Positions 1 to 64,000 of a stretch of DNA of 64,000 bases are shown piece after piece. The stretch is taken from assembly GCA_044892505.1 (NCBI GenBank), contig CM097882.1, positions 96,038,001 to 96,102,000 on the forward strand, in the 5' to 3' direction. The DNA comes from Schmidtea nova. Its lineage: Eukaryota. The notes beneath the pieces are model-generated. The model did no database searches. It was not told the origin of the DNA and worked only from the letters and a program-made list of their open reading frames with translations. The translations under genes were made by a program, and so were the position numbers. Position 1 is the stretch's first letter, and every line of letters starts with the position of its first letter.

Positions 1-2
1 CA

Positions 3-401
3 GACAAACCAGTTAAATCAAAGAAAGCTATTTTGAAGCCAGTTCAAATATATCATGGCCATAAAATGTATTTTTTGGTTAGTGAAATAGATTTCAGTCT
101 TTCAAATCCTGTTAAATTGAGTAAGACTCAATATTCAAATCTTTATGGAACTATATCGAAAGAAGATGTATTATCTCTCAATAAAGTTTTGAATCAGATC
201 AATAAGAAATTATGTTGCAATGAAAACATAGTCATTAATAATCGGCAAACCAAATTCTTCGATTCATTTGAAGAGATTCAATTAATTGATAATGAAAGCT
301 GGTATATTAACATTACAATTCAAGGGTATAAACTTGATTTGAATGATGTTATGACTCCAATTTGGAGAGTCAACAATGCCAGAATATCTCATGGATTTTG
401 A
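3..401 (+). CDS. Maverick accessory protein, 5'-truncated by the window edge; homolog of the spliced gene at 61691-62220; possible OB-fold ssDNA-binding protein
   Basis: Frame open from base 3. Aligns by eye with the 62 kb gene (PVQ...PVxL..xQY...G.I, and the C-terminal YxIxIxxQGxK...PIWxV). The SSB assignment is inference only. Confidence 0.6.
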   Translation, partial: DKPVKSKKAILKPVQIYHGHKMYFLVSEIDFSLSNPVKLSKTQYSNLYGTISKEDVLSLNKVLNQINKKLCCNENIVINNRQTKFFDSFEEIQLIDNESWYINITIQGYKLDLNDVMTPIWRVNNARISHGF

Positions 402-463
402 TTTAATATATATTTTGTTATTTGAAAATGTCTTTTCGTTTTGTGTCAAGTTTTATTTGTGTA

Positions 464-466
<3 letters not shown>

Positions 467-527
<61 letters not shown>
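467..527. repeat. (TTA)n microsatellite
   Basis: Direct reading of about 20 TTA units. Confidence 0.95.
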
Positions 528-529
<2 letters not shown>

Positions 530-550
530 ACCTATGTAAAGATTAGAAAA

Positions 551-621
551 ATTGCGCAATGATTACATAATAATATATAACATTACGTAATTTGGGGGTG
601 GTGGGGGTGGGGGTGTGGGGG
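551..621. promoter_or_regulatory. Cluster of bZIP-type palindromes followed by a G-quadruplex-capable tract
   Basis: ATTGCGCAAT (551-560) and ATTACGTAAT (582-591), then four G5 runs (594-621) in otherwise very AT-rich DNA. Function is inferred. Confidence 0.35.
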
Positions 622-1673
622 CCAGGGCAACTGTATAATTATTCCGTAATATATACAGTCTAGGAATAAAAAGCTTGACCCCGTGTCCTCACTATCCCCT
701 ACTCTCCCGTTTTTTCTTTTTTCTTTATTTGTGCCTCAAATTGAAATTATTCGTTTTTTTCGCTGTAACAATGTATAGACAGAATTTTATTCTCTACAAA
801 ATGGCCAACTTGAAAATTCAAAATGTTGTGTTTTGTGAGCTGCACACGTGTTTTGTTGTTATTAATTGGTTTTCTTTGATGTTGTAATAAAGATAATGAG
901 TTTACATATTAACAGTGTATATTTAGAATTTAATTTCCTATAAAATGGCTTAAATAAAAATATAAAATTAGTCATTTTTCGTGTTGCACACATGTTTTAT
1001 TGATATTTTTGAACAATTTAAAATAATATTTTAGAGTTTTCAATATATGTATAAATTTTCCACTAAATTGTTTGATTAGAAATTTAAAAATTATCGTGTT
1101 ACACATGGGTTTTGTTGTAAATAATTGATTTTATTTGATACTTTAATTGTATTTTCACTGTAACAATTTATATTCTAATTCTCTACAATAATGCATTATG
1201 TAAAAACTAATAACTTTGTGAATAATTAGTTTACTTTTAATTAATTTTTATTTTTATTAATTAATTTTTATTTCAATTAATTTACAATTTATCGAATAAT
1301 TAAATATTTTTTTTTTAATTTTAATTACTTGTAATAATTTTTATAATTTATTAGTGTAATTTAATTTTAAAATTAATCTTAATTTATTACATTGTATTTT
1401 AAAAATAATTGATATTTATCATTAATTGATGACATATATTTATAACAATAAAATGTGTTCAATAATTTTACAAAATTTAATTGTAGAAATAAATTACACT
1501 GTGGTATTTACAAACGTGTGTGTATGTTTCCTCGAATTTGATTGGTTAAAAATTGTTGAATTTAGTATATAAGCAATAGTTTTTCATTTAAGAATCACTT
1601 TTTATTGCAACCTAAATTTGGTAAATTAATTTTTGTTTTAAAATTTTTAAATAATCAACTTATTTTAGATAAA

Positions 1674-1839
1674 ATGAACAATACCAACAATAATATGGAT
1701 ATTACCAAGAACAACGATTTCAACAACGATGTCGACAACAATATGAACAACGTTATTGATGACAATGTTGAAGCATCTGAAACAATGGATAGTTTAATGA
1801 AAAATAAACTTAACGATGAAAAGAGAAAAGAAAGTAACT
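1674..1839 (+). CDS. Predicted first coding exon of E1 pPolB (Asn/Asp/Met-rich)
   Basis: ATG at 1674 follows a 48-nt GT..AG 5'UTR intron (1621-1668). Ends at a phase-1 T|GTAAGT donor (1840), in phase with the acceptor at 2624-2625. Upstream GATTGG and TATATAA boxes at about 1540-1572. Confidence 0.6.
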
Positions 1840-2625
1840 GTAAGTGTCGATTTATTTAATGATTGCAATTTATAATTAATTACCTTTTGTAAATAAAATT
1901 AATTAAAATTAATTAATAATTAGTTTTCTTTATCGATCTTTGTAATCTAATAATTAATCATTATTTATTATTCAATAAGATTTGTAATATTTATGACAAG
2001 TTAATAAATACTAATGACAACTTAAAATAATTAACTGTATTATTTAAGTTATTAATTATTTTTTAATTAATTTTGTAGTGTTTACTAATTTTTGAAAATT
2101 ATTTACAATTTTTGAATTTGAATTTTTATTTTATAATTAATTATTAAAACAATTCTAGTTTTAATTATAATTATTCTAATTTTTTTATAATATTAAATTA
2201 ATTAATTTGAATATAAAATTAATTTGAATATTGAATAATATTATTTATTGCTTATTTTTTATAATTTTCTAGTAATTAAAGTTTTTATAAATTAATTTTT
2301 AATAAATAACTTATTTTCTATCATAGTAAATAAAATATTCTATATGAAAATTATTATATTAAATTAATATTTTTATATTACTTGTAAATAATTTAAATTT
2401 TACATCTTTGAGTAAAACTAATTATTAAAACAATTCTAATTAAGAATATAATAATTGAAATTAATTAATATTATTTTTCATAATATTTAAATTATTTAAT
2501 TAAATTTTTATTATTGTAATTATTAATTAATTTATATTAATTATTGTATAATGATATTAATTTTAATATTAAAATACTTGACATTTATTGTGCAAATTTT
2601 TAATTATTATTATTATTTTTTTAAG

Positions 2626-5600
2626 GTACTCTTTATCCAAAATATTGTAATGAATCGAACCACAGTATTAACTGTCACAATACTATGAGAAAATATTATA
2701 AATTGACGCTTTGTGGACAGAAATATTATGTTTGCCCAATATGTCAAACATTCGAATCTATATCCTATACTAAGTTTTATGATCGTCATAGTGATCATTT
2801 AAATATTTTCAAAAATACCAAACAATCTATTATGAGAAATATTGTTAAAAGGAAAGCATTGGTTTCACAAGACTCAAGACCTACTAAAATAAGAAAAGAA
2901 ACAATCTCTGAAAATCTTTCAAAATACCATGAAGATAACCTTATGTTTGGAGAAGGTGTAAATGTTTCTCAAATTAATGATGAACCTGAGATAGAATATG
3001 ATTTAAAAATGTCTCACCAATTTATCAAAATGAATATTTCAAGATATAATGTCAGGGAAATAGAATTGCCAAATTCGTTGTTGGATAAATTAAAAATAGC
3101 CATATCTAAAATGAAACAATCAAAAATTCAATTTGGTATTCAAGCAGAACTTGAAAAGGAAGGAGAAAATCAAATTGTATGCTTATCCAATCGCGCTGTC
3201 TATATTAATCCAACTTTTCTTGACGAAGGCATTAAAAGGTTAAATGAAAAAATTGAGTTATTGACTCATTTAGGAAGTGGATGGATATTAACTCGGATTT
3301 TAGAAGTAAATTTTAAAGTGGTAAAGGTCTCCAATATCTCAAGATTATCGGGGCATAGTAAATTATTTACTCCTAAAGGATTAATTGGTAAAAAAGCTAT
3401 TGTCAATGTTCAGAATTCAGATGATTTGTGTTTCATCTATAGTATTTTATCAATATTGAAATATGATGAAATCAAAGAACATAGAGATAGACCCACAAAA
3501 TATTTACCATATGTGTCAGAACTAGTATTTGATTATGGTGATATGCCTATGAAACTGTGTGATATCCCAACCTTTGAACGAAAAAATCCTGGTTTGGCAG
3601 TCAATGTGTTAACTTATAATGATAATCAGTTATCTGATATGGATAATGTTGTAATGAAACACCCGTATTTGGATATAATTCATCGATCAAAAGTCATAGA
3701 TGGGAAGCAGATTTACTTATTATTGTTAGAAAATAAAGATCACTTTCATTATACTGCAGTAATTAACATCGATCGTTTGATGAATTGCCATAAAAGCGTA
3801 GATTGTAGTGTTCAGATCTGTTGCAAGTGGTGTAAAAATTGTTTGAATGGATTCAGAAAGAAAAAGGCTTTTGAAAAGCATCAAGCATTGTGCAAGAAAA
3901 ATCAATTGGGTACAACTTTATATACTATGCCAATAGATAAAAATTTGGAATTCAAAAACTGGTCAAAGATAATAACACCTCCATTTGTTATTTATGCAGA
4001 TTTTGAGTCGATTTTACCCAAAGATGACACTTATTTTCAAAAACATTTACCAATTTCAGGCGGACTCTTATTAATCAACAATTTTACCGGAATATCAAGT
4101 TATTATCAATTTGTAGGTGATGATTGTGTTTATCAATTTTTGAAGAAAGTAAAGATTATAGCAACAGAAATTGTTCTTCCATATTACATCAAAGAAGGGA
4201 AAAAGCCAATGTCACCACTTTCGCCAGATGAAAACCAATCATTTGAAAATTCAACAATTTGTTACTTGTGCATGAAACAGATAATAGAAAAGGTCAGAGA
4301 TCACGATCATTTTACAGGAAAATATATGGGTTCCGCATGTAATAAATGTAATATTTCAAGGAAAATTAATGAAATATTGCCCGTTGTGTTTCACAATTTG
4401 AAGGGTTATGATTTACACCATATCCTTAAGCATGGGTTAAATCGTTTTCCGGATTGGAATTTAAGCTGTATTCCTCTTACAACTGAAAAGTTTTTATCGC
4501 TTATTGCATACATCGGTGGAATTTCAATTAAATTTATTGATTCTTATCAGTTTGTCAATGACTCCTTAGCTAAAGCCATCAAAACATTGAACCACTTAGC
4601 CATTACAAAATCAGAATTTAATGGGATTATAGTAGAATCAAAAGGAATATTTCCATATAACTTTGCCACTAGTCAAGAAGTTCTGGAAACCACAAAAGAA
4701 TTACCCCCAATCTGGGATGGGGTTTCAAAAGAAGAATATGAAAAAGCCCAACATATATGGAAAGAAACACGTTGTGAAACATTGATGGATTATCAGTTAA
4801 TTTATTTGAAACTAGACGTGTTTCTATTGGCTGATTTCTTTCAACAGTTTCGAGCCAAATCTATAGCTCATAATCGATTGGAACCATTGAACTTTTATGG
4901 AATCCCTGGAATGTCTTGGGCATCATCACTTATGACTTTAGATGAACCAATTGAACTGATACGAGAAATGGAAATGTTTAATTTTTATGAAGGAGGAATT
5001 CGTGGTGGCCTTACTTTTGTGAACAAACATTATGTTAAATCAAATGCAACTACAGAGCTATTGTACATAGATATCAATAACCTTTATGGATGGGCTTTAA
5101 GTCAAAGCTTGCCGTGTGGAGACTTTAGTTGGATTCATTCAGATCTAGATAAAATCTTAGACGAATGCAAGAATTTAGAATTAGAAACGCTTCCGTATGG
5201 CTATACCGTAGAAGTTGATTTAGAGATCTCTTCAGAAATTCATGATTTCTTGGATGATCTACCTGTAGCAGCAGATAAGATGTGTGCTCCAGGATCTAAA
5301 GTAGAAAAGTTAATGTTGACACACTATCCAAAGAAAAATTATGTAATTCATTGGCGGTTACTTCAAATGTTTTTATCATTAGGTGTAAAAGTAATCAATA
5401 TACATAGAGCTGTTAAATTTAAACAGGCTGCTATTTTCAAGAAGTATATTGATGCAAATACTAAGTTAAGAGCTGAGTCGAATAATAGTCTCGATAAGAA
5501 TTATTATAAGCTTTTAAATAATAGTCTGTACGGAAAAACAGTCGAAAATTTGAAGAAAAGAATGAATTTGAGATTATGTAATACTGAACAGAAAATGATA

Positions 5601-6317
5601 ACATATGCTTCCAAGCCAACTTTTCAAAGAAGTATCAAGATTGATGATGATTTAATAGCTGCCTTACTAAATAAAGACTCTATTTGTTTGGATAGACCCA
5701 GCTACATTGATCAAACTGTACTGGATTTATCTAAACTTAGGATGTATCAGTTACAATATCTGGAGTTAGCTAAATATCGAGCACAATTCGGTTGCGAAAT
5801 AAATATTGTTGTTGGAGATACCGATAGTTTTTTCTTGGAATGTAAAAATGTTAAATTAGATACATTATTACTGGCAATGGTTAATGACAATCTCTTGGAT
5901 ACGTCTAATTATCCTTCGGAACATCCACTCTTTTCCAGAAAATTCGATTCAGTTATCGGAAAGTTCAAGGATGAAAGTAAAGGCGATGGATATAAAGAAT
6001 GGGTCTTTTTAAGACCAAAATGTTACAGTTTGTTAGGGGAAAAAGAGTGCATTAAAGCTAAGAGTATAACATTGAAGGATACTAAACTGAATCATCAGTC
6101 GTACCTGGATTGTTATAATAACAGCAAAAGGTTTATAGTACCACAATGTCGAATTGGTACACAAAATCATCAATTATTTAGTTTCCAGCAGTCGAAAGTT
6201 GCTTTAACAAATGCCGATGATAAAAAAATTTGGATTGAAAAGAATAAAAGTCATGCATATGGGTACTATGGTGATGAAAGAAAAATGAAAACAATTTACG
6301 AAGAAAATAGTTTATAA
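2626..6317 (+). CDS. polB: Protein-primed family B DNA polymerase (Maverick pPolB), main exon; ORF intact
   Basis: Exo motifs YADFES, FHNLKGYD, YLKLDV; polymerase motifs YIDINNLYGWA, KLLNNSLYGK, GDTDS; EndoVII-like DHDHFTGKYMGSACNKCN; OTU-like VQNSDDLCF...HFHY region. The reading frame is open 59 nt upstream of the ATG at 2685, back to a splice acceptor. Confidence 0.97.
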
Positions 6318-6777
6318 AGAAATTTTGTTATGATTAATAAAAATAATTAGAAAATGTCTTAGTTTTTATTATGTTTAAATGAAATTTATAATATTTTTTT
6401 TCTTGTAATCTGGATACTCAAGATTATTATTAATATATATATATATATATATATTTTGTGAGTGTTTATTTATTAGTGATTTAAAACGAGTTTTTAGTAT
6501 TATTTAAACAAAAGACTTTATTAACCTATTGGTAATATAAAACTAATAAGTAGTTAAAGCATTGTGCCAAAATTTTAACTAAATATATTTTAAGATTTAA
6601 ACCTACTTTATCTTCCAAAATCTCCGTCAATCAATTGAAAATAAAAGTTATTTTGAAATCCCCACCAACTTTTATTTATACAAAATATTTAGAAAACCAC
6701 TTTTGTTTAAACACACTAATTATTCTATACGTACTATACATAATTAAAAGTCAATATAATGTTCTTTTACACACATT

Positions 6778-7000
6778 TAATTACCGCCAAAGTTCATGTA
6801 TACACACCTAATTCCCACCAAAGTCCATGTACACACACCTAATTCCCACCAAAGTCCGTGTACACACACACTTTATTACCACCAAAGTACATGTACACAC
6901 ACAATTTATTACCATCAAAGTTGGTTTACACACACCTAATTACCATCAAAGTTGGTTTACACACACCTAATTATCACCAAAGTTTATTTACGCACACTAT
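6778..7000. repeat. Subterminal tandem repeats of the Maverick TIR (about 31-bp unit, about 7 degenerate copies)
   Basis: Repeated AATT(C/A)CCACCAAAGT..ATGTACACACAC units between pPolB and the terminus. Confidence 0.8.
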
Positions 7001-7100
7001 AATCATTCGATCGTAAATGTTAGGAGGGAAGGGGGGGGGTAAGTGGTCTAGATGTGACAAATCACACTACTAATGGTGATTCCTTAGTAGCAGCATTAAG

Positions 7101-7224
7101 TATTAAATTAATTAGTAAATAAGTAACAAAATAAGCCTTTGCTGCAAAACTAATTTTCTCACTTAATAAAATTATTTTTGCAGCAAAGGCTTATTTTGTT
7201 ACTTATTTACTAATTAATTTAATA
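7101..7224. repeat. Perfect 49-bp inverted repeat with a 26-nt loop, plus a third arm copy at about 7250-7343
   Basis: 7101-7149 is the exact reverse complement of 7176-7224. Confidence 0.9.
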
Positions 7225-7472
7225 ATAATAATTATAATAATAATATAAAATAGTGATTTCTTGGTAGAAGCATTAAATATTAAATAAATTAATAAATAAG
7301 TAACAAAAAAAGCCTTTGCTGCAAAAATAATTTTATTAAGTGAGAAAATAATCCTCGTCAATCTCTAATTCGGCAAATAACTGGTATCTTCATTTATTTT
7401 GCTGTTTCTTTTTTCTTGATTTCTCTTCTTTTTCATTGGATGTTAATCTGATTAATATAAATTTTGATATAA

Positions 7473-7550
<78 letters not shown>
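7473..7550. repeat. (GAT)n microsatellite
   Basis: Direct reading of about 26 units. Confidence 0.95.
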
Positions 7551-7551
<1 letters not shown>

Positions 7552-8159
7552 GTTTTAAGTCCGTGTGTTTGCTTCATTTTTTGCGGTTAAAGTAAATTAA
7601 CTGATGTGGTTGTTGATGATATTTATTTTCTTCTTTTGATTTGTGTTCTATACTCGTTTTAATTTTCAAATGTCATGGGCGTAATGCCACATACTTTGAA
7701 CAAGACTGACCGTCTTTTCTGTACTCGAGTTTTAGAGCATTTTCAATTGGGGATTATGGATTTCGTTTTCAATCATTCTGTTGTTTATAAATATGGAAAT
7801 ATTTATAATATATTCTTAAAAAATATTTTTTGTATAAAAATAAAAGAATATTATATTTTTAAGATTAATTTATTTAAATTAAAAAATTTTAATCGATTTA
7901 AATTTTTTGACTATAATATGAGATTTAAAATATATATTTTATTTTAAAAAATAATACTAATTTGTTTGAAAAAATCGATTTATTTGATTTAGATTCGAAT
8001 GTAAGATTGAATAGCACCTGATGAAGAGAATTAAGTTCTCGAAATATATTGTGCAAAATGAATTTAAAAGTTGAAATTATTATAGGTTCCCGGGATAACT
8101 AATATAATTTCTAATTAAAAACAAACAAATTGTAATGAAATTTTTATTTTATAAAAGAT

Positions 8160-8631
8160 TTATTCAATATCAAGCAAAAATTCTAGAAATTCTGCATTTG
8201 TCATCAATATAGAATCAATGATCATTGATTTTATGTAATTTACAATTTTATCAACCAAAGCATGATATTCTAAAGTTTTTATTCCAAGAATAAGTATTTT
8301 ACCATTGGTAAATACATTAACACAATGGATTAAATTTCAACACTCTCAAACCGGAGAATATTTCTGGTTCAAAAATACAATTGGTTTTTCTTGTCAATTC
8401 ATTTAAATCAATTTTCAATCCAATATCAATAGTTACGGTAAGTGATTGTAATTGAATATCTCTTATTTTGTATGGTAAATCTCCAATTAACAACGGTTGT
8501 TTACAACCCATTATCCGACAGTTCCCTGATCTGAAAAAATGATGGGATACTTTACGCTTCTAAATACAACTTGCTGATGTTTTCCAGCCGGGAACTAAAC
8601 ATTTACCTTTATAATTTATATTGCACAACAT
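8160..8631 (-). pseudogene. TBP-like gene of Maverick origin, with at least two frameshifts
   Basis: Reconstructs as MLCNINYKGKC...KYPIIFFRSGNCRIMGCKQP...IQLQSLTVTIDIG...FEPEIFSGLRVLKFNPLC/VNVFTNGKILILGIK. Colinear with 50646-51113 and 53723-54228. Confidence 0.8.
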
Positions 8632-8879
8632 TTGATTTATATTTTCAAAGATGTGGTATTTATAGTATTTTCTTTTGATAAATAGTCGTATTTGATTGGC
8701 TGACTGGTTACTATTGACAAGAAAATTGGATACATTACTTTAGATTAAAAATGAACATCAACTACAAGTAATTTTCTCTAAATCAGATGATAATAAACAT
8801 ATTCCATTAAAAATCTGAAATTTAAATGTAATTGATTAAAACTCGAAAGAAATTTAAATTAAACTTTTCACCAATAAAG

Positions 8880-9330
8880 TCATTTTCTATTGTTAATTTC
8901 CCCATTATGTCATCACTCTGAATAAAAATTTCAATCATAGGATTAACATCATTTTACTTGACTTCCTATTTATAATTCCCAATCTGAATAAATTTTTCTT
9001 AAGAAATAACTCTTTCAATAAAATTTTCCACCTGAATTCATACCTTTCAAAGTATTTTACATTTATAATTTCATTTTAATAATAATCAGTATTTTACCCT
9101 TGAGAAATTCCAATCCTAATTTACATTTTCATTATAATTTTTGTCATTTGAAATAATTTACCATCAGTTTTATTTTATCCCTTTAGATATTTATCTATCA
9201 TTAGTTCATGATCAATCGTCTTTAAATCAATAAAACAACATAGAGATCTATTCCGGTTGACATTTATATTCAAAATGGTATAAATCACCGGATCCATTAT
9301 ATTGTTGGGCCCACCAAAGACCTGAAAAAC
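8880..9330 (-). pseudogene. Highly degenerate non-LTR (LINE-like) reverse transcriptase fragment
   Basis: Minus-strand peptides CCFIDLKTIDHELMIDK (cf. FxDLxKAFDxIxH), IGISQG (cf. GVPQG) and QSDDI (cf. YADD) occur in the expected order, with stops between them. Confidence 0.4.
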
Positions 9331-12300
9331 ACAAAAGACATAATAACAATTAAAACAAATAATGAAAAAATAAACTATTATAACATAGCAAACCTAGAGA
9401 AAAAGATGAAACAAATAATTATGTAAATAATAAATTACCTATAAGAATAAAATAAGCCGAATTGGTGGAGAATAGCCCGACAGAAGATTTAGAATAGAAA
9501 TATGGAAAATTTCGCATGAAAATCAATAAATAATAGTATAATTTATTAAAAAATTACTTGGAAAAATGAGACCAACAGGCGAGAAAATCTGAAACTGAAC
9601 TAGAATCGGGTTTCAATAATTAAAAATAATTAACCAACTTTGAAGGGCGGCCTGATCATGATTGGTAAATCCGACCAACGCGATCAGTATAAATACTGAC
9701 CCGAAAATCACAAAATTATATTTTGATAATTTAGAGTTTAAAGTTTTGAGACTTAAAACGATTTTACCGTTTTTGAGCACTCATAATTCCTAAAACTTTT
9801 TCAATCACTTCGATATTAGAAGAAAAAAGTAAATTTTTCTATTTGTACGGATAATTGTTTTCCCATGATTTCGTTGTAATGTTATTTTATCGAATATATG
9901 TTTTTAAAAGTTACTCATTGTTTTTATATATTATTTTTATTTTAAAAATAGATAATGCTTCTTCAGTAGCTCACGCTGCGAGGGCGCAAGCTGTCTTCGT
10001 GAGACTTTTTAGGTCCACGAGATGGTGAGTAGGATAAGATTTTTATAGTAAAATAGTTTAATGATCGTTTAATAACAGTTTTTAATAAAACATTTTAATA
10101 TCGATAGTTTTGATCGTTGCACATTGCGACAGTTTTTGATAAAACAGTTTTGATCATTGCACATAGCGAAAGTTTTGATAAGACATTTTAATGTCAATAG
10201 TTTTGATCGTGTACATAGTGATATTTTTAAAAAGCGATTGTTTTGATTACACATTGTTATTAGCGTTAGTTTTGAGTTTGCACATTTTAATTGCAAAATG
10301 ATGATTGAAGCATATACAATTATATATCGAATGAAGTTAGGATTTCAGATTGCACCGTCTACATCTCATGTAGTGATTTTGGGCTTTATACCGTTCCATG
10401 TTTAACGTAGCGATGTAATTACATACTGTTGGGCCAAAACTGCAAATTGTTTAAATGAAGCGGTATTACAATAAGTAGAGAGCGCGCAAGATTCTAATTT
10501 AACCAAAGCATTAAGTAAAATTGAAGTAGTTAAGTGGAAACACACCTAAATATTAAAGTGGACCAAAGTGCATTAACAAGTAGAGAGCGCGCAAGACTCT
10601 AATCTAAAGTCCCTTAATTAAAACACCAAGGAAAAATCAAAATGGTTAAAAGAAGCACGTCTAAAAAGCTAGAATAGACAAAAAACACATCGAATATGCA
10701 CGTGAAGAACGCATTCGTGATATAAAACCTCGATTGTAGAAATTTAGCATGTTTGCAGAAGGAAGATTACGATTTTATCTTAAAAATTCGTAAAATTATA
10801 AAAGAAAATGATTTTGATCGAAATTGCAACAAATTAAATCAAATTAGAATAAACTTTAATTCAAAAGTAAAATTTTGGATTTAAAAAAAATTATTTAAAG
10901 TTTTATGAAAATTTCATGTAAAATTATTAATTTAGTTTTGCGGAAAATTGTTGAAATTAATTTCAAGAAAATTAGAATCTCCTTTCAGAACGATTTGTTT
11001 TAATACCTCAATATAATTAAAAATGCAGAAAATTTTATATAAATACCGCCATCAAAATGGAGAAATTTAATCCTATTTTGCAAAAGATTTGCGGAGGAAT
11101 TTTGTTGCTAAAAATTGTGAGGTTTTTAGCAGGGAAATTTTTACAAAGAATCTCTTACTACTGGTGGGTTGTTGATCGTCAATATGACCTTGACGTTACC
11201 ATGGCTCGTATCAACAACTCAACATACAAAACATTGAAAATACCATCTTGTTGACCGTCACTAAGTAACGTTGGTAATGCAACAAATGGGTGGGTATTCG
11301 CAATCAGTGAGCGTCGTCAATATGAAACTATGATTGACCGAATATCTCCAGGGTTCAATGGCTACCGATAGAAGGTTTAATGCCCATTTCGTCCCTTCTT
11401 ACAAGATTTAACTGCAAATAACTATCTTAAAAATGAAATAATTTCACCGATAAAATCTCAATAATTTATCTCAAATCAATCCTTTCACACAGTTTTATCT
11501 AAATTCACAGGAATTTTCGCACTTTTATTCTATTCGCAAGCATGCATTCGAAGATATTATCGCAACTCAATTAGGGGATCAATTATTCCTTCAGAAAATG
11601 CATATATTTGGAAATATACAAATTACCCTTATTTAGACCCAAATTTTTATTATTCTCGCGATTTTCTTAAATTATTATGTTTTTTATATTTAAAATTCAT
11701 GTAAACTTTATTTGTATTCAAATCTTATTGTCTATCTTGCTCTAAATTTATAATAGAATATTTATTAAAGTTTCAACATTTTGATTTTAAAATTATGCTG
11801 AGGCCTTAGTAATTAAATTGATTCAGTAAAACTTTCCGCTTATAATTTTTAGTCATCGAATTTTGGGGTTTTTTAACATGATTAAATTTTTAATCTCAAT
11901 TTAAGATTTTACTATCAATTAAAATTAAACAAGGATCCAAAAAAAATTTGTTATTTTTGAGAAATTTTAAATTACTCTTGTTTAAAATAATTTAAAAAAA
12001 TCAACCTCAAACAAGCGCGACTTGATTGGTTGTTTTATTATGGGTGATATTTGCGATGGTAAAATTTATTGATTTTATCAATCACTCACCCACATTGAAC
12101 TTCCTTCACCAAAAAAAAATCCTGGCGTAAACGTAAGTAATTTACTGCTTCCCATTTCTATTTTATTGAAGTTGTTTGCCATTTAGGAACGTGGTTGAAT
12201 CGATGAAGCTGCTCCAAACCCGAAAGTGATGTTTATTGACTACGAGTAGATTTATTTCAAATCTCGGAGTCTCATTTCTCCAATCTCAAGCCATTGGGTG

Positions 12301-12675
12301 GATATTCTCTCATCTATTCTATCTCAGATTTTCCAAATTTTCGATGGGACCTGTTCTTTGGAATCTATTAAATTTTGTGGTTTATAATAAACAAATATAT
12401 TGTTTTTTTTATCGAATTATTATAACGAACATTAAAAACATACACCACAGGAGTTATTGTGGATTCTTTGGTCAAAAAAAAACTCATTAGGAATTTTATG
12501 CTGTGCGACTGTGATTATCGAGGAATAGCAGTATAAGTCTTTTTCACAATTTTTATGTTGGTTTTCACGTGAGTTAGGTTCGGTTTCTTTTCTGAAGCTC
12601 GAATTTAGATTAATTTGTACGACTCGTTTGATAGTCCTAATGCAAAAAATTAAACCAAAATAACAATTTCACTCC

Positions 12676-13542
12676 CCCAAAATATCTACAAAATCCCCCA
12701 ACACAAAAAATGAATTGAAACAGATAAAAATTAAAAAAAATTAAAAAATTAAAAATCTAAAAATTTACAACCACATTAAAAAGGTTATAAAAAACATTAA
12801 AAAACATTAAAAAACATAAAAAACCCAGAATAAAAACTTCGAAATTAAGTTTTATAATTTATCCCTAATTTGATAAAACAACCGGGCCCGTCTTAACACG
12901 TGGGTAAATTCTCTTAAAAAATATAAGATCGAAACGGTTCAACAAAATATTTATTAATACAAGACTTACTTAGTGCTAGACTGCATAAAATGAATTTATT
13001 TATTTCGAGAAAAAATTTGAAGGGGAGGGTATTGTTTTTTAATTATGTAAAGCGGAAGATAGTTAAAACAATTAATAAAAAGGCGGCAAATTATTTTAAT
13101 CATTTTAACTTTTGCTTTCGTAAATTGTATTTATGTTTTAATTTTTGTTTGCTGAGAAATAACAAAAATTTAAAAATACAATACTTTGTTTTTTATACCC
13201 TTTTTAATGCTGGTTGTAGATTTTGGGATTTTTAATTTTTTTTAAATTTTTATCTTTTTAATTCATTTTTTTTGTTGGGGGATTTTGTAGATATTTTGGG
13301 AATTTTTTTAAATGTATTTTAAATATTTTTGGGGTTATTTTGTAGATATTTTGAGAAACTGTGGATTTTTTGAAAATAAATTAAATATTTTAGACATTAA
13401 AAATATATATAACGAAAAATAAAATTCAATGCTGCTTTACTTGTAATAAGGTTTTTTAATCCACATATTTACAATGCTTGGCCCCCGCTAATGAATTTAG
13501 ATACCAAACTGGCCCTCGCAGCAAAAAGTTTGGACGCCTCTG
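12676..13542. mobile_element. Non-autonomous DNA transposon remnant (about 115-bp internal inverted arms and a hAT-like right end)
   Basis: About 12676-12796 is an imperfect reverse complement of about 13188-13300. AAAAGTTTGGACGCCTCTG (13524-13542) resembles hAT/Charlie-type termini. No matching left TIR or TSD found. Confidence 0.4.
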
Positions 13543-13599
13543 AATTAGAAGAAACTCAAAACCATGGAATAATAATAACAATAATAATAAAGAAATAAT

Positions 13600-13810
13600 A
13601 TTAATTAACTAAATTATAAACTTTATATTTTTATAAATATGTGCTGAAATAATAATAATTAATAAAATTATAAATTTTAGATTTTTTATAAATATGCGCT
13701 GAAATAATAAGAACTAATAAAATTATAAATTTTAGATTTTTTATAAATATGCGCTGAAATATTAATAACAATTAAAATTATAAATTTTAGATTTTTTTAT
13801 AAATATGCTT
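13600..13810. repeat. AT-rich minisatellite, about 60-bp unit, about 4 copies
   Basis: Repeated AAAATTATAAATTTTAGATTTTTTATAAATATG(C/T)GCTGAAAT. Confidence 0.75.
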
Positions 13811-14369
13811 TTAGAATTTCAGCTCAATTTTCAATAAATACGACTGCCAAAAAACTTGATACCAGACAATTGAATAATTATGAAAAATAAAAATTAGTAC
13901 CTTGAGGAAATTTATAAAATATATTTGAAAATAAATAATCCTTCTTCATATAACATTTTTAACCTCAGGGATGCTAATTGTTGTTTGAAAGTAATTGTAA
14001 TAGTAATTGTTGTTTGAAATTTTAATAATAGAAATTTTTGTTATTCAAAAACAAATATTATTGACAGGCAACAACCCTACTAAGGTTTCCTAGTCAAACC
14101 ACCCAAAAATAACTGAGATTGAAAATCTTAGTTGTTATCGACTATAAAATTAAATTAGAGCATACAGTAAACATAGCTAAGATCATCATTCACGCATCAC
14201 ATATCACAATCGTAACACATTTACACACAAACAAATTTTAATTTGAAAGAAGTTGTTTGATTTTAATTGAGCTTGGTAATTATAATTTTGTTATTTAATA
14301 AAAATTTAGTACGAACCAGTGTTGACTTATTTATTTATATAAGAACATTAAGTTGAGATTCTATGCGCC

Positions 14370-14825
14370 TCAACAATGGCTTTGTGCAGAAATGTATCAC
14401 ATACTCCTTCAACTTTAATAGAATTTAAAGAAGCCGAATTAATTTTACCTTATTTTGGATGCTGATGTTACTCTACAATCTAGAGTAACATCAGCACCCA
14501 ATCCCAAATTTTCACCCGATTTGTTTACAACTTAAAGAGACAGAAAAGTATAATTCAAATCTAAATATTCAGTTTGAGATCCGTTGATGTAAAATTGAAT
14601 AGATGATGTTCCAGCATCTGTAATGGAATTGGTTGGTTAAGTATCTTCAAATGCAACATGTTCAATCACTGCTCAAGCACTTACACAACTCACACCCCGA
14701 CTGTCCCAACATAAATCGGTGATTCTCTCGAGCTCTACAAATCTCTCTTTATACATACACAAACTTGCATAAACAATACTAAATCAATATCTAAAATAAC
14801 ATAATTCAGATTTTGAACTAAACAT
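14370..14825 (-). pseudogene. Major capsid protein 5' fragment, scrambled and interrupted
   Basis: MFSSKSELC start and the DAGTSSIQFYINGSQTEYLDL motif match 59056 onward. Contains local inversions and an LTR fragment. Confidence 0.85.
14674..14800. repeat. Isolated fragment of the Gypsy LTR 3' region inserted into the capsid remnant
   Basis: Near-identical to 16265-16392 and to about 19215-19340. Confidence 0.85.
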
Positions 14826-15201
14826 TTTTCAAATATTGTTCATATCCTTTCATTTTTTGTTTATAGGTTTTTTCATACTTCTTTTACGTTTAAGAATCCC
14901 GCCATTTTGTTTATTTTGAGTTTTATTTTCTTTTAACACATCAGCCATTTTCTTAATGACTTGTGGTAAATGATGAATCACATCAGGTAATGAATCTTTA
15001 ATTTCAGAAATGTCATTGATTTTAGTGCAGGTAAAATCTTTGAATTATTATTTAACACGTCATTGGCAGTTTTCATACCAAAATTTCCAATACGTCTAAG
15101 AATTAGTAATGCAAATCTACCTACTTCTTTCCTACAAAATATGGCAATTCACCACCTGTTTGGTTGTTGCTATAGAAACTGATAATATCTGGATTATTCA
15201 T
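14823..15201 (-). pseudogene. Homolog of the conserved small Maverick protein at 58652-59059, decayed
   Basis: MNNPDIISFYSNNQTGGELP start and the INKKMKGY end are recognisable; indels are present. Confidence 0.8.
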
Positions 15202-15676
15202 TTATTTTACGGAAAAGTAATATCAAGTAAGGCTTGTCTTCTTTTGCTAATTTAACTATTTTTCCACTGTCGTCACGAATATTGATTTCTATATTGTTTA
15301 TAGATGTAGAACTGACAGGTAAATACATTAAACTTTTCTCAACAATTTTTAACAAATCTCCATTTTTATGTTTTGCAACCCAATTACATTTCAATAGGGC
15401 AACTGACATGTCACCAACAAGAATTTGTTGAATAATATTCGTATAGATGAACATTTGTAGATAGAGTTGTATTATATTGTTTTATTGAATTATTACCATT
15501 GTGGTGTACTCATCAGACAGGTATAATTTTTTTTTTATAATTGAGTGTATCTGTATAGACAGTTTGGATTCCCCCTTATATTGTTCTATTTTTAGTTTAA
15601 GGTGTAGAAGGGGTCAAGAGAGGAGTTGATGATGGTTGTATTTTGCCTTGCGTGTGATATTAATAGTAATAGTGTG

Positions 15677-15759
<83 letters not shown>

Positions 15760-15957
15760 TTAAAAATTAAACAAGAATCGATTAAGCAATTTCTATAGTA
15801 AACTCGTTTACTATAGAAATTGCTAAGACAGAAATAAAATAATAAAAATTGATTAATATAAATAAAAATTATAAGCAAGATATTTTATGAAAAGATTCCA
15901 CTAAATTTTAATTACGCAGGGGAATTAAGAAAATAAGAAAACCAAACTCCCTACAAT

Positions 15958-16165
15958 TATCCAGTTGCAAATTGTCGAGACAGTCAAATAAAATATCGTC
16001 GAATCTGTGAGTAGACTTATTGAAGTTTTATCCAGTTGCGAATTGTCGAGACAGTCAAATAAAATATCCTCGAATCTGTGAGTAGACTTATTGAAGTTTT
16101 ATCCAGTTGCGAATTGTCGAGACAGTCAAATAAAATATCCTCGAATCTGTGAGTAGACTTATTGA
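15958..16165. repeat. About 70-bp tandem repeat x3 inside the 5' LTR (one copy in the 3' LTR)
   Basis: Repeated TTATCCAGTTGC(G/A)AATTGTCGAGACAGTCAAATAAAATATC.TCGAATCTGTGAGTAGACTTATTGAA. Confidence 0.9.
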
Positions 16166-16607
16166 ATATGTATATCATAATAAAATTTGTTATCAGTTAT
16201 ACTTGTTGTTAATAGTTGAAATTCTTATTCGCATTCAAACATAGGCAAGCACGCACTCACACCCACAAGCACTTACACAACACACACCCTGACTGTCCCA
16301 ACATAAATCGGTGATTCTCTCGGGCTCTACAAATCTCTCTTTATACATACACAAACTTGCATACACAATACTAAATCAATATCTAAAATAACGTAAACAC
16401 ATAACATTACAAGTGGTGTCAGAAGAAAAAAAACATTAAACAGAACACACTCTACGTTTCTTTCAAGCGCTATTTCTTTTAGCAATTTTGTATAGAGGTA
16501 GAAAGAATAGCGTCTTTGTTGGCTGAACACAGTAAGCCATATCCTTAAAAAAGCTCATTTTTTACAAAATACAGAGCAAGAAAAATACAAAAAAACAAAA
16601 ATTTATA

Positions 16608-18822
16608 GTGCATAAAAAAACAAAGATAATGACTAGACCCATCCCAAACTTCTTTATGAACGAAAATGGCTCTATACAAGCATGGTTAAAACTAACCAAA
16701 TTTACATTATCTTTGAGCGGTATAACCACACCAATACTAATATGCTCGCAAATATTAACGACACTCCCAAGCAATATACGCAAAACATTTGCCGATCAAA
16801 TAGACAAGATCTTCAATAGCAACAACTTATTTGAAAAGCTGTGCAGCATAATAGCAAATATTAATATATCAAATAAAAAACAAACACTAGAATCCTTCCC
16901 TAAAATAACTTGCAAATAAATGATACCTAAATTAATTTCACAAAAACAGAATTTGGAGTACGTCGAAGCAAAAATAGCAAACTTTGACTCAAACGAGCAA
17001 AGAATAGAGCAAAAGTTAGCATCTGAAAGTAAAATGTTGACCGACATTATCGATAAAATAAATGCAGGAACTTACCATAGTAAAAACAGTACTCTTGACA
17101 ACAAAAATAAAACATCCAACCATGAACAAAATGAGGAGGAAAATGAAAGAACAAAATTTAGCGAAACAAATAAAATTCTTAGTATTTTAATAAGTCAACT
17201 TTACAAAATAGCAACGGAAAACAAAAGGTTCAAATTAGAACTGAATGAAATTAAAGAAAATAACTTATAACAAAATTGTGGTCCAAATCAAACAGCGTAT
17301 AGGCTCAATAGGATAAAGCCAAACTCAGGAAATCAACACCAAAACTTTTACAACAATAAAAACAAAGAAACTGGAAATAAACAAAAATTCTGGAAACCAG
17401 AAATCAGATTATCAAACCAAGAATAATGTTACTTCCATAACAAATTTCGAGAAAAGGCATTCAAATGCACAAAACCATGCAGATATAACGAAAACAACTC
17501 AGAAAAATTGAAAAGTTTGCCATTAGTTGCTCCTACTTTCGACGAAACAAACACAGAAAAACTGGAAAAATTGCCAGTAGTCGCACCCACATTTGGTGAC
17601 AAAACAATACATTTATGGTGCACTCAAATAACACAGAATTCCTAATTGACACAGGTTCTGTGATCTCCTTATTACCCCCATTACCTGCACAAAAACTCAA
17701 AAAACGCAGAAAAACATTTAACTGCAGCCAATGACACAAAAATAAAAACATTTGGCAAACACACCTTAACTCTAACAATTAATTCAAAGAAATACAGCTG
17801 GACATTCATAATCGCTGATGTTCAACAGTCCATAATAGGAGCTGACTTTCTGGCACACTACAACCTCACAGTAGACTGCCGAAATAAAACACTAATGGAA
17901 AACACAAACACGAACAGAGAAACCTTTAAAACCATGGCGACAACCGATTCAAAAGTTGACATTGGTGTTATCCGAATGGGTCCAACTAACAATAAATCAA
18001 AACAAAAACTGAATCATGGCCCAGAAATAAATACTCTATTGGAAAAATTCGAAAAACACATCGAACCATTAACCTTCGACAAAAACGCGAATCACTCAAC
18101 CGAACATGCAATTATAACAAACGGAAACCCAGTGCATGCAAAGGTGAGACAACTAGATCCACAAAAAAGAAAAATTACAAACGAAATTTTCAGAGTTACT
18201 AGAAAACAAAATAGTAACTCACTCGAACTCAGAATGGTCCTCTGCGCTCATGCTAAAACAAAAGGCAAACGGAGAATGGAGAGTCTGTGGTGACTACTGA
18301 ATGCTCAACAAAATCACAGAACAGACAACTACCCACTGCCTATCATCAGGGACATAATAAACAGACTAAAAGGAGCAAGACTTTTCTCGGAAATAAATTT
18401 ACAAAAGGCTTATCACCAAATACCCATCAGGAACGAAGACATTAAAAAACACCAATCGTAACACCAATCGGCATGTTTCAATACAACAGAATGCCATTTG
18501 GTTTGCGAAATGCAGCCGTAACAATTCAACTCTTTATGGACAAGACTCTGAAAAACAATCAGAACACCATAGCATATCTGGACGACATACTCACAGCAAG
18601 TCAAAACAAAAAACTCATTTAAAAGACATAGAAATGGTGTTTGAAACGCTGAACTCAGCAAATCTCAAAAAACATTCAAAAATGTGAATTTTTGAAAAAA
18701 GAAATAAATTTTCTTGGACACACACTGGATGAAAAAGGCACAAAGTCAATAGACAAGAAAATAAGCACAATACAAGAGTTTAAACTGCCAAACACAAACA
18801 GAGAGCTAAGACGATTTTTGGG
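16608..18822 (+). pseudogene. Gypsy gag-pol remnant (gag-like, aspartic protease, reverse transcriptase; RNase H and integrase deleted)
   Basis: FLIDTGSVISLLP (protease, about 17640); GEWRVCGDY, DNYPLP, AYHQIP, MPFGLRNA, YLDDIL (RT). Ends at ELRRFLG. Many frameshifts. Confidence 0.92.
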
Positions 18823-19361
18823 TTAGGCAGAAATAAAATAAAAATTGATTAATATAAAAAAAATTATAAGCAAGATATTTTATGAAAAGATTCCACTAAA
18901 TTTTAATTAGGGTTAGGCAGAAATAAAATAAAAATTAATTAATATAAATAAAAATTATAAGCAAGATATTTTATGAAAAGATTCCACTAAATTTTAATTA
19001 CGCAGGGGAATTAAGAAAATAAGAAAACCAAACTCCCTACAATTATCCAGTTGCGAATTGTCGAGACAGTTAAATAAAATATCCTCGAATCTGTGAGTAG
19101 ATTTATTGAAGTTTTATATCATAATAAAATTTGTTATCAGTTATTCTTGTTGTTGTTAATAGTTGAAATTGTTATTCAGCATTCAAACATAGGCAAGCAC
19201 GCACTCACACCCATAAGCACTTACACAACACACACCCCGACTGTCCCAACATAAATCGGTGACTCTCTCGGGCTCTATAAATCTCTCTTTATACATACAC
19301 AAACTTACATAAACAATACTAAATCAATATCTAAAACAACGTAAACACATAACATTACAAC

Positions 19362-22268
19362 TAGGGATTGCATATTCGAAATTCGAGAATTCGAGAATTC
19401 CGGAATTCGTTTTCATAAATAGTTTCAAATTTCGAAAAGTTCCCAGCGAATTCCGAATTTAAAATTTATTTTTTTGTGCTATCTCCAACTTGTAAATTGT
19501 GTTTTAGTTCTGTACATATTAATATTCTACATTCTATAAGAAGACATAAAGAAGACAATGCAAAATTACAGTTATTCTACATAATACAAGTAGGCATAGA
19601 GAAAACATTTCTAAATTGCAGCTAAACATTTAAACGATTTCATTTCTTCATTTCATATCCATATGTAATAATAATAAATGTAATGTAGCATAAAATTTCA
19701 CACAACATTTTATATTTCGTATAACTTCGTGTTCGTGTCTTATATTTACGATTTGCAATAGTGTTGAGATTTGTTTAATCGAGTATAGTGTATATTGAAA
19801 TATTTGGACATTGATTTCTGTACAATCATCAATATTTTTTAAATAGGTAAGTAAACAATAGCAGTTTTAATTTAATAACATTGGCAGTTTTAATTTAATA
19901 ATTAAATTATTTTTATTAGAATATCCCAAAATGTCATCAAAAGAAATTTATTCGGAATACACAAAGCAATATAAAAATCAAAATTCTGTTTGGATTCATT
20001 TTTTGAGAGGATCAAAAAAACTAACAGCAAAATGTAAAATATGTAATGAAATAGTAACAACTTCTGGTTCAACGACAACACCGCAGCACACGCATTTAAG
20101 AACAATACATAATATTAATGTATTAAAACGTGATTTCGTGCAAGATAAAGTTCCAGAAAGCAACTCATCAAAAATGATGATTACAAATTACTTTGTCAAC
20201 AAAAAAGATGAACAACTTTCTGCAATTGTATCACAAATGTGTGTGCCTTGGATAATATGCCATTCAAAATTTTTTGTACGTCTATCGATTTGAGAAATTT
20301 ATTTTTGGCTAGAGGCGCTCGAGATTATGTACTACCAAAATCACCTAACTCAATTCGCAAAATGGTTTAAGAATGCGCACAAAAAATGCGTGCTAAAATG
20401 ATGCAGGATTTAATTAATTTCAAAGAAGATGGAACACGATTTTGCTAAAATATAGATGAATGGACATCATCAAGAAACCGATGTTATTTAAATGTGAATG
20501 TCCATGGCAAGAAACAGTTTTGGAATTTAGGTTTAGTTCGTGTTGAAGGACGTTTCCCTGCAGAGAAATGCATTACGGCCCTGAAAACCACATTACAAGA
20601 CAACAATCTAAATATCGATAAAGATATTACGTTCATAACAATTGATGGGGCAGCTGTCATGCAAAAAGTTGGGCGGCTTTTACTATGTAATCAACAGTTG
20701 TGCTTTGCACACGCGATACATTTAGCTGTAGTTAATGTTCTGTGTAATAATTCGAATACAACTGATGAATTGGTGGCTCATACAGATACAGAAAATGTTA
20801 GTGTAGAAGAACAAGGAAGTGACTTCGAGAAATCAGAGGATGAGGAATACATTGATGATGAAAGTGTTGGCTTGATTGAACAAATTTATATTGAAGCTGA
20901 GCATGTTGAGACTGAAGAATTTGGATTTGGTTTTCTCATCAAAAAAGTTCGTTCGATTGTAAAGAAATTTCGTTTTTCGAGAACATCGAATGATATTCTT
21001 CAAATATACGTGAAACAAGAATTTGGAAAAGAGTTGAAACTTATTATGGACACTAGAACTAGATGGAATAGCTTAGTCGAAATGCTTGAAAGATTTAACC
21101 AACTAAAAAGCTGTGTTAGAAAGGCATTGATTGACATTGCGTCTGATATCGTTATTCTAGATGCTGAAATTTTCTCGATTAACAACATGATCTCGGCACT
21201 TCTCCCAGTGAAGCTTACTGTTGACGCCCTTTGTCGAGAAGATGCAAATCTGCTTTCTGCTGATGCGGCATTGTCTTTTATGCTTGAGAATTTTGGATCT
21301 GATGAACTTTCACTAAAATTGAAGAACGAATTAGAAAACCCAAAAACCCAAAGGCGAACAAATGTGTCTGGAACTCTTCAGTATTTACACAATGGCGAAT
21401 CTTTCACTAGACCATTGAAAAATACAATAGCCAAAGTTATTGAAAGCTTTGCACAAAGATTAATATTTAACACTAACATGGAAACTTCCTCAGGCGAGCA
21501 GGTAGAAGCTGAAGATGTGGAAGAAGTGATGTCGGAAGAACAAACCAATCCCCAGTCGTTAATGCAAAAGTTGCAGAACAAAATTCAATTGAATTTATCG
21601 TCTAACATACCTTCCAGCAAAACTCAACAAACAACAAATCGGAGCTTAATTTCACAAATTAAATCTGAAATGAAATTCTTTGAAGAAAACGGCGTTCGTG
21701 GCAAAATATTAGAGTCTGTCTACTCATTTTTTATTTTGATTCCGCCATCGAGCGTGGAGTCCGAGCGAGCCTTCTCAATTGCAGGTAACTTTTGTACAAA
21801 AGTTCGATCGAGACTCGGAGACACATCTTTAAGTGATCTCTGCTTCCTTAAAGCATATTTTAGGCAAACACAAGAATAATTTTATATTTTTTATTGTTAA
21901 ATGATATGCCATATTAGAATGTTTCTGTACTAATTGAATTTTTGTACAATAATTTTATGTTTATATAACATTTTAAATAATATATTTTTACCTATTATTA
22001 TATTGTTATGTAATAATTGAATTTATGTACAATACATTTATGTTTATATTTCATTTTGAATGATATAATTTTATGTTCCATTTTTTATTTTAAAAAAAGT
22101 AATATTATGCAATAAATAACAATAAATTATCTCAAATAAGTTATTTTTATTATTTGTATAAACTTTAAAAAATTAACAATATTTCGGAATTCGATCGAAT
22201 TCCGAAATATTTAACTTGCGAATTTCGAATTCCGATTTTTTTATTTTCCTCGACATTTGCAATCCCTA
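19362..22268 (+). mobile_element. hAT DNA transposon, full length
   Basis: 11-bp TIR TAGGGATTGCA/TGCAATCCCTA; perfect 8-bp TSD ATTACAAC (19354-19361 and 22269-22276); TTCGAA/AATTCG subterminal repeats. Confidence 0.95.
19931..21879 (+). pseudogene. hAT transposase with a BED zinc finger, frame-disrupted
   Basis: VWIHF..AKCKIC..HLRTIH (BED); IDEWTS, TIDGAAVM, CFAHAIHL, TRWNS; PPSSVESERAFS (hAT dimerisation domain). Frameshift and stops at about 20230-20490. Confidence 0.92.
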
Positions 22269-22968
22269 ATTACAACCATCAATAGTTTTGTCTGTAAATT
22301 CTTGATCTACTAATCCTAATGAATTGGCCAAATTTCTACTAAATTTAACACTAGTTATATCATTTTCAAGAATTTATTTAATTAAGTTTCCTTCTTTAAT
22401 ATCAATCAATTTAAATGGATGTGGATAAAACTCTCGATTTTATCCGATAATTGAGTAAGATCATTTATTAACAAATCTTCTTAGAATTTATCAGTATATC
22501 CCACCGAGAAATTTTAAGTTATAGTAAATCGTATAGTATCAACAAATTTTTTTATTATCATCGGCAGAAATTATAATTTTATTATAATTTTCATTAAATT
22601 TCAGTTTTTTCTTTAAATCGTACTTTTTGAGCTTGTTCAATACTTGTTCAATATTTACAATTTACATTTAAAATATTGCTGTCAATATACAAAAATAATA
22701 CCGAGAATCGTGACTAATTTCATATTCATTCTTTTATTGGTTAAAATTGAAATATTCATAACTAGAATCAAATTCACTTTTAGTAATTTTTATACTTGAA
22801 CTATTATAAAGTGGAAATTTATTGTACACAAAGTAAAATCTATAAGAGCAACTTCCCAACTACCATCCAAATAAATCGGGTTTTGATAATCCACATCAAA
22901 TTTTTCAGCTTTATTGTTGAAATGTGTCAATAGGCAAGAATTACTTGGTAAATTAACATAAAAATCTT

Positions 22969-23188
22969 TTATTCATTTATTTTACGAAAATGTAGAGTCA
23001 AATGAGTCTTTGTATCTTTTGAAAATTTAAATAATTTTCCACTGTCATCACGAATATTGATTTCACTGTTGTTCTTAGTTGATGTTGAAATCGGCAAATA
23101 CATTGGATTCTTTATTTCAATTTGTACAACATCACCTTGATCATATTTCTTGATCCAAATTGATTTTAGGAGAACTTGTACATCGCCA
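22969..23188 (-). pseudogene. 3' fragment of minor capsid 1 of remnant C
   Basis: GDVQVLLKSIWIKKYDQGDVVQIEIKNPMYLPIS...TLHFRKINE is nearly identical to the end of 56607-57644. Confidence 0.88.
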
Positions 23189-24411
23189 AGCCAGTGGGAA
23201 ACCCGAGCCAATGGAGAACCAGAGAGATGAATAAAAACCAGAGCTCAGTAAACAAGAAAAATAAAGAAATTGGATTTCAGAAGGTCATTATCTCGACAGT
23301 AAGATTATTGGGCATAAACTGCAATTGGTTGTTATCAAGGAGCAACATATGAACGAAATAAATCACTATTATTGTTCAAATAATATTTGAGAAACCGATT
23401 GTCCAAGCAATGTCAGACTAAGACAATTTGGCCAAAAACTAATTAATCAAAATAATAATTCTAGTATATAAGGAATCTCGAAATTGAGAAAAATCGGCAT
23501 TTTCGCCTCAGTTAGAGAAGAAACTGAACTTAGGAAAAAGGAGTTACAGTCAGAAAAAAAGAAAAGTGTAGGGAAACGGTCAATTAAAAAATTAGAGAAA
23601 ATAGTAGAGAAAGTGAAAAAGAGTTGAATCAAGAGAAAACCAAACTATTAAAGAAAAAGTTCAATTAAGAGGAAACTAGTATACAAGGTAATTATTTTGT
23701 AAAACGTACAAGGTCAAGATATCCTACAGCGGAGCTCGATCGAATAATTAAAACGTTTTGTCATTGTTGTAAATCAGTGGATTATAAAAAAGTTGTATTA
23801 ATTTAAAACAAATATACGTTGAGAATGTTAGTAGTTATTGATTTATAGAAAACGGCGAGTCAGAGATACCATCGATTAGTATTTGAAACAATTAAACCCA
23901 ACATATATTCATTTGTTATACGTCCTATGTTCGTTCTTATAAAACTGTATAACTATTATATCCAAACAAAATTTTAACAATTCTTCTTTTGTTAGAGAAA
24001 GATTTAACTATTTTTGGATTGCTAAGTTATTCAGTATTACATTTTATAGAAAATTTTCTAAGAAATAATGAGCTATAAGTGTATTATGAAAATATTGAAA
24101 GTATCACTTGTTTTTATATTAATTTTTAAAATTTTTAATCATTTTCTTTAATTTGAAAAAAAAATAAAATGCATTCTATAAATATTTATATGATTAATTA
24201 AAATTAAAGTATCATTGAATATGAGTAACAAAAAACGCTTTTGAATATTATTATAATGTCATTAAAATAATGATAATATTTTTGTAATATATAATGATAA
24301 ATTTAAAATGATTTGTACTTAATTATTGATGTAATTTAAAGAAACTTCTTTCTAATAATACTATGTTATTAAAATATTTTTAATATATTTATTGATAAAT
24401 TAAATATTTAA

Positions 24412-25003
24412 CCCTTTCAATACGATTTTTTATTTTAATAAATCTTGTAGTATTTATAGCAAAAAATATTTATTGCTAATTTAGTTTGACGGGAAAAACA
24501 AATATTTAAATAAATGATCATATTATTTATTGATTATTGCAAAATAATAATTGGGACATATTGTCCCAATAGTATTGGTGAGTGGGTCATATGTGTCCCA
24601 ACAGTATTTTATGATAGTAAAATAGTGGAGCATATAAAATATGTTGCACTAAAAAGAAACAAAAGAAAAGAAAAAACATCATTGTAATTCAACATTTCTT
24701 TTTTATTGCATGTATACAAGGTAATCAAGAATGATACTTAGCAAAACAATCATTGCAGAGCGCTACTGTGCACATTTGGCAAGTGATTTTTTATGGATTT
24801 TATAGAAAAGAAAAAAAGCAGACAGCAAACAGCAACAAAGCAGACAGCAAACAGCAACAAAGCAGACAGGTTTGGACTTGTTTACGAGCCTATGATCGTA
24901 CAGTACTAAAATTCCAGATCCCAATGCATTTGTAATCATTTAAATTATTTTAGTAATTTTTAGAAATTCTCTGGGACAATATGTCCTTACAGTATTGAAA
25001 TGG
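24412..25003. mobile_element. Possible piggyBac-type MITE
   Basis: TTAA|CCCTTTCAATAC left end; degenerate GTATTGAAATGG right end; GGGACA.....GTCC(C) palindromes at about 24552-24600 and 24973-24987. No right TTAA. Confidence 0.45.
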
Positions 25004-27132
25004 TATTGAAATTACTGTTTAAACAATAATCACAACAATAATTGTCACAAAATCATGCAAGCATATTATCAGAAAACAAATTACTTTTTATGCACATATT
25101 GCGAAACATTAAGTACCAACCTTTATCTTACTCTTTATAATATACATAAGACATACTTAAATCAATTTATTTTGCGTAAGGATAAACTTTTCAAAAGAAA
25201 AATTTATTCTTGCTTAATTCAAAATAAAAAAACTCCGAATAGAAAAATGAATCATAGAATATTTTTCAGAGGTTATCGAAATATTAGTCTCTAAGACGAG
25301 CAACAAACAAATATAATAGATTTGGAGGAAGAATATCCGATTCAAGAAGAGGAACCTAACCCAAACGGAAGTTCAAAGCGTGGAGAAAAAAGAAGTGAGA
25401 GTTTGAGACGTCGAGAAGGAATTGAAAGTTCGAAACAAGAAGAAATAAATATAATGAATAGGTCTTTTGTAATAGTCGAAGAACTAAATTTCAATGATCA
25501 ATTTGAAATTAGCTCAAACATTGAAAGCGAAAGTACTGATTATGGAGACCAGTACTCACTAGTTGAAAGAAACAATTTTTCAATTTTACAAAAATGAGCT
25601 GGAATAATTAAAGAACCAGAGATTGTATGTGATTTATACAAATCACATAGAATTATTACATTAGACAGTTCCTTTTACGATATACAGGAAATTGTCATTC
25701 CACTGACATTATTGAAAAAATAAAATACATATTATGGTACCACAGCAGAATGTTACTGAATGGTAACCAAATAATTGTAGGTTTTACCAACAGTTTCCCG
25801 TTGCAAGCAACGTTGGTGTTGTAAGTAATGAGCGAAAATACTAGCAAATCGTGAGTTCTGCTACCAGAACTATAATTTCTCGAGTACTTTCTCTGGGTTC
25901 ACGAGCTATTGATAGAAGATTTATACTCGATTCGGTGTTCGGTCCTTTTCATTCCTAATGTTTCAACCCTTACTAAATTTTATTGTATTTATAAACGGTT
26001 TTATTATTACCTTTCTCCGAGAGAAATATAAAAATGTACAATTATTGTAATGCCGATTAAATCATTATCGTATTATTACGATTTCATTAACCCTTCATTT
26101 TTAATATTTATATATTTTACCTATGTTTATTGTGAAATCCCTAAAGGTGGAACACTTTCAGCTCCCAAGATAATTTTAGGATGGAAGACAATGAAAATTT
26201 CAGAATACCTGGAATTTGTAGGATCATAGAAAATTAATCTTATAGTTCAAAGCGTTGTTTTATTCTGAAAAAGAAAAGAAAATAAGCAATTTGATGTATA
26301 GATTCAATCAACTCACCATACTTATTGATCGATTCACGGCCTACTCGGAATTCAGATGATCTTGGATATTTAAGAATCACTGAACCGATAAGACAAATTT
26401 TGATATATTTATTGATGTTTATTTGTCACTTTATAGATGAATTCGTTGCCTTCGACACAGAACTCATTATTTTCATACTTCTTGGAACATTTATCATCTG
26501 CGCAAAGTAAGAGGCCTAACTTTGGAGTCGTTTTGACAGCATAGGGTCGGACAGTTTAAGAGAATCCACTCCCAACACGTTCTCACACTAACTGCCTGCA
26601 CTGCAACAAGTTGGGAATACCACAGCGAGTTAGTAGTTCGGACAGTCAAGAAACAAAAGGTTTAAAAGAAATGTTCATTTTTATTCATGAAATTCGAATT
26701 TTTTACAAATCGACAATTCATTGATCGGATTTATTTCTACCATACCTAAATAATACAGGGACATCCAGCATAACTGGTGTCGGAACAAAAATGTTTCTAG
26801 GTCGAGCAAAGCGTCTAGATGAACATACTAAAGGATGTCCAAACTAGAGCCATCTCTTCCAACTAAAATTAAAAGAAATTTTTGGCAGCGAGGTGCCTAA
26901 CCTTTTCCTATTTTTCTTCTAGGGGGTGCTTGAAAAGTGTTTTTGAAAAAGTGTTTTTTTGAAAAATGAATTTTAACTGTGTTGTGTGGTTAGGAATAGA
27001 CCTTGTGTTATGTTAGCTTGATCAAAGTTTTGAAATAGGGAATAATACTATTACTAAAAAAAGAAATATAATATTTAAATTATTAAAAATATAATATTTT
27101 AAAAATAATAAAAATAAAAATATATTATAATA

Positions 27133-27250
27133 GTCATGAAAATAGTGATGGATACAGTTGTTAATTACACAAACTATCGACAGTTTCTGGAGCTATTGAA
27201 AGAAATTTACGAGACTGAATTTAATGATCTGTCCTTTTTTACAAATGTAA
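27133..27250 (+). pseudogene. Short Buster/SPIN-type hAT transposase fragment
   Basis: VMKIVMDTVVNYTNYRQFLELLKEIYETEFNDLSFFTNVK resembles the HRQF..L.E...DL...T.VRW segment of that family. Confidence 0.45.
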
Positions 27251-28608
27251 AGTCGTCGTAAAAGTGCGACGAAGCATTTGCCTTGTAACATGTTTTCGTC
27301 TCTTCCATTAAGTAAATTAGGTATGGTTATTTCCAATTTGTGATAATCATTTTATTATTGTATATATTTATATTTTTTTTCAAGGGCTTTCAAAAATCAA
27401 AGTCATGCAGCATCATTTTTCAATTTTCATCATCTTCATCAATACTGAAAATCGTGGCTCCTAATTTTATAACTATTTGTCTAAATAACATGTTTATATA
27501 TGTATATATTTATTAAGAATTTTGTTAATTTTAAAATTCAATTTTTACGAATTTTACAATAAATAATTAAAAGAATGGATATTTTCTAATTATATATAGA
27601 TTAATAAAACGCGATAAAAATCGTTTTTTTTGACATTTTCTTGGAAAAAAACGAGCGTGAAGTGGTTAATATAAATAAGGTCACTGATGAGACAGTAATT
27701 AGAGAAGTGTAGGCTAAACAATCAGTTGTTTTTGCGAAATCATAAATACGGTTATTGACAATCTTAATATAATTATAAATATATTTGAATATAAATATTA
27801 TTTGAATATAAATATATTTGGAATTTTTAAATTTTGGAGTATTTGAATTTAACAGTAAATAAACCTAAGAAACAACTCAAAACGAATGTAAGTCACATTT
27901 TTAGCTTATTTATTTCATAATATTTGATTTCTATTTGATTTCGACTAACTTTGTATAATTGATAAAGAATTTGCAATGAGTTTTTTTACAGAATTTCATG
28001 CCAATTACTACAAATGAACATTAAGGGAAACCTTTTATTGATTTTTTCTGTTGTGAGGAATTACCACTACTATATTGATTATTTATTTTTATTACGAAAG
28101 ATCTTTTGATTAGATATTGATTTTATTGGATTTCTCATGATATCAAAAGATTATTTTACTTCTATTAATGCTTATTACCTTTATTACTAAGATTACTTTG
28201 ACTGAAACGAACACTTCCTTAGTTGAATTTTAATCATATTCATATTTATATTTATCATTACAATTTGGAGTCAGACCTGTGTTAAGGTCAAGATATTCCC
28301 AATTTATTTGTTAGAAGATTGGGGAATTTAAAAAATTTAAATATTATACAGTGGGAAATGGAAGGTATAGAATAAATATACATATAGACAAGAATGTCAA
28401 CAATGAGCACCAAAGTCCCATAATTGAACCAGACTCTATGGAAACTGAATAACAATTATTTTGATATGATAACAATTATGTGATGAGAATTATGTTTTAT
28501 TTGATTAATTGATAATTTTATTTTATTTGTTATGTTTTGGTAATTTTTATTAATTTTTATGCGGCTTGGGGAATAATTGTTTTTGTCATTGTCAATAAAA
28601 GATTTTAA

Positions 28609-31310
28609 CCCTTTAAAAACTAAAACCGTTTACAAACGACCATCATAAAAACACCATTCAATTCAAATCAAAACATTTTCGCGTTCCAACCAGTAAGACC
28701 GTTTTTCGACTGTAAAACTCACCACCACAACTTGCAGGTTTGAACACGATCAAACACATGGTTTGCTTGTAACGGTCAGTTTGGTTGAGAACTTCTGAAT
28801 TGGAAGCCGTTAATAATATTTCGTGATTACACGCAAATTAAAATTAAAAAATAGTTATAATTCCATAGCTCCATCGACTTTTGTAAATTTTTTGTTCTTA
28901 TTTTTTTGATAATAAATTTTTAGTTTCAATTTTTTTTTATATTTTTGTGTTCGAAATGAGAATTTTGTAAACACCTACAAGCGATGTTAGTTGTTAGGCC
29001 GAAAAAAATTCCTGATATTTTACCATTATGCAATTTTATCTTCATCTATTTTTATATACTTTTAGGGTTATTTTGTAAATTTTTGTATAATTTTTTGATT
29101 TCAGAAAATGTCAGGATTCGATAAACATAAAAAGTTCCAATTTTCCTTAATGACTGACAAAAAAATTAAAGAATTACTGAATTCAGATAAAACTGACGAT
29201 GAATCTGATTTTGATGATGATTTTGAAGATCCAGATTATCATTGTGATGAACTTCAACCTGAAAAAAAACATTGATAAAATTGATATTGTAGGTAAACTG
29301 GCTGTAGCTCCGCTCTTTACTGAGGTTCAAGAACTATCAACAGAAACAACAACGTCAACGCCACAGGATGTTGTTACAGTTCCAGAAGGAAAAAAGTCAT
29401 TTAAGCCTAAGAAAAGAGCTCGATCACCATTTCCAAGCATAGAAGCTTCAGGATGACATGTAATACCATTATCTGGTGGATTCACTTGATATAGTTTAGC
29501 GAATATTGACAAGGAATCAAAAGAGTTCAAAGAAATATGATGGCGTAAAAAGTGCATTCAGTAGAGGAAATATAGATTTGCCCTCTGAAGTGAAAAAATT
29601 GCAAACACCGTTGCATTTTTTAATTATTTTTTTATCGAAGATTTATTGGAGTTGATAAGTTCAGAAACCCAGCAAGCTGCAACTGAAGAAAACGTCGACG
29701 CACAGTTTAAAATTGACAAATACGGAATTTCTCGATACATTGGAGTTTTGATTTTTATGTCAGTTTTCCGTTATCCAAACACAGAAGATCACTGGAGTGA
29801 ATTCGGGTTTCGACACATACCGGCGTCGATGTAAAAAAATAGATTTGAGCAGATTAAAAATATTTATCGTTTAACGATGAATCAAAACGTATAAAAAAGG
29901 GTAATATAGGATATGATCCCAATTTTCGAATCAGAAAAATTGCGACTTTGATTCTATCCCGAAAAATGCTCGCTTATCCATTGATGAGCAAATGTGTTCA
30001 ACAAAAATGGTTCACCATTTACGCCAGTTTTTACCGGATAAACCCCATAAATGGTGCGTAAAGATATTTGTCATGTGTGATAGCAATGGTTATTCATACC
30101 GCTTCGAAATATATGCTGGAGCCAAAAATGATGACATTATTATACCTGATACACCAGACATTGGAGCAACAGAAAATATTGTTATCAGGTTGACTCAAAC
30201 AGTGCCAAATTTTGTGAATCATATATTGTATTTTGACAATTTCTATACTTCTCTGCCGTTTATGGTGTATCTCAGGACACGTGGCATTTATTCCTTTGGG
30301 ACTGTGAGAGCTAACCGCATTCCTAACTGTAAACTTCCAACTATGAACAGCAAAGAATTAAAAAAAGCACCTCCAGGTTATTCGACGGAATTCATTGGAT
30401 CAGCTTACGGTGTCAATATTGTCACAGTTTCGTGGAAAAATACGAAGAATGTACAACTGTGCTCAGCCTACGTCGGCACAAAGCCTTTCCTAAGACTTAA
30501 TACAGAGAATCAACAATCAAAAATAGCCCGATACAATAGAAAACAAAAATCATATAATGAAATTGATTGTCCATGAATTATCCGAGAGTACAACGCCTAT
30601 ATGGGCGGTGTCGATTTCATGGATTCTTTTATCGGTCGCAATGGACTTAAAATTAAAACCCAGAACATGGCAACCAGAATATTCTACCATCTTCTGGATA
30701 TGGGCATAACAAATGTGTTTGTTTTGTACAGAAGACTGAACGCTGAAAAGAACCAAACTGCATATAGTAACGATAAATTAAAAGACATGACAATGAGGGA
30801 ATTTCGCGTGAGTATTGCAAAAGAGCTTTGTGTTTCTGTAGAAAAACGCACAGTTGGCCGTCCATCTACTCAACCAATTTCCAGTAATTGTGTTGGTAAA
30901 AAAGCAGTTCACCCAGTGGCAAATGTAAGATTCGATGAGATTAATCATTTTCCGGAATGGAGGTCAAAAAAATTTTGCAAATACTGCAAGAAATCAGATA
31001 CCCACACATTTTGCATCAAATATAACTTGCATTTATGTTTTTCCAAAGTTAAAAATTGTTTTAAATTATATCATAATGCTTATTATATCATAAAAAACAT
31101 TAATTTCTTTTACATATGCTCATAGTTTTATTTTTTTTATCGTAACCCACTAAGACTGTCTACAAACGGTCTTTCATTTTTCTCACCTGACGCTCTTAGG
31201 TAAGTAAATTCCAAATAAACTTCACATTCATGTATTTTTGTCTATAGTTATACTAAAACAAAAATTATTATGACAAAATTCCTCGTAATTCTATTTCAGT
31301 GGTTTAAGGG
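28609..31310 (+). mobile_element. piggyBac DNA transposon, full length and decayed
   Basis: TTAA TSDs at 28605-28608 and 31311-31314; CCCTT... and ...AAGGG imperfect TIRs. Confidence 0.92.
29108..31125 (+). pseudogene. piggyBac transposase, with multiple frameshifts and stops
   Basis: Catalytic motifs SIDEQM, YFDNFYTS, MGGVDFMD; C-terminal Cys-rich CKYCKKSDTHTFCIKYNLHLC. Confidence 0.93.
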
Positions 31311-31648
31311 TTAATAAAAGATTTTTAATAAATAAAGTAATAACAAGTGGAAGGGGACACTTGCGAGTAAAACTCAAAATGATAATTAATAGATCAAAAA
31401 GATTGATAATAAATATATTTCGATATATTCATTACTACCTTCAGAAAATAAAATATATTTCGACAGATTCACTGCCATCATCAAAAATTACCAAAAAAAT
31501 AATTTTAAAAATATTAAATTTTTATTAATTAAGAGGCTAAAATTAATTTATTTTGTTTTTTGTTTTCGGAGTGATTTTTAGAAATAAGGGCACTTCAGCG
31601 CCGTAACAGAATTGAAAAGAAGGGACTTGAGTGTTGTTTTTGTGAGCG

Positions 31649-31912
31649 NNNNNNNNNNNNNNNNNNNNNNNNNNNNNNNNNNNNNNNNNNNNNNNNNNNN
31701 NNNNNNNNNNNNNNNNNNNNNNNNNNNNNNNNNNNNNNNNNNNNNNNNNNNNNNNNNNNNNNNNNNNNNNNNNNNNNNNNNNNNNNNNNNNNNNNNNNNN
31801 NNNNNNNNNNNNNNNNNNNNNNNNNNNNNNNNNNNNNNNNNNNNNNNNNNNNNNNNNNNNNNNNNNNNNNNNNNNNNNNNNNNNNNNNNNNNNNNNNNNN
31901 NNNNNNNNNNNN
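31649..31912. other. Assembly gap (N run)
   Basis: Run of n. Confidence 1.
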
Positions 31913-32399
31913 AATTCACAGCAACGAATGGTTTTAAGATAAATAAAAAATAAAATACGTTTTCAAAATTATTAAAGGTGAATAAAATGATGTTGAATTA
32001 ATTATTCCAAAATATGTATTTATAAACATATGATATGTTTCAATAATTAATTTCCTTCATAAACATATATTAATGAAAATCATCCTTAAATTGAATTAAA
32101 AAATTCATCAAATGCAAATTATCAATAGTAAATAAAAAAATAATAGTTTGATTATTAATAAGGATTATAGTAATGATGGTAGGGTTATAATGAATGCAAC
32201 TACATCAAGATACACATGTCAAATAAAGAAATTATTATCAATTAAAACAAAAAAATAAATAATAAGGAAATAGATAGATAGAAACAAATTACTAAAAAAT
32301 TTATGTTATAAATGATGTACAGATATCAGCCGACATAGATTACCACATTTTTAACCCAAAGGATGCTGAGAAACGAGATGACTCTAAAAATAGAAATTG

Positions 32400-32810
32400 A
32401 TGTTTGAACTTTTAAAAATAGAAATTTTGTTGTTCAAAAACAAATAATATTGACAAACAGCAACCCATACCACTTAAAGTCAAGAACCACAAAAAATAAC
32501 TATATAAGCTAAGGTTTTACTCAGTAGAATCGCCCAAAAATTATTTGCTAAGAAGAATTGCAAATTCAGATATTGATATTGTAATATAATTTCGAGCATA
32601 CAATTTTAAATACCTGAGCTCATGAAACTGCAAGCATTCACACACACACGCATACACGCATATAGATATAAATTAAAAAGCAAAGGTATTATATTTTGAG
32701 GTAATTGTTATTTTATTTGAAAGCTTGTAATTTGTTATAATTGAATATAATCTTAGAACCAGTCTTTGTTTTTATTTATATATGAAACACCAAGTTGAGA
32801 TTTCGGAATC
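32400..32810. repeat. Dispersed repeat of unknown class, related to about 13990-14370
   Basis: Shared blocks ATAGAAATTTTGTT.TTCAAAAACAAAT..TATTGACA..C..CAACCC and GAACCAGT..T...TTATTTAT..A..AACA..AAGTTGAGATT at both sites. Confidence 0.55.
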
Positions 32811-35800
32811 TCAATATATTTAAATATTGTTCGTTGTGATCTTAACATGTTGAACTAAAAATGGCAAATCTATTTATATATATACCATTTTCAGGCCATT
32901 AAATTAAATTGATGCATTAAAACAAATCGTTCAAGGATTTTCTTTTCGATTAATTTAATTTATTTAAAAGTTAAATATTTTATTTAAATAAATTTATTTA
33001 TTTTTATGAATAAAATTTTATCTATTAATTTAATAAATTTATATTTTTTACAATTTATTTTTGCATTTTTTACATTTAATTGTTAAAATTAAGAAAATTT
33101 TTATAAAATTTTTATATTTACTTAATACTTTTGCGAGTTTTTTTGTTGAATTGTTCTGTTTGTGTTTTGTCTCGTGCTTATTTCTTGCGATTTGTTCAAT
33201 TTAATTTTTATTTTTGTTTTAATTATTTTATACTTATGTTGGGTCAGCCAAGTAAAATAAACAAATAAATTATATAATAGGAAATTTCCCAACATTAACA
33301 AGATATCTAAAATAAAATAATAATAACCCAAGAAATAACCATTAAAAGAAACACACTTACCAGAACAATAACAGAGGTAATCCATGCCAGTTGACTGAAC
33401 AAGAAGCAAAAAAGGAAAAATCAATAGTTGCTATAAAAATATAATTACAATTACTCATAATTCCAAAAAATAGCCTAAATTATAAATTACGGCGAGAAAA
33501 AATAAAATTTCAATTAAAACCACCTGTTACACACTAAGTCCAATAAGTAAGCCGAAACGAAATTTAAGTAAAAATCAAATCAATAAATTTACATGAGGAA
33601 CCCGAAGCTGAAAAATGGAAATACTATTAATCTAAACAGTTGGCAATAAAATAAATATCTGTCAATTATAGTAACATACGAACAATTCTGATTGACTAAG
33701 ACAGCTACAGAAAATACAATAAATACGTGAGTCAAATTCAGTCAAAAAACGCCTTTTGATACCTTTTCAGTTTAGTTATCATTGTATTGAACAGTTATCA
33801 GCAACCTTGTGAATTTGAAAACTTTGTCGAATTGGAATCAATAAAGGTATATGGTTATTTTAGTTGTTAGATTTAATGTTTTCGGTTACACCCCATATAT
33901 ATTCCATATGTTTTGTAGGTAAAATATATAAGGACACGTTCCGACGGGCGCTAAGTTTCCTCCAGATCCGGCGCTCTTCGGAGTGTTAGGCGGTGTGGCG
34001 TACTAGCACCAAATATGGGTAGGGATGATATTTGCATAGGGCATCGAGTGAATGTTATGATGAAAAGGAACTAGTAGAGATTACCACATGCATAGCATGA
34101 TCCCAAAAGGAGCGAAGTAAACCAACAAAAGGCACTAGGTACCTCAATCAACCTATATGTAGATTTTTCAGAGAAACGCAGTTTATTCACATACAGAGGG
34201 ATACAATAGGCAAATTTTTATTTTAAGCCATGCTGGCCGACAATCTTTTATTACATTAGGTTGAGGGAATTTTCGGAAACCGACCACCGCATTAGTAAGA
34301 AGTTATAAGCCTATAAAAATATGATCATAGCAGCACCGATGATAGGATGAAACCCTAAATCTAGTAAATTAATAACACCAAAACACGAGGAATTTCTATT
34401 GAACAAGTACACGGAATTAATAGTTTGACATCACTAGCAACGATTAAGATAACTACAACGATCATATAATTGTGAGTGACGAAATAATCACCGGAAATGT
34501 TGGATATTTCCCATTGAGTGAGAAATACTCCAGAGAGAGTACTGATTGAGGGGTGATGATTGAATGTAGGATTGATTGAAGGCAAAGAGATTGTTCCATG
34601 AAAGGGTATGATTAAATGTCTCCGTGAAGTGGATATTGTCATGTAGTATGCGATGTTTATAACAGGTCGGACGAGCCCATAATTTAACATCCAATAGCCT
34701 GCCTATTGCTGAGTAGTTAGATGAAAACCCATAGTGACACCAATTCGAACCGAGTAAAATTGTTTGAATATTAAACCCCGAGAAAATTTCTCTAACCCTC
34801 AGACAAACGACAGTTTAGAAAATCGATTTGAGTAAATGGCAATCCGGTTGACTAAGCGATTGGAATTAATCACACCAGCCGTCACCAATTTTGATCGCAA
34901 TCGATCGTATTAAATATGACATCTGTGAAAATCGTTGGAAAAAAATTTCTTTATTAAGAACAACGTCATAAAAGCTACCGTAGCAGAAAATCAATCGAGA
35001 CAATATAATTTTTCCACGTCGAAATATAATACATGGAACGACAAAAATGGCACCTTTATGGAAAATCTCTCCACCGAAATCCCAGTGATTCCGAATAAAG
35101 CCTAATGTTTATTACCGAGATGGCAAAGTAAAGTAGATTTGAAGCTGGCCGCTGAAACAAGCCCCGCACAAAATCCTGAACGACATATTCCACCAGATCC
35201 GCCAATGGCGACTACATTCAAATCCAGAGCTCGGGTCAGTTTGTGGGACAAGCCCACGGAAGCGTTCTGGTATGAGGGATGCCCTCCATGGCCGTCAGAA
35301 AATCATGTAAAATTTGCAAATAAGTGGTTCATCGTTCTGAACGACGCCGATCTAACCCCACGATGGGTGATTTCTTCCTGTGCAATTCCAACCCGTGGCC
35401 TGCACCGATTAGGGTACGTACTACTAGATCGGCGGACACAATTTGTTTTGTAAGGTAAGTTCAATTAACTATTTTCATGTTTTAAGTTAAATAATTTATT
35501 TTTAAATACCTATTTTATTCTTGAATTCTGAAGGAAGTAAATTTATCTCAGTCATTCAAATAACAATTTGTTATAGTTATTGATGAAAAATAATAAATGG
35601 AAACTAGTTTAGTTAAGTCGTTTTGTTAATTTTCTTTCATTATGGTTGTCTGGTTTGCATGAGAAGGCCGAGTGTGGTATAGTTTATTCATGGGGGAAGC
35701 AAATCAGTATTAATATCAATACAGTGCACGTTCATCATTGAGAGATTAAAGCCGTATGAGTTGAATAAGTGGGTGTAGAATGTTTGATTTATCGTTCTCT

Positions 35801-37729
35801 AAAGTGAATGCAGACTAGTGGTAACATAAGTAGCTGACGACGATGGTTATAGGTAAATGCAGGTAATAGCGGATGTCGGAACTTGTATGGACTGACAATT
35901 TTCCTGAATTAAGATAATAGTTAGCGGGATAATTAAAAAGTGCAGTGAGCATTATGTTTACACTAGATTTCAGGCAGGAAAAAATTGACAAACATCACAC
36001 TAAATAATTTTTATATTTTTTAATGTTATTAAAAAACTTTTGTAATTCCTAAAGTTGAAGCATAATTAATAATAAAATATGTTTTTTAAATTTCTTTTAA
36101 TGTGGTGAATATAGATTTTTAAAATGAAAAAATGCGTCGGTGTCACACAAAAATAGTATAAATAGGCGCTGAAAAATCATAACTTAACTTAATTTTGCGA
36201 AGTCAGTGGATTTTTAAATTATTTTCTCGCTCGCCAACCCAGATCGGTATTAAATTTTCTCATTCAAGTGGAACAATTTTGTACAGACAAGTATGTTTAT
36301 TTGTTTTATGTTTTGTAATTCTTAAATTTTGACAATAAATATTTGAAACATGGCTGTTATGCCTGTCTCAATTTTATTTTCCCGAATTAAACTGATTTAG
36401 GAGGAGCTCTGTCGGTTCACGGGCCATGATGTTCTTGAACTGAACAGTCGAGTCGAGTCTTCTAACCATCGTCTTAATAAATTATATAGAATGGTTAGGG
36501 TAAAGATAATTAGTGGAATGTAATTGGAAGATAGACTATGATGAATAGACAAGGTGTTATTGGATATTTTTTGGGAGAGATAGGCAGATATAATACCATA
36601 AATGCGATGTCATAGAAAGTTAGAAGTGGATAAATTGTAATAGGATCTTTAAAGTAAAGAATAATTATGCGCGTAAGACCTTCTGTTGGCAGCAGGAACC
36701 CAGAAGAAAGAATGCAATGAGTAGTTTTGGCAACGAAGGTCATCTGGTCATTGAATTCTCGCACCACTGTGTACATTACCAACATAGTTTACCAAGGAGT
36801 AACTATGGGTACATGAGTGAGGTAGATTTAACATTTTCATGATCGTGTGGGTTATAGTAATCCCTAGAAAAATAATTTTTAAACAATATACATAATAAGT
36901 TAAGGAGATAATAGCTGAATATGTTCCTAGTGATAAATGGAATTCATGAAATCATCTAAAAAGATGTATCAGCGAAATTCTCACAATGTCACAGATCTAT
37001 AATGAAATAATTATAAATTCTTCCCAATATTTTTACGATGTTTCCTTGCATTCTTCTCGGTAGGAACCATTCAATGTAGGGTTACCCAGTTTGTCAGACT
37101 GGTCAATCGTTGGCATTTCACCACTCACAGTACATTTTTACCAGGGGCTACAAAGTCTAGCTTAGATCGATGTACGGGTGTTGGTCTAGCTTTGATTGGG
37201 TTATATGTGCATATTTATTATATTTTATTATTATATTTTATTATTATCTTTATTATCTTGTATGTTTCTAATATGATAATGTGTGTGATGGATATATTTT
37301 CTGTCGTGGGATGTTAGTTAGTTTTTTTATTAATATTAATTTGTAAAATTAATATTTTATTCAATAATTTAAAAACCTGTTCCTTGTTACACGTCCTGTG
37401 TATGTTCTTATAAAACTCTCATTATATCGTAAAACTCGTATAACTAGTCAATCATAACAAAATTTTATCAATTCTTCTTTTGATTGAGAAAAAATTTAAC
37501 TTTTCTTTTTTTATAGATTGCTTAGTTATTACGCTTTATGGAAATAATGATACTCGTAAATATTTTTGTAATATATAATAATAAAGTTAAGGTGGTTTGT
37601 ATTCAAATTATTGATGTGATTAAATAAAATGAATCTTTTTTTTAAATATTAATATAATGTTATTAAAAGGATGATAATAAAATAATGATAGTCATAAATA
37701 TTATAATATATTATTAATATGCTTAGTGA

Positions 37730-39018
37730 TAGGGCTTCCAATACCGGGATCCCGGGATATTGAGGTATTCTGCAATCCCGGGATTATGGTACAAAAATCC
37801 CGGGATTTACATACTTTACGAAATTTTATCAAATAGTATGACAATTCTAATCTTTCAAAATATTGTATATATAAAACTTTTAATGTTAAATCAGAATTAA
37901 TGAGTGGACATCGATACGGAATTGGCGATACATGAATATAAACGTACATGCTGAAGAATCAAAATTCTGGAGCTTGGGTCTTGTTCGTATTAGTGGTACA
38001 ACGCCTGCAAAAAAGTGTATTGAATTGTTAGTATAAAAGTTAAATGAACATGGACTAAATTTGCATAAGGATATTATTTCTATTATGACAGATGGAGCCA
38101 GTGTTATGACAAAAGTTCGAAAGTTATTATCACTAGATCAACAATTATGTTTGGCACACGGTATACAGCTTTCAGTTATTGACGTTTTATACAAAAAGTC
38201 AGATAAAAGAGCCGAATCAGATGAAGATACTCTAGTGCAGGGCTTCTTAAACTTTTTTCATTCACGACCCCATCTATGATTGTGGATTTTTGTGGTGACC
38301 CCATATAAATATAAAATAAAGATATATAAATATTTTATGATGATTTATTGATTAGGTTTAGAATTTGTTTAAAAACACATAAAAATTAAAAATTAAAAAT
38401 TGAACAAAAAGTTGCTAAATTGTATTTATTATAGTTAAAAAAGTTATATGCTGTATTTTTCATCAAAATTTCAGTTTTGGTAATAAAACATTTAACTTTT
38501 ATTTTGAATTCGTGTCTTTAAATATTTTACATTTAAATCTCGCGACCCCAGAATTTTGATAAGCGACCCCGTTTGGGGTCGCGACCCATAGTTTAAGAAG
38601 CCCTGCTCTAGTGGATAACCTTTCAGAATGCGAGACTGAACCTGAAATATGTGAGGAGTTGGAATATCACGGAGCAGAATTGGTAGTTCGAACCTGTTTG
38701 CCACCATGTGAAATAAATGATGCTTCGTTTGGGTCACTAATAAAGAAAGTGCGGAATCTTTGTTTAAACGCTCACCCACCAAAATTGATGATTTGCAAAA
38801 ATATGTCCGAGAGGATTTCGGGAAAGAAATTCCGTTAGTAAAGGATTGCAAGACTAGATGGAGTAGTCTATTGGTTATGTTAGTATAAACTTTTTACTTT
38901 ATATTATTTTTTTCAGCAGAGGAAGTCAATCCTGGGATCAATCCCGGGATCCCGGGATTTATAAAATGCAATCCCGAAATCCCGGGATCGGAATTTATGT
39001 CAGGGATTGGAAGCCCTA
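37730..39018 (+). mobile_element. hAT deletion derivative related to the 19362-22268 family
   Basis: TIR TAGGGCTTCCAAT/ATTGGAAGCCCTA; TSD CTTAGTGA/CTTAATGA (7 of 8); CCCGGGA subterminal repeats; transposase scraps (EWTS, MTDGASVM, CLAHGIQL). Confidence 0.9.
38238..38605. mobile_element. hAT (Buster/Charlie-type) MITE nested in the above element
   Basis: 16-bp perfect TIR CAGGGCTTCTTAAACT; perfect 8-bp TSD CTCTAGTG with central TA. Confidence 0.95.
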
Positions 39019-40477
39019 CTTAATGATAAATTCTATATTTAAGGCGATTTATATCCAAATTGTTGTTCAATTAATGTACAGGAAATTTGTTATATATAAG
39101 TAACACTGTGAAAGTTTGGTTTGTTAACACGATCATTTCTGAAGTTCCTGCATTCATTGGACGATTAACTTTAGTTATTTTATGTACGCTTTATGAAAAT
39201 TCCCACTATAAACATCTGGAGCTTAGTATGTTGTCTTGAAAGGTCTAATTTTAAGCTTAAAATTAATTGATGGAAGGTGTATTCGAAAGGTTTTATCCTG
39301 ATAACAAATTGGCAATAAGTTCGCTATATAAGATACGCTACTCTTTGGATGAACTTTACAATGTATATTACATTAATTAACTAGAAACAAAGATTAAATC
39401 TTTCCAATTTGTCAAGATATCAGGTAAAATCTAGTTTATTTCTGAGTCTAGGCATTAATAAGTCTTTAGAACATGGATTTTACATGTAATGAGATTATGT
39501 TGATTAATTGGGTTCAAATAGATCTTTAATAACTTCATTATTAGTGTCTGTTAAAGATTCTTTCAAAAGTTAGCCTAATTTTGTTCCTTGGACATAAAAT
39601 ACATTATTTTATAATCAAGTATTTTACGTTGAACACCTTTATTGATAGAATATCATTGAATAGTTTGGATGTTGAGAATGATTATTCTTTTCTGATGGAT
39701 CTCTGAATATGTAACCCTGTGGAACGAAATGTATATAGGTGAAATCGAGAGTTTATTATTACTAACGATCACCGCTACATACTTCGCACCACATAGTTAT
39801 AAATTCATCAATACATTTTCAATAAATGCTATGTGTGGGTATGTTGTTTTAATTAAAATACAATATTATAAAATATAGTTATGTTGCTTTTTGTCTTAGA
39901 ATGCAATACCGAATTTCAAAGAAATACAGTACGATTTGAATTTTCTCTAATTTGTTGTTAATTTACAAATATTAGTGATTTTTATTATTATTGTAATTTA
40001 TACGTGTTAATTATGCGAATTGTTTTATTTTTTATAAAACGTTTAATTAAATTGTGTTGGGTTTTCATGGTTATTAGTGTTTATCTGATGTTTTCTGATA
40101 GCATTTTAAATTCTCTTCTTGCACATTCTTTACATTCTATGTAACCTTTTCAATTAAATTAACTTATTTGGGATTTAGTTTTTTCCCAATACTACTTTTG
40201 GAGTTTGATTTCAGTTTAACTTTTTGATATTATGAAATCAAATTTGGAATCGTTAATTTTTAGAAGGTTAGATCATCTAATGTCTTTGGTATGTTATGTA
40301 TTTGAATTACGGTTCTGGCTTGGAATAGATTGTATGGCTAGATAACTCATAATTAAAACTAAAATGTTAAAGTGTTATCATTTACCGTACATATGGGATT
40401 ACTTAGTAAATGTAATAAATCAATTATATAATTCCTAAAAGGTTTGCTTCCAAAATTTATTTTATAAGGAAATAATC

Positions 40478-43436
40478 CAGGGATGCTTTCCTACCGGTTC
40501 GCACCGTTTCGTGCGAACCGTTAGGTGTAAATTCTATGGTTCGTGCGAACCGGCTATCAAAATAAGCGAAAAAAATAAATTATTTACTTTGGCAAAAAAA
40601 AATTATTTAAAAAAAATTATTAACCATTTGGTGCAAATTTATATAAACAATTTGAAAATTTAATCTAGTCTCCATTGCGATTCTAATTTTTTACTTTATA
40701 GAAATCTTTCAGTTAATTTAAAAAAAAATAAAAAAAATTTTAAATTTTATCAAGTTACCATAGATAGGTATATATGTAAAAGTTAAATCTATTTCTAATT
40801 TCTATTGAAAAAGTTTAATCTAAATATTTCATTTTGTCAGTTATTATTTGTTTTGTAAGGTAAGTTCAATTAACTATTTTCATGTTTTAAGTTAAATAAT
40901 TTATTTTTAAATACCTATTTTATTTTTTGAAGATGGAGAGACAAAATATGTTAACCACATATTTCTCGAAAAAAATAAGAGAGGAAACATCAGTAAGTAA
41001 TGATAGCTGGTCGACTATAACAGAGATAGAAGCAGTTTCAATAACTTTACAGGAACAAATACTAGAGATTACTAGTTCCCAAAATGAGGACAATAATAAT
41101 TTATCAAGCTGTTGGAATGCGAAACAGTTGAAGGAGTTTAAAATTAAATATGATGGGCTATTTGTCAGTAATCAGAAATTGGGATGTGAGTATTGTTTAA
41201 AAATGGAATCAAAACTAATATCTCAGGAATGGAAAAAATGTAAAGTTACGACATCGGGGAAAGACAAAATAGTGCAACAAGCATCTTTAAGGAAAAAAAT
41301 GAGTGAACATTTTGCATCAATAGCACACAAACTAGCTGTTGAACATGCCAAGATACTTGAAAAACAAACTTTTACATCATGCATCGATAAGATGAACGAG
41401 AAATTTATTAGTTCTACTACAAGAATCTTCAACACTGTTTACAGTCTAGCGAAAGGAAACCGTCCGTTTTCAGGCATAGAAAGTGTAATAGAGCTTCAAG
41501 TAAAAAACGGGTTGGACATGGGAACCGGACTTCATTCTCGACATAATGCAAGTAAGATAGTAGAGCATATCACGCAAGAAACTAAAAAAGAATTGTTTAT
41601 ATCAATTATTAAGAATAATTTAAAAATTTGAACTGTTATTGATGAAGCTTCCACCATTTCCAGTAAATCAACGCTTATAGTTTTCATCAAAGTAGAATCT
41701 TCTACAGTAGAATCTTCTGAAATATCCCCAATAATGTTCGTAGATATTGTGGAACTTGACGCACAAGATGCAAATACTATTTTTCAAAGTTTGTTGGGTG
41801 TATTGCTTGCTGTTGGATTTGATACAAATTATTTAAAACTGAATTTAATAGGATTCTGTTCTGATGGTGCTAGCGTAATGCTCGGTTGTAAATCTGGAGT
41901 CAGCGTACGAATAAAAGAGATGTTTCCAAATGTTATTATTTGACACTGTCTCAATCACCGTCTACAACTTGTTTTAGATGATTCCATAAACGATATCAAA
42001 CAGGTTAATCATTTTAAAGTTTTCATGGACAAAATATATTGTATTTTTCATCAATCTAATAAAAACCAAAAAGAACTGAATAATATTTCCCAGGAGCTTA
42101 GTTTGGATATAATTAAGATTGGAAGAGTGTTAGGACCAAAATGGGCTGCGTGCAGTCTAAGATCTGCTCTTGCTGTATGGCGGAGCTACCCTGCTTTGTA
42201 TACGTTGTTCTCTTCTAACCAAAAAATGTCTGGAATGGGAAAACGACTACAAAACAAATGTTTTCTAGTAGATTTAACTCTAATGATTGACATCCTACAG
42301 GAGTGCTCTCTACTATCTAATGCCCTTCAAGCTAGAAATATAAATGTTGCAAGGGGAGATCAACTGATTAGAAGAACAATTAACGCTTTTCAAATTCTCA
42401 AAGATCGTCGCGGTCATTACGAAAAAAAGTGGATGAAGTTATAAACTCTGAAGCATTCAAAAACATTATCTTCGTCGAAAACAGAATTTATGGAAACCTT
42501 CACAGAGATTCCCTTATTCACAGCATCATAAAAAATATGAAATTAAGATTGATGGATTGCTCTCATTTCGGATCAAATAGTAACAAAAACAATATTGATA
42601 ATAGCATTATTTATGAGCTAGCCAATTTGCTAGAGCCGAGCACATGGAAAATTGAAGATATTGTAGTTCCGTGGATAGAGGCCGAAGAGAATTTTGATAA
42701 ATTTTGAAAAGTTTTTAATTTTGATATCGATAAGAATGATTTCCGTGATTATGTAGAAAATATAATAAACAATGGCCATCAGCAAATTAGTAAAATTGCA
42801 GAAAACATTCAAAAAGCGAAAAATATGGTTAATACGGTTGCCGTTAGCAGTGCTGAAGCAGAACGAGGATTTTCATTGATGAACATCATAATTACTGATA
42901 TAAGAGCCAGATTAACAGTGCAGACAGTATCAAATTTGATGACATTAAACTTAGTTGGTCGTCCATTGGAAACTTGGAACGCAGTTCCCTATGTAAAAAC
43001 TTGGTTGAGGAACCATAACTCGGCAGATGATACCAGGGTTAAAAAATCTAAACCGAAAGAATATACTGAAAATCAATTAGCTATTTGGAAATATTTTAAA
43101 TAATATAATTACTTTATAACAATAATATTTACTAATATACAATTTTTTTCACAATTTTTTGTTATGTTCAGTTTTTTTTATGTAAATTTTGTATCTCTTG
43201 AAATGAATAGATAAAATAAAAGTTATTTTCACCTCGTTGAATTATTTTTTTATTCTCTTTTATCCTATTACATTATTGTTGCAAAGAATATGAACGATAG
43301 TTAAATATTCTTGACTTAGTCTGCTACTCTGACAAACAATAATATTTTGATGGAAATATTAATATTAAAAAAATAAAAAAAATTGTAAGAAAATATCACT
43401 GCTAACCGGTTGATAAATTTTGGGAAAGCATCCTTG
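40478..43436 (+). mobile_element. hAT DNA transposon (Tip100/ZNF862-like), full length
   Basis: TIR CAGGGATGCTTTCC/GGAAAGCATCCTTG (1 mismatch); perfect 8-bp TSD AAATAATC. Confidence 0.95.
40933..43103 (+). pseudogene. hAT transposase with in-frame stops and frameshifts; predicted 73-nt 5'UTR intron at 40860-40932
   Basis: [38 protein letters not shown] motifs. Confidence 0.92.
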
Positions 43437-43734
43437 AAATAATCACACATTTTTCCATGAAAGAAAATTATGTCAATATTTTATACCCAGAAAATAAAAT
43501 CGAATGAATATAGTGGTAGTAACCTAAAGTTTCAATCGTATATGAAAAACTCGCATTATTTTATTTGTAAATTAACATTTTCATGATTTTCCGAATTGAA
43601 ATAGAATATTATAAAATTTACTTTGAAAATGATATCATTGTTCACACGATTTCTAGTACGATTTAATTGACTTTCCCGTCCGTTCCTATTTCTAAATTAA
43701 TTTATTGAGAGCGTATTTTTAAAGCTGTTTATGG

Positions 43735-43740
<6 letters not shown>

Positions 43741-43781
<41 letters not shown>
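43741..43781. repeat. (TA)n microsatellite
   Basis: Direct reading. Confidence 0.95.
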
Positions 43782-43784
<3 letters not shown>

Positions 43785-45636
43785 TTCTACTTCCCGAAAT
43801 TAAATCAAAATGAATTATAACGGAGAGACACAGCACACTTTTTGCATATATATTCAAACACTTGGTACAGTACCAATGTTGCTAAGCGACGCTTACCAAG
43901 CGAAAGGGATAAAGTTTTTTATGCTGATGTATGTGGGCCAGATGTCGAGCTGGAATTATATACAAACTATATAGAACCCACTAGAAACCAACAATATGTT
44001 TCTTGTAAGTGGTCAAGTGGATTTCTAAAGTATCATAAAGATTATTTATTGAGCTACTGGTAAGCCAAAACTCGCCAGGTTAATTCCGTTGGAAACTTCA
44101 ATGTCACAAATTGTGGACACCCGGTCCAATATAAGGTCCATGTGTGTTTAGTTTCACTCTTGGCAGCAATTGGTTGACCTGCGAAATACAGCACTAACTT
44201 GTGAACCCAAATCAGTTCGAGGGGAACCCGCCTGAATGGGTTAATATGGATGAGTGGTTTAGACAGATCCATTAGACTAGAGAGGGGTGAGTTCGGTAAA
44301 CCGAGAGTCTAGATTAAAGTATATGGGATCCTCCGAACGACCAACTCAAAGAAAAAAGAATAGCTTAATAATTTAGGATTTTTAATTTTAATTTGGTTCC
44401 ATTTTGGTTGATAAGAGAACTCTATAAAAAGTAATTTTTACTAAATTAAAAGCAAATTTACTAAAAAATGAGAAACTGACTATATATGTAGGTCTACTCT
44501 AACTTTTAAAAGATATTGACAATTATGCCTAAAATATTTAAATTCTACACTGTTTTATTGAAAACAAAGATCTTGAAATCGAATATCTAAAACACAGATC
44601 AGAATGAAACAATGATATACTGAATTTTTTATTTACTGAAAACAAATGACCAAAAAATGATAGCAAGACTCCAACTATTAACAAAAGGTTTTAAGAAAAT
44701 AAATAATAAAAGATAAGATTCAACAAGTATCTCAATAAAACTTTCGAATTTTTCGATGCAATTAAAAACGTAATTTTTAAAAGTTGATAAAAAATGAAAG
44801 TTAAGAATGGCAGCGGGATATGAATGTTATTACAAAAAATAAAAAATTGATTTAAGAATATAATTTACCTTTGACAGTTTTTATAGCGGTAATTAAGGTT
44901 GGTGAATAATTGATGTTAGATATGGGGAAAATGGTAAAGTATCTGAATTAGATGAAGATTATACGTAGCATAAGGATGAATAGATACAGGTTGAACATAC
45001 ACATTGAGCCAACCCCAAACAAGTCATAAAATACGAATATTCCTTACCTATGACAAAAACAATCTATCTTCGAGAACCTGACAGTTCATTTTGCGATGGA
45101 TATTGACAATTTACCTTTATTATTTTAAAAATCAATTTTTGTAATCTATGACAATTTATAATTTGACAATTCACCTTTAACAATTTTGTGATAAATTTAT
45201 TTTATCTTTATAATTAAAATGACATCCTTGTAATTGTATCAATTTAGTTTATGTGATTTATTTTATTAATTTTATATTTTGGTATGATTAATTTGACAAA
45301 CGTATATACTTAATGGTTATTTAATACTTTATTTATTATTTAATTGATGTCGTAATATTGGAATTTTTTAATTTTTATTTGATTTTTCAAAATCTTTGCA
45401 AAAAATATAAAATTAATTATTTTTTTCAACTTTTTTCTAAAACTTTCAAAAATGGTCAGAATTTAATAATTTTTATACTAATCTGCAGAGAATTGAACGG
45501 CGAACAAAAAGAGTAAAAAAGTAAAAACATGAAAATCACATGTTTTATCATGTCTTTATCACGCACTGTCATGCCTTTGTGTTTAAAAATAATAATATTT
45601 AATAAAAATAATAATAATTAATAAAAAATAATATAT

Positions 45637-46038
45637 TTATTGTTTTAAATAATCAATTACACCAGACAAGCATCCTTTATATGCACACATACTATGGTCT
45701 TTATATGGACATGAGATATTTTCTGGAACATCTTCAAATTCTTTAAAATTATATTTAATTAATCTCAATTTCGGGAAATATTTCTTCAAAACTTGCAACT
45801 TTTCATTATCTGTAACATAGAATATAGCTCCTTTATTTTCAATATCATCCATAATACATTTTGGACAAAAATAATCTTGTCCTTCAAACGATTCTATACG
45901 ATCAGGCCATAAAGATAAATCACTGTATATATAATAATGAGGTGTGAAGATATTATTGACATTCATAATACATAATTCCTTAATTGTTGTTCCTCCCATT
46001 TCATTATAACCATAAATATCGATAAAATAACAAGACAT
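45637..46038 (-). CDS. Maverick accessory protein, possibly a DEDD-like nuclease fold with a C-terminal Cys/His cluster
   Basis: Intact 133-aa ORF. N-terminal FIDIYGY...IKELCI resembles a DxE..KE first-strand pattern; C-terminal CPYKDHSMCAYKGC. TATAAAC 37 nt upstream. The fold is inference. Confidence 0.55.
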   Translation of the reverse strand: MSCYFIDIYGYNEMGGTTIKELCIMNVNNIFTPHYYIYSDLSLWPDRIESFEGQDYFCPKCIMDDIENKGAIFYVTDNEKLQVLKKYFPKLRLIKYNFKEFEDVPENISCPYKDHSMCAYKGCLSGVIDYLKQ

Positions 46039-46070
46039 TTTTTCAAAAAAAAATTATTAAAATAAATTGT

Positions 46071-46449
46071 TTATAACATTGATTTCAACCATGCAAGGCA
46101 ATGTTCACCACAAGTGATTGTTAAAGGATGTTGATACCGAATTATATTATACACAATAGGTTTACCAATAGTTTGAAGTTTTCGAACAAGTAAATTTGGA
46201 TAATAATATCCAAAGGGATCAAATACATGTATTCGATCTGGTTTCACGTAAACTGCAGTCCAATGTTCACCGCCCAATGTAGATGTCTGAGTATTTACAA
46301 TGATGGCTTGATTCATTTTCAAATAAGGTATTTTATCTAGCGAAAATACTCCAATAAATTGATTTCCCAATAGTTTTTTACCTTGATGTAATACCTGAAT
46401 AGAACTAATTAAAAATAAATAATTAATCAATTAAAAAATCTTACTCCAT
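46071..46449 (-). CDS. Adenain-like cysteine protease, spliced (ATG GA micro-exon; 40-nt intron at 46405-46444)
   Basis: GGEHW, HVFDPFG and CGEHC catalytic motifs; the spliced start reads MDSIQVLH. Confidence 0.92.
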
Positions 46450-46506
46450 GATGATAATAATAATAACTTATAATAACTTTGGTCATTTATACTATTTGAG
46501 CAGAGC

Positions 46507-47720
46507 TTAAACTAATAATGTTCGATTGGCAGTAATTTGAACTTCATTTTCAAAAACTCCATATATAACTACATGAACCGGTTCCTCAATAGGTTTTGCA
46601 AACTTTATATCGAGTCTTAAATTTTCGTTTTGAGGGATTTGGCTTTGATTCAAATCAAAATCGGGAGCCAGAACAAATGTAAAGAATGGATAACTAGATT
46701 TATCTAGATCAATACCACAATTCAAGTTTTTATCCAAATAACCTAGATTTCGGACAAGACTTTGCATATATGATGAACTAAAATTATCATTTTCAAAATC
46801 CTGGGTATGTTTCACGATAATCGGTATTTTTCGACAATGTTAATGAAGTCACATTAAAATGTTTGAATGTAGATGTTGACTCTGTATAAGATCCATTATA
46901 TTGATTTTCGGATTGAAAAGCCACAAGAATGAAATTAGGCATTCGTTTATCTCCAAATATTTGCTCCTTGTAAAATGACAATGCCCCTTTACCGATTGCA
47001 AACGATACGATTTCTTTTGATTTTATAGGATAAATTGCATGTTTTTTATTTAAACCAATTTGATGACCAGCCAATACTGAAGATTCACATCGAACTCTTC
47101 TTACCATTAATTTTGCATCAACTATTTGGATTATTGGTTTCCCAGCTGCCGATTTCAATGATAATGCAGAATCAGATCGCTTCAATCTAATATGTACATT
47201 AACTCCGGGAAGTAAGTATTTAGGTTGATCCATAAAATCCAGTTGTAATGATGAACACATGTTGAAAAGTTTCGATCCTTTGATCCATTTTTTCCTATCT
47301 TCAGCTGCACCATATCCCATTGGAGTAAGACATGTTTCTTTCGCATCATTCGCATAATTTAAAATAGTTTCGATTATTGCCTTGTGCGCATATGTATTGT
47401 TGCCACCCTCGATTTTTATATTATTAAATCCGAGAATTACATCTTTGAAAAGTGTATGAAACAAGTAATTATTAGGAACTACATCACTTGAATCACCTAG
47501 AGCCTTTTTATCTTTATCTACAACCTACGACAGTAATGGACAATAATGTATCGTTCAAATCCAAATATTCGGTTTGTGAACCATTAATGTAAAATTCAAC
47601 ATCATTTCTACTATCTGTAATAGAGTTCATTGGGAACACATCTTCAAACACCCCATATTCAATAACTGCTTGAGGTGACGGTCGATCAAAAAGACATAAT
47701 TCAGATTTACCGCAAATCAT
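46507..47720 (-). pseudogene. Major capsid protein (double jelly-roll), frameshifted into three pieces
   Basis: KSELCLFDRP, TEYLDL, QPKYLLPGV, FTFVLAPDFDL; colinear with 59056-60282. Confidence 0.93.
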
Positions 47721-48100
47721 TCTTCAAATATAGTTTCATGACCTTTCATTCGTTTGTTTATACGCTTTCGTTTACGTCTTGGTCCTACTGGTACAGATTC
47801 TGGTTCCTTAATTTTTGTAAACATATTTGTAATTGAAGGAAGCATTTGTGTTACAGCAGGTATAGCTTTATTAACTGCAGCCAAAGCATTGGTTTTCAAT
47901 GACGGTAATATTTTATTATCTTTCATGATAACGTCCTTGGCAGTATTCATTCCGAAATTACCTAGTCGTCTAAGAATTGGAAGTGCAAATCTCCCAATAG
48001 TTTTCAACCAACTTGATCCATACTGTTTACCGACAAAATACGGTAATTCACCACCAGTTTGGCTATCACTGTACATAGAAACTATATCGGGATTACTCAT
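47717..48100 (-). CDS. Conserved small Maverick protein upstream of the major capsid
   Basis: QTGGELPYFVGKQYG..WLKTIGRFALPILRRLG; ortholog of 58652-59059. Confidence 0.85.
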   Translation of the reverse strand: MSNPDIVSMYSDSQTGGELPYFVGKQYGSSWLKTIGRFALPILRRLGNFGMNTAKDVIMKDNKILPSLKTNALAAVNKAIPAVTQMLPSITNMFTKIKEPESVPVGPRRKRKRINKRMKGHETIFEE

Positions 48101-48129
48101 CGTTTTTTCGAAAATGTAGAGTTAAGTGA

Positions 48130-48410
48130 GTTTTTGAATCTTTTGGAAATTTTATTAGTCATCCGCTGTCATCCCTGATATTTATTTCTATATTGTTTAT
48201 ACAGGATGTTGAAACAGATAAATACATTGGGTTTTCTACTTGTATTTGAACAATTTCATCTTGTTCGTATTTTTCGATCCATACCGATTTTAGTAAAGGA
48301 ACCAAGGAATCACCAACAATTATGAGTTCGATAATGTTAGTATACACGAATAATTGCTGATGAAGTTTAGATAATTTCGGTTGACGAATACCAGAAATGA
48401 TATTTTTATC
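48130..48410 (-). pseudogene. 3' fragment of a minor capsid gene joined in frame to the integrase
   Basis: KLHQQLFVYTNIIE..VGD..VPLLKSVW..NPMYL..IEINIRDDSG. Confidence 0.85.
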
Positions 48411-49353
48411 GATTCTAAATATTGTCGGTGGAGGAATAACTTGTAATTCTTGTAGGTAGAATTTGCCGCTGATTATATTGTTATCAGAGTCACAAATAGT
48501 ATACATGACAGGATTCTGCACTGTGTTGACTTTCGATATTTGATATATCTCATCACTCCAATTATTATCAAAATTTTTAATGAATGGCGATGCACTAATC
48601 TTGCTAATTCGAACATGATCACCAATTTTATATTTTGGTTTCTTTATTTTCGTATCACTCAAAATATTTTCAGTATCTACTACTTCTACTGGTTTCCTGC
48701 TATTTATACCCCGATGAGCACTATGATTATAACTGTGAATCATTTCAGGTAAAACATTAATCCAGGTTTTATTGCCTTTAAAAACAAAGTATTTTTTCAA
48801 TCGATCACGTAAAGTTCGATTAAATCTTTCGACATGAGCTGCTTTGAATTGCGAGAATACCGAATAATGATTTATTCTCTTGATAACTTTCTTGACTTTA
48901 CTGTTGTAAAATTCCTTTCCTAAAAAATATTAAATATATATATATAAATTTATATTTAAATTTACCCAAATCGGTTTGTAAATTAGTTGGCCGATCCTTT
49001 TTCATCATTGTCTTGATAGCGATTGCCATGTCATTAGCAGATTTAGATTTTACTCCAATTGCTCGAGCAAATCTACTGTAAACATCAATACATGTTAAAA
49101 TATACTTGTATCCCTTGTTAATAGCAGAATACGGAATCATTTCCATCAAATCCATTTGCCACAAATCATTGATTCTATATGTTTTATATGCTCGAGTTGG
49201 AAACCGTTTCAACATCGGCTTGTTTAGACTGTATGCAAGTTGCCCCGATAACCAACTTTGTGTCTGTTGTTTCGACTTCTGTGCTTTTTTCCTTAGCTTT
49301 TCGACTCCACCGAAACCGGCGTCATCTTTTTAGTTCGTCCAGATCTTCTACAT
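48411..49353 (-). pseudogene. Retroviral-like (rve) integrase with a 46-nt intron (48920-48965), early stops, chromodomain deleted
   Basis: WQMDL, QTDLG|KEFYN (restored by splicing), HVERFNRTL. Confidence 0.92.
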
Positions 49354-49408
49354 TACAACAAGAAGATTTAAAGTTTAAATTTAAATTAGGTAATGATTGA
49401 CCCATTGT

Positions 49409-49908
49409 TTATGACTTTCTTTTTCCCAATAAACCAGTACCTCCCAATAATGATAATGCTAATGGTAACAATGCTGCGATAAAACCACCTTGTTGTTTAT
49501 ATATTATTTTGCGCATAAGTTTTCTATTTTTTGTGTTTACTAGCGATAATGGTTTTTTATGTTTGTTCATAACACGTCGATTAGATGGAGTTAGATTCAT
49601 TTTACCTCGACTTTAATTAAAATAGCGAGTAAATCATCGATGACGTAATTAGGAAACGATTGAAGAATACCCATTCTTCTAACGGAGGGGGCTTTAAGTA
49701 ATGCATTAAAAAACGGTAAACTACGATTATGTAATAATGGTTTAGCATTAGATTTCAAATTAATTTGATTAGTTTTGGGAATATTATCTATAATTATTTT
49801 CTTGGATCTTGATTTCTTTCTTGATTTCTTTGTTGATTTCTTTATAATTAGTTTCTTTGTTCTAGCCTTTATCAATGGCTCAAACTTTACTCGAGATTTC
49901 ATTAACAT
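49409..49908 (-). pseudogene. Basic Lys-rich peptide fused to a homolog of 55122-55451, with one frameshift at about 49600
   Basis: RSLPFFNAL..AP...IDDLL and SLVNTKNR...KIIYKQQGGF match the element B ORF; a KKSTKKSRKK N-terminal tract is present. Confidence 0.75.
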
Positions 49909-49938
49909 TATTATGATTGCAAACAGAATTAACTTTGT

Positions 49939-50553
49939 TTAAAAAACCATGGCTCCTTCAGTGTTAAAAATATCAGTTCTAACTCGTAAATCATCACTGC
50001 ATTGTTGAGTAAAATCCAGGAAAATATATCCATGAGGAGATTTTGTAGCATCTTGAAAGGCTTCAATCAAAAAGTAACGATTTGAAGGATAAGCTTGTCT
50101 TGCCAGAAAATCAATAACTGTTGCATCTCTAGGATTTTTAAACACAACAAGATATTGAACATTTAAATTACGGGTTCGATGACTACCGCCCTGATGAAAT
50201 AAATTCTGAGTTATAAAAATAACAGTAACACCTTTATGTCGACTGATTTTCGTAAATAAGTTATTGAAATCCTTTTCTTTATTTGCTTCTTGATACAAGT
50301 CATCAATGATAATCACATCACCTTGTTTTAATCTAGATGAACAGTTTTTATTGAAACCTTTTATGATTGTCATTTTTATTTTACAAAACTGATCTTGAGT
50401 CATTCCGCTTTCGTCGTCAGCACCCCTATGCCAATAAATATTATTGAATTTTGATTTGAATAATTTCGATTGCAATAATTTACAAACAAATAAAGTTTTT
50501 CCACTCCCGCTCGGACCAACAATTTGAAACACTGCATCATTTCTTAATTCCAT
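49939..50553 (-). CDS. A32/FtsK-like DNA packaging ATPase
   Basis: Walker A GPSGSGKT, Walker B IIIDD, SRH, FITQNLF; the C-terminal few codons are altered. Confidence 0.93.
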   Translation of the reverse strand: MELRNDAVFQIVGPSGSGKTLFVCKLLQSKLFKSKFNNIYWHRGADDESGMTQDQFCKIKMTIIKGFNKNCSSRLKQGDVIIIDDLYQEANKEKDFNNLFTKISRHKGVTVIFITQNLFHQGGSHRTRNLNVQYLVVFKNPRDATVIDFLARQAYPSNRYFLIEAFQDATKSPHGYIFLDFTQQCSDDLRVRTDIFNTEGAMVF

Positions 50554-50645
50554 ATTTCAAAATTATATTTAATTAATATTATTGTTTATATTTGTTTTAA
50601 ATACTGGTTCTCAAAGTAATTTTTCATTTAAAAATATTTTCAGTA

Positions 50646-51113
50646 ATGATTAGAAACATTAATTACAAGGGTAAGACATATGTATCACACATGAAATTTC
50701 CAAATGGAAAACCCCAGCAAATTGTAGATAGAAGTGGAAAATACCCAATAATATACTTTAAAACAGGAAGATATAGAATAATGGGATGCAGGGAATTTAT
50801 TAGTGACGAACAAGTTGAGTTTTACGATTTAAAAATACAATCGATAACTGTAACTGCGGATTTAGGATTTATTTGTAATTTGAATGAATTATCTAAATTA
50901 ATACCATGTGTTTACGAGCCAGAAATATTTCCAGCTTTGAGATATATCAAATATAATCCCATGTGTGTAAATATATTTGCAAGGGGGAAATTAGTCATAT
51001 TAGGATTAAAAAACAAAGACTATTCAACTATAGTTGATGATATTATTTACGATATAAAATCAATTATAGAAGATAAAGCCTTTGTTGATTTCATACTAAC
51101 ATGTGACTCATGA
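50646..51113 (+). CDS. TATA-binding protein (TBP)-like protein, 155 aa, intact copy
   Basis: Second TBP repeat: LKIQSITVTADLG...VYEPEIFPALRY...VNIFARGKLVILG (cf. YEPELFPGL..LIFVSGKVVLTG). Shortened first repeat: IRNINY...KFPNG...IIYFKTGRYRIMG. Recognised from motifs only. Confidence 0.82.
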   Translation: MIRNINYKGKTYVSHMKFPNGKPQQIVDRSGKYPIIYFKTGRYRIMGCREFISDEQVEFYDLKIQSITVTADLGFICNLNELSKLIPCVYEPEIFPALRYIKYNPMCVNIFARGKLVILGLKNKDYSTIVDDIIYDIKSIIEDKAFVDFILTCDS

Positions 51114-51376
51114 CTGCAATATCGATGCAGTAGAAATGCACGATTCTGATTGGTTCTGTGTGTATTTCGAGAATAAAGACATGTTGTGCATGCTTGAATC
51201 TGATTGGTTCATTATGTGTGTTTCAAATCATGTGTGTTTCTTTCATATATATACTATGAACAATCTGACATAGTTTATATCTACAATTATGTCTCTAACA
51301 CAAACTTTGATTAAAAGCCGTAAGGATTTTAATTATTTATTATTCATAATTAATATTTTTTTTATTTAGAAAAATA

Positions 51377-51790
51377 ATGAATGTAATATACAGAAAATTG
51401 GAGGAGCTTTTCCCGAACCTCATGCCGGCTCTCGTGTACACAGCTCCGGAGATGTTCCCGTACAAGATCATGATCTTGACGGGAATCGATATTAACCAGA
51501 TCGTCCTGGACCATATGACGAATCAAAATACGGATATACCCGCTGTGGCAGAGCACATTCTATGTGCATACCAATGTGGAAGCTGTGTCGAACGTATCCG
51601 GCAATTCAATATATGGGTTTTGAGAAACTCGCTCAAATTATTCGATACCGAACAACAACAACTGGAAAAAGTTGAGGAGGAGGAGGAGGAGCAAATAAAG
51701 GAAACCTGTGTGTTTCTTTCATATATATACTATGAACAATCTGACATAGTTTATATCTACAATTATGTCTCTAACACAAACTTTGATTAA
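51377..51790 (+). CDS. Unknown Maverick protein downstream of the TBP-like gene; C-terminus probably created by the duplication junction
   Basis: RKLEELFP.L...L.Y.APE...KI...TGI.I.Q..H shared with 53332-53720; preceded by a GT..AG 5'UTR intron-like segment. Confidence 0.65.
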   Translation: MNVIYRKLEELFPNLMPALVYTAPEMFPYKIMILTGIDINQIVLDHMTNQNTDIPAVAEHILCAYQCGSCVERIRQFNIWVLRNSLKLFDTEQQQLEKVEEEEEEQIKETCVFLSYIYYEQSDIVYIYNYVSNTNFD

Positions 51791-51852
51791 AAGCCGTAAG
51801 GATTTTAATTATTTATTATTCATAATTAATATTTTTTTTATTTAGAAAAATA

Positions 51853-52266
51853 ATGAATGTAATATACAGAAAATTGGAGGAGCTTTTCCCGAACCTCATG
51901 CCGGCTCTCGTGTACACAGCTCCGGAGATGTTCCCGTACAAGATCATGATCTTGACGGGAATCGATATTAACCAGATCGTCCTGGACCATATGACGAATC
52001 AAAATACGGATATACCCGCTGTGGCAGAGCACATTCTATGTGCATACCAATGTGGAAGCTGTGTCGAACGTATCCGGCAATTCAATATATGGGTTTTGAG
52101 AAACTCGCTCAAATTATTCGATACCGAACAACAACAACTGGAAAAAGTTGAGGAGGAGGAGGAGGAGCCAATAAAGGAAACCTGTGTGTTTCTTTCATAT
52201 ATATACTATGAACAATCTGACATAGTTTATATCTACAATTATGTCTCTAACACAAACTTTGATTAA
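51853..52266 (+). CDS. Second tandem copy of the same unknown protein
   Basis: Part of the 476-bp duplication. Confidence 0.55.
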   Translation: MNVIYRKLEELFPNLMPALVYTAPEMFPYKIMILTGIDINQIVLDHMTNQNTDIPAVAEHILCAYQCGSCVERIRQFNIWVLRNSLKLFDTEQQQLEKVEEEEEEPIKETCVFLSYIYYEQSDIVYIYNYVSNTNFD

Positions 52267-52763
52267 AAGCCGTAAGGATTTTAATTATTTATTATTCATA
52301 ATTAATATTTTTTTTATTTAGAAAAATAATGAATGTAATATACAGAAAATTGGAGGAGCTTTTCCCGAACCTCATGCCGGCTCTCGTGTACACAGCTCCG
52401 GAGATGTTCCCGTACAAGATCATGATATTGATATTTTCATCACTGCAGTATTCGTAAAAAGTGGAATAAATATGTTAAAAATTTGTGTATGAATCTTTTC
52501 TGTTGATAAAAAGATATTTTTGTATCGCCATGTATTATTTATAAACTTTGTTTTATTTATAATATCGATTTAATTTTTAAATTTTTTAAATACATTAATT
52601 TATTTTAAATCCATTAATTTCAGCATGCATCTAATAATAATAATAATAATAATAATTTTTTTACCCCCCCCCCCAAAAAAAAAATTTTTTTGTTTAAATG
52701 AAGTGAATTTTTTAAATTTTTTATTTTGTTTAAATGAAGTGAATTTTTTAATTTTAATTATTT

Positions 52764-53275
52764 NNNNNNNNNNNNNNNNNNNNNNNNNNNNNNNNNNNNN
52801 NNNNNNNNNNNNNNNNNNNNNNNNNNNNNNNNNNNNNNNNNNNNNNNNNNNNNNNNNNNNNNNNNNNNNNNNNNNNNNNNNNNNNNNNNNNNNNNNNNNN
52901 NNNNNNNNNNNNNNNNNNNNNNNNNNNNNNNNNNNNNNNNNNNNNNNNNNNNNNNNNNNNNNNNNNNNNNNNNNNNTTAATTAATTTATATTTAATAATT
53001 TATATTTAATAATTTATATTTAATAATTTATATTTATTTATTTTAATTTATATTTATTTTAATTAATTTATATTTATTTTTAATTTATTTAAATTAATTT
53101 TTATATTTTCGGTTCAGTTTGAATAATAATAATTANNNNNNNNNNNNNNNNNNNNNNNNNNNNNNNNNNNNNNNNNNNNNNNNNNNNNNNNNNNNNNNNN
53201 NNNNNNNNNNNNNNNNNNNNNNNNNNNNNNNNNNNNNNNNNNNNNNNNNNNNNNNNNNNNNNNNNNNNNNNNNNN
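52764..53275. other. Two assembly gaps (about 52764-52976 and 53136-53275) between elements A and B
   Basis: Runs of n. Confidence 1.
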
Positions 53276-53331
53276 AATCACAAAACTTTGAAAAATTATG
53301 AAATAAAGAACAACTAAATCACAAAACTTTA

Positions 53332-53720
53332 TTATAAATTATAAATGTCGTTATAATATGCTTTACGCATTTCTGACATTAAGATATGCACCGAATGATC
53401 TCTTTTAAAATCATGACAGCATGCACATCTGTTTACACAGGATACTCTTAGTGAATCATTGCAAACTATGCAATTTTCAACGCACTTGACTCCAGCTCCT
53501 AGCACCATATCATAGTGAATCTCGAGCAATTGTTCGATATTGATTCCAGTAAACTTGTATATCTTATGAACCAATAACTCTGGTGCACAGTAATCCAAAG
53601 AATCTTTTATTTTTGGATATAATTCTTGAATTTTCTTCAGGACCACTTCAAATAAATAAGATAAATTAAAAATAATAAAAATAATATAGTTAATTAAAAA
53701 TAATACTTACTTTTAGACAT
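53332..53720 (-). CDS. Unknown Cys-rich Maverick protein, spliced (exon 53720-53711, 65-nt intron, exon 53645-53332)
   Basis: ATGTCTAAAA|GTAAGT...TTGAAG|TG gives MSKMVLKKIQEL in frame; CVENCIVC..SCVNRCACCH cluster; homolog of 51377-51790. Confidence 0.7.
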
Positions 53721-53722
53721 TT

Positions 53723-54228
53723 TCAAAAATATGGATTTGTAAAATAACAATTTATTGAAACAAAATTAAATAATAAATCGAGATATTTTTCATCAATTAA
53801 TTCATTATTGATTAATGAATTAATATAATTTTTAATTTCATTAACTTGATTAAAATAATCCAATGTTTTAATTCCTAATATTACAACTATTCCACTTGAA
53901 AAAATATTAATGCAAATTGGGTTATAATTTATTAATCTCAAAGCTGGAAATATTTCGGGTTCGTACCAGCACTCTGTTTTATTTTGCAATTCGTATAAAT
54001 TTATGGATTTACCCATATCCAATGTTATAGTGATCGATTGAATTTTTAAATCAGAAATTTTATATTTCAAATCATCTGGTTTTAACGGTTGCTTACAACC
54101 CATTACACGGCATTTTCCCGATCTGAAAAATAATATAGGGTACTTCCCGCTCCTTGCTGGGGTTTTCCAACAGGAAATATCATGTTTGGAACTAAACACT
54201 TGCCCTTATAATTAATATTACTTATCAT
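53723..54228 (-). pseudogene. TBP-like gene of element B, with one frameshift near codon 26
   Basis: True start MISNINYKGKC (ATG 54228) matches 50646; then PILFFRSGKCRVMG, LKIQSITITLDMG, WYEPEIFPALR, INIFSSGIVVILG. Confidence 0.82.
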
Positions 54229-54246
54229 TTTTATAAATTGAATAAA

Positions 54247-54253
54247 TATAAAC
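54247..54253 (+). promoter_or_regulatory. TATAAAC promoter motif upstream of the ATPase (representative of a recurrent motif)
   Basis: 38 nt before the ATG; the same motif lies 37 nt before the element A ATPase (50584-50590, minus) and before most other morphogenesis genes. Confidence 0.65.
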
Positions 54254-54284
54254 AATATTAAATTAAATAATTAATTAAATAAAA

Positions 54285-54908
54285 ATGGAATTAAGAAATG
54301 ATGCAGTTTATCAAATAGTGGGCTCGAGTGGTAGTGGAAAAACATTATTTGTATGTAAATTGTTGCAATTAAAAATGTTTAATTCAAAATTCAATAAAAT
54401 TTACTGGCATAGAGGAGCTGATGAAGAACATGGACTGACTCAAGATCAATTCTGTAAATTAAAAATGACAATTATAAAAGGGTTTGATAAAAACTGGTCA
54501 TCTAGATTACGTCAAGGCGATGTTATAATTATCGATGATTTGTACCAAGAAGCAAATAAAGAAAAAGATTTTAATAATTTATTCACAAAAATTAGTAGAC
54601 ATTTAGGAGTTACTGTAATTTTCATTACTCAAAATTTATTTCATCAAGGTGGTAGTCACAGAACTCGTAATTTAAATGTTCAATACTTGGTTATATTCAA
54701 AAACCCAAGAGATGCTACAATTATTGATTTTCTAGCAAGACAAGCTTACCCTAATGATAGAAAATTCTTAATTAATTCATTTCAAGATGCTACTTAAGTT
54801 CCTCATGGATATTTATTCTTTGATTTTACTCAACAATGTCCTGATGATTTACGCATCCGAACGGATATATTTAACGAAAATGGAGTCACGGTTTATAAAC
54901 AAAATTGA
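54285..54908 (+). pseudogene. A32/FtsK-like packaging ATPase with a premature TAA at 54795-54797
   Basis: GSSGSGKT, IIIDD, SRH, FITQNLF. The frame continues after the stop (VPHGYLFFDF..DDLRIRTDIF), matching element A. Confidence 0.93.
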
Positions 54909-54929
54909 AAATAAATAAAAGAAATAATA

Positions 54930-55091
54930 ATGTCATTTAAAAAAGTAATTGTCAAGTTAAATAAAGAAGCTATTCAAAAAGCTGATCAAAAACTGATTAA
55001 AAAAGTTGATCAAAAATCTAAATTAGTTAAAAAAGTTACCAAAAAGATTGGTAAAAGAAAGAAACAAGTAAAGAAGTGGATAAAATTATAA
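54930..55091 (+). CDS. 53-aa Lys-rich small ORF, candidate DNA-condensing core protein (not in the ORF track)
   Basis: MSFKKVIVKL...GKRKKQVKKWIKL; 20 Lys; TATAAAC 36 nt upstream; positional equivalent of the basic tract at 49.8-49.9 kb. Confidence 0.6.
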   Translation: MSFKKVIVKLNKEAIQKADQKLIKKVDQKSKLVKKVTKKIGKRKKQVKKWIKL

Positions 55092-55121
55092 ACGAAATAA
55101 ATATACACAAAAATTTTAATC

Positions 55122-55451
55122 ATGAAATTTGAACGTAGTTTACCGTATTTTAATGCTTTGGTTAAAGCTCCAACAAATAAGCGAATGACAATTTTACAAG
55201 CTTTCCCACCCTTTGTTATTGATGATTTACTTGAAATCGTTTTTAATATTGTTCATGGTAATGTAAATATTAGTAGATCAAAGAAAATTGAACTACAAAA
55301 ACATAAAAATTCACTTTTGTCATTAGTGAATACCAAAAATAGAAATCTTATACGAAAAATAATATATAAACAAAAGGGTGGGTTTCTCGGTACATTAATT
55401 CCAATAGTATTATCAGCAATAAGCGCAATCTCATCTTTAAGAAATGGGTAA
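55122..55451 (+). CDS. Conserved small Maverick protein ending in QKGG-FLGTLIPIVL (candidate protease-matured, membrane-active virion protein)
   Basis: Intact ORF with an ortholog in element A; the GG followed by an amphipathic helix pattern is common in Polinton small proteins. Confidence 0.8.
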   Translation: MKFERSLPYFNALVKAPTNKRMTILQAFPPFVIDDLLEIVFNIVHGNVNISRSKKIELQKHKNSLLSLVNTKNRNLIRKIIYKQKGGFLGTLIPIVLSAISAISSLRNG

Positions 55452-55513
55452 TAAAATTTCTGAACCTAATAAACATAATATAGATTTAAATATTTTAACA
55501 AATTGTTGTATTA

Positions 55514-56601
55514 ATGAAGAAAATCATGAAGAATATAAAAACGATATGGACAAACCCAAAAGATCCCGATGGTTTTGGTTCAGTCAAAAAATTGGCAAAA
55601 AGAATAAAAAGTTCAAAGAATGAAACTCAGAAATGGTTATCTGATCAATTGGCATATAGTTTAAATAAAGCAATGTTGAAAAGATTTCCTACACGGAAAT
55701 ATAAAACTTTTGGGGGTAACGATTTATGGCAAATGGATTTGATGGAAATGATTCCTTATTCTAAAATTAACAAGGGTTACAAATATATTTTGACTTGTAT
55801 TGATGTTTTTAGCCGTTATGCACGAGCTATTCCAACAAAAACTAAATCTGCTAATGAAATGGCTGAGGCTATTGAATCTTTATTTAAAGATGGGAAGCCA
55901 CGTAATTTACAAACTGATTTGGGTAAGAAATTAAATTAAATTTTTTTAATTATTTAATTTTAATTTAGGAAGAGTTTTATAACAGCAAAGTAAAAGAAGT
56001 GATCAAAGGAATCAATCATTATTCTGTATTTTCTCAATTCAAAGCTGCTCATGTTGAAAGATTTAATCGAACTTTAAGAGATCGTTTGAAAAAGTATTTT
56101 GTGTATCAAGGTAACAAAACATGGATAAATGTTTTACCGAAAATTATTTCCAGTTACAATCGTTCACCGCATTCGGGATTAAATAAAATGAAACCTATCG
56201 ATGTATATTCAAATAATAATTTTGATGGATGGATAAAAGATAGATTAAAATCAATTAATAAAAAACCGAAATATAAAGTAGGCGATTATATGAGAATGAG
56301 TAAAATCAGTGCTTCTCCCTTCATCAAAAATTTTGATAGTAATTGGAGTGATGAAGTATATCAAATCTCAAATGTTGATACTAATCAAAATCCAGTCATG
56401 TATACTATTTCCGATCATGAAAACAATGTAATCGAGGGTAAATTCTACGAACAAGAACTTCAAGTTATTCCAGCTCCCACAGTTTTAAGAATTCAAAAGA
56501 TTTTAAAAACCAAAACTGATGGGAAATATAAACAATATTACGTTAAATGGCATGGCTATGAAACTCCAAGTTGGATATCTGAAAAACAATTGATTAAATA
56601 A
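55514..56601 (+). CDS. Retroviral-like integrase with a C-terminal chromodomain; 46-nt intron at 55923-55968 and an apparent 2-nt deletion just after it
   Basis: WQMDL, QTDLG, HVERFNRTL; chromodomain QYYVKWHGYETPSW. The intron matches element A in position and length. Confidence 0.92.
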
Positions 56602-56606
56602 ATATT

Positions 56607-57644
56607 ATGAAAGAAAACCAGTTTTATATGATTTTACCTAGCAATGCATGTCCTCTTATTTATCCTAATAATGAAGCTAGTAATTTTAATGTAGAATTTC
56701 AAAATCCGATTTATTTAAATAGTAATGACGATTGGGAAGTTGCTTTGATTGATTTTACTTTTGTGTATAATTTGTTTCCGTATTATAGTAATTCTTTTAT
56801 TCAAATTGAAACTAAAAGAGAAATTCAAGAAATTAGTTATTTGAGAATTAATAATCAAAATAAAACAATTCAAGTTATAGTTTCTCAACCTAGTTCAGAC
56901 ACTGATGTATTTATTGAAAAATATAATTATTTAGTGATTGTTTGCCCACATGTTCTCTTTAAAATTACATTTCCAGATCTTGAACATGCAAAAAGTTTTG
57001 GATTGGATAATATATCAATTACAAGTGAAAATGACCATTGTCGTTTAAAATTACCAAAATTCAGGAATGATAATAGTCTTGAACAATTTGGAATTTTAAT
57101 AAATTATGAAATTAAAACTGTTAATGATTATTATTTTCAAGATGAATTATTCATAACGTCATTACCAGAATTGCAAGGATATTTAATGAAAATTAATCTA
57201 TCTCCATTTAAAGAATTGAAACTTGTCAATAATGAATTGGTTAAAATTATTCTTCAGGATAATATTTCAAAAATTACTTTTGATTCAAATTTAACCAAAT
57301 CTCTGGGTCTACAGAAACAAACATATACTGATACCGAAATAATTGGTGTAAAAATCCCCAAAATTTTACAACTTCATCAGCAAATGTTCATTTACAGCAA
57401 CATTATTGAACCAGTAACTGTTGGAGATGTACGAGTTCCCCTCCTAAAATCAATTTGGATCAAGAAATATGACCAAGGCGAAGTTGTACAAATTGAAATA
57501 AAGAATCCAATGTATTTGCCGATTTCAACATCAACTATAAACAACATTGAAATCTATATTCGTGATGACAGTGGAAAATTAATTAAATTTTCAAAAGATA
57601 CAAAGACTCATTTGACTCTACATTTTCGTAAAATAAATGATTAA
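56607..57644 (+). CDS. Minor capsid (penton-like) protein 1
   Basis: FYMILPSNA..WEVAL N-terminus and NPMYLP..IEIYIRDDSG..TLHFRK C-terminus around a variable insert. Confidence 0.88.
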   Translation: MKENQFYMILPSNACPLIYPNNEASNFNVEFQNPIYLNSNDDWEVALIDFTFVYNLFPYYSNSFIQIETKREIQEISYLRINNQNKTIQVIVSQPSSDTDVFIEKYNYLVIVCPHVLFKITFPDLEHAKSFGLDNISITSENDHCRLKLPKFRNDNSLEQFGILINYEIKTVNDYYFQDELFITSLPELQGYLMKINLSPFKELKLVNNELVKIILQDNISKITFDSNLTKSLGLQKQTYTDTEIIGVKIPKILQLHQQMFIYSNIIEPVTVGDVRVPLLKSIWIKKYDQGEVVQIEIKNPMYLPISTSTINNIEIYIRDDSGKLIKFSKDTKTHLTLHFRKIND

Positions 57645-58659
57645 AAAAGATTTTTATGTTAATTTACCAAGCAATTCTTGCCCATTGACACATCCTAATA
57701 ATAAAGCTGGAAAATTCAATGTTGAATATCAAAACCCAATTTATTTCGATGGTAGTTGGGAAGTTGCTCTTATGGATTTTACTTTTGTGTACAATGAATT
57801 TCCGTTTTATAATAGTTCAAGTATAAAATTTATTAGAAATGAATTACATTCTAGTTATGAATATTTCAATTTTAACCAACAAAAGAAAGAATATGATATA
57901 AGTCACGATTCTAATTATTATTTAATGTATATTGATGGCAATATTTTAAATGTAAATTGTAAATATTTTCCATTTCAAATAATATTTGATAGTGTTGATG
58001 AAGCTAAAAAATTAGGGTTTCAAGAAAAAGCTGTGACATTTAATGATGAATTAAACAAAATTAAAATTCCAGCAAATGAAAATAAAACACTTGATGATAC
58101 TATACGGTTTACTATAACTTATACTTTTCCTGTTGAATACACAGATAATTTCAAAGACGATTTAATAATAAATAATCTTACTGAATTATCTGATCAAATT
58201 GAAACTTTTTATCCACATCCATTTAAAGTGATTGATATTAAAGAAGGAAAATTAATTAAATTAATTCTTGAAGATGATATAACTAGTGTAAAATTTAGTA
58301 GGAATTTAGCAAATTCGTTAGGATTAGTTGAACAAGAATTCTTTGACAAAATTATTGATGGCGTATATTATCCACAAGTTTTAAAACTTCATCAACAAAT
58401 GTTCATCTATACGAATATTATTCAACCAATTCTTGTTGGTGACATGTCAGTTCCCCTATTGAAATGTGTTTGGGTTGAAAAACATAAAAAGGGTGATTTG
58501 GTTCAAATTGTTGAGAAAAATCCAATGTATTTACCGGTCAGTTTCACATATATAAACAATATAGAAATCAATATTCGTGACGACAGTGGAAAAATAGTTA
58601 AATTTGCAAAAGAAGACAAAACTTACTTGACATTACATTTCCGTAAAATAAATGAATAA
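57637..58659 (+). CDS. Minor capsid (penton-like) protein 2, tandem paralog
   Basis: Same terminal motifs (FYVNLPSNS, WEVAL, IEINIRDDSG) with a divergent centre. Confidence 0.88.
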   Translation: MIKKDFYVNLPSNSCPLTHPNNKAGKFNVEYQNPIYFDGSWEVALMDFTFVYNEFPFYNSSSIKFIRNELHSSYEYFNFNQQKKEYDISHDSNYYLMYIDGNILNVNCKYFPFQIIFDSVDEAKKLGFQEKAVTFNDELNKIKIPANENKTLDDTIRFTITYTFPVEYTDNFKDDLIINNLTELSDQIETFYPHPFKVIDIKEGKLIKLILEDDITSVKFSRNLANSLGLVEQEFFDKIIDGVYYPQVLKLHQQMFIYTNIIQPILVGDMSVPLLKCVWVEKHKKGDLVQIVEKNPMYLPVSFTYINNIEINIRDDSGKIVKFAKEDKTYLTLHFRKINE

Positions 58660-59059
58660 TCCAGATATTATCAGTTTCTATAGCAACAGCCAATCAGGTG
58701 GAGAATTACCGTATTTTGTAGGTAAGCAATATGGAACTGGTTGGTTGAAAACGATAGGTAGATTTGCATTACCAATTCTTAGACGTATTGGAAATTTTGG
58801 TATGAAAACTGCCAATGATGTGTTAAATAATAATTCAAAGATTTTACCTGCACTAAAATCCAATGCCATTTCTGAAATTAAAGACTCATTGCCCGATGTG
58901 ATTCATCATTTGCCACAAGTAATTAGTAAAGTGACTGATGTGTTTAACGAAAATAAAACTGAAGATAAACAAAATGGCGGAATTCTTAAACGAAAAAGAA
59001 ATATGAAGAAACATATAAACAAAAGAATGAAAGGATATGGAACAATATTTGAAAAATGA
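58652..59059 (+). CDS. Conserved small Maverick protein (QSGG-ELPYF, amphipathic helix, basic tail)
   Basis: Intact ORF; orthologs in elements A and C; overlaps both neighbouring genes. Confidence 0.85.
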   Translation: MNNPDIISFYSNSQSGGELPYFVGKQYGTGWLKTIGRFALPILRRIGNFGMKTANDVLNNNSKILPALKSNAISEIKDSLPDVIHHLPQVISKVTDVFNENKTEDKQNGGILKRKRNMKKHINKRMKGYGTIFEK

Positions 59060-60282
59060 TTAGTGCAAAATCTGAATTATGTCTTTTTGATAGACCATCT
59101 CTACAAGCAGTAATTGAACATGGTTTATTTGAAGATATTTACCCAACAAATTCAATTACAGATGCTGGGACATCATCTATTCAATTTTACATCAATGGAT
59201 CTCAAACTGAATATTTAGATTTGAACGATACTTTACTATCTCTTCAGGTCAAAGTTGTAAACAAATCGGGTGAAAATTTAGGATTAGATGCTGATGTTAC
59301 TCCCAACAATTTCTTTTTCCAAACTCTTTTTAAAGAAGCCGAATTAATTTTCAATTCTACTAAAGTTGAAGGGGGAAATGATACATTTACACACAAAACC
59401 ATGATTGAAACTATTCTCAACTACAATAGTGATACAAAACACACATCCTTATCTCCAATGGGATACAATGAACATGATCTTACTAGAAAAGCATGGATTG
59501 CAAAATCAAAACCATTTTCAATTTGTTCACCGTTACATTTCGATTTCATGGAACAGCCCAAGTATTTATTACCAGGTGTTAGTGTTCAAATTAAATTGAC
59601 GAGATCAAATCCATCCAATAGTTTAACATGTACAAAAATTAAACCTATAATTGAATTATTAGAGGCAAAATTAATGGTTAGAAGAGTTCGAGTAGAACCA
59701 TCAGTTTATGCTGGGCATCAAATTGGACTTGGTACAAGAAATGCAATTTACCCAATAAGAAATAAGGAAGTTGTAGAATTTTCTTTGCCAATGGGTTCTT
59801 CTTCATTTTATAAGGAACAAATCTTTGGAGATAGACGATTACCAAACTTTATTCTTGTAGCATTTCAAGGAAATAAAAGACATAGTGGTTCTTTTACTGA
59901 AACTTATTCTATTTACGATCATTTTAATGTCAAATCATTAACTTTATCGAAAGGAAGTGATTATCGTGAAAAATTTTCTCAAGATTTTGAAAATGATAAT
60001 TGTAGTACTAGTTATATGCAATCTATTGTCCGTAACCTTGGTTACCTGAATAAGAGTATGAATTGTGGTATTTCTTTATCAGATTGGAAAAGCAAATATC
60101 CTTTTTTCACCTTCGTTTTGGCTCCAGATTTTGACCTAAATCAAAGTCAATTACCACAACAAGGTAATCTAAGACTTGATATTAAATTTGGTACACCATT
60201 GACTGAATCAGTTTCTGTAATTGTATATGGAGTTTTTGAAAAGGAATTACAAATTACAGCTAATCGAACAATATTGATTTAA
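59056..60282 (+). CDS. Major capsid protein (double jelly-roll), intact, 408 aa
   Basis: KSELCLFD, TEYLDLNDTLL, QPKYLLPGV, RLPNFILVAF, NLRLDIKF; Polinton MCP-type motifs and gene context. Confidence 0.93.
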   Translation: MISAKSELCLFDRPSLQAVIEHGLFEDIYPTNSITDAGTSSIQFYINGSQTEYLDLNDTLLSLQVKVVNKSGENLGLDADVTPNNFFFQTLFKEAELIFNSTKVEGGNDTFTHKTMIETILNYNSDTKHTSLSPMGYNEHDLTRKAWIAKSKPFSICSPLHFDFMEQPKYLLPGVSVQIKLTRSNPSNSLTCTKIKPIIELLEAKLMVRRVRVEPSVYAGHQIGLGTRNAIYPIRNKEVVEFSLPMGSSSFYKEQIFGDRRLPNFILVAFQGNKRHSGSFTETYSIYDHFNVKSLTLSKGSDYREKFSQDFENDNCSTSYMQSIVRNLGYLNKSMNCGISLSDWKSKYPFFTFVLAPDFDLNQSQLPQQGNLRLDIKFGTPLTESVSVIVYGVFEKELQITANRTILI

Positions 60283-60333
60283 TTGAAAATTATTGGTTTA
60301 ATATAAACTAATTTTAATTAATTAATAAAGTAA

Positions 60334-60712
60334 ATGAAGTAAGATTTATTTTAAATAATTAAATTTTATTGATTTTAGTTCAATTCAGGTAGATCAGATT
60401 GCTAGAAAATTAATTGGATCGGAATTTCTAGGAGTTTTTCCTCTAGATAAAATACCGTATATAGATGTGAATAAAGCATTGATTGTCAATACTCAATCAT
60501 CAAACCTCAAAGGTGAACATTGGCTTGCAATTTATAATAAACCCGATAAAATATACGTGTTTGATCCAATGGGATTTTATTATCCACCGATATTGTTGAA
60601 AAAATTATCGTCAATGTTAAAACCAATAGAATATAACAGAATTCGATATCAAAATCCAATGACAAAAACCTGTGGGCAACATTGTTTAGCTTGGCTAAAA
60701 TATATGAAATAA
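60334..60712 (+). CDS. Adenain-like cysteine protease, spliced (ATG AA micro-exon; 40-nt intron at 60339-60378)
   Basis: The spliced start reads MNSIQVDQIARKLIG..GVFPLD; KGEHW, VFDPMG and CGQHC catalytic motifs. Confidence 0.93.
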
Positions 60713-60829
60713 AATTTTTATTATAAAACGACTTTTATTATAAAACGACTTTTTCTATTTTTGATATTCACTAATACAAAAGTGAATTTTTATGTTTGAA
60801 TTTGTTAAATTATAGTTGAAAATAATTTT

Positions 60830-61035
60830 AATATTGTAAAATATTTAATTAATTTTAAATTACATATTGTAAAATATTTAATTTTAAATTACATATTGTA
60901 AAATATTTAATTAATTTTAAATTACATATTGTAAAATATTTAATTTTAAATTACATATTGTAAAATATTTAATTAATTTTAAATTACATATTGTAAAATA
61001 TTTAATTTTAAATTAAATATTGTAAAATATTTAAA
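60830..61035. repeat. AT-rich tandem repeat, 29-33 bp unit, about 7 copies
   Basis: Repeated AATTTTAAATTACATATTGTAAAATATTT(AATT). Confidence 0.9.
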
Positions 61036-61162
61036 TTAAATTATATTTAAAATAATTTCGTTTAAATAAACGACATTTTTAACAACAAGCCAACTTAAGT
61101 AAGTAAGTTTAATTTTTTATGAATATTTTTTAATTTATTTTTTTTTTACAGATTTTTAAATA

Positions 61163-61367
61163 ATGACAACAAAGAAAATTATACCAAACAATATTATGTC
61201 AAAGAAAATTATGCCAAACAATATTATGTCAAAGAAAATTATGCCAAACAATGTTATGCCAATGAAAATTATGCCAAACAATGTTATGCCAATGAAAATT
61301 ATGCCAAACAATGTTATGCCAATGAAATTTTCAAAGAAAATTATACCATCGATACTTCATGTTAAAT
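61163..61367 (+). CDS. Predicted first coding exon of element B pPolB, with 30-bp repeats (KIMPNNVMPM)
   Basis: Follows a 53-nt GT..AG 5'UTR intron (61099-61151); ends at a phase-1 T|GTAAGT donor (61368), in phase with the acceptor at 62420-62421. Confidence 0.6.
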
Positions 61368-61690
61368 GTAAGTATTTATATATTGACGAAATTAAATGTT
61401 TATTTTTTATAATTGATAGATTTTTATATAATATGAATTTAATTAATGTTAGATTTTTATATAATATGAATTTAATTAATGATAGATTTTTATATAATAT
61501 GAATTTAATTAATATTCGATAGATTTTTATATGAATTTAATTAATAATTGATAGATTTTTATATGGATTTAAATAATTTTTTATAATAAATATATTTTAT
61601 AAATGATATATTTTTAAAATATATTTATTGTAAAATAAGAAAAAATCAATTTTAAAAAACAAATAAAGAACAAATAAATTAAACAAGAGT

Positions 61691-62220
61691 TTATTCATGA
61701 AAATCAGTAATTTTCCAAATAGGTTTTATCCCGTTTTCGGTTTGTTTAAATCCTTGTAAGATAATTTGAATTTGATACATTGAATTTTCATCTAATTTGT
61801 CTAAATCTGTTTCTTTTTTACAGTTCATATATGTGAATTCCTCGTTGAATTGAATATCTTTATTTATTAGCATTAAAATTTCTGATAGATTCTTTCTGTC
61901 AATTTCCCCGATTTTTCCAACCTGAATATTGTATTGACATTGTTTCAATGTAACAGGTTCCTGTAAATAATATTAATTTGATTTTTATAATATTTTAATT
62001 GATTACTTTAAATGAATATTTGATCGGGTATTTCAAATACTCCATCGAGTATTGTAGAAATTGAACTGGTGGATTCAATGCCAAATTAGATGAAGAAATA
62101 GGATTTTCCTCAAGAATAATCTTCATTATTTCTTGTTTTGTCATTCTTTTCGATTCTAGAAAAAATAAATTAAAAAATAATCATTTAAAATTAATTAATC
62201 TTACTTTTCAGTTGATACAT
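61691..62220 (-). CDS. Three-exon Maverick accessory gene (62220-62205, 62155-62007, 61960-61691; 144 aa), possible OB-fold SSB
   Basis: Two canonical GT..AG introns (49 and 46 nt) give one open frame homologous to 3-401; upstream GATTGG, and TATAAAC 37 nt before the ATG. Confidence 0.75.
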
Positions 62221-62421
62221 TTTTTAATGATTATTTTAATTTTATAAGTCGTTTATATAGAAATTTTTAAATTATTTTGACCAATCATAATCAATAAATA
62301 TATATTACGATATTTTGATTTGAATGTGTGTATACACACTTGATATACATCATTGATATTTTATCTTAATTTTTATCATAATTTTTTATCATAATTCTTA
62401 TATTATTTTTTAAATTTATAG

Positions 62422-64000
62422 GCAATTTATATCAAAAATATTGAAACTCCACAATTCATGATGTAAAATGCCATGAATTAATGGAAAAATATTATGCATA
62501 CCCTCATAATTGTAAAACCTACTACATTTGTCCTTTTTGTAAATCTACTTCGTCCTCTTCGTATATTGACTTTTACAATACTCATTGCGATCATTTAGAC
62601 CAATTTAAAACATCTAAAAAATCAATTTTTAAATTACCGCTTAAAAGAAAATGTAATGAAAATAATCCAATCCCAGTCAAAATTAACAAGTCAGTTCTTT
62701 CTGATGATATTTCTTCAGTTGTTCCTCCAATTGTTCATTCAATTGTTCCTTCAGTTAATCCTTTAATTGTTCATTCGGTTGTTCCTTCAGATATAGTTGT
62801 AATTTCTGATGATGATGATAACATTCTTGGTAATGATATCATTCTTGATGATAACATTCTTGGTAATGATACCATTCCTGATGATAACATTCTTGATAAT
62901 GATACCATTCCTGATGATAGCATTCTTGATATAAATAATCTTTCTGATTTTGTGGTTGTAGACACTTTTGATCCTATCGATAATATTCAAATTGGTGGTT
63001 CTTTTGATAAAATTTGTGACGATAAATACTCTTTAGTTCCTGAAGTACAGGTTGGTGGCTCCATTTTACCAGTTGTTAAATTTGATTTAAATAAATCACA
63101 TGCTATAGTGAAAATGATTGTAACTAACTTGAATTTAAAAAGCATGTTTGTACCTGATAATTTAATTAATAAATTAAATAATGTAATTGAAACGATGGGA
63201 ACGGTTAAAATTCAATTTTGCATCGAAGTTGAGTTTGAAAAAGATGGTGCTTTTCAAACTATAGTTATTTCTAACTCTGCAAAACCTGTCACAGATACCT
63301 TTATAGACGATGGCATTAATATTCTTAATGAAAAAATTACATTAATTAATAATAGAGGCAGTAACTGGATAATTAATAAAATTAATGAAATCCATTTCAT
63401 ATTAACCAAATTTTCTGAGATTAGTAGGTTAATAGGTTACGGTGGTATTGACACTCCTGAATCTTTAAAGTCAAAACATTGTGTTGTAAATGTTCAGAAT
63501 TGTGATGACTTGTGCTTTATCTATTCTGTTTTGGTAATTATTAAATATGATGAGATATCTGGTCGTAAAAATAAACATAGGATCAGTAATTACAATCTTT
63601 CAGATGTTAACTTTAGTCCTTCTGATTTGCCTATTCGTCTTTGCAATATCCCAAAGTTTGAAGCTAAAAACCCGGGATATGCGATTAACGTACTTTCATA
63701 TGATGAATCTGGAATTCTAGACACTAAGCCTGAAGTTTTCAAACATCCGTGTATTGACATAATTCATAGGTCGAAAGTAGTAGACGGAATTCCTATTAAC
63801 TTGATTCTTTTGCAAAATGGTGACTCTTTTCATTATATAGCAGTAACCAATCTTGATAGGCTTTTAAATCTTGACAATAAATTAATATCTGGTACTCGTA
63901 TTCAAAGTATATGGTGCCATCGGTGCTTGAATGGGTTTAGATATCAAGATTCATTTGTTCGTCATCAAGAGTTGTGTTCTAAAAATCAATTAGGCACAAC
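62422..64000 (+). CDS. polB: pPolB of element B, N-terminal part (open to the window end; in-frame TGA at 62442-62444, ATG at 62481); absent from the ORF track
   Basis: MEKYY..YYICPFC, KIQFCIEVEFEK, VNVQNCDDLCFIYS, KNPGYAINVL, IIHRSKVVDG, WCHRCLNGF, LCSKNQLGT align with the 2685 ORF. 33-bp repeats at about 62815-62930. Confidence 0.93.

Follow-up and report, generated by a model that had tools for sequence, protein, structure and literature searches.

The question raised by this locus is where pPolB, the protein-primed family B polymerase gene of Maverick/Polinton elements, truly begins. We analyzed a 64-kb stretch of Schmidtea nova DNA (the window), in which two divergent elements, E1 and B, carry pPolB, and extended the comparison to the whole genome. 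An earlier note had proposed that the gene is spliced, with a hidden upstream exon and the same architecture in both elements. Judging from sequence, we put at about 90% the probability that pPolB is a multi-exon gene spliced by the host, with a shared last intron in the codon for the first Cys of a Cys/His module, and with this module and a leader preceding the polyprotein. See Table 1 for coordinates.

Table 1. Predicted features in the 64-kb window
Feature	Position	Strand	Size and phase	Remarks
CCAAT-box-like motif GATTGGTT, E1 pPolB promoter	1540..1547	+		also upstream of TATA in families C, D, H and metagenome contig L167; putative function
TATA-like box, E1 pPolB	1566..1573	+		homologous stretch in family F; putative start site
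E1 non-coding first exon	1595..1620	+		putative 5′ end; homologous to family F first exon
E1 5′UTR intron	1621..1668	+	48 nt	10% G+C
E1 first coding exon	1669..1839	+		ATG 1674; 55 Asn-rich codons, then the first base (T) of the split Cys codon; 30% G+C
E1 phase-1 intron	1840..2625	+	786 nt, phase 1	splits first Cys codon; acceptor AG ends 2625
E1 pPolB long exon	2626..6317	+		open for 1229 codons
Cys/His module, E1	2626..2798	+		C-x6-C-x4-H-x3-C ... C-P-x-C-x14-H-x2-H; first Cys completed by splicing
Terminal-protein-like and vOTU-like regions, E1	2985..3782	+		approximate limits; motif level; domain names from 10.1101/2024.03.18.585575
E1 element right end, ACTACT	7066..7071	+		palindromic E copies, flanked by a 6-bp target duplication, end likewise
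Protease intron, middle element	46405..46444	-	40 nt, phase 2	start of gene
Integrase intron, middle element	48920..48965	-	46 nt, phase 1	
Integrase intron, element B	55923..55968	+	46 nt, phase 1	same site in four other elements
Protease intron, element B	60339..60378	+	40 nt, phase 2	preceded by a coding micro-exon of 5 nt (ATG and two more bases); site shared by families F, H
B 5′UTR intron	61099..61151	+	53 nt	11% G+C; second GT at 61103 would make it 49 nt
B first coding exon	61152..61367	+		ATG 61163; 68 codons of 15-nt repeats plus T
B phase-1 intron	61368..62421	+	1054 nt, phase 1	acceptor ends 62421; contains antisense gene
Small gene nested antisense in B intron	61703..62220	-		own CCAAT/TATA; related to ORF at 3-401
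Nested antisense gene, intron 1	62204-62156	-	49 nt	
Nested antisense gene, intron 2	62006-61961	-	46 nt	
B pPolB long exon	62422..64000	+		continues past window end; in-frame stop at 62442-62444 breaks this copy

Predicted exon-intron layout of pPolB

The positions that the earlier note gave for E1 and B all hold. On recomputation, the 19 codons before the internal Met again align between E1 and B without gaps, and in each element an AG acceptor lies 2 nt ahead of them. Measured from ATG to donor, the coding part of the leader exon is 166 nt in E1 (AACT/GTAAGT, the slash marking the donor after 1839) and 205 nt in B (AAAT/GTAAGT, after 61367), phase 1 in both, and the 48-53 nt 5′UTR intron placed ahead of each exon was recovered. 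The E1 5′UTR intron has the donor GTAAAT in the window copy and GTAAGT in most other copies. An initiator-like TCACTT lies at 1595, downstream of the E1 TATA-like box; the family F first exon has an indel relative to its E1 counterpart and no ATG. A clear CCAAT/TATA was not found for B pPolB, and a Pfam search with the E1 first coding exon gave no match. The intron equivalent to the E1 phase-1 intron measures 624-789 nt in other E copies. The in-frame stop in B is private to the window copy: the same codons, the first seven of which lay outside the query, are stop-free in 30/30 other B loci. A family trait or recoding was ruled out, as 0/30 of these loci carry the stop.

Six pPolB families, 33-65% identical to each other, are present in the genome, and the comparison of further copies that had been suggested finds donor, acceptor and phase conserved across all six. 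The AG acceptor stands 2 nt before the same conserved codon in 124 of the 127 loci scored (E, 30/30; B, 29/30; C, 20/20; D, 18/20; F, 20/20; H, 7/7), against an AG background of 1.9% of positions in AT-rich intron sequence, and we do not take this placement for chance. The site lay outside every query sequence used to collect the loci. Because loci were chosen as best identity matches and many E loci are both arms of a single palindrome, single copies do not count as independent, and the six families make a firmer unit of evidence. Family G (L144-L158) is decayed and was left out of the counts, and most of its copies have TTCAG at the acceptor position despite the decay.

In all six families, the unspliced frame read back from the acceptor reaches a stop after 1-14 codons without meeting an ATG. 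One to five low-complexity coding exons lie upstream, the last always ending T/GT in phase 1. Each last leader exon ends in T and each long exon starts with GT or GC; splicing would create a Cys codon. Independent comparisons support the earlier note on the spliced gene, the hidden upstream exon, the restored Cys and the truncation by ORF-only calling, and the architecture proves more elaborate in three families, which have 3-5 upstream coding exons. Leader exons of families C (46/63/90/75/105 nt) and H (52/66/150 nt) are all phase 1; those of family D measure 3/60/60/60/112 nt, and copies without one 60-nt exon stay in frame. G+C content is 23-36% in leader exons vs 8-11% in short introns. 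Leaders are not alignable between families.

The multi-exon models were drawn by eye from a single copy of each family before being scored by site-specific patterns, so only the phase-blind frame test in family B counts as blind. Of 30 loci, 29 were scorable, and in all 29 the exon is stop-free with a length of 1 mod 3, across 18 distinct lengths (115-244 nt) and four classes mod 15. B intron lengths spread 10/10/9 mod 3, i.e., randomly. The 15-nt repeat alone was rejected as the source of the constraint, as the four classes mod 15 are all 1 mod 3. The whole gene model is kept in 20/30 E, 12/20 D, 4/5 F, 5/7 H and 5/20 C loci; the C loci are 1.5 kb and the leader mostly extends beyond them, and the last donor was located in 18/20. 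Splice sites, phase and frame constraint are visible in the DNA itself, and we infer splicing in vivo from them.

The Cys/His module and the regions behind it

The longer N-terminus with a Cys/His-rich segment that the earlier note expected takes the form of a ~60-residue module, with eight putative metal ligands in two clusters, ahead of the terminal-protein and vOTU regions. The ligands are invariant in the five aligned families. The restored Cys has its counterpart in contiguous homologues: in 35/35 scorable library homologues, a Cys precedes the second Cys by 5-7 residues, and in 15 of them by exactly 7, as here. The module has 58 library matches, six of them with tandem copies under a strict motif, and the module reads as a self-contained, repeated domain. 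M-x-x-C is uninterrupted in metagenome relatives L166, L167 and L169, which the tree places outside the clade of the five tested families (support 97/97). The last intron was probably gained once in the families' ancestor.

The module is probably a two-zinc domain. In the predicted structure of the module of homologue P0017 (pLDDT 83.6), the second half forms a hairpin-helix with C-x2-C ... H-x2-H spacing, like C2H2 and related zinc fingers. Unlike C2H2 fingers, it has a longer, 14-residue spacing, a preceding C-x5/6-C-x4-H-x2/5-C site, and no Pfam or fold match. A Pfam search of window positions 2628-2867 named no family. The P0017 model reached a best Z of 2.4 against 48161 chains, a value that is no evidence of a new fold or of a difference, and had no match at E<=0.001 among viral structures. 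The top match in a structure atlas (0.80) is nameless and a lead only, and the single match to solved structures in a profile search (E 0.22) was disregarded. Among viral contigs searched for relatives, none had two alignments. The lack of a Pfam family and of a fold match that name it would suit a module that lacks a zinc pair and is another cofactor site or a disulfide-free structural domain. We consider that unlikely, given eight conserved Cys/His in two clusters, one with the finger spacing and hairpin-helix model, and classic C2H2 fingers adjoining the module in several library matches.

Domain boundaries further downstream can likewise be followed. Ser217 and Trp219 are invariant in the terminal-protein-like region, and Cys268 and His374 in the vOTU-like region (alignment A3, 11 sequences); the linking Ser and the catalytic Cys and His are assigned at motif level only. 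The C-terminal 805 aa (window 3900-6314) match PF03175 at E=4e-32, a match that the full-length scan missed.

Proposed path from transcript to polyprotein

We propose that nuclear transcription of these Polintons starts at Pol II promoters of host type, and that the host spliceosome removes the introns. The pPolB mRNA would consist of one to five short exons, encoding the variable low-complexity leader, and one long exon, with the last intron, common to all families, within the codon of the module's first Cys. Only spliced mRNA would encode the whole module, and a start at the internal Met would lose the entire first site. The product would run leader, Cys/His module, variable linker, terminal protein, vOTU, exonuclease and polymerase. 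The module would most likely bind two zinc ions and stay on the terminal-protein half after vOTU cleavage, where it may help that half to hold element DNA ends or a partner such as integrase. The leader may be a disordered tail under loose constraint, lengthened as repeats and exons duplicate. As the intron splits the first Cys codon near the front of the protein, ordinary annotation would miss the true start.

Splicing may also be real but regulated. If the last intron were retained or skipped, a short form starting at the internal Met would lack the first metal site, and this could act as a switch, either from replication-competent to other states or from pPolB to the nested antisense gene. 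All five aligned families keep the internal Met, the last intron is long (312-1966 nt vs 41-56 nt for its neighbors) with weaker GTTAG donors in families C and H, and in B and F it hosts an antisense gene that has promoter motifs of its own. However, contiguous homologues have the same Met, which may therefore be structural; at 10% G+C, retained introns would be rich in stops and upstream ATGs, and alternative sites are not conserved. We find such a switch quite improbable. In family C, codon 9 of the long exon encodes an additional Met.

A pPolB translated unspliced from the internal Met, with the upstream ORF as a small gene in its own right and the 19 codons as a relic, would agree with papers calling Maverick core genes intronless (PMC8097293; 10.1101/2022.07.12.499685). 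Gene calls begin exactly at this Met in 7/58 library homologues and in P0001/P0002, but these starts are gene-caller output on DNA, and they bear out the claim that ORF-only calling truncates the protein. Across families, the codons before the Met preserve Leu, Tyr, Cys and His, though untranslatable without splicing, and the upstream ORF ends at the donor, one base into a codon, in 29/29 copies without other reason. We regard an unspliced gene as very improbable. Several invertebrate phyla use spliced-leader trans-splicing, and AUG forms the end of some of the leaders. A trans-spliced leader at the acceptor in place of the cis exon, even in an AT-rich, animal-like host genome, is scarcely credible: an AUG-ending leader lacks the T of the Cys codon and joins in phase 0, so that the long exon would be out of frame and this candidate was rejected, and the cis-exon frame constraint and upstream promoter motifs would be left unexplained.

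Further predicted introns, related systems and element context

The spliced reading of pPolB extends to other genes of these elements. The introns of integrase, protease and the nested gene are 39-49 nt and fit the frame. GT donors, T-rich tracts, AG acceptors and frame across the junction, as expected of spliceosomal introns, are all present at sequence level. The intronless core genes described for Mavericks are not what we find, with introns predicted in pPolB, integrase and protease. In element B, the second integrase exon gave rve_3 at E=5e-4, below the cut-off, and a chromodomain, and we count it as an integrase. The element also encodes a Pox_A32 packaging ATPase (E=7e-7) and an adenovirus-like protease (Peptidase_C5, E=2e-5); a 409-aa ORF at an expected Polinton gene place (59053-60282) had no Pfam match.

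Accounts of Maverick/Polinton (adintovirus Alpha-type) pPolB (10.1101/2024.03.18.585575, PMC8502044) share with our elements the PF03175 polymerase, a conserved Ser in a Gly-rich loop, a Cys/His pair at the expected terminal protein/vOTU places, ATPase, integrase and adenovirus-like protease neighbors, AGTAGT ends and 6-bp target duplications. Unlike the gene in those accounts, pPolB here is predicted to be spliced, with an extra Cys/His module and low-complexity leader before the terminal-protein region. The text of 10.1101/2024.03.18.585575 contains none of the terms zinc, intron and splic. A description of a spliced Polinton pPolB was not found in the largely open-access literature searched; subscription papers and supplements may annotate such exons.

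The upstream exon of adenovirus contributes only about three residues. In PMC11304566, splicing assembles adenovirus pTP from two exons, and predictions based on ORFs turned out to be truncated. There and in PMC7851563, E2B pTP/polymerase resembles our gene, as a protein-primed replication gene with short 5′ exons joined to one long coding exon. Unlike adenovirus as described there, with separate pTP and polymerase mRNAs from shared 5′ exons, a single polyprotein is encoded here, leaders run to 26-126 codons, and the junction falls inside a predicted metal-ligand codon. The likeness appears functional, with no sign of shared origin in the intron. Introner-bearing polinton-like elements of dinoflagellates (PMC11957031) also have spliceosomal introns inside the element; those are recent insertions of intron-making transposons, whereas ours are fixed, position-conserved and frame-constrained.

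Families with conserved introns have hundreds of near-identical copies. It is conceivable, though we doubt it, that an entire clade of animal Polintons is intron-dependent, having gained host-style introns in its polymerase, integrase, protease and accessory genes repeatedly and at sites that differ between hosts (L169 having its own). The introns would be a mark of "self" that evades silencing of intronless DNA and so enables these copies, one intron would gate an undescribed two-zinc domain recognizing element ends, and one family would have shrunk to self-replicating pol-only palindromes that borrow integrase.

Polinton surveys select intact single ORFs and model pPolB from the first Met. 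If the gene is spliced, they would miss or mis-score a clade of abundant elements, clip a conserved N-terminal domain and take real introns for decay. That all key genes have introns, and that the promoters are of host type, would also speak for nuclear expression by host machinery, which bears on how Polintons replicate. The genome contains five young families, each with 150 or more matches, in which junctions, start sites and module function are open to direct tests.

Family E consists mostly of 13-kb palindromes that carry pPolB alone, with target-site duplications. Integrase is absent from these pol-only palindromes, and no description of them was found in the largely open-access literature searched. 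The left end of the window's E1 element was not found. AGTAGT...ACTACT ends with 6-bp duplications are present in two E palindromes, and inverted ends of ~660 nt surround one B copy.

Predicted splicing of pPolB in two elements and their relatives

The earlier note had proposed that the Polinton protein-primed family B polymerase (pPolB) of two elements in the window, E1 and B, is a spliced gene with a hidden upstream exon. The exons, donors, acceptors and short introns that it placed are all present in the sequence (see the table). Both junctions lie in phase 1, where T joined to GT or GC restores a Cys codon. The observation is thus confirmed at the level of sequence, and its interpretation is supported and would extend to more exons, genes and families; we put the probability that pPolB is spliced at about 0.9. 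ORF-only annotation does appear to truncate the N-terminus, as had been suggested: 7 of 58 proteins matching our N-terminal profile, together with homologues P0001 and P0002, begin exactly at the internal Met, the apparent ATG of the long coding exon.

Features of the window and of the pPolB families compared
Feature	Position or length	Strand	Detail
E1 pPolB leader exon	ATG 1674, 166 nt	+	ends AACT|GTAAGT at 1839
E1 last-intron acceptor	ends 2625	+
B pPolB leader exon	ATG 61163, 205 nt	+	ends AAAT|GTAAGT at 61367
B last-intron acceptor	ends 62421	+
Short upstream introns	1621-1668 (E1), 61099-61151 (B)	+
C leader exons	46/63/90/75/105 nt		all phase 1
D leader exons	3/60/60/60/112 nt		phase 0 until last
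H leader exons	52/66/150 nt		all phase 1
F leader	79 nt		one coding exon behind first exon homologous to E's
E palindrome examples			L034-L035, L038-L039, L214-L217, L224, L226
TBP-like protein	53723-54205	-	PF00352, E=2e-15
TBP-like protein	50601-51113	+	PF00352, E=2e-12
Small Cys-containing gene, middle element	51226-52477		three tandem 476-bp copies
Small ORF	55101-55451		adenovirus core protein X, PF05829, E=1.5e-5, at cut-off
Tandem paralogues, minor-capsid position of element B	56598-58659		two, 44% identical; one copy in family D
ORFs between Polintons	17664-18293, 19871-21879, 29917-31125, 40900-43103		presumably decayed retroelement protease-like, hAT-like, piggyBac-like

Using the first part of the long exon as query, we searched the 1.25 Gb host genome and scored at least 150 matches each for families E, B, C, D and F (C, D and F were found nearby). 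Family G, which is decayed, and family H came from a sixth search. Identity between families is 33-65% over the N-terminal segments. Of 127 loci, 124 have an AG exactly 2 nt ahead of the aligned first codon (E 30/30, B 29/30, C 20/20, D 18/20, F 20/20, H 7/7), and this acceptor lay outside every query used. The absence of stops in the codons before the internal Met is a selection effect in E, C, D and F, where those codons were inside the query. For B the first seven were outside it, and the stop that breaks the window's copy (62442-62444) is seen in none of the 30 B loci. Read unspliced, the frame of each family runs into a stop 1-14 codons before the acceptor is reached, with no ATG between; therefore, the conserved codons before the Met would be unreadable without splicing.

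The comparison of further copies also bears on phase. For family B, exon starts were set at the first ATG downstream of the short intron and exon ends at the last donor ahead of the acceptor, both chosen blind to frame, which made 29 of 30 loci scorable. All 29 exons are 1 mod 3 and stop-free, in 18 distinct lengths of 115-244 nt, whereas the last-intron lengths split 10, 10 and 9 over the classes mod 3. The B copies are related and do not count as 29 separate tests, but 18 lengths sharing a single frame, beside introns spread evenly over the classes, is far from chance. The 15-nt repeat of the B exon does not account for the constraint, since the exon lengths span four classes mod 15.

Other element genes carry introns as well. 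Five elements share the position of a 44-46-nt phase-1 intron in the integrase gene; in four elements the protease gene has a 5-nt coding exon followed by a 39-40-nt phase-2 intron; and two more introns lie in a small antisense gene within the B intron. Splicing across the element genes points to nuclear expression by the host machinery. The available text of PMC8770142 describes silencing of intronless DNA in human cells, and one hypothesis by analogy is that introns might shield the elements from it; we consider any regulatory or anti-silencing purpose unlikely.

In the portions available, PMC8097293 reports that no introns were seen in Mavericks of vertebrates that are intact and notes agreement with Kapitonov and Jurka 2006, 10.1101/2022.07.12.499685 terms nematode Maverick core genes intronless, and PMC11957031 covers introners recently inserted into elements of dinoflagellates. 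Spliced pPolB is not mentioned in the available parts of 10.1101/2023.08.22.554363, PMC8502044, PMC5718144 and PMC6431247. The literature searched, which was that outside older subscription papers, Repbase and supplements, held no description of the present structure. Adenovirus E2B is a functional analogue, with short 5' exons spliced to long pTP and polymerase exons (PMC11304566 and PMC7851563, in the parts available).

Leader exons and promoters

Upstream of the long exon, families C, D and H have chains of small exons separated by 41-56-nt introns of 8-11% G+C. These chains were drawn by eye and then scored, which is less blind than the B test. The complete leader model is kept in 20/30 E, 12/20 D, 4/5 F, 5/7 H and 5/20 C loci. 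The last C donor is present in 18/20 loci, and most C misses have a leader beyond the 1.5-kb locus edge; the remaining misses reflect mutation or rearrangement of the copy, or sites escaping the search patterns. Two D copies lacking one 60-nt exon remain in frame. As read from these sequences, leader exons arise through tandem duplication of exon plus intron.

Ahead of the first exon, E, C, D and H have both CCAAT-like and TATA-like motifs and F has a TATA motif; no clear CCAAT or TATA motif was found upstream of the first exon of B pPolB. The elements encode TBP-like proteins (see the table), which may serve their own transcription, their promoters carrying TATA boxes.

Several copies show further variation. 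Two near-identical 60-nt exons occur in D (L093-L111), where the first exon ends in the start codon, and a motif is repeated in two exons of the C locus L073. The last C intron (L074-L090) grows from ~690 to 1390 nt by (ATT)n, and both splice sites persist. In one E copy, L012, an ATG immediately precedes the 48-nt intron and is in the leader frame with or without intron removal; other E copies have TTG or CTG at this place.

The split Cys codon and the Cys/His module

A profile of the first 80 long-exon codons from five families, searched against 1.84 billion representatives, yielded the 58 proteins. Twenty-two lacked the full downstream motif (mostly later starts) and one started too close to be scored. 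All 35 scorable homologues have a Cys at the place matching the restored codon, 5-7 residues before the second Cys and in 15 exactly 7, the split-codon offset here. Many homologues start M-x-C or M-x-x-C. Metagenome contigs L166, L167 and L169 encode the M-x-x-C-type start uninterrupted in DNA, preceded in L167 by the same GATTGG and TATA motifs. In a midpoint-rooted tree built on the terminal-protein/vOTU region (25 rows, with P0033 and H left out), E, B, C, D and F cluster with P0001-P0005 at 97/97, and the contiguous-Cys relatives fall outside. The simplest reading would be a single intron gain inside the Cys codon before the families split, then free growth of the leader.

Contig L169, from another source (1590-1740, 1850-2250), reads M-N-C-K in one piece and carries a 44-nt phase-1 intron of its own within the module, with several ~45-nt intron-like stretches in its linker. 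Its Cys-Lys codons are spelled TGTAAGT, letter for letter as in the E and B donors. Such codons may have given rise to the donor, although TGTAAGT is also the optimal donor.

The module follows the pattern C-x5/6-C-x4/6-H-x1/5-C, about 19 residues, then C-x2-C-x11/15-H-x2-H. Its ligands make two zinc sites probable. The strict motif occurs in 27 of the 58 matches, with two or three copies in 6, which marks the module as an independent unit. Modelling of P0017, a homologue of 85 residues, gave a helix, three strands and a helix at mean pLDDT 83.6; Pfam has no family on the module, and fold searches with this model gave no clear match. The module also stands in tandem (two or three copies), next to classic C2H2 fingers or in front of a DUF5917 protein (P0011, P0025, P0041-P0044, P0039, P0066), and so is a mobile domain. 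Sixteen of the 58 matches continue into pPolB-like sequence.

Downstream, all 11 pPolBs compared have Ser217, Cys268 and His374, which fits the terminal protein and vOTU that the available text of 10.1101/2024.03.18.585575 describes, and the polymerase region matches PF03175 at 4e-32. The same text proposes vOTU cleavage behind the terminal protein. Such a cut would leave leader and module attached to the DNA-end-bound protein, where the module might act in end recognition or partner binding.

Palindromes of family E

Family E consists largely of pPolB-only palindromes of ~13 kb, with two head-to-head 6.4-kb arms that are >99% identical; 48 divergent E pairs less than 10 kb apart are among the 150 matches listed. 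The arms retain the promoter and upstream exons. AGTAGT Polinton ends and 6-bp target duplications are present in the two palindromes inspected closely. The palindromes are likely products of snap-back replication that are still able to integrate, although they may be an assembly artefact. Nine further E regions were opened, of which two are palindromes and some others adjoin gene blocks.

In the window, E1 (711-7071) is one palindrome arm joined to a D element's gene block: the genes to its left (1-530) are 98.8% identical to a family-D element (L031) that has its own pPolB 8 kb upstream on the other strand. At L227 and L231, E-type pPolB lies next to different gene blocks.

Follow-up and report, generated by a model that had tools for sequence, protein, structure and literature searches.

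We analyzed a 64,000-nt stretch of Schmidtea nova DNA (GCA_044892505.1, contig CM097882.1, positions 96,038,001 to 96,102,000 of the forward strand; hereafter the window), in which an intact gene at 50646-51113 (+) encodes a 155-aa protein with a TATA-binding protein (TBP) domain. Two further copies are present. Copy B (53726-54228, -) has one frameshift and no in-frame stop, whereas copy C (8169-8631, -) is decayed, with one frameshift and several in-frame stops. Copies A and B are divergent from an A32/FtsK-type packaging ATPase, across 92 bp (50554-50645) and 56 bp (54229-54284), respectively. The ATPase of element A (49939-50553, -; 204 aa) is intact, while that of element B (54285-54902, +) has one premature stop. 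Hence, the observation made in the sequence-only reading holds: there are three related genes, one intact and two frameshifted, and in two elements the gene is head-to-head with the ATPase.

Element A (45649-52477, -) is an endogenous, decayed copy with no PolB. On its minus strand we found a p164 homolog (45649-46038), an adenain-type protease (46071-46430), the major capsid protein MCP (46510-47720, 2 frameshifts), p135 (47717-48100), a p345 remnant (48105-48410, about three quarters deleted, 1 stop), an integrase (48159-49353, 1 frameshift and 2 stops), a protein-X-like small gene (49409-49908, 1 frameshift and 1 stop), and the ATPase. The plus strand carries the TBP-like gene and p137, tandemly repeated at 51226-52477. 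Element B (53332-64000, +) is an endogenous copy that runs off the window. It comprises p104 (53332-53646, -), the TBP-like gene (-), the ATPase, a protein-X-like small gene (55122-55451), an rve plus chromo integrase (55514-56601, 1 frameshift), the paralogs p345 (56607-57644) and p340 (57637-58659), p135 (58652-59059), a double jelly-roll MCP (59056-60282), an adenain-type protease (60377-60700), and PolB (62481-63998, cut by the window end). Fragments of a further copy lie at 14366-15475 (-; MCP, p135, and p345 pieces, 88-98% identical at the DNA level to element B) and at 22272-23190 (-). The rest of the window holds only piggyBac-like and hAT-like transposase ORFs.

These elements are Polinton/Maverick (adintovirus-like), and they also encode a protein-X-like core protein. 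The ATPases match Pfam Pox_A32 at 27.6 (element A) and 29.2 bits against a cut-off of 22.8, and the integrase matches rve at 38.6 bits against a cut-off of 32.6, with a chromo domain below its threshold; rve plus Chromo occur in relatives. The protease (46074-46430, -) scores 24.0 bits for Peptidase_C5 against a cut-off of 21.3, although only the N-terminal third of the profile is matched; relatives score 28-30 bits. The protein-primed PolB was identified through relatives. The ORF at 2685-6317 (+), upstream of copy C, hits only Endonuclease_7 in Pfam, but 5 of the 7 homologs aligned with it hit DNA_pol_B_2 (best 8.8e-28), 7/7 hit Endonuclease_7, and it is 33-54% identical to PolB genes linked to the TBP-like gene. 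The precomputed PolB hit is also present in four of the metagenomic loci (labelled L086, L087, L089, and L090). Searches of PDB sequences with PolB, the capsid protein, and p345, singly or as profiles, found nothing. The capsid was identified by fold: for structure prediction an alignment was built from database homologs, and the AF2 model of 59056-60279 (pLDDT 89.6, pTM 0.88) matches iridovirus, PBCV-1, mavirus, Sputnik, and ASFV capsid proteins in Foldseek at E 2.5e-16 to 1e-12. We found no end-to-end inverted repeats on the contigs of relatives, none of which is shown to be complete, and the window elements are truncated or run off the window, so that the question of terminal inverted repeats and target-site duplications is left undecided. 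Adenovirus-like core and protease genes, and a Bcl-2 gene in close relatives, hint at an animal host; Starrett et al. also report related PolB in fungi such as Rhizophagus, and our analysis itself did not assign a host.

A TBP-like protein with a shortened first repeat

The lack of any TBP profile or fold hit had been set out in advance as a result that would count against the identification, and both kinds of hit were obtained. Residues 62-133 of copy A match Pfam TBP (PF00352) at 47.3 bits, and the ORF of copy B scores 56.7 bits, against a cut-off of 22.9; all 8 homologs retrieved through a word index also carry PF00352. The exact protein is not on record. A phmmer search of PDB sequences returned 35 TBPs, the best being that of M. 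jannaschii (3.6e-16), which is far beyond chance, and the family profile hits 35 PDB TBP sequences down to 1.6e-22. A confident AlphaFold model (pLDDT 89, pTM 0.78) matches 44 solved TBP chains in Foldseek over both lobes (E 4e-9 to 3e-6, about 170 aligned columns, TMq 0.61-0.69), with no other fold below E 0.07.

The protein does not have two complete repeats. Only one is detectable by sequence in copy A, although a two-lobed saddle is still predicted. Lobe 2 (residues 57-153) is a complete TBP repeat, with 5 strands and 2 helices (S1-H1-S2-S3-S4-S5-H2). Lobe 1 (residues 1-56) keeps 4 strands, S1 and S3-S5, and lacks both helices. An internal profile comparison with hhalign aligned residues 23-51 of the N-lobe to residues 96-124 of the C-lobe with a probability of 93.6%, and alignment to a canonical two-repeat TBP shows gaps where H2 and the S2-S3 region lie. 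The geometry of lobe 1 rests on a predicted model, whose coordinates were not inspected residue by residue. There is no N-terminal extension; Met1 is shared by 96% of 74 family members.

One detail of the sequence-only reading fails, namely that Phe is present at all four DNA-intercalating positions. Phe38, Phe95, and Phe111 are 99-100% conserved and align to canonical kinking positions. The first proposed Phe (Phe18, in the FPxG string) is present in only 56% of members and is off register, since the canonical position falls on Lys22 or Ile26, depending on the alignment. Among the 74 members, Glu91, Pro92, Glu93, Pro96, Ala97, Asn4, Pro23, Arg44, and Gly47 are also 95-100% conserved, and Asn6 is 92% conserved.

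Conservation and linkage of the gene across elements

We searched metagenomic sequences and found 144 relatives and about 94 clusters at 50% identity; 94 of 156 cluster representatives have the 1.5-repeat architecture. The gene is linked to the ATPase, integrase, capsid, and PolB across ATPase identities of 34-86%, and the linkage recurs in about 100 loci whose ATPase and capsid proteins have diverged to 25-40% identity. It had been proposed that the idea would fall if most elements of the family lacked the gene. Sampling by the ATPase instead, we found it in 6 of 6 informative lineages. One more ATPase-anchored locus (L099) shows no TBP-like gene, but its contig ends exactly where the arrangement of locus L096 places the gene, and it was counted as uninformative. 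The head-to-head arrangement is a minority one (8 loci). The commonest is co-directional, with the TBP-like gene upstream of the ATPase (29 loci), and in another subgroup the gene lies beyond the capsid and protease genes (8 loci).

A dN/dS near 1 was the other outcome named beforehand as contrary to function. Independent pairs with dS of 0.06-0.9 gave omega values of 0.05-0.57, mostly 0.1-0.25, which indicates purifying selection. Hence, this is a conserved core gene of a large clade of adintovirus-like elements.

The origin of the gene is less clear, and the description of it as a captured TBP is without an identifiable donor. The nearest cellular TBPs share about 25-35% identity over one lobe, and archaeal TBPs score best. 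These are score ranks only, as no labelled phylogeny with cellular, archaeal, and giant-virus TBPs was built, with only about 80 alignable residues. A scan of IMG/VR with the ATPase found no relative, and one with the TBP-like gene found a single contig (L003), which proved to be a giant-virus fragment with a canonical two-repeat TBP (182 aa) and not a family member.

A strand-specific motif upstream of late genes

We then searched for shared motifs upstream of the element genes. TATAAAC is the top 7-mer, with 56 observed against 4.9 expected, and the 8-mer YATAAACA is about 11-fold enriched. After de-duplication, sense-strand YATAAAC was found upstream of the ATPase in 29/34 cases, MCP in 16/16, p135 in 16/16, p345 in 22/27, the small gene in 13/17, and the integrase in 14/23, but upstream of the TBP-like gene in only 3/55. 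There were 0 antisense occurrences upstream of the late genes. The pattern replicates in loci not chosen by the TBP-like gene and holds in lineages with ATPase below 45% identity (12/13). TATAAA is followed by C in 83 of 103 cases upstream of late genes, with C at 15% of bases, against 3 of 26 upstream of the TBP-like gene. The motif has C at position 1 in 28% of sites. No strong shared motif was found upstream of the TBP-like gene, the best being TCATAAT (13 of 56) and TGATTGG (10 of 56).

In the window, all 13 sites inside elements A and B lie on the gene strand, and sites elsewhere are at chance level. The six sites of element A (46068-50590, -) start at 46068, 47755, 48194, 49406, 49494, and 50583; the last (50583-50590) is in the divergent intergenic region, 37 nt upstream of the ATPase start codon. 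The seven sites of element B (54247-59021, +) start at 54247, 54894, 55365, 56527, 57536, 58551, and 59014. They lie 38 nt before the start codon of the ATPase (54247-54254, in the divergent intergenic region), 149 before the integrase, 80 before p345, 101 before p340, 101 before p135, and 42 before the MCP. The motif typically starts 34-45 nt before the ATG (mode 34-38 nt for the ATPase), but the spacing is not uniform, since for p135 and the second p345 paralog it lies about 100 nt upstream, inside the preceding gene.

A proposed element-borne TBP and its possible promoters

The interpretation given in the sequence-only reading, a captured TBP acting as a late-gene transcription factor or as an antagonist of host TBP, is thus only partly supported: the lineage does encode its own TBP-like factor and the linkage is not accidental, the late-gene role gains indirect support from the motif, and the donor is not identified. 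Our favored explanation, to which we give a probability of about 0.6, is that the gene encodes an early-expressed minimal TBP that reads a variant TATA box on late promoters. The analysis itself establishes the TBP-type fold with one complete repeat and a half-repeat (as predicted by the model), the status of conserved core gene under purifying selection, and the strand-specific YATAAACA motif upstream of the packaging ATPase, core protein, integrase, capsid-module, and capsid genes. The rest is inference. In this view, the TBP-like gene would be transcribed first from an ordinary host-type promoter, and its product would bind YATAAACA through the concave sheet. The canonical lobe 2 would read the canonical 5' half (YATA), and the remodelled lobe 1, with one kinking Phe instead of two, the non-canonical 3' half (AACA), including the C at position 7. 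It would nucleate a host RNA polymerase II initiation complex through the near-invariant lobe-2 stirrup (Glu91, Pro92, Glu93, Phe95, Pro96, Ala97; 95-99% conserved), which in cellular TBP is the TFIIB contact. Loss of the lobe-1 helices would remove the surfaces that host regulators of TBP use, giving the element a private late-promoter switch. The arguments on TFIIB contact and evasion of regulators rest on textbook TBP structural knowledge and were not tested here, there are no binding, expression, or transcription-start data, and the link between protein and motif is a correlation within one clade. No sister clade lacking the gene could be sampled, and it is thus not shown that the motif tracks the gene. 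TATAAA is also the core of the host TATA box, and host TBP might read the motif. In the window the system is a relic, since copy A is intact but both elements have broken genes.

Several virus-encoded and cellular proteins can be compared with this one. Relative to cellular TBPs (archaeal TBP, eukaryotic TBP, and TBP-related factors), lobe 2 has both kinking Phe and the acidic stirrup block and the whole model superposes on TBP cores, but the protein has about 155 aa instead of about 180 for a core, lobe 1 lacks H1 and H2 and has a shortened S2-S3 region, three Phe are conserved instead of four, and the gene is carried by a mobile virus-like element. The herpesviral TBP mimics (KSHV ORF24, EBV BcRF1, HCMV UL87) read a variant TATT box on late promoters and depend on host RNA polymerase II (PMC7498053, PMC4893493, PMC12529657), which matches the logic inferred here. 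The resemblance is functional and not familial: there is no detectable sequence relationship, and fold matches are marginal (E 0.009-0.03). These proteins are large, act within a six-protein complex, and contact Pol II directly, whereas the protein here is a bare 155-aa saddle with a TFIIB-type stirrup. TBP-like proteins of giant viruses (Nucleocytoviricota), such as those of Heterosigma akashiwo virus, Terrestrivirus, and the asfarvirus B263R group, are the best hits in the viral structure library (E 1e-7 to 1e-3). They are longer two-lobed proteins (about 180-500 aa) that serve a viral RNA polymerase in the cytoplasm, while the elements here encode no RNA polymerase.

The gene is not wholly undescribed. 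Starrett et al. 2021 (Virus Evolution, Fig. 5; PMC8502044) label a TBP gene in MELD viruses with adintovirus-like PolB, and the legend lists TBP and TRAF genes. This is probably the same or a related gene, as two of our loci (L084 and L086) have a MATH/TRAF gene beside the TBP-like gene, although the identity of the gene in that figure with this family is unverified. Prior mention is limited to this label, without architecture, distribution, selection, or promoter analysis, and the motif is new here.

Polintons/Mavericks and adintoviruses encode no RNA polymerase and are generally assumed to depend on host promoter recognition. A conserved element-encoded TBP paired with a dedicated promoter motif would mean that they impose their own temporal program, with the factor made early and the virion genes late, as herpesviruses and giant viruses do by other means. 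In its strongest and more tentative form, this would be a self-contained, orthogonal late-promoter system, in which a 1.5-repeat TBP reads a private 8-bp TATA variant and recruits host RNA polymerase II through TFIIB while being invisible to the host's TBP regulators. It would be the smallest natural TBP saddle and the first basal transcription factor assigned to this virus class, which is widely regarded as ancestral to several eukaryotic DNA virus groups. A natural minimal saddle with one lobe devoid of helices is useful for understanding what TBP needs in order to bend DNA and recruit TFIIB. The motif (sense strand, about 35-45 nt before the ATG) provides a simple signature to annotate genes and their orientation in this very common but almost unannotated clade, and the gene is a marker of the clade in metagenomes, where it is currently auto-labelled as cellular TBP.

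Other explanations seem unlikely. The best of them is that host TBP reads YATAAACA as an ordinary TATA box, while the element's protein acts as a competitor or decoy that occupies host TATA boxes or ties up TFIIB, damping host or element transcription, for example to time expression or favor latency. The motif does contain the canonical TATAAA core, the loss of the lobe-1 helices that cellular partners use is the kind of change expected in a dominant-negative form, and the TFIIB-type stirrup is the most conserved block. However, the frequent C at position 7 and the C at position 1 fit a canonical TBP poorly, the DNA-face residues are as conserved as the stirrup, and the association of the motif with late genes, with few occurrences at the gene's own promoter, is the pattern of an activator and its targets. 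It is more doubtful still that the fold serves another DNA transaction, such as marking the genome for the packaging ATPase or binding terminal or origin sequences for protein-primed replication, with YATAAACA as a packaging or architectural signal. The gene usually sits next to the ATPase, and the motif is repeated many times on a single strand, as some packaging repeats are, but it precedes individual genes at a narrow distance from start codons, which is promoter-like, the gene lies far from the ATPase in one subgroup, and every top sequence and fold hit is a transcription TBP. Finally, that the gene is a passenger with no role of its own fits the broken genes of elements A and B and the broken copies B and C, but is contradicted for the family by the low omega values, by near-invariant functional residues, and by retention across lineages whose ATPase is only 34-41% identical and through three different genomic positions.

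Sequence and predicted fold of the TBP-like protein

The ORF at 50646-51113 (+) is an uninterrupted reading frame of 155 aa, and the observation made in the sequence-only reading holds in its main points. Residues 62-133 match the Pfam TBP profile (PF00352) at 47.3 bits, for a gathering score of 22.9, and the longest ORF of copy B scores 56.7 bits. We searched the PDB sequences with phmmer and retrieved 35 TBP sequences and essentially nothing else, the best being the TBP of Methanocaldococcus jannaschii (3.6e-16). The same stretch of the query aligns to both repeats of each TBP. Hence, sequence alone detects one repeat, and the family profile behaves in the same way. Copy B (53726-54228, minus strand) has one frameshift and no in-frame stop, whereas copy C (8169-8631, minus strand) has one frameshift and several in-frame stops. 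In copies A and B the gene is divergent from an A32-type ATPase (Pox_A32 at 27.6 and 29.2 bits, for a cut-off of 22.8), from which it is separated by 92 bp and 56 bp, respectively.

To study the fold of the protein, we built an AlphaFold2 model from ten family sequences. The model is confident (mean pLDDT of 89, pTM of 0.78), although its coordinates were not inspected. Lobe 2 (approximately residues 57-153) has the full TBP repeat, i.e., a strand, a helix, four strands, and a long helix. Lobe 1 (residues 1-56) has four strands (2-10, 25-28, 35-38, and 42-48) and no helix. A Foldseek search against the PDB gave 44 TBP chains with E values between 4e-9 and 3e-6, about 170 aligned columns, and TM-scores of 0.61-0.69 on the query, while the next fold appeared only at an E value of 0.07. 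Among predicted viral structures, the best hits were TBP-like proteins of giant viruses (E values of 1e-7 to 1e-3), and relatives of the herpesviral TBP mimics appeared only marginally (0.009-0.03). An internal profile comparison aligned residues 23-51 of the N-lobe with residues 96-124 of the C-lobe (probability of 93.6%, E value of 2e-7). Hence, lobe 1 is a true half-repeat covering strands S3-S5. For comparison, we aligned the family profile to a canonical two-repeat TBP of 182 aa (Pfam score of 124 bits). The latter is encoded in L003, a 44.7-kb IMG/VR contig that is a giant-virus fragment also carrying ribonucleotide reductase, a family-B polymerase, and a heliorhodopsin. The profile aligns to this TBP over its whole length, with a 13-residue gap where helix H2 of repeat 1 lies and a 5-residue gap in the S2-S3 region.

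The sequence-only reading had proposed that Phe is present at positions matching all four DNA-intercalating Phe of TBP. We found three of the four. In 74 family members, Phe38, Phe95, and Phe111 are 99-100% conserved and align to canonical kinking positions. In contrast, the first Phe of that proposal (Phe18) is present in 56% of the members and is out of register in both alignments. The canonical position falls on Lys22 in the internal alignment of the lobes or on Ile26 in the alignment to the two-repeat TBP, and neither is a conserved Phe. The other residues conserved at 92-100% are Asn4, Asn6, Pro23, Arg44, Met46, Gly47, Gln65, Glu91, Pro92, Glu93, Pro96, Ala97, Pro105, Asn109, Gly114, and Gly120, whereas Gln25 is conserved at 86%.

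The elements carrying the gene and their surroundings

The elements encoding these proteins are Polinton/Maverick elements of the adintovirus-like kind. The 1210-aa ORF at 2685-6317 and its relatives are protein-primed family-B polymerases (PolB). The ORF of the window hits only Endonuclease_7 in Pfam, but DNA_pol_B_2 is found in 5 of the 7 aligned homologs (best E value of 8.8e-28). The PolB assignment rests only on Pfam. All 7 carry an Endonuclease-VII-like zinc-finger insert, which in the window ORF lies approximately at residues 523-557, and some relatives also have N-terminal C2H2 zinc fingers. The integrase is of the rve type, with a chromo domain below its Pfam threshold. The 408-aa protein at 59056-60282 gives a confident model (pLDDT of 89.6, pTM of 0.88) that matches the double jelly-roll capsid proteins of iridovirus, PBCV-1, mavirus, Sputnik, and ASFV with E values of 2.5e-16 to 1e-12. 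The region 46074-46430 (minus strand) passes the cut-off of Peptidase_C5 (adenain), and the 109-aa gene after the ATPase just passes that of Adeno_PX. An unknown gene of about 340 aa, between the integrase and p135, is tandemly duplicated, with two paralogs in element B (56607-58659) and three in L090 (6353-9377), one of the loci of relatives. It has no hit in Pfam or among PDB sequences and may be a penton or another virion protein.

Element A, at about 45.6-52.5 kb, has its morphogenesis genes on the minus strand, whereas element B runs on the plus strand from 53.3 kb to the end of the window. The two lie head to head at 70-81% DNA identity, with assembly gaps between them. Element A has an intact TBP-like gene, ATPase, p135, and protease ORF. 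Its capsid gene has 2 frameshifts, its integrase 1 frameshift and 2 stops, and its small core gene 1 frameshift and 1 stop, while about three quarters of p345 is deleted and there is no PolB. Element B has 1 frameshift in the TBP-like gene, 1 premature stop in the ATPase, and 1 frameshift in the integrase. Its other genes are open, with PolB cut by the end of the window. Both are decaying endogenous copies. The breaks are given as counts with outer bounds only, and no repaired, consensus, or joined sequence was built. Directly downstream of copy A of the TBP-like gene (51226-52477), a 476-bp unit is repeated about 2.6 times (99% and 86% identity), which duplicates a 137-aa ORF. Its homolog in element B is the 104-aa ORF at 53332-53646. 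Both resemble a 150-aa gene lying beyond the TBP-like gene in L090 and a 137-aa gene in another locus (L001), without any Pfam hit. Between the protease and PolB of element B (60812-61360) there are tandem repeats with periods of about 30 bp and 15 bp, and part of the region reads as a repetitive ORF of 119 aa (61163-61522).

Elsewhere in the window, the PolB at 2.7-6.3 kb is followed by copy C. A long trinucleotide run at 7436-7595 reads as poly-Asp, poly-His, or poly-Met depending on the frame, and is a simple repeat, not a gene. Other transposon genes are present at 20494-21879, 29992-31125, and 40927-43103, namely a hAT-type dimerisation domain (identified with Pfam), piggyBac-like ORFs, and a second hAT-like set (the last two judged by eye). 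The window is a transposon-rich region with no clear host gene. Fragments of further copies of the elements, at 14366-15475 and 22272-23190, are 88-98% identical in DNA to element B. This is much closer than A is to B, so this genome has had several waves of insertion.

Distribution and conservation of the gene in the lineage

To assess whether the gene is a regular part of the lineage, we searched for its homologs in several ways. A word-indexed search found 8 short homologs, all with PF00352. A metagenome scan found 144 relatives, of which 80 loci were kept. An exhaustive profile search of 1.84 billion cluster representatives found 3125 TBP-domain proteins, with short full-length matches filling the top ranks. 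Of the 156 proteins examined, 94 have one full repeat plus the half-repeat, 30 have one repeat only (mostly fragments), and 25 are canonical proteins with two or more repeats. No labelled phylogeny against cellular, archaeal, and giant-virus TBPs was built. We then searched the loci with the element proteins of the window using tblastn, and found the gene linked to the ATPase in 30 loci. In the long contigs, it is linked to the whole set of small core gene, integrase, p345, p135, capsid, and PolB. The identity of the ATPase to that of the window ranges from 34% to 86%. Three arrangements exist: the gene is co-directional with the ATPase and upstream of it (29 loci), divergent from it as in the window (8 loci), or beyond the capsid and protease genes (8 loci).

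As an unbiased test, we took seven ATPase homologs on long contigs, chosen without regard to the TBP-like gene. Six lineages carry it, one of them as a decayed copy. The seventh contig (L099) ends exactly where its subgroup would place the gene and is therefore uninformative. We also computed dN/dS by the method of Nei and Gojobori for independent pairs with dS of 0.06-0.9, and obtained values of 0.05-0.57, mostly 0.1-0.25. The sequence-only reading had stated in advance three outcomes that would count against it: no match to TBP, a dN/dS near 1, and the absence of the gene from most copies. None was observed. The first two are contradicted outright, whereas the third was examined only in the 6 informative lineages, without any sister clade lacking the gene, and did not occur there.

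In a lineage whose ATPase is 73% identical to that of the window, a Bcl-2 family gene (Pfam Bcl-2 at 40.2 bits, for a cut-off of 31.4) sits between the TBP-like gene and the ATPase (L090, positions 3563-3940; also in the loci L091 and L092). This gene in close relatives, together with the adenovirus-like virion genes, hints at an animal host, although the literature also reports related PolB in fungi. The contigs of this lineage, of about 16 kb, rank as NODE_2 or NODE_3 in at least three assemblies, and the ATPase is indexed on contigs of 10-20 kb in 12 collection blocks, so they may correspond to a circulating virus rather than to an integrated copy.

A TATA-like motif upstream of the late genes

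Both elements A and B have TATAAACA 37-38 nt before the start codon of the ATPase. We counted 7-mers de novo in 150 upstream regions of element genes, and TATAAAC came first (56 observed, 4.9 expected), followed by ATAAACA and CATAAAC. After removing near-identical regions, sense-strand YATAAAC within 150 nt upstream was found for 29/34 ATPase, 16/16 capsid, 16/16 p135, 22/27 p345, 13/17 small core, and 14/23 integrase genes. For the TBP-like gene, the figure is 3/55. There were zero antisense occurrences upstream of the late genes. For the ATPase, the motif starts mostly 34-38 nt before the ATG. The pattern replicates in the ATPase-anchored loci and holds in the most divergent lineages, with 12/13 for ATPases below 45% identity and 7/7 for the capsid. 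In the window, YATAAACA occurs 28 times for 16.5 expected. All 13 sites inside elements A and B are on the gene strand, while the remainder are scattered on both strands at about chance level. Position 8 is A in 89% of the sites. Upstream of late genes, TATAAA is followed by C in 83 of 103 cases, even if C makes up only 15% of the bases, whereas upstream of the TBP-like gene this occurs in 3 of 26 cases.

What the analysis establishes is a protein with a TBP fold and a remodelled lobe 1, conserved as a core gene, and an 8-bp TATA-like motif with a non-canonical 3' half that marks the late genes and not the gene itself. The mechanism is our inference from the textbook structures of the TBP-DNA and TBP-TFIIB complexes and was not tested here. 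There are no binding, expression, or start-site data. In this view, the canonical lobe 2 would read the canonical 5' half (YATA), and the altered lobe 1, with a single Phe, would read the altered 3' half (AACA). The near-invariant stirrup of lobe 2 would recruit host TFIIB and so RNA polymerase II, and the loss of the lobe-1 helices would remove docking surfaces for host TBP regulators. The factor would be made first from a host-type promoter and then switch on the virion and integrase genes. The interpretation given in the sequence-only reading, a captured TBP acting as a late-gene transcription factor or as an antagonist of host TBP, is partly supported. The closest functional precedent is the TBP mimic of beta- and gamma-herpesviruses, which reads a TATT box on late promoters (PMC7498053, PMC4893493, PMC12529657). 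This is an analogy, not a homology.

Full-text literature searches found no analysis of a TBP gene in Polintons, Mavericks, polinton-like viruses, or adintoviruses. There is a "TBP" label in Fig. 5 of Starrett et al. 2021 (PMC8502044), for MELD viruses with adintovirus-like PolB, and the same legend lists TRAF. In two of our loci, MATH/TRAF-domain genes lie immediately upstream of the TBP-like gene (L084, positions 5476-6447, and L086, positions 7923-8912). These may be element-borne accessory genes matching the TRAF label, and the lineage may thus be the same. IMG pipelines already name some members automatically as "TATA-box binding protein". While virus-encoded TBP-like factors were already known, we regard as new the 1.5-repeat architecture, the breadth and selection of the family, and the paired YATAAACA motif.

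The upstream regions of the TBP-like gene itself show no strong shared motif. Two strings recur weakly among the loci, TCATAAT(T) in about a quarter of the regions and TGATTGG (an inverted CCAAT box) in about a sixth. These could be the host-type early promoter of the TBP-like gene.

Follow-up and report, generated by a model that had tools for sequence, protein, structure and literature searches.

A conserved TATA-like word upstream of structural genes in Polintons that carry a short TBP gene: a candidate late promoter

The window analysed here is a 64,000-nucleotide stretch of Schmidtea nova contig CM097882.1 (assembly GCA_044892505.1, forward strand, positions 96,038,001 to 96,102,000). It contains two Polintons, elements A and B, each with a gene for a short TBP-like protein, and a remnant, C (Table 1). 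In element B, the packaging ATPase belongs to family PF04665, and the lysine-rich basic ORF that follows it is a putative core protein. The small MG...CC ORF is present in all 11 lineages covering that stretch. The integrase, which has an intron-like insert in B, is one uninterrupted ORF in L059, and the GT-AG intron of the protease recurs across lineages. The two tandem genes upstream of PW found no match in a family search; we take them to be penton genes from their position and the usual Polinton gene order. The capsid protein matches nothing in the PDB by sequence, and its predicted structure folds like the iridovirus, PBCV-1 and mavirus capsids (best E 5e-16).

Relatives carry a candidate polymerase ORF of 1070-1300 aa; all three examined contain exonuclease motifs and polymerase motifs A and B, and one of the three contains DTDS. 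Sequence searches of the polymerase ORF against Pfam, PHROGs and the PDB gave endonuclease VII as the sole match. The last exon of the gene downstream of 62257 has a homologue in L059; a DUF5871/DUF2738 lead for this gene, based on a protein of L056, was dropped as that protein fails to align with its homologue (E 0.25).

Table 1. Genes and motif sites of elements A and B and remnant C; distances to downstream genes are in nt.
Feature	Position	Strand	Element	Remarks
Short TBP-like gene	53723..54228	-	B	PF00352, E 5e-12; motif absent upstream; frameshift near 54154 in this copy
A32-like packaging ATPase	54285..54797	+	B	Premature end in this copy
Lysine-rich basic ORF	54930..55091	+	B	
PM-like ORF, adenovirus pX-like C-terminus	55122..55451	+	B	PF05829, E 1.3e-5
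Small MG...CC ORF	55444..55623	+	B	Overlaps integrase start
rve integrase + chromodomain	55514..56601	+	B	PF00665, E 1.3e-9; GT-AG intron-like insert near 55923-55968
Two tandem penton (minor capsid)-like genes	56607..58659	+	B	
PW-like ORF	58652..59059	+	B	
Double jelly-roll major capsid protein	59056..60282	+	B	Predicted structure, pLDDT 92
Adenain-type maturation protease	60334..60712	+	B	PF00770; 5-nt first exon, intron 60339-60378
Putative family B polymerase gene, start	62481..64000	+	B	Motif absent upstream; continues past window end
Short TBP-like gene	50646..51113	+	A	155 aa, open frame; PF00352, E 1.8e-12; motif absent upstream
TATAAACA	54247..54254	+	B	ATPase ATG 38 downstream; divergent TBP start codon only 18 away
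TATAAACA	54894..54901	+	B	Basic ORF 36 downstream
TATAAACG	55087..55094	+	B	Spans basic ORF stop; pX-like (PM) gene 35 downstream
TATAAACA	55365..55372	+	B	Within PM; small MG...CC ORF (55444) 79 downstream
Variant AATAAACA	55468..55475	+	B	Integrase ATG 46 downstream
TATAAACA	56527..56534	+	B	Within integrase chromodomain; penton 1 80 downstream
TATAAACA	57536..57543	+	B	Within penton 1 (T-I-N-N); penton 2 101 downstream
TATAAACA	58551..58558	+	B	Within penton 2 (Y-I-N-N); PW 101 downstream
TATAAACA	59014..59021	+	B	Within PW (H-I-N-K); major capsid gene 42 downstream
TATAAAC	60302..60308	+	B	Protease ATG 32 downstream
TATAAACG	62250..62257	-	B	Three-exon non-structural gene 37 downstream
TATAAACA	50583..50590	-	A	ATPase 37 downstream
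TATAAACA	49494..49501	-	A	Small MG...CC ORF 96 downstream
Variant CATAAACA	49406..49413	-	A	Integrase start 60 downstream
TATAAACA	48194..48201	-	A	Within penton end; PW 101 downstream
TATAAACA	47755..47762	-	A	Within PW; major capsid gene 42 downstream
Variant TATAAAT	46485..46491	-	A	Protease ATG 42 downstream
TATAAACA	46068..46075	-	A	Conserved post-protease gene 37 downstream
TATAAACA	15295..15302	-	C	PW 101 downstream
TATAAACA	14858..14865	-	C	Capsid start 40 downstream

Of the features that define Polintons/Mavericks, inverted repeats with a target duplication, an integrase, a packaging ATPase, an adenain protease and a double jelly-roll capsid are found, and the family B polymerase is a candidate. 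The copies in the window itself are cut short or extend beyond its end; copies elsewhere in genome G000 have inverted repeats of ~1 kb ending in AGT/ACT, and a 6-bp target duplication, ATTATC, flanks the A copy in L127-L129. The AGT...ACT repeats, the target duplication and the set of integrase, putative polymerase B, ATPase, protease, double jelly-roll capsid and pX-like genes are shared with the Polintons, Mavericks and adintoviruses described in the available text of PMC8502044, 10.1101/697771 and PMC8097293.

A reading of the sequence alone had noted TATAAAC before nearly every morphogenesis gene and proposed it as an element-specific late promoter. Its 15 sites all have correct coordinates and ATG distances, and the codons that it gave before ATA AAC (cat/cgt/cct and act/tat/tgt/tct) are as claimed. 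Two positions stand with a different gene assignment: 46075 belongs to the post-protease gene rather than the protease, and 62257 serves a non-structural, intron-containing gene. Additional sites are present at 55365 (+) and 49501 (-), along with the variants AATAAACA (55468), CATAAACA (49413) and TATAAAT (46491). TATAAAC occurs 41 times in the window versus 27.5 in shuffled sequence, with none of 100 shuffles reaching 41. As the early reading required, its density near genes is above background, and the excess lies in the elements: the B block contains 9 sense copies versus 1.25 expected (0/300 shuffles) and 1 antisense copy versus 1.17, the A block 5 versus 0.94 (1/300 shuffles), and the flanking DNA 6 versus 6.8 and 10 versus 9.9.

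Several individual sites have features of their own. The 54894 site codes for the ATPase C-terminal YKQ in other copies. An extra ATG lies at +39 from 48201 in the A copy and is missing from two other copies. Three TATAAACT sites, at 51279, 51755 and 52231 (-), fall within a triplicated unit, with no long ORF downstream.

The comparison was extended to 62 lineages, down to about 30% capsid identity; these share ancestry, and binomial and Fisher P values computed from lineage counts are therefore overstated. De novo motif discovery upstream of genes in these copies returned TATAAAC as the top 7-mer, present in 97 of 139 windows upstream of structural genes versus 8.6 expected (reverse complement, 0). 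The refined word is xATAAAC(A/G), mostly TATAAACA, and sits about 30-120 bases 5' of nearly every capsid or packaging gene, even where this places it inside the preceding gene. In relaxed form it precedes the ATPase in 10/10 cases, PM in 9/10, the MG ORF in 11/11, penton genes in 16/17, PW in 22/23, the capsid gene in 36/37, the protease in 23/28 and the post-protease gene in 11/14. It is rare elsewhere (polymerase 1/5, in L059; gene bodies 15/696) and, as had been noted for the window, is absent before TBP-like genes (0/9). The integrase has it in 6 of 11 cases, and some accessory genes also carry it. The motif is not specific to one element, and that description was too narrow: the word is common to a whole deep Polinton clade in many hosts.

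The word is strongly oriented (138 sense versus 15 antisense) and unevenly constrained. Position 1 is loose (T 93, C 17, G 6, A 6; n=122, 29 not T), while position 7 is C in 97 cases, T in 17, A in 4 and G in 4, and this C is maintained in genomes of 24-45% GC. Canonical TATA(A/T)A(A/G) is not enriched before structural genes (capsid 1/37, versus 52/696 in gene bodies). Outgroup elements (L074, L080, L093, L103 and L107) have a canonical-looking TATAAATA at the equivalent places, and the box may therefore descend from a TATA box read by the host.

Silent-site conservation supports the proposal that selection acts on the DNA and not on the protein. An x-Ile-Asn sequence is coded T|ATA|AAC in 58 of 100 cases in promoter windows and in 3 of 233 elsewhere, and synonymous resampling of B gives 1.5 sites versus the 5 observed (1/2000). 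The corresponding Tyr-Lys test is not significant (10/12 versus 18/35, p 0.09), in part because the 'elsewhere' count included sites that precede the basic and MG ORFs. Among 24 penton ends, 17 retain an internal site and none of these 17 has a second one; in the other seven, the strict word is found at the gene end in five and a variant in a sixth. On a quick capsid tree with SH-aLRT support, the internal penton site has been lost at at least three separate places. The encoded peptide changes where the word moves, and relatives without the motif lack the peptide. These data support an arrangement in which every gene has a single promoter-like site, placed within the gene before it.

Starts of transcription had been anticipated a short way downstream of the motif, and the exclusion of ATGs supports a start ~29-32 nt after the first base of the word. 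Out-of-frame ATGs number 2 in 2139 from +32 on, versus 227/8115, 49/1708 and 7/244 before it (2.8%), and this loss points to a start site at the distance expected for a Pol II TATA box. A pyrimidine-purine initiator peak at +31 (50/83) was set aside, as it derives mainly from two protein-constrained, non-independent sites. Few internal gene ends have AATAAA (PW 0/9, capsid 1/30), which is more frequent at the end of the post-protease gene (8/16). The GT-AG introns of the protease and integrase point to nuclear Pol II.

The short TBP is a conserved TBP-fold protein under purifying selection. Its model (pLDDT 89.5) has the two-repeat saddle fold and aligns with a TBP structure over 141 positions (residues 1-141; Z 11.9, range 11-12; rmsd 2.7), and dN is well below dS in 15 of 15 pairs. 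In common with cellular TBP (PF00352), it has three intercalating Phe, the Pro after the third Phe and the EPE stirrup, in which the TFIIB-contact glutamates are kept (E91 in 54/55 and E93 in 53/55 family rows). Unlike cellular TBP, its N-terminal repeat is shorter by ~10 and 12 residues in two helical segments, and hydrophobic DNA contacts are replaced by Asn, Arg, Ser and Thr. The near-fixed residues in the 55 rows are N6, R44, M46, S66, R99 and N109; their cellular counterparts are V71, V122, T124, N159, I194 and L205, as mapped by sequence blocks against the host TBP exons in L149, with yeast numbers in part from Table 1 of PMC12529657. In yeast TBP, I194 and L205 set specificity, according to PMC1636458. 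The short TBP departs from the family pattern of four intercalating Phe and two base-contacting Asn: the first Phe is Pro, Lys or Thr (the other three are kept in 53, 55 and 55 rows) and the second base-contacting Asn is Ser in 55/55. With one of the four intercalating Phe missing, DNA binding by the short TBP is not assured.

Wherever the short TBP is seen, in nine clade representatives and in L130, the word is present. It is absent before the structural genes of L155 (no TBP match in 20.6 kb) and of L109 and L110 (no TBP in 5.6 and 6.9 kb). L097, whose TBP is of a different type, does not have the word. This co-occurrence rests on few cases because most contigs are too short to show the TBP gene. 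A collection of viral contigs gave no capsid relative, one unrelated TBP locus and, from five loci, one usable control (L155); nothing matched in a phage collection. When G000 was searched with a distant capsid, 96 scored matches came back; the four examined all belong to the motif-bearing group, with no TBP-less control from the same host among them. No TFIIB-family match was found among 19 ORFs that lie close to TBP genes or have no other label, a search that a diverged TFIIB could escape.

The closest functional parallel is the late system of beta- and gammaherpesviruses, whose TATTWAA promoters are read by a viral TBP mimic (KSHV ORF24, EBV BcRF1; PMC12529657, PMC4893493, in part). In both, a one-base TATA variant marks structural genes (known in Polintons from sequence), the element encodes a TBP-fold protein with a polar DNA-binding face (for ORF24, in the available text of PMC12529657), and host Pol II transcribes, or in Polintons probably does so. 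However, the Polinton variant base is a C at position 7 and the herpesvirus one a T at position 4, and the Polinton TBP consists of the TBP core alone, at 145-160 aa smaller than that of the host, whereas the herpesvirus protein is large and multi-domain. The short TBP keeps the TFIIB-contact glutamates, unlike ORF24, and has three Phe to the four of ORF24; its fold matches to BcRF1/UL87 are weak (E 0.012-0.048). The herpesvirus system needs six proteins, five of them partner activators, and no partner activators were found in Polintons. The Polinton system may work like the herpesvirus vPIC system by analogy, without being a member of it. A conserved upstream word that marks a temporal gene class (in Polintons, a presumptive one) is also a feature of virophages, Polinton-like viruses and giant viruses, and viral TBP-fold proteins exist (best E 4e-7). 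Transcription in those systems relies on a multi-subunit RNA polymerase, either their own or that of a helper; these Polintons, in contrast, have spliceosomal-type introns, and no RNA polymerase gene was seen in the copies mapped. The available text of the Polinton and adintovirus papers (PMC8502044, 10.1101/697771, PMC8097293) describes no promoter, and that of Starrett et al. names TBP only in figure legends, as a label. A literature search, with subscription papers, bioRxiv supplements and Repbase-type annotations outside its scope, found no earlier description in Polintons of a per-gene embedded promoter or its link to TBP.

It is possible, although we consider it doubtful, that the word serves each gene as a Pol II TATA box and that host TBP/TFIID reads it, with the short TBP serving as a decoy, a repressor of host promoters or a reader of other sites. 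TATAAAC is one base off the canonical box, the ~30-nt spacing to the likely start is that of a cellular TATA box, the outgroup elements use TATAAATA at equivalent places, and one Phe and two helical segments are missing from the short TBP. Hoogsteen pairing was reportedly described in the C(-25) variant by Patikoglou in 1999. A structure of wild-type TBP on that variant exists (1qn3). TATAAACG retained 27% of TATAAATA activity in plant protoplasts, and cellular TBP thus uses a TATAAAC-type box at lower strength (PMC10005294, in part). However, the drifting first base and near-fixed C7 of the Polinton word run opposite to the preferences of cellular TBP (Tables 4-5, PMC10005294). The persistence of C7 across base compositions, the lack of canonical boxes before structural genes and the absence of the word before the TBP gene itself also argue against host TBP as its reader.

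The other readings are far less probable. The invariant core ATAAACA matches the Forkhead consensus RYAAAYA, and tolerance at the first base suits a 7-base core, so that a host Forkhead-class factor might give tissue-specific expression of structural genes; this is very unlikely, as GTAAACA, the other strong Forkhead word, occurs in only 2 of 136 windows (background 4/696), and the strict orientation and fixed 32-nt boundary suit an element that positions start sites. It is equally improbable that the element borrows the machinery of a large DNA virus as helper and has that virus's late promoter in the word, in the manner of Sputnik and mavirus, which use their helper's late promoter, or of a Polinton-like virus that bears its helper's early motif (10.1101/2022.07.28.501842, in part), given the introns that point to nuclear Pol II, the element's own TBP and the lack of an identified helper. 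Least likely, and largely refuted, is that the word serves the upstream gene as a variant poly(A) signal or arises incidentally from conserved peptides in AT-rich DNA. Although xATAAA resembles AATAAA near gene ends, and several sites lie within conserved peptides (INN, INK, YKQ), many sites precede the upstream stop by ~100 nt, a site also stands before the first gene of a block, and the first base is seldom A; the fixed silent positions, the resampling of B, the change of the peptide where the word moves and its absence from relatives without the motif tell against the peptides.

The explanation that we favour, and regard as fairly probable, is that xATAAAC(A/G) is a Pol II core promoter at the TATA position, to which the short TBP of the element itself would bind, switching the structural genes on late. 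Host factors would first express the genes for TBP and polymerase, which do not carry the word. The short TBP would then bind the word through the polar face that replaces the host's hydrophobic one, preferring TATAAACA over TATAAAAG, and the retained EPE stirrup would recruit host TFIIB and Pol II, with RNA beginning ~29-32 nt after the first base of the word. Each site would yield one capped mRNA, translated from its first ORF only, and within a block the mRNAs would be nested, with common downstream poly(A) sites, which would explain why each gene has its own promoter inside its neighbour. The word before the integrase (often an early function), the L059 polymerase and accessory genes means that 'late' is not a clean split.

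The larger claim, that in this widespread clade a TBP of ~150 residues with a rebuilt DNA face is enough to bring host TFIIB and Pol II to a private TATAAACA box placed in the coding sequence of adjacent genes, is in our judgment evenly balanced. If true, it would be the smallest known late-transcription switch and a third, independent invention of viral-TBP late promoters, and would provide a natural altered-specificity TBP/promoter pair; for transcription biology, this is a natural TBP that possibly has a changed sequence preference yet keeps its TFIIB contact. The conserved word, which is tied to the capsid module and persists among lineages at 37% capsid identity, predicts start sites within a few bases, a set of co-expressed genes and a candidate switch protein, and the analysis also uncovers genes such as the small overlapping MG...CC ORF. 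The finding bears on how Polintons control their genes and whether particles are ever made, and, if the larger claim is true, would be evidence that these integrated elements run an ordered particle-building programme.

The elements A and B and the broken third copy, remnant C, are Polintons in a eukaryotic genome that is AT-rich and 1.25 Gb in size. The gene order of B is a divergent TBP-like gene, an A32 ATPase, a basic ORF, the pX-like ORF PM, a small MG...CC ORF, a chromodomain integrase, two penton-like genes, PW (between penton and capsid), the major capsid, the protease, a minus-strand gene and a putative polymerase, labelled from its motifs. The B capsid model matches double jelly-roll capsids, and the penton and PW labels are assigned from position and the usual Polinton gene order. 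The genome gives at least 150 near-identical matches to each of the TBP-like genes of A and B; natural copies of the elements there carry inverted repeats, end in AGT/ACT and are accompanied by a duplication of 6 bp. Features that accompany these elements are listed in the table; retrotransposon-like frames, judged by eye, are also inserted in remnant C.

Features in the window and, where a locus is named, in compared loci
Feature	Position	Strand	Remark
Element A	about 45600-52500	minus	Polinton
Element B	about 53300 to window end	plus	Polinton
Nested insertions	15500-22270		split remnant C
hAT element	19931-21879		inside remnant C
Polymerase-type ORF, 1210 aa	2685-6317	+	endonuclease VII-like insert; another Polinton copy, structural genes not nearby
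476-bp unit, ~3 tandem repeats	51246-52520		contains part of gene adjoining A's TBP; one antisense TATAAACT per repeat
MG...CC ORF, B	55444-55623	+	overlaps integrase start, another frame
MG...CC ORF, A	49179-49405 region	-	overlaps integrase start, another frame
TBP/ATPase head-to-head	54228-54247, 50590-50646		this genome's families
Three-exon gene after 62257 site	61691-62220	-	last exon has a match at L059:1256-1822 (29% across 83 aa, E 1e-8)
Accessory genes of relatives	L059:225-719, L031:1710-2168, L036:952-1260		ubiquitin-conjugating enzyme, RING protein, dual-specificity phosphatase
L097 TBP	L097:12141-12725	-	other-type Polinton TBP, first helix kept
TBP paralogue	L151:1204-1818	-	intron-less, full two-repeat

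The sequence-only reading had proposed TATAAAC as a promoter before the structural genes, and all 15 sites that it listed, with their ATG distances, are confirmed. The background count that it had lacked gives 41 sites in the window against 27.5 expected; the surplus falls on the sense strand within the two gene blocks, flanking DNA being at background. For the plus-strand sites of B, the first ATG at or beyond +32 is the annotated start in 9/9.

A capsid alignment of 110 sequences was used to fetch metagenome loci, the best 80 of 91. Together with a natural copy of A and another of B, these formed 62 clusters at 85% capsid identity; one representative per cluster was kept, and genes were left out if they started <130 nt from the end of a contig. 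With no word preset, TATAAAC emerged as the top 7-mer in 139 windows upstream of structural genes of six classes: it occurred in 97 of them, where 8.6 were expected, and its reverse complement in none. Positions 2-6 are invariant, position 7 is C in 97, T in 17, A in 4 and G in 4, and position 8 is A or G. Position 1 is variable (of 122: T 93, C 17, G 6, A 6), giving way to protein constraint, as in the capsid C-terminal QINK before the protease. In the clade holding A and B (44 rows, SH-aLRT 99, quick tree; membership here approximated by identity >=37% plus four named loci), the relaxed word xATAAAC(A/G) precedes ATPase (10/10), PM (9/10), MG...CC ORF (11/11), penton (16/17), PW (22/23), capsid (36/37), protease (23/28, with TATAAAT in 4 more), post-protease (11/14) and integrase (6/11) genes, rows that common ancestry prevents from being independent trials. 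It precedes 1/5 polymerase genes, occurs in 15/696 gene-body windows and, consistent with the earlier observation that TBP genes lack it, is found before 0/9 clade TBP genes. The MG...CC ORF itself, present in 11/11 lineages with the word upstream in every one, begins with MG and contains a CC or CA motif, a start that suggests myristoylation and palmitoylation. The word also lies upstream of the relatives' ubiquitin-conjugating enzyme and RING protein genes.

The claim of conservation at silent positions holds: x-Ile-Asn is written T|ATA|AAC in 58/100 promoter-window cases vs 3/233 elsewhere, the first T is contributed by 13 different residues, and AAT outnumbers AAC three to one outside promoter windows. 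The counterpart Tyr-Lys codon test was not significant; the ATPase C-terminal YKQ is present in motif-bearing lineages and absent in L097 and L110. A stronger sign than the codon tests is site turnover. Among 24 penton ends, 17 keep the internal site and none of these has a second, while 7 have lost it, usually together with the Ile-Asn peptide. Of these 7, the gene end carries the strict word in 5 and a variant in 1, and the remaining one has a variant at the old place; the moves are spread over three or more separate parts of the capsid tree. Judged by these patterns, the word is under selection at the DNA level.

The distance from word to start codon peaks at 33-45 nt and is <32 in just 2/98. 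Relative to the downstream gene, out-of-frame ATGs occupy 2.8-2.9% of positions through +31 and 2/2139 from +32, the depletion expected of scanning if the cap lies near +29 to +32. This is the usual Pol II TATA-to-start spacing, transcription likely starts there, and the introns of the genes for protease and integrase argue for nuclear Pol II. AATAAA, scarce where genes end inside the block and more frequent at the block end, suggests nested RNAs with shared 3' ends. An initiator signal was searched for and then set aside.

The short, element-encoded TBP (155 aa in A) is predicted to have a TBP fold along its entire length, is under purifying selection, and in a profile search retrieves 58 clusters at E 1e-30 or better. 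Across 55 aligned rows, mapped via sequence blocks rather than superposition, it retains 3/4 Phe and the EPE stirrup, the helical segments of its first repeat are about 22 vs 31 and 22 vs 34 residues in host TBP, and six DNA-facing positions carry near-fixed lineage-specific residues, five of them polar. According to PMC1636458, two of these positions govern specificity in yeast TBPm3, and PMC12529657 describes a like shift toward a polar face in the KSHV TBP mimic. The DNA-face changes lie in both repeats, so C7 is not singled out. L151 and L152 of this genome hold TBP paralogues with two full repeats and no introns, distinct from the short Polinton TBP as well as from host TBP (L149).

The word is present at every clade locus where the short TBP is seen (9 representatives plus L130). 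L155, L109 and L110 have neither in the sequence examined, and in L097, which lacks the clade word, the TBP is longer and of a different type; no shared upstream word was evident there by eye. Outgroup loci L074, L077, L080, L093, L103 and L107 have TATAAATA before capsid and PW, where the clade has TATAAACA. A few outgroup loci have TATAAAC at the clade places, and the outgroup contigs do not extend far enough to reveal a TBP gene. The association of protein with word is therefore suggestive rather than proven.

The word is very probably a per-gene promoter at the TATA position, and its reader is probably the element's own TBP. The main rival is that host TBP reads it, and a host-type TBP can indeed use TATAAAC at reduced strength (PMC10005294; cf. 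PDB 1qn3), but the word has C7 fixed and T1 free, which counts against the host protein. In this genome's families the TBP start codon and the ATPase box are 18-60 nt apart, so that binding at the box could silence the TBP gene. The head-to-head layout of these genes is not preserved in relatives.

In the portions available, Starrett et al. (10.1101/697771, PMC8502044) name TBP solely in figure legends, PMC8097293, 10.64898/2026.06.19.733378 and 10.1101/2023.10.16.562556 do not mention such a promoter, and 10.1101/2022.07.28.501842 describes helper-virus motifs. No prior description was found in the literature searched, subscription journals and preprint supplements being outside its scope. 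The Polinton pair would work like the TATT box and viral TBP of beta/gamma-herpesviruses (PMC4893493, PMC12529657), yet it does not belong to that system. The word is a real feature, and its reading by the short TBP would, on balance, provide an early-to-late switch.
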